64,000 nt of DNA, taken from positions 1 to 64,000 of the forward strand of contig UYFQ01000596.1 of the NCBI GenBank assembly GCA_900617105.1. Reading direction: 5' to 3'. Each line of letters begins with the position of its first letter. Within the stretch, counting starts at the first letter, position 1. Under the pieces are notes generated by a model that worked only from the letters and a program-made list of their open reading frames with translations, made no database searches and was not told where the DNA came from. Below are positions 1-64,000 of the stretch, piece by piece. Source of the stretch: Hydrurus foetidus (lineage: Eukaryota). Position numbers and translations under genes: made by a program.

Positions 1-220
1 GAGGACGGAAGGCGTGGGCAAACGAAGGCAAAGTCGAGAGTCGGTGGAATAGACTTGTGTTAGTATCTTACAGTTGAGTATATACAAGTGATGTGTACGC
101 TAAGTGCATTCACGTCATATGTGGAACTAAGACCTAAAAGTGGAATCTGAGCGTAATATACCTATTGTACCTAGTTAACCTAGACACATTGTATTCCCTT
201 AGGAATGCAATAAGGCTACA
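1..220 (-). repeat. 3' LTR of chromovirus (partial)
   Basis: Direct repeat of 5476-5695 with no mismatch seen by eye; abuts the polypurine tract. Confidence 0.93.
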
Positions 221-240
221 CTACCCCTTCTTCCTTTTTT
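221..240 (-). promoter_or_regulatory. Polypurine tract of chromovirus
   Basis: AAAAAAGGAAGAAGGGGTAG on minus, immediately before the TGT start of the LTR. Confidence 0.85.
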
Positions 241-404
241 GAAGATCTTTGATTTGATATACAGAAAAAAGATATGTAAAACATGTATATGAGATATAGA
301 TGAAACGATTATGTCAGACTTTTACTGACTAAACTCTCCAAAAAAGACCCGTAGGTAAAAAAATAGGAGAGAATCCTCATGGATAAAGTTTCAAATATAT
401 TAAG

Positions 405-3400
405 TCATCGATGTTGCTTATTGATTAATTTAGTCATGTTATTATGACGTAAATAATCATGAAGTTTATCAACATCACGAAGATTTGAATAAGGTTCCCA
501 AGTGTTTTTGTCTGAAGGGTAATTTAACCATTTGACTAAAAACTCTATGTGGGTACGTTGGTGTTTGCCACGATGATCAAGAATGTCTTCAACAAAGTAT
601 TCCATGTGATCACGTCGTGCAACATCCAACGGATTTGTGATTGAAGGGTCAAATAGAAAAGGTTTCATTGCAGAAACATGAAACTCTGAAGTTTTCTGAG
701 TGACTAAATCATAAAGTGTGTAACGCGAATTTTCGCCACTAACGACTTTTAATGGGCCTCTCCAATGCGTGTGAAGACGTGAAGGAGGAGATCCATCGCG
801 ATAGTGCACTAAGACATAAGAGTCTTTTGGATAATCTACATGCTGAAAAACTTGAGACTGACTTTGATGAAGCAAATCTGTGCGAAGAAGTTCTTTAGCA
901 GAAGCTTTAAGAAGACTGTCTTGCGTTTTGAGTAGATTGCTCATACGCTTTGACAAAGGTTTGTCATCAGTAACATTTCGCTCAGCAGGAGGTAAAAGAT
1001 ACCTCTATCGAGTTTTAGTACATTTCCGAAAAGAAGTTGAGAAGATGATATTTTTAAACGATCACTGTGATTAGAATTTAAAATTCGTTGCACAAATGGA
1101 AGTGACGTTTTATAATCTTCTAGTGTGACATTATCGAATGTTAATGCACGAAGATGTCTATTAACTTCTTTATTCATGCGCTCAACAATAGCATTTTCTT
1201 CTTTAGAGTATGCTAAAGTAAGACAATGTTGAGTGCCAATAAGAGTTAGAAACTCTCTAATAACTTCGGAAATGAAGTGTGGCCCATTATCAGAACGGAG
1301 TTGGAGAGGTGCGCCGAAACGACCGAAGTGTTGCAAGAGGCATTTAGCTGTTGAAAGTGCTGTAGCATCTTCTGTATGAAACAGTTCAACCCATCTTGTG
1401 AACGTATCGATAATTACGAGTACGTACCCGCCGTCTGGAAACGGTCCTATGAAGTCTATGTTAAGGCATTCCATAGGTGTGTAAGTAGAAGTCGAGAAAC
1501 CATGAGCATGTATTGGTATCTTTAACATACTCATTTTCTGACAACACGAACAGTGATCTATGAACCACCTGACGTGCTGACGCATATATTGCCATACTAT
1601 CTTTTTGTCAATGAGACGCTTTAAAGTGCGCTCAAGGCCAAAATGCCCAACTTGTGAATTGTGTACTTTACTGATTGTATTGTACTGATCACGTGTTAGT
1701 TTGAATTTTTCAATAGTATTAGCAGACATGATTGCATCAGGAGTATATTCCTGAGGGAAATCAACCATGTTATTGCGACAGAGTCGAGACATCGAATCAG
1801 CTATATCATTGTTAGCACCAGGTATATATTCAATTTTAAATGAATATTCGGATAAGGCCATAAACCACCGAACAATCATTGGATTTGAATTATCCTTGAT
1901 GTATAACAAGTTACGATGATCTGTACGCAATGTGAACGTACGATCACGTAATAGCGATTTTAAATACGTGCACGAATAAAAGATAGCATATGCTTCTTTT
2001 TGTATAACAGCCCAACGAAGCTGAGCTTTGTTAAGTGATTTACTGACAAATGCTATGGGCGTTTCTTGACCGTCAACTAGCTGGAAAAGATAGGCACCTA
2101 CACCATAGTCCGATGCATCAGTGTGCAAGTAAATCGGATCGGTGTCACTTAAAAAGTGCATAGTCGTGCATTTTGAAATCTCGGATTTGATCAAATTGAA
2201 TGCTCTGAGAGCTTCTATTGTCCAAGTTATTTTCTTATACTTATTATAGTTAAGAAGCAACTGATGTAACGGGTATACAACAGTAGAAGCGTTTCTAACA
2301 AAGTCGTGAAAATAATTAACCAATCCTAAAAAACTCTTGAGTTGTTTAGATAGTACTGGTTTAGGAAAATCTAAGACAGTCCGTATTTTTTCTTGTGACA
2401 TTCTAAGTCCATCTGCAGATAGAACTTTGCCAACATAATCTATTTCGGCATAGCCTAGATAACACTTATTCGGTTTAAGGAATATTTTGTGTTTTCTAAA
2501 TCGATCAAACACAAGACGAAGTCTAGAAATAAGTTCGTCAATGTCTTTACCGAAAACATTGCAATCATCTATGTACATTTCGCATATAGAGTATATCAGC
2601 CCTGCTAACACAACAGTCGTCATGATCTGTTGGAAATAGGAGGGTGCTTGTTTAGGCCCAAAGGGTAAACGAGTGAATTGATATACTCCGCAGAAAAGTA
2701 TGAATGCAGTATAAGCACGTGCAGCAAGTGTAAGTGGTGCTTGATGGTAACCTTGAGTGAGGTCAAGTACAGCAAACACTTTTGCTTTATGTGCACCTAT
2801 TCTACGCAACATCTCACCGATGTGTGGAATAGGATGTGATTTATCTTCGGTACAATTGTTGAGATTCCGAAAATCAATACACATGCGCTTAGTTCCATCA
2901 GATTTTGGAACTAGTAAAACTTGGCTATAATAAGCCGCGTTTGATTTTTCAACAATATTTTGTTTTTCAAGTTTTTAATTTGACTGAGAATGTCAGCTTG
3001 ATCAACTGTTGATTTAGCCCATGGAGGTTGTCTATTTTTAGGACTCTCCATTGGTCGTCATTGACATGAAAGTCAAAGGGTGGAATATCAGCAGGAGTGG
3101 CCGAAAGTTCACTGCTAAATATATCCTTGAATTCGTGTACTAGTAACCGAAGTTTATTTTTCTGATCTTCATCACCTGCTAAGTTTATTAGCGAGAGTGG
3201 GTCAGTATCAGGAAATTCATCTATCCAAGGTGAAAACGAGTCCTTGATCGAGTCGTCGATTTCGTCCTCATCAGGGGGCACAGCCTCAAAAAGTCTTTCA
3301 GACTCTTGTATTAGTGAAGCTAGAATAACGTGTGTTTGGGTTACTGCCGGTTTCACCTTTTGGGTTAAAGGATCGACCTTTGGGGAGCCATCAGAGGGTT

Positions 3401-5310
3401 GCAACTTCTCCTTAGGCTGACAGCCACACGTTATATCCACTTGTTCAGAAGATAAAACTTCCGCTAATGAGGTAGTGCTTGATGAAGCATTGGCAGATAT
3501 TTGATCGGGGAAACGTGAAAATAAATTCAATTCGCGAATTGTTTTTCGTCCCACTATTAGATCAAATTTTGATTCGTTTAAAACATAAGCCGTGATTTGA
3601 AAAGTATAATAATTATTTAAATCAGGGCAAAAATAAGAAAGAGTTAAGTCTATAGTGTCAGAAATATCATAACAATGATTATCTAATCCACTACAAACTT
3701 TACACAATTTCTTTGAAGAGTTAGAAACGAATTGTGTGAAATTATGATTAGTTATAATGCGGCGATGTATAAAGTTGCCAGCAAAAGAGCCGGTGTCCAG
3801 GAGAGTAAAGACTCTATTACTTTTTCCAGCATAACCTCCTGTGAGAGGGGAGATACGAAGAAAGGAATAAGTTCTGGATCATCGGAAAGAATAGATGATG
3901 AATTTAGGTTGCATAGTTGCTCACCTTTGTGTTTCTTCGCAGCGTTTGTCGAGTCTGCTGTTGAAGTAGCAGGTTTTGACGAAGAGGAAGAAGAAGAGGA
4001 AGACGATGAAGAAGAGGTCGATGTCTTAGGTAAAGTTGGAATAAACTTAGCCTTTGAATCGACTTTCAACAACTGCTTATGACCCTCAGAGTTGATATAG
4101 GGTGAGTCTGTACTGTTATAGTACGGAGACGTAGTGTAGAAACACGTGGCGACGAAATGGCCAAGTCTCCCACAACCTGTGCACAGAGGTCTTTCGAATT
4201 TGTCAGACTTGTCTGATTGCACTGATTGTTCGCTCTCTCGTGGACGTTTTTGATTTTGTCCTGAGAGGAACGAGGAGGAGCTTTGATTTGGCGAGAGTGA
4301 TCACCATACAAAGGAGAGACATCAATGAACCGTAAGGCATCAATTGATTCTCGTAGCTTAGCAAGCTGCGCAAGCCATACGAATCGAAAGTCTTCGATTG
4401 TAATGAGTCTTGGCGTTGTATTGTTAAGACTACGCTGTAACACTGCTCTCCAATTGATAGGTTCGACAGGCAACTTATCGATTAGAATTTTGGTTGCCTG
4501 AAGTTGGAGAGCGGGTGTTGCATCAGGGAATCCATCAACAATATCAGCTAAAAGCTGATCTGTCTTGTCTTCCACTGATTTATCCTTCAGGTCGAATTGA
4601 AGTGCGACCTGAGAGACAGTTTCAATGAAACTCAGCTTGTCAGTTCGATTGACAGCTGATGTAGGAACTGTGAGATTGAGTTCTCTACAGAACAATTGAT
4701 TCGACCAATGTTTCCAATTGTTACAGGAGTCGCGACGATCGGGATCAGTTGCAAACTTACGCTTGAGAAGCGTTGTAAACGATTGATGGTTGGAAACATG
4801 GACTACGTCAACTGGTTTAAATGGAGTTCCATTTGAAAGGAGGACCTCCATTACCCGTAGTACTTCCTGACGAGAGGGCACGGCGCTCAACTTAGGAGCT
4901 CTCTCACCCGTCTGCACATATTGCTGGGGTGGTGCCATCGTCCTTGGAATAGGATTCTCAGCAATAGCTGGTGTCGCATTTGAATCTGGTATCGCAGCCG
5001 AAGCTGGTATCGCAGCCGAAGCTGGTGTCACAGCCGAAGCTGGTTGCAATGACAAAGCAGATAACGCCGAAATGACAGGAATATCAATGACAGACATGAC
5101 CGCAGGCTCCGAATTCCGCTGAGGAATCGGTGCAGACAGGTCGCCGGCGGGGTCCTGAGCCGCAGGTGGCCCAGGAGACTCTGCGTCTCCACTACGATTG
5201 TGATGCTCGTCATAGCGTTGTCGGAACGCGACGGCTACAGCACGAGGTTGCTGCTTTCGCCGAAGGGCGTTGATGGAGGATGTCTTTTTGTCTTGGCGGC
5301 GTAGAGCCAT
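405..5310 (-). CDS. Gag-Pol polyprotein of chromovirus, broken into several frames
   Basis: Zn knuckle CTGCGRLGHFVATC. Protease LLDTG near 3800 (alternate frame). RT MCIDFR...YIDD, RNase H TDAS, integrase H-C-C and SDNG...VERMN. Chromodomain EFLVKWLNY...NTWEP in 405-956. Confidence 0.9.
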
Positions 5311-5412
5311 AACTTTGACGTGATGGTTTAAGTTGGAGGAGTCGAAGACAAAAAGTCGGAAAAGAGAAAAACTTTCTCGGAGGAAACTTCGGTGAAGACC
5401 GAATATCGATAT

Positions 5413-5695
5413 TGTGGTCTGACGGCGGGGCCTAGGACGGGAGGCGAAGTTGGAGAAAGCGGAGGACGGAAGGCGGAGGACGGAAGGCGTGGGCAAACGA
5501 AGGCAAAGTCGAGAGTCGGTGGAATAGACTTGTGTTAGTATCTTACAGTTGAGTATATACAAGTGATGTGTACGCTAAGTGCATTCACGTCATATGTGGA
5601 ACTAAGACCTAAAAGTGGAATCTGAGCGTAATATACCTATTGTACCTAGTTAACCTAGACACATTGTATTCCCTTAGGAATGCAATAAGGCTACA
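5413..5695 (-). repeat. 5' LTR of chromovirus (inner boundary uncertain, about 5413 or 5324)
   Basis: 5476-5695 matches 1-220. TGTGGTC at 5413 is an imperfect inverted match to the terminal GGCTACA. Confidence 0.75.
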
Positions 5696-5961
5696 AGCGA
5701 ACCTATCCGAAAATTTTCGCACGAAAAGCGACCGAAAAACCGTCGGAAAAGCGACCGAAAATAAAAACCGAGATTTTTGGAGGTCGCTTTTGCTTTTGAA
5801 GCCCGGCCTTCCTCGGGCAAGCAAAACCAAAGCGGCATCCTCAACACCGCCCGTTATAGTTTGCAGGTTTACTGATTTGGTACTCCTCCAACACCTTTCT
5901 GTCTCGCAGAATTCATGTTAAATACATGATGCTGCATTCTGCTATCTGACTCAACGCTTTG

Positions 5962-6863
5962 ATGGACTCTGATGACGAGGAAACGGATTCTGGGAGCAGT
6001 GTGGATAGTGATGAAGAAAGTGTGGAGATTCGAATTGATACTGACATCAGTTCAAAGTTTCTCCTCTTTATCACTTTACAGTCTATCTTACTCCTGGAAG
6101 GTGACCGTCTGCTTCCAGCGTATTCTATACGCAAAGGAAATCAACACCGTGAGAGATCACTGATACTACGGTGGGCAGCAGAGTCGGATGATAAAATGTT
6201 CAACAGGCAGTTTCGAGTTTGCCGGGATGATTTCTTCTACATATTGATGCGAATACAGCCATCACTGGGTAAGAAGACGCACCAGGCAATAAATAGCTCT
6301 AGGTCTGAAGTTAGTCCGGAATTGATGCTTATGATAACTCTTAGAATACTGGCTGGGGCTTCATATCTTGACATGATTCACTATCGTGTACATGTCGACT
6401 CAGTTTCTAGCATTATCTGGGACACGGTCGTTGCAATACATGACCGGTTAGACAATATCAAGTTGGCTTCAACTGATATTGAGTGTCTAATACTGGCTAA
6501 GGAATGGGCATCTATACAGCTTATTCGCTGGGGTCAGCACCTTACTGTGGGTACCATTTATGCGGGCGATAGTTTGGCAATTGAGATTGCACAGCCTACC
6601 GTATCTGAATTGAAGAACAGACCTTTGTCGGTTTTTCGGAATAGAAAAGGATTTTGGGCTATAATTGCTCAAGGTTTCTGCGATGCTTACACAAGGTTCG
6701 GGGTATTCGATGTTAAGTGGTCAGGTGGCACAAATGACATTATCGCTTATCAAATGACTTATATATATAAGAGAGCAACCGAGAACTTTTTTCCATCCTG
6801 GGTTACTTTCGTCTTGGATGAGGCGTACTCATCTTGTGGTGGGATGCATCTAACTCCATTTTC
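5962..6863 (+). pseudogene. Harbinger (HARBI1/DDE_Tnp_4-like) transposase, 3'-truncated
   Basis: LRILAGASY, FRNRKGFWAIIAQGFCDA, GGTND, LDEAYS and LTPF motifs; homology stops at the junction with the Gypsy gag. Confidence 0.88.
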
Positions 6864-7913
6864 TTTCTCCTGCCACATAACTTCACCTTGTGCCAGCCAT
6901 GCCTTACCTACAAACGAATCAGACCAGTTACAGCCGTGATCGTTGTTGGTATCGGAATAGTACATGACTGTACACTCAGTTAGAATATGTGCAGGGTTTC
7001 CGCATGAGCGACAAACCCGGGCAGCGGAAACTAGCGGTTCGTCTAGAGTCGAACGTACCGCCAGGTTGCTACTCCCACTTGGGATATCGACATCACGTAT
7101 AGCGAGTGTACTCGCCCGCTTTTTCGTCGAGCGGGGAGGAGGTACTGCTGTACTCGGAAACGAGTAGACAATGTCAGGGTTGCCATAACTCCTGCTCATA
7201 TATATTGTCTCAAGTGCCGCCGTAACGACTGCGATAATGCGCATCATAGCGACTTCCCACGTCTTGGGGGACTCGTTGTCACGCAATTTGTGAGCAATGT
7301 AATCCGCTTGGATTCGGCTCCCTCGAGGGAGTCGTTTCTCAAGAATCGAAATCAACTCGTCATGCTGTGATGCGGTGATACGACGGACACGTTCGTGATC
7401 AGTAGCAATCTCTTTGTACGCCATGTACGTTACTAACTCTTCCTCATCAGAGGAAAGAGAATAGTGGAACGGGATCTTAGCAAACAGTTCTGCTAAGGTG
7501 TGATCCCCTTGTTTGTTCTTGCAAAAGTATTGCATTACCAACTTGCCAACACTCTCTATCGGAAGGAGGTTTTGCCAATTAAGCCTTTGCTCGTTGGTAA
7601 TAACTGCCAGTGTCGACTGATCAGTCAAGATTTTAACATGAAGCAAATCGATTGCTTGACGTTGCATGCATTGTTTGATATGCAAGTGAGGCAAGCGTTG
7701 TGCTTGCTCATAGAATTCCTCAGCATCCTGCGGAGTAATATAATCCCCCCGTAGGATGAATATCTCACGCTGGATCTGAAGCGTCTGGGGAAACCCCATA
7801 TTTGACGATTGTGAGCTCTGTGAGATGTTAAGGATGTTTCCTTCCTCATCAATCTCCTGCTCGTTATCAGGCTCATTCGGCTCTGGCTCAGGATTGAGAG
7901 TGTTATCTTCCAT
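6864..7913 (-). pseudogene. Retrotransposon Gag with Zn knuckle, truncated
   Basis: CRSCGNPAHILTEC, in a context similar to the chromovirus gag knuckle. Confidence 0.75.
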
Positions 7914-8686
7914 CTCCTATCGTAGGATGAGCAATCGATATAAATCGAGTTGTATCGAAGCGAGGACGAGCTTTCCTCGTCAAAAAAATTTTGCGAGAGC
8001 TTCGCCTCGTTCGCTTATTGGGTACTTTACGCAAGTAACAGCGAATGAATGAATTTCAACCCACTCTTCTCGAGAAAAATTCTATGGCGCGAAAGCCGAA
8101 TTTTGGGTGATGATATATATGGGGTCCTGTTAAGGATGAAGGAAGAACTTCCTGTCGACCAAAAGACGTCCTTAGACTAATCTGATGTCTCTAGCAATGG
8201 AACCGGTGTCCAAATTGCTAGTGGAGAACTCCTTAGTTTCGAGTTGGGAAGCCTCTCGCGACTTCGACCAGAAACGAACTTTTGGAAACACCTTTCGGAG
8301 GGTTCCAAGCAGGAAGCGGCTATGCCAAACTCCCGTAAACTTAAACTAAGTTCTCGGAGCTTCGGGCTCAGCGAGAAAACGACTCCTCGGAAGTCGTGGA
8401 GTATATCTACTCCGTTGGAAGTCTATCTAAAGGTTGGCCGAGTAGATATTTGGAAGAAGGAGCGAAGAAGGATGAGCGGTAATAGCGCTATTGTGGCTCA
8501 GGATGGGGGAAAGAAGAGAGGATGTCTAGAGGTAGTAGTTAGTTACAGCTATAGCTAGAAGCTAGGGTTAACTTCTACGTGGAGGCTGTAAGTGGCTACG
8601 ACGATACAACAGACTGTAGTGTACGGTGGGTAGTGTACCGTAGTACTATCCGGTAGGATCGGGACCTTGGACCCGGAACTACCACA
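6864..8686 (-). mobile_element. Truncated Gypsy-like LTR element (5' LTR plus gag only)
   Basis: Putative LTR 8128-8686 (TGT...ACA; TGTGGTAG start on minus) interrupts an ORF at RVIP|CGSS. Gag with a CCHC knuckle follows. Confidence 0.65.
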
Positions 8687-9070
8687 AGGGATGACTCTTT
8701 CATCATTGTGAGCGCGGAGGTACTTGGTTACAATCTTTATCTCTAAATTGCCATCTCCAGTCGCTTTGACTTCCCCAAGTAATTCATTTACAGCATCCAT
8801 GAGTTTATCCTTACTTGGAATAGTTACTTTGCTCTCCTCAAAAAAGCTGTACACCTCTTTCCACTTCTGTAGGGGAAATTTGAAGTGGATGTGTCTCATT
8901 TGATTCAATCTTTCAGTCAAGTGGCACCGAAGGCATCTGATATAACGGAGCGATTTTGTTATGTCATCGTCGTAAAGAACGCCAGAGCCGCTAACAATAT
9001 GTAGGAACTTAGCATTCTGGACATCACTCCATACACTTTTCTTCACCCAGTTCTGGTTGGGTGTCTGCAT
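8687..9070 (-). pseudogene. Unknown ORF interrupted by the LTR insertion
   Basis: About 128 codons from an ATG, reading directly into the LTR terminus; no recognisable motif. Confidence 0.4.
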
Positions 9071-9181
9071 TCTTAAATATGTGGATGTGAATAATTATGG
9101 CAATAACGATGGTATCACGTAAATTATTTGTGGCTCTTCGGATTCATAAAAAAATTCCGTGCGTACGCAATTATGCACGTC

Positions 9182-9527
9182 AGTACTTACGTACATGTTC
9201 ATCTCGTGTACCCAGCCGTAGACGTTCGTAACTATGACGACCATGCCACCAGAATTTTTAGCCCACTTTCGAAGAGCGTAGCAGCAGTAGACCTAAAAAG
9301 CAACGGAATGACCAAAAAAATTATTATGATGGACCAGTCTGTGTCATTTAAGGTACGTACGTACTTACGTACGTGTTCATCGCGTGTATCTAGCCGTATA
9401 TAATCGTAACTATGAAGACCATGCCACAGGAATTTTTAGCCAAATTTCAAATAGCATAGCAATAACACGCATATAAAGCAGCGGAAAGATGAAATTTTTA
9501 TTATGATGGGCTATCTTGTAATATTTA
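9182..9527. repeat. Diverged ~180-bp tandem duplication
   Basis: GTACTTACGTAC...CGTAACTATGA.GACCATGCCAC..GAATTTTTAGCC...TTATTATGATGG occurs at about 9182-9350 and 9361-9527. Confidence 0.8.
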
Positions 9528-9770
9528 ATGATTTAATCACTACCATCCACTACTTGATTAGAAATAGCAATGAGATATTTATTATACATCGCATGAACGT
9601 GGTGATTACGAATCCGGAATTTTTTCTAAAGTTTGTACAGTATCTGAAAAAGTAATATTTTTTTGAAGGAAAAAAAAGAGTGAAGATTGAAAAATTATTC
9701 ATATTATACGTTATAACAAATTTTACTTATTCTTACAAATGCATTATTTAGTGTTTAGTGCTGGTCTATG

Positions 9771-11310
9771 TTACTTTTTGCAGATTAATTGTTTCAGCTG
9801 TGCTTTCATTTCATTTTGTTCTTCCTCGTTGTACATGTTATAAACAACAGCATTATCAGTAACTTTCGAAAGATTGTTGACTCTATCTGAATTCATCATG
9901 ACTTGGGTGTGATTAGCAGTAGCTGTATTTGTATCAGCTGCCGACAAAGTTTTCTTAACAACAGATTCAGCTACAACATCGTTAGATGAGTTAGTTTTAC
10001 CAGGATTGTCAGATAACGACATTATTACCTTAAATAAATACATTTGCTCTCTCTTATCTGATAGCTTTTGCTTTGAAGCAGATTCTTCAGTCAATCTCTT
10101 ACGCTTCGCATAGGCAGAAAGAGGGACGTTCCCCTCCACCAGAACAGGGGATTCGGACCCCTTGGATGCGCTCTCTGCTTCAGACAAAGATGCAACCAAA
10201 AAGTTGAGATCCTTATCGCGGACAGTCATCCAGAAATAAAACCTTCCAAGGTCTTTAGGTCTATTCTCAAGTCCTACGCCAATGTAAATCATGAGTAAAA
10301 TTAGAGAGTATTGGGATGCATTTGAAGAGAGATGAGTCATAAAGAAACACAACAACCTGTGCGAAGATATGCACTGTCGATGAGGTCGACTGATTCTGAA
10401 TTATAGCCGCTTTTGTAGATCCTTCCATCCAGTAACATGTTCTGCTTACCTATATTAATGTCAAAGAATAAGTGTAATGAAACAACTCGTAATAAGCAGA
10501 TTCCGAAAACTTACGTAAAGTTGTCAGCAAATCCTTAAATTGCTTGCCCATTGGGGTGCTGGCAGTGGTGTGAAATACTCCTTTAGAAGGATTGATGTCG
10601 AATAAGACTCTCCCATGCCCCGTGATAACAGTTTCTTTGAAGGGATTGAAGTACCCCTCTCTTCGAGCCATCACAGCTTTCGCAATACCTATCCATCTAG
10701 CTGACGTAACGTGAACAGCGCCTTGATCGAGAAAGGCTGGTCTCACGGCAGCATCTACTGGCGATGCCATCGTGGTAAACATGTAGTTCAACTCAGGATC
10801 GACAAGAGCGCAAGCAAGGAGTGCGATACGGTCTACACTCCTCCCAGACAAATTTGTCGAATCTGCTTGATCCTCTAGGATCAGCGTCTGATAAACACGT
10901 GCTTTCGTAACTTTACCCTGAATCTTCTTCACCACGAAACCCTCCAGAACAGAACTCTTTAACGATATGAATGCATTGCTCCCAGCAATCAATCCTCCAA
11001 ATACAAGCTCAACAGCATCCTCTTGGGACTTCTTGCAGGATGCCCAGGTAGGATGTTTATCATCGATGAGCTTAGCAACTTTCAATGCTGTCAAAGCTCG
11101 ATTCATTGACAAAGAGGATCCAAACTTCTGCCCACAAACAGGCAATTTCTCAACGATGAATCGATAAAGCTCAGGTCCATCTGAGCATTTTTCAATTACA
11201 GTCTTCAATCGAGCACTTTGCTCTTCGTCAGTCTCAGCTGGCTCATTGACAAGAGCTTCAGTCAACAACTCGTCGTCAACGATGAAGTCGTCGTTGAAAT
11301 CATCCATCAT
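9771..11310 (-). CDS. Putative Harbinger accessory protein, 3 exons (about 11310-10514, 10449-10357, 10280-9771)
   Basis: Long ORFs joined in phase by GT-AG introns; starts 72 bp inside the right TIR and converges on the transposase. Confidence 0.55.
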
Positions 11311-11557
11311 GAAGCAGCTTATTGAAAGATTATGGAGCGGATAGTCAAACTTGCATGAGCTAGACCGGGGTTTAGGTTCGCTTTACAACTGAACTAATAT
11401 TGTCACCACATTTCGTATAGATTCACAAGGGAAAAAGCAGAGTGAAAATCCCGGTTTTGATGCCGCTTTTTCCAGTTCCGCTTTTGTAAACAAATTTCGT
11501 ATAGTTGAAAAATCGAATCTCAGGTAAAGGAAGGAACACTATAAATTTGAAACTTAC

Positions 11558-12614
11558 TTTCATATTGCGCTGAATTCTCCTGAATAGCGCTTGACAGAAA
11601 TGAAAGTGACATCCCTTTTTATCAACATCTGGAAACTTCACTGTCAAAGCGGCAAAAATGGACTGTTCAAAATCTGACATCGACTTCTGCCAGTTGATAT
11701 CGTAGTTCCAATGAGCGGCTTTCTCGATGACGAGTTGGAAGAACCTTTCGAAAACGATATGAGATTTTCCGCTTAGTAAGCAATACATTCTCGGTAACAA
11801 TCTGTTGTCCAAAGAATCCTCATATCCCACGTTATCATCGTGATGAAATGAGCAAATGGTAAAAAGTTGCTGATATGGTGCTGGACAAACTTTAAAAGTC
11901 CCATCCATGTGAACTGCTGTTGCATTGCACATTTCCTTGAAGAATTTCCTTGTACCAAAACATAGAATATGGTTCTCGAGAGGTCCGCCAGGAATATTCG
12001 GAAATGAATCTTGGAAAAGTAGAAATTGATGCCCATTCTCAGCTCTTCTGTATTCTTCTGGTATAATAACGTCGTTGTAGCCAATAGGTAATCTTGGTAA
12101 GACAGAGAGCCTTCGTCGACTATAGGCGCTATGCAGACTGTCCGCAGTAAACATCTGTCCTGCAGCAACTGGATTATCCAGCTGAATGGGATTCATCACA
12201 TTTGCATATGCAACGTATAGGTCCACACCTGCAAATGATACAAATCAGAAAAACAACGTTTTCATAGTGAAATACGGTATTGAACTTACCAGCGGTTGCT
12301 TCTCTAAGCACATTGTTCCTTGCATTTCTGACGGCAATGTCCATCTCATCTGTAACGCAATACTCATCGTCATGATCAGTCGCTGCGACGTTGATGATTC
12401 CATCTGTCATTCCATCGTGACCTGGACCCGCCACATCAAGGTCCACCTCATAATGGACCTTCGCCTTACAGCCTTTGCGAATGTTTACGCATACCCAATA
12501 GCAATTTGTTATTTCTCCATTAGCATCATGAGCAAATTTGGTTTTAGAAAATAACTTGTTGTTCATCTGCAGCAAATTATTTCCTTTTGCGGACTTCGTG
12601 CCATAATGAAGCAT
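11558..12614 (-). pseudogene. MULE transposase N-terminal exons (FLYWCH-like plus DDE core)
   Basis: YWVC...GCKAKV...H; HMDGTFKVCP..YQQLFTI; MSDFE; GCHFHFCQALFRRIQ followed by a GTAAG donor. Confidence 0.9.
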
Positions 12615-12680
12615 CGTCCAAAGAAATTTAGCAAGTTGACGAGATTTCCTATCAGGAATAGAGATGACATGATATCAATT

Positions 12681-15600
12681 ATAACTTTTTAGATTTTTGA
12701 ATTTCAATTTTCATAACGTCAAAAAGATGAATCTAACAGTGTTCTGTGAAGTGTTGACCCGAGGTGACGATGAGCCTAAGTATGCACGTACGATTTGTTT
12801 GTGTATTTTTGACGTCGAATACGCAGTTCCTGTGTGGCCTTGTGGTACGGCGTGGGGCTCACACCACCAGGGCCGGAGATTCGATTTTTTCCTAGGACGC
12901 GAAGTTTCTGCATTTTGGTGCGGTTGGCTTCAGAAAGTTTGTCGCTCATGATCAATGCCCACTTTATCTAAAGAAAATCGTAAAGTGCCTTTCGATTGAA
13001 TGCCTCAGAGAATTGTTGGCTGTTCACTAGAAAAAAATTGAAAAAGCGAAAGTAAAGAAATAACAGTTTTTATACTGAGATTAAAAAAAACACTTCGATA
13101 AACTTTTATTAAATTTCCACCACCTATGAGTCGGAGTTATAAGGTGAATGAGTTGTGAGATGAGGGTTGTAAGGTGAGAGTTGTAAGGTGGGAGTTGTAA
13201 AGTGAGTTGAGTTGGAAGGTGAGAGTTGGGTGCCGAAAGTTGTGAGGTGGGATTTATTTACTGAAAAAAGATGTAGTGAGCGATGACCAAATATGATCAT
13301 TAGGTAGCATACGATCGGGAAGAGACTGGTCTAAGAGTGGTGATGAGAATTTTTTTGCAGTAGCGTCTCTCCGACATGAGAAAACTCCCAGACAGATCGC
13401 TGAAAATGAGGACTGTGATCTTCGCCAAGTTCTCAACATTCTCACCAACGATCTAATGGCATTAGTCGGAGACGACATTAGTGCTGCTCATGTAAGTGAC
13501 TTCCTTCAGTACTTCAACCATACTTGGATGGGACGTTTACGCTCTTGGAACGTCTATGGATTGAACAAGAATAGAACAAACAATCACATGGAAGGTTGGC
13601 ATTCTCATCTCGTCCAAACGATTAACAGCAATCCTAACCTGTGGAAGTTCATCACAAAAATCAAGTCAGAGCAGACTGCCAAAGAACTGGAGCAAAATCA
13701 GATGAATAACGAGGCAATCATTGTCCCACTCACACACAAACTGAAGGAAAATAACGAAGGCTAGCAAGAAGCAAACAACGGTATAATAATAATGAGTTAA
13801 CCCCACTCGAGTATGTTACAACGATTTCTAATCTTATGCATTACTAAATCATATACGAAATCTAACTTGAATCGTCGATACGACTTTAGGGAACCATCCA
13901 CCATACCATCATCGATTGCAAATTTCGTCACTAAATCCCAACATAATCAACAATTAATCGAAGGCACTTTACTGTCGTACGTAACTCTAAGCCTAGCTCT
14001 GCGTGGTCGAATTCTGGCTTCTGATAAAGCAGTATCGAATTAATTATATATATTTTGATTGTACGTTTCAATAAATAATAAGAACGATTTCAATTCATTT
14101 TAATAATTCAAGTCATCAGCACATAAAAATTTTTGCCACTAGAATTCGCTGTTCAGTTGAAAATGATTTGAAAATATGTCACCTATAGAATTAAATCAGT
14201 ATTTTCAAAAAGGATATCGAATAGAAAATGTCAGACTACACACTAACTTAGTTACATCAGTTGTAAACTAGTAGCAGATATAGATGCACGCACGGTAGTA
14301 CTTCCGGCCATGCAGTATGCCGATTCCACGGTATAACGATCATAACTTTTTAGATTTTTGAATTTCAATTTTCATAACGTCAAAAAGATGAATCTAACAG
14401 TGTTCTGTGAAGTGTTGACCCGAGGTGACGATGAGCCTAAGTATGCACGTACGATTTGTTTGTGTATTTTTGACGTCGAATACGCAGTTCCTGTGTGGCC
14501 TTGTGGTACGGCGTGGGACTCACACCACCAGGGCCGGAGATTCGATTTTTTCCTAGGACGCGAAGTTTCTGCATTTTGGTGCGGTTGGCTTCAGAAAGTT
14601 TGTCGCTCATGATCAATGCCCACTTTATCTAAAGAAAATCGTAAAGTGCCTTTCGATTGAATGCCTCAGAGAATTGTTGGCTGTTCACTAGAAAAAAATT
14701 GAAAAAGCGAAAGTAAAGAAATAACAGTTTTTATACTGAGATTAAAAAAAACACTTCGATAAACTTTTATTAAATTTCCACCACCTATGAGTCGGAGTTG
14801 TAAGGTGAATGAGTTGTGAGATGAGGGTTGTAAGGTGAGAGTTGTAAGGTGGGAGTTGTAAAGTGAGTTGAGTTGGAAGGTGAGAGTTGGGTGCCGAAAG
14901 TTGTGAGGTGGGATTTATTTACTGAAAAAAGATCTAGTGAGCGATGACCAAATATGATCATTAGGTAGCATACGATCGGGAAGAGACTGGTCTAAGAGTG
15001 GTGATGAGAATTTTTTTGCAGTAGCGTCTCTCCGACATGAGAAAACTCCCAGACAGATCGCTGAAAATGAGGACTGTGATCTTCGCCAAGTTCTCAACAT
15101 TCTCATCAACGATCTAATGGCATTAGTCGGAGACGACATTAGTGCTGCTCATGTAAGTGACTTCCTTCAGTACTTCAACCATACTTGGATGGGACGTTTA
15201 CGGTCTTGGAACGTCTATGGATTGAACAAGAATAGAACAAACAATCACATGGAAGGTTGGCATTCTCATCTCGTCCAAACGATTAACAGCAATCCTAACC
15301 TGTGGAAGTTCATCACAAAAATCAAGTCAGAGCAGACTGCCAAAGAACTGGAGCAAAATCAGATGAATAACGAGGCAATCATTGTCCCACTCACACACAA
15401 ACTGAAGGAAAATAACGAAGGCTAGCAAGAAGCAAACAACGGTATAATAATAATGAGTTAACCCCACTCGAGTATGTTACAACGATTTCTAATCTTATGC
15501 ATTACTAAATCATATACGAAATCTAACTTGAATCGTCGATACGACTTTAGGGAACCATCCACCATACCATCATCGATTGCAAATTTCGTCACTAAATCCC

Positions 15601-18339
15601 AACATAATCAACAATTAATCGAAGGCACTTTACTGTCGTACGTAACTCTAAGCCTAGCTCTGCGTGGTCGAATTCTGGCTTCTGATAAAACAGTATCGAA
15701 TTAATTATATATATTTTGATTGTACGTTTCAATAAATAATAAGAACGATTTCAATTCATTTTAATAATTCAAGTCATCAGCACATAAAAAATTTTGCCAC
15801 TAGAATTCGCTGTTCAGTTGAAAATGATTTGAAAATATGTCACCTATAGAATTAAATCAGTATTTTCAAAAAGGATATCGAATAGAAAATGTCAGACTAC
15901 ACACTAACTTAGTTACATCAGTTGTAAACTAGTAGCAGATATAGATGCACGCACGGTAGTACTTCCGGCCATGCAGTATGCCGATTCCACGGTATAACGA
16001 TCATAACTTTTTAGATTTTTGAATTTCAATTTTCATAACGTCAAAAAGATGAATCTAACAGTGTTCTGTGAAGTGTTGACCCGAGGTGACGATGAGCCTA
16101 AGTATGCACGTACGATTTGTTTGTGTATTTTTGACGTCGAATACGCAGTTCCTGTGTGGCCTTGTGGTACGGCGTGGGGCTCACACCACCAGGGCCGGAG
16201 ATTCGATTTTTTCCTAGGACGCGAAGTTTCTGCATTTTGGTGCGGTTGGCTTCAGAAAGTTTGTCGCTCATGATCAATGCCCACTTTATCTAAAGAAAAT
16301 CGTAAAGTGCCTTTCGATTGAATGCCTCAGAGAATTGTTGGCTGTTCACTAGAAAAAAATTGAAAAAGCGAAAGTAAAGAAATAACAGTTTTTATACTGA
16401 GATTAAAAAAAACACTTCGATAAACTTTTATTAAATTTCCACCACCTATGAGTCGGAGTTATAAGGTGAATGAGTTGTGAGATGAGGGTTGTAAGGTGAG
16501 AGTTGTAAGGTGGGAGTTGTAAAGTGAGTTGAGTTGGAAGGTGAGAGTTGGGTGCCGAAAGTTGTGAGGTGGGATTTATTTACTGAAAAAAGATGTAGTG
16601 AGCGATGACCAAATATGATCATTAGGTAGCATACGATCGGGAAGAGACTGGTCTAAGAGTGGTGATGAGAATTTTTTTGCAGTAGCGTCTCTCCGACATG
16701 AGAAAACTCCCAGACAGATCGCTGAAAATGAGGACTGTGATCTTCGCCAAGTTCTCAACATTCTCACCAACGATCTAATGGCATTAGTCGGAGACGACAT
16801 TAGTGCTGCTCATGTAAGTGACTTCCTTCAGTACTTCAACCATACTTGGATGGGACGTTTACGCTCTTGGAACGTCTATGGATTGAACAAGAATAGAACA
16901 AACAATCACATGGAAGGTTGGCATTCTCATCTCGTCCAAACGATTAACAGCAATCCTAACCTGTGGAAGTTCATCACAAAAATCAAGTCAGAGCAGACTG
17001 CCAAAGAACTGGAGCAAAATCAGATGAATAACGAGGCAATCATTGTCCCACTCACACACAAACTGAAGGAAAATAACGAAGGCTAGCAAGAAGCAAACAA
17101 CGGTATAATAATAATGAGTTAACCCCACTCGAGTATGTTACAACGATTTCTAATCTTATGCATTACTAAATCATATACGAAATCTAACTTGAATCGTCGA
17201 TACGACTTTAGGGAACCATCCACCATACCATCATCGATTGCAAATTTCGTCACTAAATCCCAACATAATCAACAATTAATCGAAGGCACTTTACTGTCGT
17301 ACGTAACTCTAAGCCTAGCTCTGCGTGGTCGAATTCTGGCTTCTGATAAAACAGTATCGAATTAATTATATATATTTTGATTGTACGTTTCAATAAATAA
17401 TAAGAACGATTTCAATTCATTTTAATAATTCAAGTCATCAGCACATAAAAATTTTGCCACTAGAATTCGCTGTTCAGTTGAAAATGATTTGAAAATATGT
17501 CACCTATAGAATTAAATCAGTATTTTCAAAAAGGATATCGAATAGAAAATGTCAGACTACACACTAACTTAGTTACATCAGTTGTAAACTAGTAGCAGAT
17601 ATAGATGCACGCACGGTAGTACTTCCGGCCATGCAGTATGCCGATTCCACGGTATAACGATCATAACTTTTTAGATTTTTGAATTTCAATTTTCATAACG
17701 TCAAAAAGATGAATCTAACAGTGTTCTGTGAAGTGTTGACCCGAGGTGACGATGAGCCTAAGTATGCACGTACGATTTGTTTGTGTATTTTTGACGTCGA
17801 ATACGCAGTTCCTGTGTGGCCTTGTGGTACGGCGTGGGGCTCACACCACCAGGGCCGGAGATTCGATTTTTTCCTAGGACGCGAAGTTTCTGCATTTTGG
17901 TGCGGTTGGCTTCAGAAAGTTTGTCGCTCATGATCAATGCCCACTTTATCTAAAGAAAATCGTAAAGTGCCTTTCGATTGAATGCCTCAGAGAATTGTTG
18001 GCTGTTCACTAGAAAAAAATTGAAAAAGCGAAAGTAAAGAAATAACAGTTTTTATACTGAGATTAAAAAAAACACTTCGATAAACTTTTATTAAATTTCC
18101 ACCACCTATGAGTCGGAGTTGTAAGGTGAATGAGTTGTGAGATGAGGGTTGTAAGGTGGGAGTTGTAAGGTGAGTAGAGTTGTAAGGTGAAAGTTGTAAG
18201 GTGAGTTGAGTTATAAGGTGAAAGTTGTAAGGTGAGTTGAGTTGTAAGGTGAAAGTTGTAAAGTGAGTTGAGTTGGAAGGTGAGAGTTGGGTGCCGAAAG
18301 TTGTGAGGTGGGATTTATTTACTGAAAAAAGATCTAGTG
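12681..18339 (+). repeat. Tandem array, 1660-1661-bp unit, about 3.4 copies (starts 12681, 14342, 16003, 17663)
   Basis: Near-identical units; identical small ORFs recur at a 1661/1660 period in the ORF track. Confidence 0.97.
13305..13847 (+). pseudogene. MULE transposase C-terminal exon, copy 1 (copies 2 and 3 at +1661 and +3322)
   Basis: FLQYFNHTW...WNVY...RTNNHMEGWH...PNLWKFI. Splice acceptor CATTAG at about 13305; two 1-bp frameshifts. Confidence 0.85.
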
Positions 18340-18356
18340 GGTCCTAACGTCCTAAC

Positions 18357-18384
18357 CGATTATTTTAGATAAGACTCCGCCGCC
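18357..18384. mobile_element. Orphan Zator-family right TIR
   Basis: 27/28 match to the TIR at 47682-47709; flanked by CTG. Confidence 0.8.
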
Positions 18385-18631
18385 CTGTACAGCGGTTTAA
18401 AAAAGTTAGAAGAAATTACATTTTCAGAGAAGATGCCTCAACTTTCACCAGTTTTTGCAGCTCACTGGTAAATGCTGTAGAATCAAGGGGAACACTGACA
18501 CCACCGGTCAACATTCTGCTATCCTCTGAGAGACTGTGTTGTAGTTCGCAATCGTCGTGAGAAGCGCGCGGCGTTGCCTTCGTCTTCAATAAACTACAGC
18601 ACGAGAGGACATATCAAAAATATTCTTTTTG

Positions 18632-21600
18632 ATGACGGAGGCTGCCGCCAAACCGCCAAGCCCCAATGGGAATGAAGCCCCAACAGAATTGGAGCCATGG
18701 ACTGTGAATATAAGAGATGTTGCCGGTAATGTCCGTCCTCTCAATCTACACGTCTTTCAGAACGTGAACCCTGACTTTAAATGTTGAAGTAACTGTCTTC
18801 TCTGGCGTTTTTTACAGCTGTGATCAATACGAATGGAAATACGAACTCGATCAGTACAACAAAATATTCTCTCCTCACGTGGTTACCGAAGTCGATATGG
18901 GAACAATTTCGTCGCGTTGCCAACGTTTACTTCTTACTAATTTCAATTCTCATGGTACGGACGACTGCCCAACATAAACGCTCCTGCATTTTTTGTGTCG
19001 ACCAACATGTTTAGTTTTTCTCCCGAATTAGACTTGCGTTTGACGATTCTAATATGCGCCGCATTTTCCGAAATTGTGCAGTTTATCGGAACGTATGCCA
19101 CATATCTTTTTGTGTCCCCTTTGAATCCATACAGCACAGTCGCAACACTCGTATTCGTTTTGTTGGTAACATCTATCAAAGAAGGATCCGAGGACATGCA
19201 AAGATACCGCTCAGATAAAGATGAGAATAATCGGATGATAACTGTGATAACTTTCGATGAGAACGGTCAAGTCATCGAGACTGTGAAAGAGACGAAACTC
19301 ATTAGATCGGGTGACATTGTCAAGCTATCGGGCCTGATGCCGGTACCGGTCGACATGGTTCTTATAATGACTTCGATGTATGAAGATGGCAATCAGTGCT
19401 ACATAGAAACTTCAAACATAGATGGCGAGACAAATTTGAAGCTGAAGGAGGCACCAAGTTTGTTGAAACCGTTGATCATGACGACTGGGGGCAAACCAAC
19501 CCGCCCTCTCTTTACGGGTAAACTGGAAATCGAGCAGCCGAATAAGAGCATACACAACTTTGTCGGCGCCCTGCATGTGGGCGCGATATCTGAAGCAATT
19601 GCTCTGGGCCCTGAGAACTTTCTTCTTCGCAGTTCCCTATTCTCAAACACAGATTGGGCGTACGGAATCGCAGTGTACACGGGGCAAGAAACGAAAATTC
19701 AAATGAACAACCGCAACGCCCCTTCAAAAATGAGTAAAATCGAGGGTTACTTGAACAAAGCCATCGTCATAATTTTCCTCGCACAGCTCAGTCTTGTGAT
19801 AATTTCCGTGATCAGCATTTATTTCCTGGGCTTTCAAAACTTCCCTCGCTTGCCATACATCTACACGGGAAGCGGGAACACATCTATCCTACCGCTCTGG
19901 CTAGAACAATTGTGAGACACATTGCAGTGAATATTTCAGTTAACAACTATTACTGTCAAATCCGTCGCACTCGCTAATGTTATTTTTTACCGTTTTTCCT
20001 TGCAGTTTCGTATTTTTCCTGCTCTTCAACAACTTCATCCCGATTTCGCTTTACGTCACCATCGAGCTGGTAAATGTTGGACAGGCTCTTCTCGTAGCTG
20101 CTGATGAGGAACTGGTTAGTGATATGACGTGACTTGACATGACACTTCTGTTCTTCGTTAGACTGCGCCTCTGCACTGCACCTCCACATTACCGCACTGA
20201 CAGCTAATCTGATTTGACACACTTCTTTGCAGTACGATGAAGTCCTGGACATGCCGTGTGTTGTGCGCTCCTCCAACTTGGTGCAGGAGCTGGGCATGGT
20301 GTCCAACGTCTTCTCGGACAAAACAGGAACACTCACCAGAAACGAAATGAAATTTGTGAAATTTGTCGTCGATGGTCGTCTGTACGATTTGGCCCCACAG
20401 AGCGAGGCTTTCAAGGGCGATGGCACGGGGTCTCTCTTGGAGTCCAAGGGCAAGGTGAAGGCCACATCCCAAGAGCAGAGGACTATCGAGGCTGATGTAC
20501 GCACCCTGCTGGACGGTCCGGGGGGCACGAAGAACAAGGTGTACGACTTCCTCCGCTGCCTAACCACCTGCCACACGGTCATTAGAGAGAAGGACGGCAC
20601 CTATCGCGCTGAGTCACCCGATGAGCTTGCGTTGGTGGAGGGTGTCGGGCAGTTTCAGTGTTTACTAGGCGAGAGGGGGACATCGAGCATGACAGTGACC
20701 ATGCTCGGTGAAAGACAAACCTATGAGATCCTCGCAGTGAATGCCTTCAACTCAGACCGCAAGAGGATGTCCATCCTGCTGCGGGATAAGAGCAGCAACG
20801 AGTACTACTTGATGTGCAAGGGCGCGGACAGTACCATGCTCGACATCTGCACCATGAACGCCGCTGCGAGGAAATCCGTGGACAAGAGCTTGCTCGATCT
20901 GGCCTGCTTCGGACTGAGAACACTCTGCATCGCGCAGAAAAAACTCACAGACGAGGAGGCAGAGACGTGGCTGATTCAATACAGAGCAGCGTGCACATCC
21001 ATTCAGAACAGAGCGTCCAAGATGGCGGATGCGGGGAGTGATGTGGAGGTGGGCATGACTCTGTTGGGCGTCACTGCTATTGAGGACAGGCTGCAAGACG
21101 AAGTGCCAGAGGTCATTGCAGACCTCGCCAGGGCTGGTATTATACTGTGGATGCTCACAGGGGACAAGGAGGAGACTGCTATCAACATCGGTCACTCCTG
21201 CAACCTGCTGATGAGCGATACCAAGATCTTCTTCTTGACCAAACTCACCACCACCGACCAGTACTACGCCAAGCTGCACGAGATATCCACTGACATCAAC
21301 AGTAGGTACGAGTTCGGACGAGGCTACGAGCACGAGGACGGCAAGGTCACGGAGGTCGCTCTCGTGATGGACGGGCCCTCATTCGAGCACTTCCAGTTTG
21401 ACGATGTCGAGAGCAGGAAGTGGCTACTGCAGATAGGCAAGGCGTGTCGCGCTGTCATCGGGTGCAGACTGACTCCCATCCAGAAGCAGCAAGTGGTGAA
21501 CCTCGTAAAGACAGACACCTTCCCCAAGTGCACTACTCTCAGCATCGGAGACGGCGCCAATGACGTTAGCATGATCCGAGAGGCAGATGTCGGTGTCGGC

Positions 21601-23138
21601 ATATTCGGCAAGGAGGTGAGCCAATCTTCTTTATGGACGAGATCTGCTTTCCACAGATGCTGTCTGTGCAACATCCCAAAAATATTCTATCATACAGTGC
21701 ACCTCATTATCTAATTTCCCCTCACCCAATCGCTTTCAAGACCAAGATCAATTTTTCCGAGTACTAATCTCTTCACACACACAGGGTCGACAAGCTGCAA
21801 ACAACGCAGACTTCGCCATCGGACAGTTCAAGTTCCTGAGAAAGCTGCTGCTGGTGCACGGCCGCTGGAACTACATCCGGCAGTCGAGAGTGTTCCTGTA
21901 CTGCATGCACAAAAACATGGTCATCACCCTGACCCTGTACTGGTTCAAGTAAGTACCCCTATCTCTCTCCCTTTCGCTGACTCCTTTCAAATTGCTCATA
22001 TTCAGCCAGTACCTCTTGTTTCTCACTCTCTCATTACTATTCCTCGTGCGAACTCTCTCCAGCTACTTTGCCGCGGTGTCAGGCGTATCTACATACGAGT
22101 CGTGGGTGTACACTGGATTCAATTTCATCCTGGGTTTGCCCATTATTTTCTACGGCATACAGGACCGAGACCTCTCTTCCGCATTCGTTCAGAAATATCC
22201 CGAGGTAAGTACACTGTGTATAGAATCAGAACAGTCGCGGTGATCATGGATCACATTGAAGTTGTCCGCACTGCCCACGCGATGCAATATTCGAAATAAG
22301 CTGTCATGTGTCACCGTGTGGGCTCTCCACTACTCTGTCCAGCCGCGATTCTTTGACTTCTGTCCACATATCATTCCATCATTTCTATGTAGACATACTC
22401 CACGGGTAGAACGAATGTGTACTTGCACACCAGCGCCATCGCCCTGTGGATATTCAACGCCCTGCTCTACGCCACCGTAATCTGCCTGCTGTTCTACTAC
22501 GCGGTGGGACGGTCCTTCGAGGAGCATGCACTGTTCGAAATGGGCACCACCGTGTTCGTAGGGGCCTGCAATTGTCTGCAGCTGAAGGTCGCCTTCCTGC
22601 ACCACCAGTGGTCCGCAGTACAGGCCTTTGTGATGCTCCTCTCCATGGGGGGCATGCTGGCATATCTGGCCATCATCTCTAGGTTCCCTGTGAACCTCTA
22701 TGAGTACTATAACACGGGGTACTACCTGCTCAGCGAGAGCCATCTGTTCTGGTTCTACGGGTTCTTCACAGTGCCCGTGTTCGTGATCCTCATCGATGTG
22801 CTCGGGTACGACATGTACTTCTTCTTCTGGCCCTCCAGGGAAATGCAGTACAGAGAAGTCGAACTTGAGGTACCGCTCTGCACTGCTCTGCAATGTGTAG
22901 TGCGTTGCTGCCTTCATCTATCTCATACCCATCTGCCTCCACCTCGTAGATAATGCTCTCACTCTCTACTAACTCCCCACTCACCCTTTCTTCTTCACAT
23001 CACCTCACACGGTCCTTGCAGACTAAGTTTCTCGCTGATCCCCTGACCCCTCGCACTGTGGACACGGAAGACCCCTCCCCCAGCCCCTCTGCCTTCAAGA
23101 GCCCCAACGACTTGATGCTGGCTGAGCTGTCCTCTTGA
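18632..23138 (+). CDS. P4-type ATPase (phospholipid flippase), multi-exon
   Basis: [53 protein letters not shown] and C-terminal TM helices; GT-AG introns join the exons. Confidence 0.96.
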
Positions 23139-24496
23139 CATCGCGGGTTGTAGTGCACTCATGTTATTCCAAGTAGCCGCCTTCAATCACCTCAATTCAC
23201 TTCGCTTCGCCTCTCGTCCCATTCCTCTACTACCATAGCTAGGGTGACTCCGACAAGTTGACTTGACTTGATTTGATTGTTAGCAGCACTCGCCTGACTT
23301 GCTGCTGTTCCGCTAGAGCCCGATCCGATGCAACATTACATGGCAACAACCGGCACCAAGCAGTGTTCACTCAGTTTTACTTTCAATCAGCGAAGACAGC
23401 CTCTACAATGAAGTGTCAATGTAATTAGTAGTCCCGCATTTTGCATGGAATGCAGAGTGCGCTTGTCGAACCCCGCCCCGAAGCCATATTGGTTGTACAT
23501 GATTTTCAGTGTCTGCCAACATCCATGCAGAAGTTTTGACGAATTAGCCGCCACTTGTGGACAGTCCAGTCCAACAAAATATCTTCAGTAAAGGCGACAC
23601 GACATGAAAATACCGCATCGAGTCGCTTCTCGGACAGTATTTAATTGTTACATATTTTTACTCCTATAGTTTGAATTGAAGACTTTCGCCCTGTTCAGTT
23701 CACCACGACTCGTCACACTTCCCCTACGATGATAGCTCCTTTTCCTTACTCAACAAATTGGTTTGGATAAATCATCTATACTTTATTTTATTCGATTCGA
23801 CTGCTATCCGATGCGATAATGTTGGTAACAGGAGTCGTTTTGAGCGCTGGCTGACACGGAGTAAACTTACACGGTCGGGGTCCAATCTCCGTGCTCCTCA
23901 ATGTACGCGACAACTCCACTCTCTGTTTGAGTCCGCGAGTAAACATTTATTGACGTGATTTAAAAGGTAGATGTCGCAGTTGTTGGAGTGTAGGGCAACT
24001 TTGTCTGTGATACAGAAATCTTGAAATGCATGCGAATCAGCACTCGTGACTCTCAGCGCCCACCAACTTGTTGTCCCTCTGTTTTTTGTATTTCCAGATA
24101 GAACTGATTCTAGTCTGCAAAGCGTTCTGTTGTGATATCACCCGATAAAGAGATGCTACACAGCTCGCTAGGTAAAGGGAGTGGATTGGCTCGTAGTGAT
24201 AATCTTGCTTGAATATTTACAGTGGTAGAAAAACGGGATGTTTAGCGTGTAATAAACGTCATTACGAGAGAGAGAAAGTTAAAAACTAGGGTATCGTCAA
24301 TGTTAGATGATAGCCTGTTGCAGTGCTGCGTTCGTGGCACGCGGCACACAGTGTGTGGTGCCTTCGAAACAAATTAGGCTATAAAGAAATTGCCTCGGAG
24401 ATTGTGTCTGCTTTGAGTCGCACAGAAGAAAAAAAAATTACATGGTGAATCGTTAAATAAATGATCCAGTCTGTAGGAATCTCGAGTGGTCAAGAT

Positions 24497-25040
24497 GTGA
24501 TGTGGAATGAAATGGTGTGATGCCTTGTTCGGAGACTTGGTTTGAATTCGATTTGGCTCCCGCGTTGCCTACTTCTTCTAGATGTTTCGGTCTATCTATA
24601 CTTAGTGCCCATATTTGCTACATGGGTTCCTATCGAGAGGGAAAGCGAGTGCGGTCCATGCAATGGTGCTATGTACTTGAAAGCAGTCAGTCGCATATGA
24701 GAACTCCGCCAAGGGGTCAGTGAGTGAGTGAAGGAGTGAGTGAATAAATGAAAGGGTTTGTTCCAACGTATTGATAATGATGTGGAATGAAATGGTGTGA
24801 TGCCTTGTTCGGAGACTTGGTTTGAATTCGATTTGGCTCCCGTGTTGCCTACTTCTTCTAGATGTTTCGGTCTATCTATACTTAGTGCCCATATTTGCTA
24901 CATGGGTTCCTATCAAGAGAGGGAAAGCGAGTGCGGTCCATGCAATGGTGCTATGTACTTGAAAGCGGTCAGTCGCGCCATGGGGTGAGAGAGTGAGTGG
25001 ACGAGTGAGTGAATGAGTGGATGAAAGGGTTTGTTCCAAC
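24497..25040. repeat. ~280-bp direct duplication downstream of the protease gene
   Basis: TGATGTGGAATGAAATGG...GAAAGGGTTTGTTCCAACGT at about 24497-24770 and 24778-25040. Confidence 0.9.
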
Positions 25041-25114
25041 GTGTATGGATAGATAGGTCAGTGTGAGTTTCGAAGGAAAAACGCAGCGCGTTGCGATCAA
25101 AATTCACTTCGAAA

Positions 25115-26909
25115 TTAAATCTGTTGGCTTGTTGGTATGGCTGTTGGCTCGTTGGTGGGGGTGGATGTTGGTGTAGCAGTCGGCTTGTTTGTTGGTGTGG
25201 CTGTTGGCTTGTTAGTTGGTGTGGCTGTTGGCTTGTTAGTTGGTGTGGCTGTTGGCCTGCTTGTAGGAGCACGTGTTGGATTCTGTGTTGGCTTTGCTGT
25301 AGGTTTGAAAGTAGGCCTTAATGTTGGAGTGCGAGTCGGTGTTCTTGTGGGGCTCGAGGTCGGACTGCTGGTTGGTCTCTCACTTGGAGTGGTAGTGGGA
25401 CTTTTTGTGGGCAAGTAGGGCGGTACAGTAGACGGCGTTGAGGCAGCGACCGTCACATAGGTCGAGTACGAAGTCATACCGCACATGTTGACGCCCTGAA
25501 GGGGGTCGGAGTTAGGTGTTAGTAAGTTTCAGATGTTCGCGAAGAATAGACGCAAGAGCCTCTCAGTGTTCTGACGATGATTTGTACGTACCAGTGCGAG
25601 TTTCATGTAGCCTCTCTCGCCCCACCAATCGCCCCAGGAGTTGCGGATGATCCAGTACCCACCTGTGACGTTGACACCAACGATGTTGACGCCATGGTTG
25701 ATGGTGTATATTGGTTTGCAGCTGGAGTAGATGCCGCTTATGTAGGAAGACCAGCCACTCGCATCAACGACAATGGCAAGCGTCCCTCCAGCCAGCACGT
25801 AGTTGATCATGCTCTGCTCCCCCGATACCTTAAAATGATTCACCACCGTGACTGTGTAATCATTTTTGCTGTAGTCGCATGTGCGTGCCGATATGTTGTA
25901 CGGGTAGAAATCTTCGAAGGTGATCCCACCCGTGGCCCTGACATAATTGTAAGCGGTTTCCGGCCAGCCTCCTTGACAGCCAGTGTTCGTACCCCCATAC
26001 GTACTGTAGATGACAGATTTAAATGGAGAGAGTTAAACCTTGTCGTGATTCGGTGACAGGCAGGCAAAGAAACTCACCATTTTGTGATTTGCTGCGTTGA
26101 TAAGATTGTTTCTGGATTAGTTAGGCCTGCCTTGATGGCATCTGACTCGATTTGGGCTGTTGCAGAGAAGGCCCTGCATGTTGTTAGTGAAGTTGGCGAT
26201 TGAGAATCATTGGGTGAATGATCCAAAGAGAGACCAGGCGCCAGGGCACATAGTCATACGCCCTGCTGGGTTTCTGTTGTACTCACCAGCAAGAGCCACA
26301 TCCTCCTTGATTTTTGATGGGAGTTGAGAGCGTACTGGTCCAATCCACAGATGTCTCTGTACTCTTGAATTCCTGCACATCAGCTTCTTCGGTGAGTCTC
26401 CTCTCGGACTCATCCGGTAGAACTGTGCCAAGATACCTCCTTCGGAATTCTTCGTGAGAGAGATCTGCGAAGGGTGTAATGCCGAAGACTGCCGTGCCTT
26501 TGTCTGCTTTTTGGGCGGCATTGAGGATGTCCACATCAGCCAGAGATTCCTTGAAATTCTGAAATCGTTTGCCCAGCTCCTCAGTTGTGGCATACTACGA
26601 TAAAAAAATTGCAAGGGTGATATGAGGCGATGACTGCAGTGCTGCACTACGGTGCTGTGAGCCTCAGTGAAGCAGGCAATGTATTACCTTATGAGAATAG
26701 GTGAGCAGAAACTTTTTGAAGAGCTTCTCTTTACCACTCTCTGGAAGAGATACGTAGGGGAAGGTACCCTGCTCCGCCATCTCTATCTCCATAACTGTCA
26801 TGCCTCCGTCGGCCTTTAGCGCCTTCGCTTGCTGATTTGATCTTAGGGCTAGAAGGAATACTAGAACTTGCCGAAACCGCGAAGCATTTGGTGCGGAGTT
26901 GGAGACCAT
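25115..26909 (-). CDS. Papain-family (C1A) cysteine protease with I29 prodomain and a C-terminal Pro/Thr repeat tail, multi-exon
   Basis: GITPFADLS..EF, KNQGGCGSCW|AFS, GCQGGW, NHGV, YWIIRNSWG..WGE.GY. PTxxPT repeats. The splice phases I checked are in frame. Confidence 0.95.
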
Positions 26910-27260
26910 GTTTTTTGTTGTTGTTGATGTCCCTCAAGCGTTATCGGGTGGCTGGCAGCAGTGAGATAACGATATGGAGTTCTTGCAAAATTAACTATCT
27001 TTCTCGCAGATTCTGTATGGTCGATGAGATTGCAGATTCGATTCTTCGTGTATCAACGTTTCCAGGTATAGGTACCGTCGAGTGCCGTTGCAGCAAGCAG
27101 GTGTATCAGGTACAGCAGAATTTGAGTTCCGTTGCAAGTTGCAACGACAGTTACTCGTTTTGCAGCTGGTAGTTATTGTGGTTTCACTTTTGATTGGTAG
27201 TTATTGTGGTTTCACTTTGCAGATCCCCCCTGTTGGTGATTGCATATAGGGCTACCGTTA

Positions 27261-30200
27261 CAGTCGGAAGGGCCTAAAGTCGACAAAAGTCCCACGAGAA
27301 AAAAAAAAGATGGTGTAGCTAAAACCGGTTAATTTCTTACAAAAACCGGATAGGCGTTGTTTAAGATTACTTTTTACTCGCTTCTGCTTTAAGCTTCCTA
27401 GTTTCTTCGTAATCAGCTTCGATTGTCTTAAAAACGTTACTTGGAATCGCACGATGACTGGAATATTTTTTTACTGCATACTCAAGAACTGATCCATAGA
27501 GGCCATGACGATAACCTTGCATAAATCTAAAGCAATGCTGTGATGCTCTACGAACGAATGACAATGGCAATTTTGTTTCCAATGATATTGGCAGATTGGT
27601 TTCTAAATGTTTAAAAGTATACGTGCATGATCGTCTGTGATATGATTTTAGCCAGCCCCAAACCATCTCAATAAAGTTTAATTCACAGTGATACTTGGGA
27701 TAAAATATAATTTTACAGTGACTGTTTTCAACTACTTCAGTGAGCCACTCTTTCTGGGCTTGAAAATCTGGTTCATTATTTAACACGTATGTTAAACAAC
27801 ACTTCTCGCTGTAATTTCCTTGTTCAAGCCTTAATTCCTTGGACGCTCCATGCTTGCAATCATAGCAAATTTTGTTTAGCTCATGTCCACCATCATTAAG
27901 GTGCTTGTGTCCCCTGCGCTTCAATATGCTCACCAATCCAAGCTGTTCACCTTTTTCATTTCTCATGATCTGCTCAACACGTACGTTCCCTTCGAGGTAC
28001 CAACCGGGTCTCATGAAAGGTACGTTTTTGCCTCCGTCACTCTTGTTCAGCCTATTCGCGTCGAGTCCATCAGGTGCACGAGCGCGATGTGTCATGGAAT
28101 TGTCAAATGCTATCGTCAATTCACAGTTAGGATGATGATATCGAAGGACTTCTATGCAGCCGTTGAATTGGTCCACTAGATGCTGGTTTGTAAACCAACC
28201 CTCACGGCTTGTTCCAGCTTTAAATAGTTGATAGGTCTTTGAACCGTCGGGTGCAGACATAAATCCATGGCAATGGCAGCAAAATCCAGAGATCATTATT
28301 GAAGACCCCTTACTTTTTGGCAAGAGTTTTTTTTTCCCATTCTCTAACCAGTAGTAACGTCTGCCTTCATTGCAGTAAAAGGTGCTTTCATCGTGAGTTA
28401 TTAAAACAGCTTCTTTCTCTCCATCCTTCAATGAAGGTGTTACGGGTATCGACATATCGTCTCCTCGATAAAATGTCATTCTTGATTCCAATTCAGCCAT
28501 GTCCTCCAGGAACTTCACCCTAGATGCCACTACGTCTGGTCTCTCATGAGCGTCTGTGAACCACCCTTTAGAAGCGATGGTAGCGTTGAAACCCAAGCTG
28601 ATTATCCATCTTTTAGCAGTGTCGTAGCATATTTTCTTTGGAGCATCCTTAAATTTGGTAAGTAGTCCATCTGGCTTGTTACAATGTTCCATAAAAATAG
28701 AAGGTGTCCTCTCTTCATCTGTTAGTTCGCGTAGGAAATTCTGTATCATTTTTCTGTTGGTCTCATCGTTGAATACAGAAAACGTCTTGACGTGTTGACC
28801 CTGTTTATACTTCTGAAACTCTCCCATTTCTAAGTACTGGTCTGCCCAATGTCTGATACTCCTTGCTTTATAAGATTTATTTGCTTCCGAAAGTACCATT
28901 CTTGTCTTATTTTTGGTCGAGTGAGGGTAGAAAAACAAGGCAACTGTTCCACTACTATCCATTTTATTTGTTCCATCGATGAGCAAACAATAATATTTGT
29001 AAACAGCTCGAGCTCTAGTAATTTCCCACGGTAGCAATAAGTTAGATGCGTTGGTAGCGTCCCTTGAGTCTGTGATTAGAGGCCTCAGACTTTGCATAGC
29101 TTCTTCTACGTCGTACTTTTTGCGAACAGTGGTCTTACTTGCCACTTCACCCAATATGAACTGACAATAGTTAGACTCTTCATCTGTGTCATAGACTGGA
29201 CGACGGGGCTGTGCCTTGAAAAATGACCCGATTTTCGGTAGGTGGCGATCTTCCATCTTATCCTCCGCTTTCTTTTCTTTCTTTCTGTAGAATGTCGAAC
29301 GACTTGTTCCGCAATCTCTCCTGCCACAATTATGTCCAGTCGATCTCCACCGTTTCTCTGTTTCCTCAATCGATGTCAACAAACTCACCGATATGTCGCT
29401 GTTATTCAGGTCACATTGTAACTCGATGTCATCTTGGCTGTCATCATCGAAGCCGTCAGCACAATCTGGCAGATACCTCCAAACATTGCCATCGATGCGA
29501 ATTCCTACGTCGGAATCACTGTCACAATCAATGTCGATTTCCTGACATCTGTCGCTGCGAGGTGAAACGTCATCTTCGATGACATCTCTTACACCAGCAT
29601 TAGGAGTCTCAACATAAAAACGTCCATCAATAGCTCGCTTGAGCGACTCCAAAACTTTCAACTGATGTCTCCGACGCTTTGATCGAGGGGCCATGTGCAA
29701 GATATGTATGAAATCTGTAGTTCCTGTGATGACGTGATGAGAGTAGAAAGTAATATGAACAGAATAAACATGCTGTGTCGTGCAGTCCACAGCTTCTCAA
29801 TCAAGTTCTGTACCGAAACCGTACTTACGATTCCGTACCTACGAATTTATACGGTTCTGCAATCCGCGGTACGGTACACAGGTGATGTACTTTGTACTGT
29901 ATACGAGATCACAGTCCAAAATAGATTAAAATCATTAGCGGAGCCCCATCTGCTATAGGAGTGGCTTTAGCCACTCCTCATCAGGAAGGATTTCACCTCA
30001 TTAGACACTTTTGAGGCGGAGGAATGTATTTTATTGAGCTTACACAGTCAAAATTATGACACTTCATAGGCGACAACTCATCACAGTTCTCAGCGATTCT
30101 CGTTCAGTCTTGTAAACCTTGCATTTCGAGCCGTCCATGGTTTCAATACCTGCTAAATGAAATCGAAGGAATGATGCAGAAGTGAGCAATCGTCCGTAGA

Positions 30201-31010
30201 CAATTCTTGTCTGCAATTTTGTCGTTATTTTAGGAGCATCACATGGCAACATCTTAGATGTCGTTTTCATCCTAAATTTCAATAGCAACAGAATCCAATG
30301 ACATCACGGGGAGAGAGAGTACCATCAAGAAGCTGCGGTATGAAGCGCCAGCAACGAAAACGGCGAATCTGACGATTTGTTGGAAATTCAAAATTCAGTC
30401 GTGGAAACCCATCGATTTCCAATCATTCCGCAAACCTGTCGAGCAGCGGGTGACAAAAATCTCCTTCCGGTTGTTCCCAGGTTGAGAAGAGCCTCGTTTG
30501 CTGATGCGTTGTTGACTTCCTGATGGCCGAAATCAGTGAGAGAATGTGATATCTGAGATGATCAGATCGAAATTCGGAGTTTCAATGGGTGGATTTAGGT
30601 CTCCACATCGATTTCCGGGCAGGGGGGCAAAAAAATTTATTGCCACCTAAAAAAATACTAAATCGTACCTAAATTGTAAATTGTAATGATCCACTTGTAG
30701 CCATACCATAATGCTACTTGTGCTAAGCTTAGAACTGCTTAAAACTAGTTTTTAAAAATGAGCGCACGTACTTGCTGGTACATCTTGATTTCTCACCATA
30801 CTAATCCCACGAGATTCCTCACCACTCAACTTTGACCCTCCATAACTTTTTCACCGGGATGAAAAAAAAAAGTGACCATATAGATTTGTTCCTTGTTGTG
30901 ATACGGTCATTATTATATGGTTACAAACTCCAATAAAATTAACGTGAATCTTTTGATACAGTCGGCGTTTCCCCCATATACGTAATGTCGACTTTAGGCC
31001 CTTCCGACTG
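27261..31010 (-). mobile_element. IS630/Tc1/mariner-superfamily DNA transposon, apparently intact
   Basis: Perfect 25-bp TIR CAGTCGGAAGGGCCTAAAGTCGACA (27261-27285; 30986-31010), with TA on both flanks. Confidence 0.95.
27367..29694 (-). CDS. DDE transposase with an expanded D-E spacer (probable start MAPRSKRR)
   Basis: Uninterrupted ORF with HDESTF, FDNSMTH and PKYHCELNFIE motifs. Confidence 0.9.
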   Translation of the reverse strand: MAPRSKRRRHQLKVLESLKRAIDGRFYVETPNAGVRDVIEDDVSPRSDRCQEIDIDCDSDSDVGIRIDGNVWRYLPDCADGFDDDSQDDIELQCDLNNSDISVSLLTSIEETEKRWRSTGHNCGRRDCGTSRSTFYRKKEKKAEDKMEDRHLPKIGSFFKAQPRRPVYDTDEESNYCQFILGEVASKTTVRKKYDVEEAMQSLRPLITDSRDATNASNLLLPWEITRARAVYKYYCLLIDGTNKMDSSGTVALFFYPHSTKNKTRMVLSEANKSYKARSIRHWADQYLEMGEFQKYKQGQHVKTFSVFNDETNRKMIQNFLRELTDEERTPSIFMEHCNKPDGLLTKFKDAPKKICYDTAKRWIISLGFNATIASKGWFTDAHERPDVVASRVKFLEDMAELESRMTFYRGDDMSIPVTPSLKDGEKEAVLITHDESTFYCNEGRRYYWLENGKKKLLPKSKGSSIMISGFCCHCHGFMSAPDGSKTYQLFKAGTSREGWFTNQHLVDQFNGCIEVLRYHHPNCELTIAFDNSMTHRARAPDGLDANRLNKSDGGKNVPFMRPGWYLEGNVRVEQIMRNEKGEQLGLVSILKRRGHKHLNDGGHELNKICYDCKHGASKELRLEQGNYSEKCCLTYVLNNEPDFQAQKEWLTEVVENSHCKIIFYPKYHCELNFIEMVWGWLKSYHRRSCTYTFKHLETNLPISLETKLPLSFVRRASQHCFRFMQGYRHGLYGSVLEYAVKKYSSHRAIPSNVFKTIEADYEETRKLKAEASKK

Positions 31011-31201
31011 TAGTGAGTCAATTTGCACTACTGAAGCATCCGACTACTGGTTGGGTGCAAAATACAGTGTGATTTATGTACTTCTGCCCATAAATAAGAT
31101 TATCTAAGATGTAATCTTGTTAGAGGTATCGGCACCTTAGTAAAATAAAATCCAAATGACTGAGTTATAATTTACTATTCCAACCGATCTCTACGTTATT
31201 A

Positions 31202-31439
31202 CCAGAGCAGAATAAACTGTCCCCTTTTCATCGAAAAACTCAGATGGAGTGATGATAAATCGATCACCCTACACGGCCCCACACCATACTAAAAAATACA
31301 AAAACCGAGGATCGTTCGCCATTTTTTGCTTTTTAATTTTTTAGTATGGTGTGGGGCCGTGTGGGGTACTTATTATCATCACTCCATTTGAGTTTTTTCC
31401 CACAGAAGAGTGGACACTTTATTCTTTATTCTGCTCTGG
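31202..31439. mobile_element. Foldback MITE with TA flanks
   Basis: TA-CCAGAGCAGAATAAA...TTTATTCTGCTCTGG-TA. The inner arms are also complementary (ACACGGCCCCACACCATACTAAAAAAT / ATTTTTTAGTATGGTGTGGGGCCGTGT). Confidence 0.85.
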
Positions 31440-32555
31440 TAATAATGGATGACGGGTGACAGACAGTTGACATTGAATAATATTTTGTATTTTGCATTCT
31501 GTATTTTGTGTTATTTTGCATTTTATGTTGCATGGGATACATCATACATCATCTGTCTCTGCAATGTAGTTACTACGGTATGTACACAGGATGATGAGGA
31601 TTCGGGCCAGAGTCATATATAGTCCGATATAGAGTACAGTTTACACGTCACACTTTACAGTGTACGCACAGCACATTATATACAAGCCTTGGGAAAAACT
31701 AATTTCTCGTTATATCGTAGGAAGAGGGGTCGACTTTGTGATATTGAGATATTGCTTTAACACCGCTAATGCGCAATTGCATTGCACGAGTCATCAGACA
31801 ATTCTAATCTGTCAATGACCGACAATCATCACCATTATTTTGGAATTCTTTCTATTCTTTATGTCGTTTATGCTTCATGATTCTGGCCTAGATCTCGAAT
31901 TAGAGTTCAATGAAGCAGTAGTCCGTCTAAGCTGCTTTGGAACTAACAGTAGCTCATGCACTTTCTTTGACGATATTTCAGAAAAATCGACGGGCAATGT
32001 CGACGAGCTAACCGATAAGTGAAGATTACGTGTTCCGATTGAAAAGTAACCGATGACAATGTCTAATCTACATCTTGGAAAGACCGATTTCCTGTAGTCG
32101 AGAGAAATTGTCTCATAACTTCACTACATAATGTCCGAGCTGAAATTCGTTGGGTGTCCGCCACGACCAACATGTCTAATTTTGTGATGCAGTGGAGAGC
32201 TGTTTTAAAGTCTTCATTTAAGATTTGCGAATCAGGGGACGGTCACGAGATTCGTAGGAAATGTTGGTATGGTATCAAAAGAGAGTTTTAAGTTTTCGGA
32301 GTAATTTTGTCATACATTTCTATGTAAATATGTGTGGGAGTCTTTTTGTTGGGTCAGAAGTGACGTTACCTCTACCAACACAAAGTGCCCTCTAATGCAT
32401 GTACTTGGTGGTTGCCTTGCTGCAAGTCTGTGACTATTCTGAATACATCGGATGTAATTTAGGGGTAGATACATCGCGTGTCGCAATGCACTGTATCAGT
32501 CGAAACATTTAAGATGCTGACACGGTCTGGTGACGTCCAGGTCACTAGACGGGGA

Positions 32556-35500
32556 TCATGCTGTGTATCCGACAATCACCGGAAGAGCTCCTAGCGCCTG
32601 CAGGTAAGGGTTGAAAAAGAAAAGTCAATCAGCCTGGTTCGTCAGAAATGCGAAACGCTGCATATTGGATGAGCTACTCTTAGTCTCCATTTCTAAGGTG
32701 TGATCAGAGCATTCAGCATACAGCATGATGAAATCATGTCGACTCAGTCAAGTTACACAAAACAAGAGGCGCATCAAATAGCAACGGGACCATGATGTCG
32801 AACCTCGTTGAATGAGCGGAGGAGCGTCGATAGCAACAGTTGGGAAGATGCTTCGTAGAGAAAACGATGGATGTGATAGTACATGTTGCCGGCGATGTGG
32901 TTGTAGGCAAATGGTGAGGAGATGATGCCGTTCACGATGACGAATTCTTCCTTTGTCACGAGAGTGTGCAGTCCCTCTGACATTATGTTCGCAACTGAAG
33001 ACACGCTCTCCTCACCCGAGACAGTCGCGACGCAGTCATTGACTGTCACCTGGGAGGCGTACTTGAGAGGCAGCGGTGAGGATGTGCCACATGCACCAGC
33101 TGGGAGCACGTGGCTCTTAGTCATTTTGACGTCTCGGCCGCTCGCAGTGGTGATGTGCACGAAGAGCGCGGTGTCTCTGTTTGCTTTATGGGGCAAGAAT
33201 ACCACTTCAGAAAAGGAGATCCTACCTGCAGCATCGGCTGCTAGTACTCGATCACCGACCACGAGTTCAGAGATCTGACGGTCCTCGCCAGACTCCAGTC
33301 TGACAGTCTCCGATCCAGCAAAACAGTCTTTAGCTTTGCTTTCGACAGATGGTGCTGCCGCAGCTGGCTTAGCTGCCGCTACTAACTCGTATTTAGAGCC
33401 TCCTGGACCGCACTTACCGAGCGTAGCAGCTTCAGACGCTTTGGGTATTGTGCAGTCCGGTTTCTCGAACTTCTTGATTGAATAGGACGTGGCTAGCAGA
33501 ATACAGGTCATTGATGATTATATACCAGGTGACACGAAGTACATAATGGCAGACGATTGGGTAGGGAAAAAAAGATGCACAGTTGAAAAGCGTGTTAGTT
33601 GATCTCGGCAAAAGTGATGCACGATCTTACCGTTCGCTTGAATAATCAGAGAGGATTCTTTGATGCAAGTACCAAGGGCGAGATACTTTGTTTGGTAGTT
33701 CTCAGTGGAGCACTTAACATCACCGTTCTTATATAGCCTGCGATTAATTGTTTGGGGTGATAAGAGTTTGGAATTGGAATGTCAATTAGTAGGTGTCGTT
33801 CTGTGAGAACAGTAAACCGTTATGGGCTGGTTGTTAGTCGACAGTAATTTTGAGATGGATTTGAGAATAGCGTTACATGGAAAGGGTAAGCTGCATGATA
33901 ATATGGGTAGAGGAGCGCGATAACAAGCGATTACATGGGGAAATGCAATGCATCCGATGCTTTCGATGTATCGGAAAATGTCGTACCTATTACTCGCCAT
34001 GGCTGCTGATGAGGGAGGGACACCAGTTGGGGTGACGATAGTCAAGTAGGATTCTGTGCACTTATCCGTGTAGCTTATCAATTCCGTGGTTAGCATGGTT
34101 GTGCATGCCGCGTCGGAGTGGTACATGGTTGTTATAGTGTTCGCGGTCGCGGTATACATGACGTATTTACCAGTAGATACTAAGTTGCAGGCGTTTAGAA
34201 GATTGCTTTCGGCGTAGACCAAGCTGACGCATGTCGAGTCGGCGTATCGTGCCCTTGTGTAGTATCCACTCACAAGTGCTCCTGGCATCGAAGGCATGGA
34301 GGGCATCGAAGGCATAATGGGAGACGATACAGGTTTTGCGCTGATGGCCGGTTTCGATATGACAGGAGCCATTGATGGTGCTCCAGTGACAGCCGGATTT
34401 GACATGACTGGAGCAACCGATGGTGCCCCAGTGATCGCGGGATTTGGCATGACTGGAGCAACCGATGGTGCTCGAGTGACAGCCGGATTTGACATGACAG
34501 GAGCCATTGATGGTGCTCCAGTGATCGCGGGATTTGACATAACTGGAGCCACCGATGGTGCTCCAATGACGCGGGATTTGACATAACTGGAGCAATTGAT
34601 GGTGCCCCAGTGATCGCGGGATTTGACATGACTGGAGCCATTGATGGTGCTCCAATGATCGCGGGATTTGACATGACTGGAGCAATCGATGGTGCTCCAA
34701 TGATCGCGGGATTTGACATGACAGGAGCCATTGATGGTGCTCCAGTGACAGCCGGATTTGACATAACTGGAGCCATTGATGGTACTCCAATGATCGCGGG
34801 ATTTGGCACAACTGGAACAGTTGCTGGTACTTTGCTAATGGCAGGATTCATCATAACTGGAGCAACCGATGGTGCCCCAGTGATCGCGGGATTTGACATG
34901 ACTGGAGCCATTGATGGTGCTCCAATGATCGCGGGATTTGACATGACTGGAGCAACCGATGGTGCTCCGATGATCGCGGGATTTGGCACAACTGGAACAG
35001 TTGCTGGTACTTTGCTAATGGCAGGATTCATCATAACTGGAGCAACCGATGGTGCCCCAGTGACAGCGGGATTTGGCACAACTGGAGCCATTGATGGTGC
35101 TCCAATGATCGCGGGATTTGACATGACTGGAGCAGCCGATGGTGCCCCAGTGATCGCGGGATTTGGCACAACTGGAACAGTTGCTGGTACTTTGCTAATG
35201 GCAGGATTCATCATAACTGGAGCAACCGATGGTGCCCCAGTGACAGCCGGATTTGGCACACTAGGGACCATTGCTGGTACCCTGCTAGTGGCGGGACTAG
35301 ACATCACTGGAGCCGTTGAGGGAGCCGTCATGATCGCGGGGTTTGATGAGATTGCAGCCACCGCTGGCGACACGCTGAAAGTCCCCGGCGTTATCACGTT
35401 TGGAAATGTCGTAATAGTTGAGACGGTTGGCGATCCTGGTGATATTAGGATTGGGAACGTCGTAATAGTCGAGACGGTTGGCGATCCTGGTGATATTATG

Positions 35501-35823
35501 ATTGGGAACGTCGTAATAGTCGAGACGGTTGGCGATCCTGGTGATATTATGATTGGGAACGTCGTAATAGTCGAGACGGTTGGCGATCCTGGTGATATTA
35601 TGATTGGGAACGTCGTAATAGTCGAGACGGTTGGCGATCCTGGTGCTATTACGGTTGGGGGTGATAAGCTTGGAGACGATGATGGCACAAAGCTGACATC
35701 TGCAGTGGACGCCGTCAGAGAGAAACTTTTGTCCGCTGGATATCTCTGATGTTGCGGCAAAACTGCTGAGGTGAATGCATTCAAAGACCCAATGAGGGTG
35801 ATGACGAGAACACGGCTGACCAT
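32556..35823 (-). CDS. Secreted Pro/Ser/Thr repeat protein with C-terminal Hint (hedgehog-type Hog) domain; 1-bp frameshift near 34570
   Basis: Signal peptide MVSRVLVITLIG; 17-aa and 15-aa repeats; Cys-containing middle exons. Hint motifs CFAGSETV...L.VGDRVL...MTKSH...FVIVNGIISSPFA. Confidence 0.88.
34335..35645 (-). repeat. Coding minisatellites: 45-bp unit (PAITGAPSxAPVMSN) and 51-bp unit (SPGSPTVSTITTFPIII, about 5 copies)
   Basis: Visible tandem units in both DNA and translation. Confidence 0.95.
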
Positions 35824-36101
35824 CTTCAGTGGGTATTTCTCGGCTAGTGCAGAGGCTTCTAATCGACCACGATGTAGGCGTTGTCCTTCTATGGGGTGTG
35901 CCGAAGGCGTTCAACGGCACAATTTGCAACGTTTGTTGTTTCAGTAGATTCGAAGCATCAACCGTTCCTAAGACGATGAGTGGAGAGTCGAGCGAGCACA
36001 TCGTTTCTATTTTTTTCAAAAATTTTAAAAATTATTATGGCGTGCGATACCAGTGCTGCCAACAATGTGGTGGGGTCGGAAATGTGGTGGGTTCTCTCAA
36101 A

Positions 36102-36721
36102 ATGCCCCATTTTGAACCCCCATATATACATTTCTCAAAAACTGAATATTCTATTTGAGTAATTAGATAGCTGTCATTCCATTTCCAAAATCAAATTTAT
36201 TTGAAACAAATTTTGAAATGCAGATATTCCCTTCGGAAATGTATCGCTGGTTTTTAACTTGATTCTGGCTGCATTCTCAAGGTAAGTTAGATATCTTATC
36301 GTGTCTAAAATGGTCGAATTAGTGGGGACGTGAAAAGATTTGACGTAGAACGGAACGATTCAAGAGATAAAACGTATTTAGAGACAATTTACAGTGTTTT
36401 CGTGGATTCCGGACCGTGAATTTACGTCATTTTTCGGGGAAAACACTGTAAAATGTCTCTGTAAACGTTTTTATCTCTTGAATCGTTCCATTCTATGTCC
36501 CCACTAATTCGACCATTTCAGACACGATAAGATATCTAACTTACATTGAGAATGCAGCCAGAATCAACTAAAAAAACAGCGATGTATTTCCTAAGGGAAT
36601 ATCTGCACTTCAAAATTTGTTTCAAATAAGTGCGATTTTGAAATGGAGTCACGGCTATCTAATTACTCAAAATAGAAATATTCGATTTTTAATGCTAGCA
36701 AGGGAGTTCAAATGGGGCATT
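36102..36721. repeat. ~620-bp imperfect palindrome (foldback element)
   Basis: Arms of about 300 bp, AATGCCCCATTT...ACAGTGTTTTC / GAAAACACTGT...AAATGGGGCATT, around a ~30-bp centre. Confidence 0.9.
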
Positions 36722-37555
36722 CCGGCTCGGTAATTGGCAGCACCTGAATAAACAGGCCAGGCCGGTCCTTACTGGCGAACCTGGATACTGCAAGGGGGTA
36801 TTAAAAGGAGAGGGGGCACTTTGACGCCACCGGCTGCGGTAAATTTTTCTCACACGTCGCACACTCAAAATTCAAAATTCATTTTTTTGGAATACCACGA
36901 TCCGGAAATTGCTGGTGCGTTCGGTAAATAGAGTGGTTGCGATTTTCGTTATTTGACCTTTTTTTTCAAATATTCAAAAAAAACCCGAAAAAATATTCAA
37001 ATATTCTTGGATCCCCCACTCAAAATAAAAAAAAGTCGAATCCGTCAAAATGTGAAATTCGACTTTTTTCATTCTGTGAAAATCACTGATCTCATTTTTA
37101 TTTTCCCTGAAGGTTGAATTTTCCCTTCGCAACCACTTCGGGAGGGAATTTGAAAAGTTCTTGGTCCATAACACCTCGATAAATTTCTGCCTATCACAAA
37201 ATACGGAAACGGTCACTTCACATTTCCCACTGAAGTCTTCCAGTATTCTTCAATCCAATGCTATCGCAGTTCGCTAGATACATCGAGATATCATCGCACG
37301 CTCTCTTTTGAGCTGTACATCAAGCCAACTTCTTGTCGAGCTGGTTAGTTTTAGTAGAGCTGTTTTGTCTACAAGTCATCTGATTCCTTCAGAAATCATA
37401 ACGGATTTCTTTCTCAACGTCCTCGAAATCATGTTTATTGCAAGCCATGACATACAGAAGTAATCTCAGCTAGCGGAGACTAGTCGAATCTTTTCTTAAA
37501 CTATAATAAAAGCTTATTTTCTTCGCTCCGCTAGCTGGCATTCTTTGTACCAACA

Positions 37556-39944
37556 ATGGTTAACGAATTACAGTTTATTCCACCAAAATTGGACGAGGAG
37601 ATAGCAAATGCGATGGCCATCGCCATTGCGATGAGTAGTCCCATCACTTACTGCGACTTTCGCGATGCAGAGACAATAATGCATGATTTGAGGAGTGTAG
37701 TGTATGGCTCTGTTCGTCGCGATGGCAAAAGTAATCGTTTAAAACAGGCCTTCGCAATCCCAAATTTAGTACATATACAGCTCGGACTTTCGCTGCATTG
37801 CCTACGAGTATACGTCTCAAGAACTTATTCTGTTCTCTTTCTTCAGTCCAGAAAGAAAAGCGACTTCTTCCATTATTTACATAGGCAATATAATGCTTAC
37901 AAAATGAAAATTTTGGGTGATGATACCACTGTAGGTAACGAATTAATAGAACCAATTAGAAATAACATTCGAAATTTCTTAGCTGAAGAAAGAGAGATCA
38001 TAGCATTACAAAAAAATGGCAGTAATGTTAGTGAAACAACTACCACTGTACCCCTTCAACAGCTGGATATCTCAGTACCTGCTACAGTAGGTGTACTTGA
38101 TGCTACTCTTCTCACTGATCCAGATGATACTTCAGTACTTCTTACTTTAGTAAAAAAAAATTGGTGAAGAAAAGAAATCGCTCCTCAATTAGAGAAATGA
38201 AATTGTCTTATGAATTAAAAAAAATGAAGCAGAAAGAAAATTATCACAAAGAAACATACATTAGAAGACCAATCAATAAAATAGTAGAAGAAATGATAGG
38301 AAACAAATTAGTTGATTTAGTCATGAAACAAAGCAAATACTATGATATTACTAATGGCAAATTGTGTCTATCGATAAGGACAGGAATATTCATACAAGAT
38401 TTAATTTCTAATTGCGGTTGCAGTCTAGAAAAATTGCCAATAATAATAGGAACAGTTCTAAGAATGCTATTTGGTAACATTGATGAAGTGAGCATGAAAA
38501 AAATTGTAAAGTGCACTAAGACATATACTACATCCTCTGAAAGGTCTGCATCTCTTGTAAGAGAACAGTCCAGCAGGACATTCATTATCCGGAATAATGA
38601 GAGCTCCGTCCTAAATGCGTATCTGATAATGGATGCAACAAATAAAGGAAACAAAAATTTAGTTGCTAAGTTATATAATTATGTTCGTGGTGATGGAGTC
38701 GTGCGATTAGGAGCATTGAATTTGGATAATACAGGTACTAATTTCAATATGACTACACATTAACAATGTAGTCAAAATACATATTTCTATGTAATACATT
38801 TAACATGACCAATATAAATACATTTCATGCAGTAACTAAAAAATCAAAGGGATCAGCAGCGCTCACAATAAGCAGTTTAACTAAAGAAGTGAGTGATGGA
38901 ATAGTATTTATATTTGGTGGTGTGACAGACGCATTTGGTGCAGCACAGGAGGAAATGTTGATGGTGCTAAAATACATTGACAGAAAGGCATTAGAAATAA
39001 GTCAGAATAATCCTGAATATTTAGTGAGAAAAAGCAGTGTTGTACCTGGTTTAATATACAATTATGAAGGCACCTTTAGACAAGCCTGTTTGAGGAGCTG
39101 CCAGATGCATAACTACGAGCGCGTCCTTCTCCCACTGCTAGATAATTTGTTGGGGAAACAAGGATTAGCACATGAGATGACAACATCACAGGGAATGTAT
39201 CGGGTAAATTACTACTGGGTTAAATTCAGGAATATGTTAGACACGCTGATTATTGATTCACTAGGGGGGGATGTGAACAAATATTTTGAAGCACCACCAG
39301 CAATGAAGAATTTGATTGGCAAGGTTGCACGTACACGATGGGTGTCAGCAGAAAGAACATCAAAAAAGTTAATGGATGCATTGAATGTACCAGCATCTCA
39401 AGCACTAATTGATAAAGTGTGTGCATATTTCGGTGGTGAAGATTCAGTAGAGTGGAAAGAGGGGTCCAAGTTCTGTACCTGTGTCGGGGCTACAGGAACA
39501 TCTCACTTGATGCTCGCCTTCTGGTGGTTAGCTAATCATACCCCTGGGGAAAAAAAGGGGGAAGGAGTAATAGGGTGTATGAGCGTGGTTGGTTTTCTTG
39601 GTGCACCGCATCATAGAGTGTGTTTAAAATTGGCTGATGCGCTATATAAAATACATATAAAATGGGCGGAATTTTCAGATAGATCAACTGAAATTGGAAC
39701 TGCACATGCAATAAGTACAAGAGCAATAGAGAATGTTATATTTGAGAGACAATTTGTTATGGAAATGTTTCTATTGTGCAGTGATTGGGAAAGAAAACTA
39801 CCAGGTATTACTGAGTATGTTGAGTTTGAGTCAAAAAGAGCACTTAAATTGGAATTAATTGGTGATGAAAATGAACTAGTCAAATATTTCAAAAACATTA
39901 TGAACGACGGATGCAAAGAAATAATGGATATTGTGAGTGAGTAG
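37556..39944 (+). pseudogene. hAT-like transposase, frameshifted and ending at a simple-repeat block
   Basis: IMDAT (D1), VTDA (D2), CQMH (CxxH) and ARTRW, in hAT order; AT-rich coding. Confidence 0.65.
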
Positions 39945-39979
39945 GGACTGCGAGTTGGAAGTGGTGAAACTGTTGGTCC

Positions 39980-40172
39980 TCAGTGAATGAATAAATAAAG
40001 TAAATGAATAAATAATAAAATAAAAATCATCATCATCATCGAAATAAAATAAAATGAAATAAGAAATGATGAATGAAATAAAGAAATAAAGATAAATGCA
40101 TGATAAATCGCGTAAAATGAAATGAAATCTATAAATAATCATGAAAATAACATCATCATCATCATCATCATG

Positions 40173-40243
<71 letters not shown>

Positions 40244-40244
40244 G

Positions 40245-40305
<61 letters not shown>

Positions 40306-40795
40306 GTGAGAGTGAGTGAGAATTGAGTAAGTGAGTGAGTGCATGAATGAGATGATTGGGGGTACATCAATAGAGTGAGTGAGTGCATGAGTGAGAATAG
40401 TGGTATGAGATGATGAGTGATTGAGTGAATGAGTGATGCATCAGTGCATGATGAGTGAGGCAGTGGGTGAGTGAGTGATGAGTGAGTGCACGATCAGTGA
40501 GTGCATGATGAGGTGTGTGAGTGAGTGCATGAATAAGTGAGTGAGTGGTAGGAATGTAGTGAGCGAGTGAGTGAGTGAGTGAGTGATTGATTGAGTGAGT
40601 GCAGTGAGTGAGTGAGTGTATGAATGAGTGGTGAGTGGTGAGTGAGTGAGTGGTGAGTGAGTGCATGGTGGTTGCCATGATTAATGAGAATGACGAGACA
40701 GAGTGTGCAGTAGAGATCTACCTATGTGAGAGGAGAAAGCGAGAGAGAGAGAGAGAGATTGTGTGTGAGCGAGCGAGCGAGAGAGAGAGAAGATG
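39980..40795. repeat. Compound simple repeats: AT-rich, (CAT)n about 40150-40304, (GAGT)n, (GA)n
   Basis: Directly visible. Confidence 0.97.
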
Positions 40796-40882
40796 GAATA
40801 GAGATAGTCAAAACAGGCACTCAACAAAATTCCAAGCTTTTTCACTGATTGTACATCCATGGCTGTTTCTCTGTGCTTAACG

Positions 40883-41112
40883 TCCCCAGCAATATATGGT
40901 TCTTGTGTTTAACACGGATTGCTGAGGACGGCAGAGGAGCCATTTATCTTAAGATGATAAATGGCTCCTCTACGAAATCCTCGGCTGTTTCACTGACAAA
41001 CAGCGATCCTTGGCTGTTTCACTGACAAACAGCAATCCTTGGCTGCTTTAATTTCATCATTGGTGTCCCCAGCGATCTGTGGTGCTTGCGTTTAACACAG
41101 ATCGCTGGGGAC
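40883..41112. other. Cluster of short hairpins
   Basis: Two copies of a 17-bp-stem hairpin, one 16-bp-stem hairpin, and a 29-bp tandem repeat with an internal stem. Confidence 0.8.
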
Positions 41113-42129
41113 GGCAGCGAAATTCCTGATGATAATTCGAGTTAGGAACATATATGAGCTAATCTGATTGAAAGCCATTGAGGAGAAGTCATCATGCAAC
41201 ATGAAAATCAAAATTACAGGGAATCAAACACATTTCCCAGACTCCAGCACCAGAAAAAGTCACCCAATTTTTAGGGAAAAAATATGGCACTTGGATGTTC
41301 ACAGAAAGATGAGCTCACCATCAATTGGAAAATTACCGGCGGCTCCAGATGACCTACGATGTGCTCGCACTTTTTCCTGATTCTCGGGCAACAGAACGAG
41401 TGGCAAGAGGGTCAGCAAGGTTTTGAAAATCATCAACATAAGATGCTGCAAAAACAAAATTCAGTTGTAGTCCAGAGCAACATTTGAGTATCGAACCTGG
41501 TAAAGTTGGCCTTCTGGAGAAGCCCAAGCTACTCAGAAGCTCCACCGCTAGAGAAATGGTGGAGCTCTGGTATCAGCTAGAATTGTGCGCAGAGACGAAT
41601 ATACTGGATGACAGTTGGGTACACTTCCAAACTTTGGGTACTTTTTCACGATTCTCAAATCCGTAACAGGAAGAATTTAAAATACTGACGTTTAGTGCCC
41701 TATCATCATCAATAAATTTTTATATTCAATTCCCTTCGGCCAAATCACTAATCTTTACATGGTCTACAACATGCGCTATTCAGAAGTCAATAATTCGATC
41801 ATTGAAAATAGTTGTGGGTGAAAGACTGAAAAGGTGTTATGGACCAAGAACTTCTAGCTAATCTATCTAAGGATGACTGTCGTTTATGTTGGAAATCTGG
41901 GCGATTTACACGGAATTTCTTCCGAGTTTCCAAACGATCCCTGCACTTCCGACTGCTAGCAACGCTCGCTCAAAAGAGAAGAAGACGTTCTATTCGGTAA
42001 GTTGGATTAAACGACAGTGTCATGCTGTCGATTACATCTAGGTAGCATAACATGAGTGCGAGGGTTGCGGTCAATGTTATCGCTGAATGTACGTACACCC
42101 GTGCATGAAAACAATCATACATCACACAG

Positions 42130-45100
42130 GGCGGCGGAGTATTATCTAAAATAATCGCGTCATGGTCAAAACTCGTTTGGGGTTGACGAAACTTTTTCAT
42201 TTTTACGAGACTTGACTTCTAACTTGAACCAAGCTGCTTTTAGTTGTACTTGACTATGGATGACATTAGAAGTGATAGTTAGAGCTGTAATCATTAACAA
42301 AAAGACAGTTTTTAAGATTCCGCGAGTCAAATCAAATTATTTATATTTTTATTTTTCTTATAGCATATTAAATCTGTACGATTGCGTGATCAATCTTTCC
42401 TATTTCTTATTTTATTATCCTCACGAGACAAAAACGCAATATTAGTAAAGTTGTTACAAGGGAGAGAAGAGAAATCGCCTCTGCCATGCATTTGGATGAA
42501 TTCTGCATCGGCATCACTTACAAAAGCGTTCTTTGTTTTCTTGCTCTTTTTAGCTCTTTTCTTAGATCCTGATACCAAGGCACTTTCGACACCATTAGCC
42601 TCGTCATCCTCATCTTCGTCGGGTCCACTTTCTTCTGTGTCGTCGACAACTTCATTACCACCTACGTTATCATCAAATGCCTCATCTTCATTACTTTCTC
42701 TGTTTTCAATTCCTGTAGCATCATCCTCCTTTTGTTCCTGTAGAACATCTACTTGAGCGATGTTTCCAGTCTTTGATCGTTTCCCTCTGCTAACTTTAGC
42801 AATAATTGTGAATGACTTGTTCTTCCACCCTTTGCTGAGACCTACATCACATAATGGATATTGATTGGTAACTATGGGTTTCTCTGTATCCTCTCCACAA
42901 TGATAGCAAGTTTTCTTGTGATGATCCAATAAGTAAATCTGCAAAAGTAAGACAAAAGGATTAGTATCAGATTAAAGATTCTGAAGTCAACACATCGACA
43001 ATATCTTTAAAAAAATGTTCTTTTACGTACTTTTTCATCAACTGGATGTAAACAACTTAATACAAGATTCCCGCTGAATGTAGCACAATACGGTCGCGAT
43101 ACAGCTTTATCAAAGTCGATCGAAGATACTATCTCAGAGAAGTCAGTCCCGCATGTAAAGTTCAAAGATTGGTTCTCTAGAAACGCGTCGACTTTAATTT
43201 TATCATTTGAACTTATTTTTTTGCCTGCAACTAAGAATACTCCTCTTGGCTTTCCACAGCTTTTACAACGTAGAGTGCTATAAATGTTTTTCACATGACA
43301 AAGTGTATGCGGCTTGATTTCTGCACCTGAAAGATTAAAAAGTGCAAAATGAAAAATGACAAGTGAAAATGACAAGTGAAATATAAAAAATGAAAGATAC
43401 TCACCTTTAGTGTTGACAGGTGGGACAGCCCATTTTGATTTAGCCTCAACTGAAGATAGACTTGGAACGAAAGTGTCACCAGAGTTTTTGTTTCCTTTTT
43501 TAATTCTTTCTTTAGCAGCTTGATATGATATGTAGGGAGAATTAATCCCTTTATCTAGTGGGTCTTTATCTGGGCATGGCATGAAAGATGATAGGACGAA
43601 ACCGGACAGCGGCTGGGTTGGTCTCCTACAACCGAAAGGACATGTTGGATGGACTAATCCTTCAAAATTATCTGGATTCCTTCCTGCTTCAATTTCTTCA
43701 TTAGCTGTCTTTACCCAACAGATTGCCATCACTTGGAATAAGTAGGCAGATTTAAAACAGTGTGTTTCGATGAAATCGTTCATACTATTTTTCTTACTGA
43801 ACATCTCTTTCATCTTTGCCGAAGAGAAAACATCCGACTTCAGATAGGTCTGTTGCGTGAATTCACCAATAGCTGGATCAAGATAGTTGAGAACTTGAAC
43901 AAAATCCTTCATCTCCTCATTATCAGGAATGTAGCCCCTTTCAATTTCTCTATCAGTCCAAGTTAAGTTTAGAAAGCGTTTAGTCATTTCCTCACATGCA
44001 CCGCCTACAGATATGTCAGCAGCTTTTAGGAAGTCCACATTTTCTTCCAAACGTTGTCGCAACTGTGACATGTTTCCCGAAGATCTCCATTTTTGCTCGA
44101 GTAGTTCGGAAGAAGCCATTAAAGAATCTCTATCGCTGCCGACATTCGAGTCAGGATCTGGTACCATTTTTAATCTTGAGAAACACATGGAGTATAGACC
44201 TAAGTTGAGAACTGACATTACTCTTTCGACCTCGTTGGTCCAGCTATTTTGTGGACAAGATCGACAAACAACCAAAATATCGAAAGTGACTATACGCCAC
44301 ATAATGATAAGCGCAATTTGAACCGACGTAAAGTTGAGATTGTGCTCTGGCCCACCATCTGTCAACAGTATTCCAATATACTGTTCATCTTTTCTTTCTC
44401 GTATTAAAAGCTTTGATAATTCAGTGTGTGCACGTACAACCGTGCTAGGTTGCATGATGCTTGATTTTACTGCAACGTACACCTGGCCTTGATAAAATGA
44501 GTCCGAGGATTCTTCCGGTATGTCACTGATGAGAGTTACTGTTGGAACAGCATTGTCCCTGCTTGAACCCGCATCGTGATCACCACCCGCAAATAGAGTC
44601 ATGTGACCTACTCCATCTATAGGGTGTAATGTCGGCCGACTTCGCTCTGTAGCTAATGCCTGGCGATCGGGCTCGCCGATGGGTACCTGTAGTATTCATT
44701 TGTAAATTTGATACATCAACGCAAAGTATCGTAACGATGATTGAAAAAACAAACAACTACTTACCTTATTTTTATCGTCGACTTGTACAAATATCGCATA
44801 ATCTTTGTTCTCAACTGCAAACTCTTTAAGATACATTTTTAATGTTTGTGTGTAATCGAAGTCTTGGTGTCTTACATGATTCGTTCGACTGGAAGAGTAT
44901 AATGTAAACGGTAACTCACTAAAATACCTATTTGCTTTAGAAATGTATTCATTTCGTGGACAGAATTGTTTTCTTGTGTAATCTAATGACGGTATATTGT
45001 CATACACTTTCTGGTGATCTACTTCATCTGTATCAGTATTTGTGAACCTCACTGTTATTATCTTACTCACTAATCGATGCAATTCACTAATTGTTGACAC

Positions 45101-47709
45101 ATGTGAAACTGCTTCTTGGCTTCCATGTCTTTTTGCTAATGCCCCCTCGACTTTCCTTCTGCAGAGATCATTGCACAATTCAAAGAAAATGCTGTATTTT
45201 CCTGGTTTTTCGATCACGTTCAATATATCGACAATAACTGAACTATTAATATCATTATTTAACATTATTTCATTTGCTAATTCAGAACTTTTTTTAGATT
45301 TGGTTATTCCTCTTATAAGACTTTCTAATTTCTTCGTCATTGCTTTTATTCCTTTTGATTCCTTAAATATATCATCGATATTAGTCTTCAAATGCACCAA
45401 TGCATTTGATTTTATATCCTCATTTATTAATTCAAGGACTTCATTGTATTTTTTTAGTACTTCGGGACAATGGACATCGACACCAATTGGTAATGCTATA
45501 AGATAACGAATTAAACGGTGATCAGACTCATTCTGTCGTTTGACAAGAATAAAAGCTCTTCCGAAGTGTGCTCCTTGTTTGCACTTTAATATATTCTGAT
45601 AGTATTCAAATCTGTGTTGCCGTACCTAAATAAGGTATGAAAAACATTTTATAATGTTGTTTTTAAGCATGAGAATATGTATTTAATCTATCAGATTTAC
45701 CTTGTTTTCATAAAGAGATAATGAAAGAGTTCCCCATTCTGGAAGCGCAATAAATGCCGCTGATGCATCCTTATAGTTTTTATTTATAACTCCTCGTGTC
45801 TCATAGTTAATCATTTCCAAGTGAAGAGAATTCGCAAACGAGAAATTATTGACTTGGATTAGTGCGGCTATTTCTAGTTGATTAGCAACGCTCCTCCTAT
45901 TGCTTTCACTACGTTGCGTATTTTTCTTTTTTTTGTTTATTAAGAAATTTTTCAGCACCAAAATCCTGTTGTTAATCGACGGCCACGGTGGCGATTTACA
46001 ATAATTAAACAAATCACTACCGAGAATTGGTGCTATAGCTTTCAAAAGCTTTTCACATCCTAATGCAATTGAAAAGACATTAAAGTAGAGTTACTTTTTA
46101 TTAAGGCCAGAATTAGAGTACGAAATCGTTCTACAACATACCTGGATTGTCAATATGATTCTCGTCGTCACGATCAGAATAGGGTCTATTCGCATCATAA
46201 AAGAAAAGACTTAAAAATGGGCACGCACTGAATGATGCATCAGCTGCTACGATTTTGTTCCATCTCTTATTCAAGTTTTTCAGGAAGATGCACAGGTTCG
46301 AGATAAAAATATAGATTTGGTGGTCCTTGTTGTTGATGACAGCGGACGCAAAACGAATTTCATGATGCAAGAAGTATCGCTGTACAATAGCCGTCCACTG
46401 GATCTCAACAAAAGGTTCGTGATTAAACATTCTTGATTTCCATAGCTGGCACCACTCAGCACGCAATAGCGGCAGGTGGTCGCCGCTTTCGTCATCTTGG
46501 AGTTGTAACCTCGCTTCTTTCCGCTCGGAGATTGATTTGAAAAGCGGAAATTTTGCGACACTCACAGGGGTCGCGGCGACAGGATCATAAATGTGCTTGG
46601 AGTGCAACTTGAAAGTTACATTGAAGAGAGGGTCAAACTCGTTGATGACCTCATCCCATAGTGCAGTTGGATTTATGACAGTCACCGATATTGTGCTACC
46701 AGAGTCCCGATCTTTGCCGCTAAAAATCGTTCGATGTAATCCCCGGTCACTACTGATACATTGATCGCTGAACACGGTCTGACAAGCCTCAAGAAATATG
46801 GCGTTTATAGTTTGTCCACTCTCAAAATTATCCTCCACCCGGTAAAATGATAGTGATGTCGCTGCTGCAGGAGACAACGGCAGCGCAGTATCGGGATCAA
46901 CAAGAGCTAACTTCAAAGAGACCATTTTGACGGGGGAAAAGACTTCGGTAAACGATTCGGGAAGATGACGATGCTGGACAGTTGCTGTAAATGTTGAACC
47001 ATGAAGTTTCTATGTCTAGTGTGCGACGCGCAATGGAATGTGACGATCGATAATGAACATCGAGGGAGAATCGAGAGTCAGAGATTGGGATCGTGGGTTT
47101 GATTCCGTATCAGGAATTTTTGATTAATTGTATGGTACAAGATCCCTGACTTGGAATTAGGTCCGAGGTCCTCACACACATTACATGTTATACTATCTCT
47201 CAAACGACGGAGACAAAAATAAAAATTTCTGTCTCACCAAAGTAGCCAAATTTGTTCTGCAATTTGCCCTAAAGGGTTAGAAGCCAAGCTATCCGTATCC
47301 AAACATGTTTTGGAAGATATTTTTGGAGCTAGAACTCGGCTCAGTTGAAGACAAATGCTTTATAAAAAATCGTTTCAGTCTTCGATATTCAGTAACGCTC
47401 CGATGCCAGCTACTGTGTACCACACATACCGCTTATATAATCGATAAGAGCAAAATCTGTCTTAATCTTGTACCACATTTGATTTATATCACAAACTGCC
47501 GATTATAAAATTGGCCAGTCAAAAAGGAAAAGCCTAACCTGACGTAAGTAGCGCATTTCAGACTAGCCTGGAGCCAGTAAGCATGCATTGGGTAGGCTGG
47601 GAGGGCTTAAATTAACAATATCCCTAAGTTTCGCGAATCTCAAAAAGTTTCGTGGTTTGGCCGTGAGGGGGGGGGGGTACGCGATTATTTTAGATAATAC
47701 TCCGCCGCC
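42130..47709 (-). mobile_element. Zator-like DNA transposon, 5580 bp
   Basis: Perfect 31-bp TIR GGCGGCGGAGTATTATCTAAAATAATCGCGT. The 3-bp CAG TSD is confirmed against the empty site in LTR 61358-61636. Confidence 0.92.
42390..46925 (-). CDS. Zator-like transposase, multi-exon, with C-terminal Cys clusters
   Basis: VDDKNK|VPIGE across intron 44687-44764; DHD; TDGGPEH; SWTNEVERVMS; CKSCGKPR; CYHCG. Confidence 0.75.
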
Positions 47710-48344
47710 CAGGGTACAAGATCCTAGTCTAATCCGGACAGAACTGGTCTGAAACTTGAAACTCTCTATCGAGTTACAGTAGCAGTTCCTCTTCGAATAA
47801 GTCTGCCTTTCGGATCCTGGATCCAGTCAGAGCACCTGGTTGATAGCAGTGGTTCGTTCAGAACACACTTTGCTTTCAGCTAGTCGACCAAGTCGTTCCA
47901 ACAGCTCACTCAAGTGTAGGTATAATGGCTCACAGCCATATAGTCTCTTTTAATTAGAAGTGCTCATCATGTCAAAACAAAGCAGTTCATGGCTAGCTAT
48001 ACTAGCTATAGTTGACTGTTCACAGTCATCATCAGTTGCAACTTCCAGTACAGTTCGAGTGATGGTCTTGAGTCTGAAAACGCTACCCTCGCTCCTCCGC
48101 TTGGGCTTAGATGATATTACCCCAAAGGGATTTCCCCCAAGGGGATCGTCCCCGTAGGGATAGCTATGCTATATCCAACACACCCCTAATGTCATAAGCA
48201 TTCAGGCGGTACATTTGTATTTCCTCGTGAAAATGTAACACAAATCATGTTTGTATCTATCGTAAGCTATAGTGATCAGACAAGTTTTGTTGCTAATAAA
48301 AATTTGAAAAAATAGCTCAACTGTAAGTCAATAATGTGAAGTAC

Positions 48345-51300
48345 TTAATTTCCTAAAATTTTCTTCACCATCTTGGAAAAAACTGTTCCTTGCAATGGTT
48401 TTGTGAAGTAATCAGACGTCATATCCTCGGTTGGAACGTAGACAATGTTTACAGCACCGATGCGGATGTAGTCTGATATCCAGAATTTTCGCACCTCAAT
48501 GAACCGGGTGGTTTCTGCGGTAGACCGACCTTTTGTAAGCAGCGTGATGCATGATTGATTGTCTTGTTCCAGCCTCACTGGAATCTTGCCGTGTCCTTGG
48601 TAAGCAATAAATCCTGCAAGCCAGAGCGGAATGTTCATGCCGTCAGATACTGCAATGATCTCAGACTCTGTACTTGACTTGGAATTTAGCTTCTGGACCT
48701 TGGAACTCGAAATGAAATTCCCCACCCCTAATGTGACACACATTCCTGAGGTTGATTTCATCAAATCACGGTTGGCAAATGCAGCATCAATGGATACTGT
48801 TACTGTCGGGGGCAAAGTACACCCCAGTCGTAATGGCTTGTCTCTGGTAGCCCTCAGATAGCATATGAGCCTATCGAGTTTCTTGTCGTCTTCAATTGTT
48901 GGTGCCTTTACACGTTTGCAAAGTTCACCCAACACTAATACAATGTCTGGGCGAGTTCGGTTCCCCAGGTAGAGTGCTGTAGCAACGTCGGTATGGAAGG
49001 TTTTAGCATCTTTCTCACTTAGGAATTCGCAGTCCAAGGTCCGCTCAAATAGGTGTGGGGCACCCGGTGATGATGGGTTCCCGATGAGCTTCATACCTCG
49101 TTCAGCATGGCTCTTTTCCCTTGATGAGATCAGATCTTGAATCATTCCAATCTGCGTGACGTTCACAAATCCTGGCTCATTGTAATCCCACATGCATCCT
49201 AGGTACGGTAGAACTCGCTCTTGAGTGGTACGAAATTGACCGTACGTTCTCAGCAAAATTTGCTCCATGTCAAGAACCGCTTTCTTGTCCACACACGTCA
49301 TCTTTAAGTCATCTACGTAGACTAGGATCGTGAATTGGTTGCCTTTGACGTCCTTATTAAAGACGCAAATATCGCGCGGGTTAGCCGTGAAACCATTGGA
49401 CCGTAAAGTTCCGGCTATTTCGTTATACCAGAGTTTGGCGGACTCGATACACCCGTAAAGTGCTTTGTCTAGTCTCACTACTAGGCCTCCATTGTGTCTT
49501 CTGTAACGTAAGAAAGAGATGTCTTGTTTGATGATTGCGTCGGCCACATTCTTATCAATATACATATGGAGTATTTTATCCGGTTTTTCCATCGGCATAT
49601 CAGCGTTGAGGTATGCGGACCCAACGTCCCCGACCATGACGAAACGGTTTTCTACAGCAGCAATCTGTGCAACTGTAAAGATGGCAGCTATGCTCGCTGT
49701 TGGTGATTCAACTTCATCTGGTGCATAGTCCTCTCTAACTTGAGCACGCCCGTCCACACAGAACCGCGCCTTGACCTTGTCGATTTGGCGATCACCATCA
49801 GAGTTTACCGTTGGAAGGTATTTCTCCACAACATTCATGTTTGAACGCAGTATCTTCTGCTTCTGTGTAGGCGACAGTTGTTCCATGTGCACCCCCGAAA
49901 ATGTCCCCTTTGCAAGTAGTGATTTGACCTCTGACTCAATTGCTGCAGTAGCCTTGTCCGGAAAAAGTTTCAGTGCCCGAGTAACTGTCATAAATGACCA
50001 CTCACCCCTAATTCCTTCTTTCTGCGTTGGAATAGGTAGTTTGTCGGCTACTAAGTTGAGTCGGTCTGGTGGCTTTCTGGTTCTCGTTGATTTCTGGCGC
50101 ATTTCAACAGGTGCACTGGGTACGTACGTACGCACAGTGGTAGTAGGTGGTGCCGCTGGTTGCTCCTCCGGTACTGCTTCAAATGTAGTTTCTGGTCCGG
50201 ATACTTCGTCAGAAGCTGGGATGGTATGGTTTGTGTCGACCGCTGATTCCATTTCACCCCGAATCTCAATTTGGTCTTGAGTAATTTGAGGTTCCATCAC
50301 GGTATCAAGCGTGTCGGTCTCATCCGGGAACACCGGTAAAATTGGAGGTGTGTGTCGGAACTGGATAGTAGGCTCCTCATCTGAAGGTGTATCCATTATG
50401 ACCACATCATCAACTGCATCTCCAGTGATGTCTCTATCATGGAATGTGAATGTTGGTTCTTTTGATGTGTGTATTTTATTCTTCGATGCCCACCCGTTTA
50501 CAGTGGTAATGACGAGCGGAGGTATCGGTAACACCACGTAGTGGTTGGCTGATATGACACTCCTTGTGTCAATGCGCATGAAGGTATGAGTACCTGTTCC
50601 ATTCATCTTTGGCTCTAGGTATAGGCATCCAATGGTTCGTGGATCCATGCTGTTGCTAAGCACCCTGCCGGTGACTTGGCAGTATGAGCCGAATGGAGGT
50701 CCGATATCTTTTTTCGTGTCAGCCTTTCTGCCGAAGAATGCTTCGAAAGGAGAAATCCTATCTGTTCTTGTTGATGAGGGAAAGAGCAAAAGCTTCTTCG
50801 CCGAGCTCATCACAAGGTGAGGCATGAGTATATCCGGTAGCAAGTATGGTAGACTGAAGATGGTACACCGGATGGTCTCCTTTAAGTGCCTGATCATTCT
50901 TTCAATAACATGATCGTGTTGCCCTGGACCAACGGCAATCACCTCTACTCCCATGGCATTCATGTCATTGACTAGTGCCGCAATGCCACGTTCATTATCA
51001 CTTGTAAATTTCACGATGGAAATGCGTCGGGACCCGATGGTACCGAACATGCGCCTGATACTCTGCCTGAGTACCGGTGTCGTGAGGTTTTCAGTGCATG
51101 CTACCAAAACGATTCCCAATGGGTGAGTAATCGATACTAAGTAGGGCTGTCGATTTACAAACATGATATCGCAATGCATGTGTTGGTCGTCGAAGTGACG
51201 GGCCGTCGTAGGTAGTTGAGGTGGCGTCATAGGCCTCAGCCTGGTAGTGCGTCCTTTGAGTGCAGCAGCGTTTGCTCCCCAAATTTCTGTGGCACGCGTG

Positions 51301-53252
51301 ACATCTTCAGGTAAGATGTCGCAGTTTAGAAATGTCCCAGCTCTCAACGCGGAAATGAATTTCTGATCTGGTGGGAATCCCAAACTCGCTTGCAAACGGC
51401 GTGCATCGATGCTTCTCTGAACTTCGCGTTTCGAGAATTTGGCTTCGTTGGCTTCCGTTGTGGCAAGTTTTGTAGAGTATAATATGTTCATAGATGATGT
51501 TTCTATCACCACGGAGTGAGCATATGCAGTTCTGCGCTCTGCGGCGTCAGAATATCTCGGCTCTGGAGGCGTTGCCAAATCGTTGACATATAGCCCTCCA
51601 CGATGTTGAAATTTGTAGGTATTCTGATCAGTATGAAGCAAAAATGCATCTTGATCTATTGTAGAACCCTGGCGAAACTCCCAGTTGTGTCCTTGCAGCA
51701 GACAATCCGATGCCGAGATGATGGAGAGTCCAGCACGTGGGTCGAAGTGAACGATGCCAATGTCGCGAAGGTTTGCTGTTTTAGTTACAGTGAGAGAACC
51801 ATGCAAGCCATTGAATACAGTTGGAGTGCATGTCACAATGTTACTCAGCACATCTGCACATGTGATGATGGTGCCTGTAGCTCCTGTGTCGAAGATGGCC
51901 TCCGATGTACTTCGTTGATTGATGTTACGGTTGGCGGAAAAATCGGTCCGAGGACCGAGGGTTGCGAGTTTCACCGGTGAGGTGGTGTAGCACACACTAC
52001 AGTTCCTTTCGCCATATTGATTCTTGTCATCCTCTTGATCCCACATTTGGCCAAAAGCAGTGTAGACATCATCTGAAGCACTGGAGTCAACTCCGTCAGT
52101 TTGTCTCCTGGCCAAATATGATATTTGTGGGGCTGAAGGGGGCTCTCCAGCGGCCTTCTTTCTGCACTCACTAGCACGATGCCCAGCCTTTCCACAGTGG
52201 TAACACGTTCCACTGAATTTACCCTCCTTCACATCTTTAGCAAACGTGACTTTAGGTTCCTTGATTTTCGCTGGGTTAATTTTCTTGGCTTTTTCTTTGA
52301 CGGGTGATTTCTCTCCCTTTGGGGACCCACCCGGTTTGACGGGGTTCTTCGCTGCAAGTGCCGTATGGGGGTCACTATCGCTGATTGCAATGCGCTACCC
52401 TTTGTCCCACGATGGAATCTAGTTGCTCCATTAATTGCCTCCACCAGAGTCTTCGGATAGATGTCAATTGCGGTGCACTCCAGGGAATTACTGAGGTAGT
52501 TTTTGTAGTCGTGGTAGACCTGCACGGTACTACTCAGACCATCAATGAACCTCATAGATTGTTGTTTTGCATCTGGAATTTGTGCTGCTGGAACTCCTGT
52601 TGCAGCGAGTCGATCAAAAGCTTCACCGCACGACGTCCGTACGTTACGATGTCTTCGCCCGTACTCATGGTGAGTGTATACCAATCCCGTAGGGCCTGGG
52701 ACCGCTCTAATTCCTGATTCCCATCACATCTTGATGTGACTACTGACTTGATTACATCAAGTAGTCCAAGTGGGTCGTCAAATTTGACAGCGATGAAGTT
52801 TGCCTCCACTACCAGAATTGCATTGAGTGATGGTGAACACATCGATCGAATCAGTCGATAAGCTGATCTACGGTCCTCCATTTGCTTTCTCCTCATCTTT
52901 GTCACGACCGCTCTGTCGTTATTCAGGTCTGCCATTATTAACTTGGCTCGAAATCCTTTTGGATCAGTGATTTCGTCCAACGCCTCCAATGCAGTGAAGT
53001 CTGGTTCCGAAAATAGGTACACCTCGTAGGCCGGTTTTAGGGTCAGCATCATAGGGTCGGGACAGATCGACTCGAGATCCTGAAAGTTGACTCTCATGTA
53101 CTCTTTCAGTCTCTGAATGTTATCGTCCCATTCTTTCCACCCGTTGTGAGTGATCTCAGGGAGACTCTCTGGCCTCACACCATCTCCAGGCGTGGTTTTT
53201 CGGCCTTCTCAGATTTGGATTGGGCAGCGCCCTTCTCGCCTTGCTTGCTCAT
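48345..53252 (-). CDS. Copia A Gag-Pol (gag in several frames; 1295-aa pol ORF intact)
   Basis: CYHCGKAGHRASEC, FDTGA, HCDIM...SDNE...ER, KARFC, KALYGC, YVDD, IDAA, SSTESE, DNQS, DYFTKPL. Confidence 0.95.
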
Positions 53253-53267
53253 TCTGAGCAGCTCACG

Positions 53268-53278
53268 ACTTCTAATTA
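53268..53278 (-). promoter_or_regulatory. Non-tRNA PBS of Copia A (TAATTAGAAGT), complementary to LTR 53440-53450
   Basis: 11/11 reverse complement, abutting the 5' LTR. Confidence 0.85.
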
Positions 53279-53894
53279 TCTTGGAATAAGTCTGCCTTTT
53301 GGATCCTGGATCCAGTCAGAGCACCTGGTTGATAGCAGTGGTTCGTTCAGAACACACTTTGCTTTCAGCTAGTCGACCAAGTCGTTCCAACAGCTCACTC
53401 AAGTGTAGGTATAATGGCTCACAGCCATATAGTCTCTTTTAATTAGAAGTGCTCATCATGTCAAAACAAAGCAGTTCATGGCTAGCTATACTAGCTATAG
53501 TTGACTGTTCACAGTCATCATCAGTTGCAACTTCCAGTACAGTTCGAGTGATGGTCTTGAGTCTGAAAACGCTACCCTCGCTCCTCCGCTTGGGCTTAGA
53601 TGATATTACCCCAAAGGGATTTCCCCCAAGGGGATCGTCCCCGTAGGGATAGCTATGCTATATCCAACAGTTCCCGTTGGCAATTACCGTGTCGAAATTT
53701 CCGTGATTCTGGTTGTTGTCAAAATCCTAATCTCACTTCAAAATGGCAAAAGAGTAGGCACTCGACGGTCGACGGTATATGCTCCAGATTGGAGATGATC
53801 TCCAGCTCCAATTCCAGTTCAATTTCATGCTGTGCACTTAGGAGTAGAGAGTTACAAGAAAATCTAATGAAATTGATTTGCGCTTGAAGTACTG

Positions 53895-54845
53895 ATGCAC
53901 AACCGTGTTGCTATCAGCGAAGATAAAATCCTTGATGCTTATCCCGTGTCTAGGGTCACACCTGCAGCTCTTCATCATGATATGTTCGCACTCAATTTTA
54001 GAAATAAAAATCCCATAATTCTCGACGGTGCAGCGCTGCCATGGTTCGGAATCTGTGGCTGTACCGACGATCCGGCAGAAAAAGTGATTGAGAACCTCGA
54101 GGAATGTGAAGCTGAAATGTTACTAGCTCTGGATGGAAAGAATTTCCTGCAGCGTTCACTGTGCAGCAGCAGAGAAGTAAATCTCAAAGAGGAAACGAGG
54201 AAAATCTTTTCGGAACATGGCATCTTTCAATCCCGCGAAAATCTATCTGTGGAATCGGTACCACAGCGGAAGTATATTCGCATTTACTTTGACTCGCACA
54301 CGAAGCTGCTTCACAGAATTGATCTATCTTACTTAAAATCATTGGCCACAAATGCCTCTCCTACCACAACCTCGATTGTCACGGAGCCCAGGGAAAACAA
54401 GTCTGATTGTATTGTGCCATTTAAACTGAGGAATATCGGTTTGTGGATGAGCAGTGAAGGATGCGTGACACCTCTCCATTTCGATAAATGTCACGGTTTT
54501 CTCGCTCAGATAATTGGCATCAAAACCTTTTTGTTGGCATCAAGTGCAGAGTCTGACTTGTTGCGATACTGGAGGGAAGAAAGCGATGGTTACTACGAGA
54601 ACGGAACCACTAGCTCTGTCAATCTTGGGCTCTGGCTCGAAGGGAATATCAATGAGAGGGTAAAACACCCGCTTATTGAAGATGTGGCGTGGTTTATTGC
54701 AAAACTCTGTCCTGGTGACATACTCTACACACCTCCAGGCTGGTGGCACTATGTGATCAGTGAGACAGCATCTGCATCTATACTAATCCCTTTTGATCCG
54801 CAGCCATCTACTGAGACTCTGCCGAGGAACGTCCTGCTTTCCTGA
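53895..54845 (+). CDS. JmjC / cupin-like 2-oxoglutarate-Fe(II) oxygenase
   Basis: TPLHFD (HxD), AQIIG.K, L.PGDILYTPPGWWHYV. Confidence 0.92.
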   Translation: MHNRVAISEDKILDAYPVSRVTPAALHHDMFALNFRNKNPIILDGAALPWFGICGCTDDPAEKVIENLEECEAEMLLALDGKNFLQRSLCSSREVNLKEETRKIFSEHGIFQSRENLSVESVPQRKYIRIYFDSHTKLLHRIDLSYLKSLATNASPTTTSIVTEPRENKSDCIVPFKLRNIGLWMSSEGCVTPLHFDKCHGFLAQIIGIKTFLLASSAESDLLRYWREESDGYYENGTTSSVNLGLWLEGNINERVKHPLIEDVAWFIAKLCPGDILYTPPGWWHYVISETASASILIPFDPQPSTETLPRNVLLS

Positions 54846-55800
54846 AGATGATGCGCATCGCATTCATCAGCGATACTTGAGAGGAGGCAAATGCATGGCA
54901 GTTCAACTATTTTTCAACTATTTTTCAGTTCTTATGATGAAATTTTCTTTTAAGAAATTGCCGCATTTGCGAGAAACGTAAGCGCAAGGAAAATCGTGGC
55001 ATGCTTCGGGATTTGTCCTGAGACAGTTATTTGTCATTTTAATTTTTTGTGTTCGTATTGAAGGGGTATTTACCAATGATGGTGCTCGACAGACTAGATC
55101 TTCTAAAAATGATATCAGCTGTTGGTCCGAGGCATCGACGTTGCTGGACGGCGCACGTTGAGAGGATGTCAGATTACGCCCATTGTCGTGATTGAAGTGC
55201 CATGAGTGGAAATTTAAAGTCTCATTTGTGATGGAGAAAAATAATGGAGGATACTGCTGAACGTGATATGGAAAGTTTTATAAATCCTGCTGGGAAGACA
55301 GCAGTTCTTCTAATCTTACATGTCACACCTTGAAAGTCATCTGCCTTATCAACTGTTATCTATTAATCTTTGATGCAATCCACTACACGGATTAGACGGC
55401 AGCCGCGATTGGAAGAACCCGCGGATTCTGAAAGCAGGAATCCGAATTGCAGGGGAATCCGAAATAAAGCTGTTAATCTCGAGCTTGATCGGATCTGCAG
55501 CATTGTTCTGCAGACACAGTTTTCAGTTTTCAGTATAAAGTAATACCGTATAGTTATCCGTATCGTTTTCTATTATCAGAGAGACCAGTACTTACGCCTA
55601 AAATACATGAAAAAGTTCGAAAAATCGCATGAAAAAGCACTTTCAGAACATAAATAGTGCTTTGTTATCTGTCAATCCAATTGCAGTTATCCCATAAAGG
55701 GAAAAGCTCCATTACGACTAATCAAATCTCGGGCTCCATTTCTGGTTTCCTCAACGTGAAGCTGAAGGTTTCGAGACAAGATAGCATCTGTAGACACAGG

Positions 55801-57291
55801 ATGGAAAACATCGGTCATCATGAGACTAAAAAAATTATCCGTTCAAGTAGCGAGAAGGAGATGCTTGTGCAACCTTCTTCTGGTAACCGTTTTTCCGAAA
55901 TGAAGTTGCTGGGCTCCGGTACGTTTGGTGAGGTATGGAAAGGTTTCGATGGTAAACTCAAATGTTGGGTGGCTATTAAGACATTTCAGGAGGTGTCCTC
56001 GGACAATTTAGGAATCAATATGATGGTTATCCGAGAGATTTCGCTCCTGAGGAAATTGAACCATCCCAATATAATGAGGATGTTAGATGTGCTCATCGGG
56101 GGAAAAGTTGACAGCAAAGGCCTCTTAATAGTGATGGTGAGGGGAAATGCCTTGGAATGATTGTATGGAACTTTCTAATCTTAATGGCTAACGGCAGGAA
56201 CTAGCAGAGATGGACCTTCACGACTATCAGCGCAAATTTGGAAAGTTTCTCTGCCTAACCAAAGTAGAATTCATAATCAGGCAAGTTCTGGAAGGATGCT
56301 CCTACCTGCACAGTAACCATGTTATGCACAGGGACTTGAAGCCAGACAACATCCTGATATGTAGTGCTACCGGCATGACAAGAGTCGCTGATTTCGGATA
56401 CGCTCGCACCTTCTCGAACATCAACTCTGCCGCTGCATGCTCATCCCGGTACAGCTGGCCTATCCAGGTAACTTTCTCCTTGATATGAGAATCATCCTGA
56501 TCACTGGTCGCCATCACTACCCTAAAATCATCCTTCAGGCTCCATCTTACAAGGCCCCTGAGGTCTTGCTGGGGTGCGATTGTTACACATCAGCGGTAGA
56601 CGTATGGTCTATCGGGTTAGTCCGTGTTCCTGTCCACCGTCACATTTAGCTTCATCAATTCATCTAATCTCTTCGGAACCATTGTCATCAGGTGTATGTT
56701 TTGTGAGTTGCTATCTGGGGGACGGAAGCTTTTTGGTGCTGCGGGAGTTGCTCCTTGGGTGGAGCCAGAAAGACGCAGCAATCGGAAAAGGGGGCGGCGT
56801 GAAGACTCTGTCGTGGTGATGAGTCAGCCAAATCAGATTTACAGACTCTCCAGTGGTGTGCAGATTGATTCCGTGTCGTCCAGTTGTGAAAGGAATGGAA
56901 CGCTTGTCTCATCACTCACAGCGATATTCAAGGTGCGTTGGGGGCATATTTATTCATTCTGACTGTGCAGTTCATTGACACAAGACAGAAAACATTTTTG
57001 TGACAGATATTCGGCCCACTGAGTGACAGCCACGCGCCTGCTCTGCGTCACCTGTCCTTGTTTAGGAAGTTTGCTGCTGCAAAGAGTGATGTATGTAGTG
57101 GACAAGAGAAGGACGTTGTCCGTGTCGCTAGGGACATTTTTTATGATTTGGTTGAACCGCATATGCGCGATGCCGCTGCGATAAGGCTACTCCTTCAATT
57201 ACTCTGTGTTGATCCGGTCAGGCGCGTCACCTGTTCCTCGGCATTAAACAATTGTTTTTTTAACTCTGCAACTTGGTCTGCGGCCGAGTGA
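55801..57291 (+). CDS. Divergent CDK-like Ser/Thr kinase, 5 exons
   Basis: GSGTFG, VAIK, IREISLL, HRDLKPDN, DFG, YKAPE, DVWSIG. Introns at about 56137-56197, 56468-56538, 56616-56691 and 56933-57006. Confidence 0.92.
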
Positions 57292-57626
57292 AGATGGTCA
57301 GTAAAAGCTTCGGTTTCGTTGTGTTAAGCAAAACATCTTTAGATTAGAAATTGTTGTTTAACATTGGGCATTTGAATGCTGTTGTGCTTTTTGTGAAGCA
57401 GTCTGTGGTAGCAGATTAAAAATGAACATGGAATTTCAGATGATTTCGGGCTGATGGTGTGCTATTGGGCGCAGCAAAAGATGTGAAGGCGCACTAGCTG
57501 TGCCGTGCCGATCGTCTAAATGGTACTTACTATTTGCAGGTGCCTTCGCGTAGCGAATATAATGTGCTTCACAGGAGAATTGGTAACATTTTCGTACAAT
57601 TTTTTCACTTTAGCCGGATAAACGTG

Positions 57627-58370
57627 TCACTGGGATAATTTTGGCTTGGGTCTCCAGGCCAGTGCCCAGCCGTGACTCTTCGGTGGCGATGTCTGAGGTG
57701 TTGTGGGTGTCTTTAAGCTTAGTGAGCTGTCGATGACGCCGGTTGTGGAGTTCTTCGTGATGTACGAATGTGGCGGTAAACTTTTCCTCCCGAAGTCACT
57801 GTCTTCCCCATTTGTTGATTGTTCCACGTCGAAGCCATATTTTCCCGTCGTGTCGTTAAGATACTCTTCGTCCCCGCTCTCCTGAAAAGATACTCCTGAG
57901 TTGTCCCCGCTGGTAAACGATTTGTCTCCGAGACTGCTCGTGTACTCAGCTAGCCACTGTTTGCGTTCATGGTCGTGTGGTTGATACAGTTCGAAGATGG
58001 CCTCTTTCGCTGTTATTCCACGTGATGTCAGGTGCGCACGAAGTTCGTTAACTGCATCGTGCTTGAACCGCACGTACTCCTCCGCTTTCCAAAACAAATC
58101 ATTCATAAGTGGTTTCATTTCGGTACGTGACAGCACGAGACAAATGTGAACTGTCGTCGAGAATTTCAAGTTCAATTTCACTTTCTTTTCAGCTGGGTCC
58201 GAGTTACGGTTCGTAGATGAGAGAGCGGAACGCAGTCCCGGCGCTGGTGTCATTTTCGATGTTCTCGTTGGCGAGGAGTCGGGGGATGAGTCACCGTCAT
58301 CTGCTGAAAGAAAGGAGTCCTCTGTGCTGTAGCTGTCTTCACTGGCGTCATCGAGATCGTAAGTTTTCAT
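57627..58370 (-). CDS. Hypothetical protein (247 aa)
   Basis: Clean ORF with low-complexity ends and a central LKFSTTVHICLV...LFW...Y..FK block. Confidence 0.7.
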   Translation of the reverse strand: MKTYDLDDASEDSYSTEDSFLSADDGDSSPDSSPTRTSKMTPAPGLRSALSSTNRNSDPAEKKVKLNLKFSTTVHICLVLSRTEMKPLMNDLFWKAEEYVRFKHDAVNELRAHLTSRGITAKEAIFELYQPHDHERKQWLAEYTSSLGDKSFTSGDNSGVSFQESGDEEYLNDTTGKYGFDVEQSTNGEDSDFGRKSLPPHSYITKNSTTGVIDSSLSLKTPTTPQTSPPKSHGWALAWRPKPKLSQ

Positions 58371-59072
58371 TTTGTGCGTAGAACGGTTGTGATCGACAGT
58401 TACAGGTGCGCAGCCTGTGATGATAGTGAATAGTGGAGACTTCTATGATGCCATCAGCGAATGGATACGTCCCAATTTCAAAATGCTGTGCGTGAAGGGA
58501 GTCTGCTTTTAGCACCACGTCATCGCTCCGGGAGAAGATCGCAGATTTCTGATGATTTTTAGACGTGCGTATGTGCGTATGCTGAAAACTTCAGAAACGT
58601 ACCGTACGCTTTTACATACCTATTTTAATTTATTTTTTTTGAAAAAGCACAGATCGATCATAGATCGAGATCCGATGGATTGATCCCATAGCAAGTTCAG
58701 TAGAACAGTAGAACATGAAACTCAATCCAGAGCCGAGCAGCACGATGAAGGGTATGTTGGAGTATCCGGAGAAAATACACTGCTGTAGTTGTATAGTATA
58801 TGTATGGATCCTGACGGTCAGCGGTATGCGTCCTGGGGATGTGGACCGTGGACCGTTAGTTGTTTGGGCTCGTGGAGCCGTCCATTCATCTATCTTCAAC
58901 ATGGATAGAACATGTGCAATTGCCTTGATATGTAAAGCTTCGTTGCCGTCTTGATTGATGCCGGTGCACAAGTTTAATTATCAAGTAATTACACAATACA
59001 AGTCTATTTTACGAGCCTTGGGTCACCGGTCACAAGAGTCACTAAGCATCCGGAAGTCGAGGATTCCCAACA

Positions 59073-59082
59073 TAATTAAACT
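59073..59082 (+). promoter_or_regulatory. Non-tRNA PBS of Copia B (TAATTAAACT), complementary to LTR 58971-58980
   Basis: 10/10 reverse complement, abutting the 5' LTR. Confidence 0.8.
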
Positions 59083-59098
59083 AGATCAGCGCATCGAG

Positions 59099-61357
59099 AT
59101 GCCGCCGAAGAAACAAGAAGAACCAAAATCAGGTGCAGAGCAGTGCATGCTGAGAATCGGACGTTACAACAACGTGGTGCAATGGAGGGAAGACATGCAG
59201 AACGAGGCATGCGGCCTGTACGGGATGACCGGCACGTTCTTCACCACCAACAAAAGCTACGTCCACCCGTATCCTCGCGAGGAGGATTACAATCCCACCT
59301 TTCAAACAGTGGAAGTCGATATTCCGACGGCGGGTACCGAAAATGAAGACGAGGAAGACGAGTCCGTAGACCTCGAAAATGTCATGATCGGGCCACAGCT
59401 CCCACCAGCGCCTCCTGCCGTGTACTCCGAGGCACTCATCGACAAGCTGCGAGCCAATGCGTTCGAAGGACGCCGCAAGGCAGTCGAAACGCAAAAAGTC
59501 GATGAGCAAAAGCTCTTTCCACTGATGTGGTCGAGAATGTCGACCGGGTCCAAATCCAAGGTGCGCGAGGAGCCAGGCTTCGAAGCGGCTCGCCTCAGAC
59601 TGGACAGTGTAAAACTGTGGGAGTACATTCGAAGAAGTCACCTAACTCACATTTACGGTGAAGACGATTCGATGCGAGCGATGAATGTGCACGAGCAGAC
59701 CATTAGGTACAACTACCTCAGACAGGGTGAGCGTGAGGTAATCGGCGATTTTAAGACACGCTTCGATAACCAGGTATTGGCCAACAGAGGTGTTGGTATG
59801 ACCGAAGTTGAAGAACCGATTAGGGCAATCGACTTCCTCAGTAAGTTAGATCCGAAAAGGTATACCATGTTGACTCTAATGCGTAACAACGCCGTACAAA
59901 ACCTGCCGAATAGTTTCCCTTCTACCTTAGCCGGAGCCTACAGGGTAGCGTCAGCTCGGAGGGTAGCGTCCTGGACCAGCTCGGGCGGAGGAGTCCCCCT
60001 CGGCGCCGAGCAACATTCCGCATTCCTGACGGATTCTTTGATAGGTACAAAGGAAAAAGTCGCGGGAAAAGGATCGAAGGGGAAGACAGCTGGAACGAAA
60101 AAGAAGTCATCGTCAGTGATATGCTTCGTATGCGGAAAGACAGGACATTTCGCAAGAGACTGTGAACAGCGCAAAGATGGAGAGCATGCGCTGCTCACTA
60201 ATGTTGAAGAGGATGTCGAAGAAGATGACGAGAGCATCGAGGCAGATTTTGTCACGACAGAAGAAGTCGCACTGTTCACACAAAGTCATGTGCTGCTGGA
60301 CAATCAGGCCTCGGTGAACATCTTTTGTAACCCGGCGCTGCTCACAGACATTAGAAGATCGCAGCATGCAATCCTCCTCAATGGAGTCCAGTCAGGTGCG
60401 AAGGGTGTCCGAGTCAATCAGGAAGGAAACTTCGGCGACATCGGACCAGTCTACTTCAGTCGCGGAGCGACCGCCAATATACTATCATTCGCGGCGATGG
60501 CAGACAGCGGAGCAGACATAAGCTACAACCATGAGAGTGGGTGCTTCACCCTACGACCAGCCGGCAGCAGGACAACGTACAGCTTCAGTAGACAGACCCT
60601 TCCCGGATCGACAGGGAGATTCTACGTATGGGACGCGAGCAGCGTGGCGAGCGTTTGACCTCCGGAAGAGGTGCTTGTGACGACTGTCCAAGACAACATG
60701 GCACGCTTCACGAAGCGCGAGATTGCATCGGTAGCAGCAGCCAGAGAGCTGCTAGCTCGAATGGGTTACCCTCCAGTCGAGATGGCAATTGCAATGATCA
60801 GGGGAGGGAACAACTTCAGTGTCTCCGAGGGAGATTTCAGAAACGCGCATACGATCTGGGGTAAATGTCTCGCCAGCCTCAGAGGCAAGACCCACAAGAA
60901 ATCGTCACCAGTGGCTGACATTTCACTGACACCTGCACCAGCGCAGCAGCAGCAAGTGTTGAGTGTAGACATAATGTATCTGGAGACAACAGCGATACTT
61001 ATCGCCGTTTCTACCCCGTTGGATATGACCCTCGCTGTGAGCCTTATCCGACTCGACACTGAGAAGACCTCGCGAGCTGCTGCAATAGTGAAACCTGAAT
61101 TGAACGAAATGATATCTGTTCTCAAATCCAGGAACTTCTTGGTGCAAGTGATCATGTCTGACGGAGAAGGTGCTATCGGGAAAATGAGGGTTGATTTGCT
61201 GGCACTGGGGATAGAGGTAGATGTCAGCGCAGCTGGCGGACACGTAGCCAGAATCGAACGACGAATTCAGATGATGAAGGAGCGAGCACGTGCTCACCTC
61301 AACGGTAGAATCCCATTCACTCCAACAGAACTCTGCCTAACATATCTAGCTCTATAC
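59099..61357 (+). pseudogene. Copia B Gag-PR-integrase, interrupted
   Basis: CFVCGKTGHFARDC, LLDNQAS, VDIMY...SDGE...IERRI; frame break near 60650. Confidence 0.9.
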
Positions 61358-64000
61358 TGTTGGAAATCTGGGCGATTTACACGGAATTTCTTCCGAGTTC
61401 CCAAACGATCCCTGCACTTCCGACTGCTAGCAACGCTTGCTCAAAAGAGAAGAAGACGTTCTATTCGGTAAGTTGGATTAAACGACAGTGACATGCTGTC
61501 GATTACATCTAGCTAGCATAACATGAGTGCGAGGGTTGCGGTCAATGCTATCGCTGAATGTACGTACACCCGTGCATGAAAACAATCATACATCACGCAG
61601 GGTACCGGATCCTAGTCTAATCCGGATATCACAACACACCCCCATGATGGTTATTGTTTGAATAAGTGAATATGTTAATTAGCATATGCTTATATAGTAT
61701 ACTTATTGGTTATTGTTCATAATGTTTCACACAACACTCAGATAGGGAACTTAGTGTTAGGGTATGGTAAACAGTAAATTTTCTTAAAAATATTTTTCAC
61801 GGAATTTTTAATATTGACAAGTTGCGTCGTGATATGGTGTAAAATAAAACATGGGTGGTTGGATTAGTAAATGGGTATTACTCGAGAAAAACTATTTCTA
61901 AACCGTCAAAAAAGCCTCAGCTGGTGACCGGTCTCGAGTTCGATCCAACCGATGTTGGTGCCCTTAAATCCGCTAAAACGTCGACATTCGATGTCGCAAA
62001 AGCGGTGCATCGATGTCCCTCGCGGTCCTATCAAACAAATGTTGATTTAAAGCGAAATCAGATTTTTATTTTTATTTTGTAATTTATCTGGAAAAAGCGC
62101 TATAAGTGGGTAAGTCAAAATCAATAAATAACTCCCCTGAATTTCTTTATACATTGAGCACTTGGTCGCGTAGCTCTTGGAATAGCTTCCCCTGCAGTGG
62201 CTTGGTCAGCAAATCTGCAATCATTTCTTTAGTACTCTTGTAGGTTACAATAATATGGTCTGATTTAATTCGGTCATGCAGGAAGAAAAACTTGATGTCT
62301 ATGTGTCTAGTTCTTTCACTGTTGGACCTACCGTTCTTAACTAACTGAATTGTGGATAGGTTATCTTGGTAAATTAAAGCTGGACCTACCTCATACTCTT
62401 GATGGATAAGGAAATTCCTAGTCCATAAAACCTGATTACCTGCTTCAGTCATAGCTACTAGTTCTGCCTCTGTGCTAGACGTAGTATTTAATTTCTGTGT
62501 GGAACTCTTACCATATATTGCTCCCTTACCTAGTGTTATAATACAGCCAGTGTGACTCTTCTTATCTGCATGTACAGCGTATGATGCATCTATATAGGCT
62601 ATAACCTTAACCGGAGTATCTACCTCTAGGGTCAGCGGCATAGCTCTGGTCTCTCTGATATACCGTATAGTATGCGCTAACTTATTCCAGTCGTCGGTTC
62701 TAGGTTCTAAGACTCTTTTAGTTAGATATGCTATACATGTCAGTATGTCTGGTCTGGTTCTCTTACTTAAATATAACAACTTAGCTGTTAGTGAGTGGAA
62801 TCTCTCACGTTCTTTATCTTTCAATAAAGGACTGTTAAGATCGATCTTGAATAGATTATCGTCGGCAGGTGTTCTAGACACCCCCACAATCTCTATGCAA
62901 TCGTCTAACAAGTCTTTTATGAAACCTTCCATGGATATGACAACTCTGCCTAACTGCTCAAAGTTAAAAGTCATACCTATATAATTCAACACTCTGCCTC
63001 TACTCTTAGTCAAGCCTGGGTATAGTTTTTCTATCTCTGAAATTATACTATCTATACGCTTCTCATCCCTACTGCTGATCATCATATCGTCAACATGGAT
63101 AACTAAAGTAGTCTGAGTGGAATCTAGCTCAGTCCTATTGAATACACATATGTCTGATGGATTTACCTTATAGCCTAACTGTGTTAAGTCTGATGATATT
63201 TTATCGTACCATAACTTAGCTGACTCTACACATCCATATAATGCTTTCTTAAGCTTAACTACTACTGTTCCTTTCTCATTTACATACTTCTGATAAGACT
63301 TGTCAATGCTAACTAATATGTTAGTCAAATATTTATTCAGTCTCATCAGCACTGCATGGTCACCGTCTAGTGGCATATCACTGTTGAGGAATGCACCAGG
63401 AAAATCGATCGTAGCGACCGCTCGATTTTCACTAGCAGCAATTGCAGCAACAATAAATACGCTAGTGGTGCTAACAGTTGGTGATGAACCGTTATCATAT
63501 ATATTTCTATCTTGTAAGTGACCTCCTGCTACAAGTCTAGATTTTAGCTTATCAAATTTACCATCTGCTGTATACTTATCTTTTAAAAACATACTGCTGG
63601 TTATGATACTTTTCCTCTGATTGTAACTAAGACTGTTGAGGTGAACTGCCTCCCACACATTCTTATCACACATCTGTTGTAACTCTTTTTAATGGAATCT
63701 ACGGCTATCTCGCCTAATTTCTGTACTCCTTCTGTTACGGTCATGTTCATCATGTACTTACACATAACTGAATCTTTGTAGCTAGGTATACTTAAACCTA
63801 CTAATCTCTTATTCCATCTACCTGGCTGATGGTTTCTAGCACTACGTCTGGGTTGTTTATCTAGAATTTCCTCTGACTTGCTATTTTCTGTGGTGGGGGT
63901 ATCTACCTCATCATCACTGTCTACACCAAATATATCATTCATTAATGCATCGGGGTCAGTTGGTGTATCGTCATACACTACATCCTCTCCTTCATTAACG
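61358..64000 (-). mobile_element. Ty1/Copia family C, 3' part, nested in Copia B
   Basis: 3' LTR 61358-61636, PPT GGGGGTG at 61637-61643, RT/RNase H upstream. Confidence 0.93.
62147..64000 (-). CDS. Copia C reverse transcriptase-RNase H (partial; frame break near 63685)
   Basis: KSRLVAGG, KALYGC, HVDD, YIDASY, SSTEAE, QDN, ADLLTKPL. Confidence 0.95.

Follow-up and report, generated by a model that had tools for sequence, protein, structure and literature searches.

Complementarity between the primer-binding site and the element's own LTR points to self-priming in a lineage of protist Copia retrotransposons

Introduction

To our knowledge, self-priming of reverse transcription has been proven only in Gypsy elements of fission yeast. 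In Tf1, the initial 11 transcript bases pair with the primer-binding site (PBS), and the RNase H cleavage falls between bases 11 and 12 (PMC7175516). A PBS that complements the element's own LTR is common to Tf1 and Tf2 of Schizosaccharomyces pombe, the Tf1/sushi elements and the Tcn1 chromoviruses. Neumann 2019 (PMC6317226) predicted self-priming for Gypsy Tcn1 and for the Copia lineage TAR, in the latter for 89% of 203 elements, and cites an earlier proposal of the same mode for Houba and Osr-1. Fungal GalEa elements are Copia elements without a tRNA PBS; they carry a Conserved Hairpin Site, a motif of 9 bp that is AT-rich and located where the LTR ends (Donnart 2017, PMC5445492). The precursor of LTR elements has itself been suggested to be self-priming (Benachenhou 2013, PMC3601003).

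Searches of the open-access literature turned up no account of self-priming in Copia elements of algae. The initial annotation of this DNA had mentioned a suggestion of this kind for the diatom CoDi elements, but we did not find it in the main text of either Maumus 2009 (PMC2806351) or Llorens 2009 (PMC2774666), neither of which gives a CoDi priming mode there. Here we analyze three Copia families, named A, B and C, that lie in a window of 64,000 nt of transposon-rich, eukaryotic DNA, together with their relatives in public sequence collections.

Three Copia families in the window

The minus strand carries family A as a full-length Copia element (47790-53669). Its 5' LTR (53279..53669, 391 nt) is 99.5% identical to its 3' LTR (47790..48180), with two differences. 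A G-rich PPT directly precedes the 3' LTR, and the 5-bp target duplication GGAAC flanks the copy at 53670-53674 and 47785-47789. A frameshifted gag and a pol (48345..53252, minus strand) encode a CCHC knuckle, protease-like and integrase-like regions, RT (RVT_2) and RNase H; these calls combine Pfam zf-CCHC and RVT_2 matches with ORFs, with the protease and integrase assigned from motifs and position only. Paired LTRs, the PPT and the 5-bp duplication are Ty1/Copia features, although the LTR ends are TG...GA and not TG...CA. The domain order is likewise of the Ty1/Copia type, with RVT_2 in both A and C and the integrase-like region upstream of RT in A. The PBS (53268..53278) adjoins the 5' LTR, and the predicted self-primer (53440..53450), which would be the first 11 nt of the transcript, is its exact reverse complement, starts with A and is preceded by C.

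Family B is on the plus strand and is truncated at 61357, where a family C copy cuts it off with its 3' LTR; B retains no RT in the window. The 5' LTR (58755..59072, 318 nt, TG...CA) is a single copy in the window, and its ends were defined from the terminal inverted repeat. It is followed by a 10-nt PBS (59073..59082), which is the exact complement of a predicted 10-nt self-primer (58971..58980) preceded by CA. The remaining coding region (59099..61357) encodes gag-protease with a zf-CCHC domain and a partial integrase.

Family C is represented by two partial copies on the minus strand. Only a relic remains of the copy that carries the PBS: a 5.6-kb insertion (42130-47709), bounded by terminal inverted repeats, interrupts its 5' LTR and separates the main part (41887..42129, 97.6% identical to the C 3' LTR) from a remnant of the 5' part at about 47710-47738, and the first ~10 nt of the LTR are lost. 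The PBS (41876..41886) and the predicted 11-nt self-primer (42008..42018, preceded by C) are exact complements. The 1.2 kb behind this PBS had no match in the protein collection searched. The bases behind the relic LTR may be family sequence, on the sole evidence of a loose-end consensus that was built from 16 contigs and is noisy (agreement 0.48). We assigned C to Copia because the second copy (61358-63688) carries a Copia-type RT-RNase H ORF (62147..63688, RVT_2 E 2e-22), a G-rich PPT and, after it, a 3' LTR (61358..61636) with another copy of the primer site at 61479-61489.

The LTRs of A, B and C cannot be aligned with one another, whereas the RT-RNase H regions of A and C are 36% identical and the integrase regions of A and B 28%. 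The three families are distinct yet related. The initial annotation had described them as unrelated, which is right for their LTRs but not for their proteins.

The PBS complements a site in the same LTR

In each family, the bases abutting the 5' LTR are the exact reverse complement of a site in that LTR, over 11 nt in A, 10 nt in B and 11 nt in C. The sites lie 172, 102 and 132 nt from the LTR end, respectively. Among 20,000 dinucleotide-shuffled LTRs per family, the observed length was attained by 3 (A), 5 (B) and 1 (C). The flanks of both 3' LTRs, used as a control, gave 3-nt pairing, and each PBS paired with the LTRs of the other families over 3-6 nt only. The six motifs named in the initial annotation were all located where it had placed them, and the perfect complementarity that it claimed was confirmed. 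All three families show the hallmark by which Neumann 2019 recognized self-priming, a complement of at least 10 bp located 0-5 bp from the LTR end (PMC6317226).

A TGG-type PBS was also correctly reported as missing: TGG is absent from the PBS starts of A, B and C, and none of 61 junctions had it in the first 8 bases. For a Gypsy element elsewhere in the window (1-5695), whose LTR end is undefined, self-pairing never exceeded 8 nt.

Related elements carry the same pairing

A search with the RT-RNase H of family A returned 289 proteins from 7992 scored candidates. With a 67-sequence alignment we then retrieved loci from metagenomes (77, drawn from the best 80 of at least 572 confirmed) and from genome bins (19), 96 in total. 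Relatives sitting in prokaryotic bins are presumably misbinned. Single-protein locus scans yielded no relatives, nor did a search of the viral collection. The sequence clusters nearest to the A RT-RNase H are eukaryotic, most commonly Bacillariophyta, with the phylum known for only 3-4 members of each cluster.

We scanned 58 loci blindly, counting every candidate LTR end in the null, and 32 of them reached their observed pairing in at most 1 of 100 shuffles. Manual definition of the junctions made 57 of the 96 loci usable; here the LTR ends were picked after viewing the scans, and five of them are non-canonical or unusual. The junction scan was widened beyond 160 nt before gag, which captured one subgroup whose LTR end lies 300-480 nt upstream of gag. 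At the 39 excluded loci, the contig held no junction between a 5' LTR and a PBS, the LTR end was not found (L021, L043, L044, L055, L077 and L083) or the locus was a near-duplicate (L010, L078 and L081). L070 was rejected as a 5' junction and dropped, because its LTR is a 3' LTR with flank behind it.

Pairing extended over at least 10 nt at 48 of the 57 usable junctions, over 9 nt at five and over 7 nt at one. Of these 48, two contain a single mismatch, one contains two G-U pairs and one is a duplicate family. The G-U case is L016, whose reading as a negative was given up once a 15-nt pairing including both G-U pairs was recognized. The six loci with 7-9 nt are individually non-significant (8-43 of 200 shuffles), and three loci with an uncertain LTR end (L003, L059 and L062) showed no PBS-LTR pairing.

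For cross-comparisons we used a set of 55 rows (A, B, C and 52 loci), leaving out the negatives, L016 and one duplicate. In this set, 53 of the 55 PBS 10-mers are distinct. Mean pairing was 12.6 nt with the element's own LTR versus 4.5 nt with foreign LTRs, and only 6 of 2970 cross pairs reached 10 nt. In 54 of the 55 curated cases, the LTR end is immediately followed by the 3' arm. Relatives pair over 7-16 nt with sites 69-224 nt before the LTR end, and the paired segment often starts one base past CA. The primer pattern first proposed (starting with A, ending in TTA, 10-11 nt long) thus describes A, B and C but does not extend to their relatives.

Elements with the signature occur all over the RT tree, in which identity to A or C is roughly 30-55%, and related loci from independent public assemblies bear it too. 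The tree (FastTree, 59 rows, midpoint-rooted) contains only unnamed relatives and omits L095 as too short; A sits on a long branch, and its placement is without support.

Covariation and folding of the paired arms

Twelve relatives from one subgroup could be aligned across a 14-bp helix, and all 168 of its cells are paired. Double changes account for 48 cells, at 11 of the 14 pairs, with no one-sided changes and no G-U pairs; the twelve sequences are kin, and these counts are not independent events. No shuffle of 500 scored as high, and slid registers were 36-54% paired. The claim that the letters change while the pairing is kept is therefore borne out in these relatives. L095, the nearest relative of A for which a junction is available, has one pair exchanged with pairing kept, and its LTR also ends in GA.

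RNAalifold recovered the PBS-LTR helix from this alignment and no other. When RNAs were folded from the predicted start, the mean pair probability of the helix was at least 0.8 in 44 of 50 cases. Neither RNAalifold nor the folds revealed a conserved accessory (second) helix of the kind that Tf1 needs.

The family B duplex is weak (-6.5 kcal/mol), and its conservation could be followed among genomic contigs. Listed variants fall at 22 of 92 inter-arm positions versus none of the 20 arm positions, none lies within the PBS, and variation restarts at 59083, the first base past it. The 46 bases upstream of the self-primer site are likewise invariant. Two contigs have an altered first PBS base.

The paired site and the transcript start

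A primer cannot pair past the first base of its own RNA, so a pairing boundary at an initiator-like CA fits the self-priming prediction. We defined the 5' boundary from complementarity alone and found it at CA in 47 of 55 cases (background 11%); the A is the first paired base in 19 of these, and CA immediately precedes the pairing in 28. The boundary lies at TCA in 35 of 55 cases (background 4%). This agrees with the initiator-like motif TCAH(+1)W proposed for diatoms, which Kadono 2015 reported in 68% of 80-base 5' flanks (PMC4686930).

RNA reads gave little direct evidence on the start, with the strand orientation of the stranded runs set by the neighboring JmjC gene. At a diverged B-type LTR copy with no PBS after it, sense RNA depth falls to 0-1.6 at 58974-58980. 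Seven sense molecules have their end at 58982, 11 nt into the predicted transcript; the signal is weak and comes from a single sample, sequenced in two stranded runs. Some loss of 5' bases is usual in short-read libraries. The reads showed no start cluster in A or C, 3-10 of them lie over U3 upstream of the predicted start in the A LTR, and none crosses a PBS into gag. The complementary site likely corresponds to the first 10-11 bases of the transcript. The PBS gives a predicted start with single-base precision, so the model can be tested cheaply.

Priming mode

We propose that families A, B and C and their lineage prime reverse transcription with the 5' end of their own transcript, as Tf1 does. 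This best explains the data, and we put its probability at roughly 0.85, with the cleavage and priming steps inferred. The transcript would begin at the LTR site, and its first 10-16 nt would fold back onto the PBS. A cut after the last paired base, predicted by analogy with Tf1 to be the work of the element's RNase H, would free the primer, and RT could then extend the freed 3' end into U5, allowing minus-strand synthesis without a tRNA. Plus-strand synthesis would copy the primer into a new PBS, much as tRNA primers of retroviruses are copied during plus-strand synthesis. Such rewriting of the PBS from the primer would account for arms that change together and almost never through G-U pairs. 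Self-priming was already the reading of the initial annotation. It gains from the lineage-wide pairing with the own LTR, the changing letters and the CA boundary, and it also fits the 0 of 61 TGG junctions and the unenriched half-tRNA pattern described below.

Covariation in itself indicates pairing or templated copying, not priming, and the helix could be real but structural, serving packaging, dimerization, translation or RNA protection while another primer is used. That no Tf1-type accessory helix turned up would suit such a role. We nevertheless consider it improbable, since in 54 of 55 cases the 3' arm abuts the LTR, occupying the position in which a primer has to bind and leaving no other site free, and since the pairing ends at an initiator-like CA. 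Structural helices usually tolerate G-U pairs, whereas the 168 aligned cells hold neither these nor one-sided changes. A host half-tRNA or other small RNA as primer, with the LTR match a by-product, seems slightly less probable still. For A and C, a half-tRNA is the chief rival to self-priming. Half-tRNA priming is known in the Copia lineages Osser, Bryco and Bianca (PMC6317226), and, with anticodons TCT and GTC and an offset of 1-2, the PBS of A and that of C match the pattern of an anticodon arm. The fit concerns the pattern only, not host tRNA sequences, and B and L095 do not share it; L095 is close to A and keeps its self-pairing all the same. Across the set, the pattern occurs in 14 of 55 PBS against 10.6 +/- 2.8 expected (147 of 1000 shuffles as high), and the offsets of the fits are inconsistent. 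With 53 distinct PBS 10-mers, a few tRNAs could not serve all elements, and a half-tRNA primer across the whole set is not supported.

Chance matches in AT-rich DNA, or an artifact of assembly or selection, have a negligible probability. The PBS sequences are indeed AT-rich, the junctions were curated after the scan, and the pairings of 7-9 nt fall within chance. The shuffle tests, the cross-pairing and slid-register controls and the recurrence of the signature in independent public assemblies all speak against it. Chance is refuted for the lineage as a whole and is conceivable solely for nine weak or negative loci.

Self-priming as proposed here has precedents, proven for Tf1 among Gypsy elements and predicted for TAR among plant Copia elements, and is not categorically new. 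The 11-nt primer of Tf1 equals that of A and C in length. Unlike Tf1, the relatives studied here vary in primer length (about 10-16 nt) and show no conserved accessory helix, and their priming is read from sequence where that of Tf1 is proven. Tf1/sushi elements have a Gypsy RT and domain order, whereas A and C have RVT_2 and Copia order and are not members. The plant TAR elements (Houba, Osr-1 and Fourf) resemble A in being Copia elements with a 5-bp target duplication (PMC6317226); their hosts are land plants and the host here is a protist, and the likeness is one of features. The start of the GalEa motif resembles the PBS of A and B, but its partner is 12-41 bp downstream with no LTR complement (PMC5445492), whereas here the partner lies inside the LTR at an initiator-like motif. 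CoDi elements (Maumus 2009; in Llorens 2009, branch 1) are from diatoms; the RT clusters nearest to A are mostly diatom where known, while a chrysophyte is the likely host in the present case.

Strong covariation in a wide lineage of protist Copia elements would show Copia enzymes to be capable of self-priming as well, and the finding bears on the proposed self-priming precursor of LTR elements (PMC3601003). A wider reading, which we hold tentatively and at slightly less than even odds, is that diatom and golden-alga (stramenopile) Copia elements include a deep, very diverse branch that self-primes throughout, does so independently of Tf1 and plant TAR and rewrites its PBS at each replication. 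If so, rewriting would lock the promoter start and the priming site together and free both from any tRNA, and tRNA-free priming would be a major, possibly ancestral, Copia mode rather than an exception. For annotation, the pipeline of the Cyclotella genome paper retains only LTR elements with a detected PBS (PMC7466962), and pipelines with this requirement may drop such families if their PBS search relies on tRNA matches.

Host and genomic setting

No tRNA genes were found in the window. Runs X1-X3 contain small shares, and we drew no habitat evidence from them. The host is likely a golden alga (chrysophyte), judging from one gene. The window contains a flippase gene whose listed relatives (the best 94 of 120) include two with eukaryote names, both chrysophytes: Ochromonas danica (54%) and Chrysophyte H2 (52%). 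One listed relative is labeled as an archaeon, and the remaining named taxa among those listed match at 42% or less.

LTR ends and transcription

Both LTRs of the family A Copia element terminate in GA rather than CA (53279 and 47790). Among the related Copia loci from metagenomes and genome bins, the LTRs of L095 (650-655) and L005 also end in GA, and those of other relatives end in CT (L025) or TA (L050 and L075). The Copia lineage of family A and its relatives seems to tolerate non-canonical integrase attachment ends.

Sense transcription of a diverged family B-type LTR located elsewhere in the genome was seen as reads aligned to 58982-59072. In 30 and 46 reads, the transcript continues beyond the LTR into sequence that does not belong to the element, and therefore a solo or 3' LTR appears to drive a downstream transcript.

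Additional features of the relatives

One subgroup of relatives (L009, L015, L023, L024, L026, L028, L029, L031, L055, L057, and L061) carries, between the PBS and gag, a small additional reading frame of ~80-100 codons whose product, judged by eye, may resemble a KOW/SH3-like barrel. In L022, inspection by eye revealed a tRNA-like sequence directly 3' of the pol stop codon. Loci L078-L096 are eukaryotic Copia contigs found inside GTDB bacterial genome bins, where they were presumably misbinned.

Other elements in the window

The family C LTR is split by a 5.6-kb insertion (42130-47709), which has terminal inverted repeats of 30-32 nt that begin with GG and is apparently flanked by a target duplication of 3 bp. 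Its ORFs of 562, 309, 292, and 193 aa had no match in Pfam. The repeat end occurs once more around 18357-18388.

A Gypsy chromovirus with RT, RNase H, integrase, and chromodomain occupies 1-5695(-), and its LTR parts are identical. Neither a TGG nor a self-pairing PBS was evident in this element, whose 3' LTR extends beyond the window and so leaves the end of the LTR undefined. A MULE-like transposase fragment (11423-12244) adjoins a tandem array of ~1661-bp units that are 99% identical (12672-18340). An ORF with a Hint domain and adjoining long tandem coding repeats of 45 nt and 51 nt were identified at 32774-35910.
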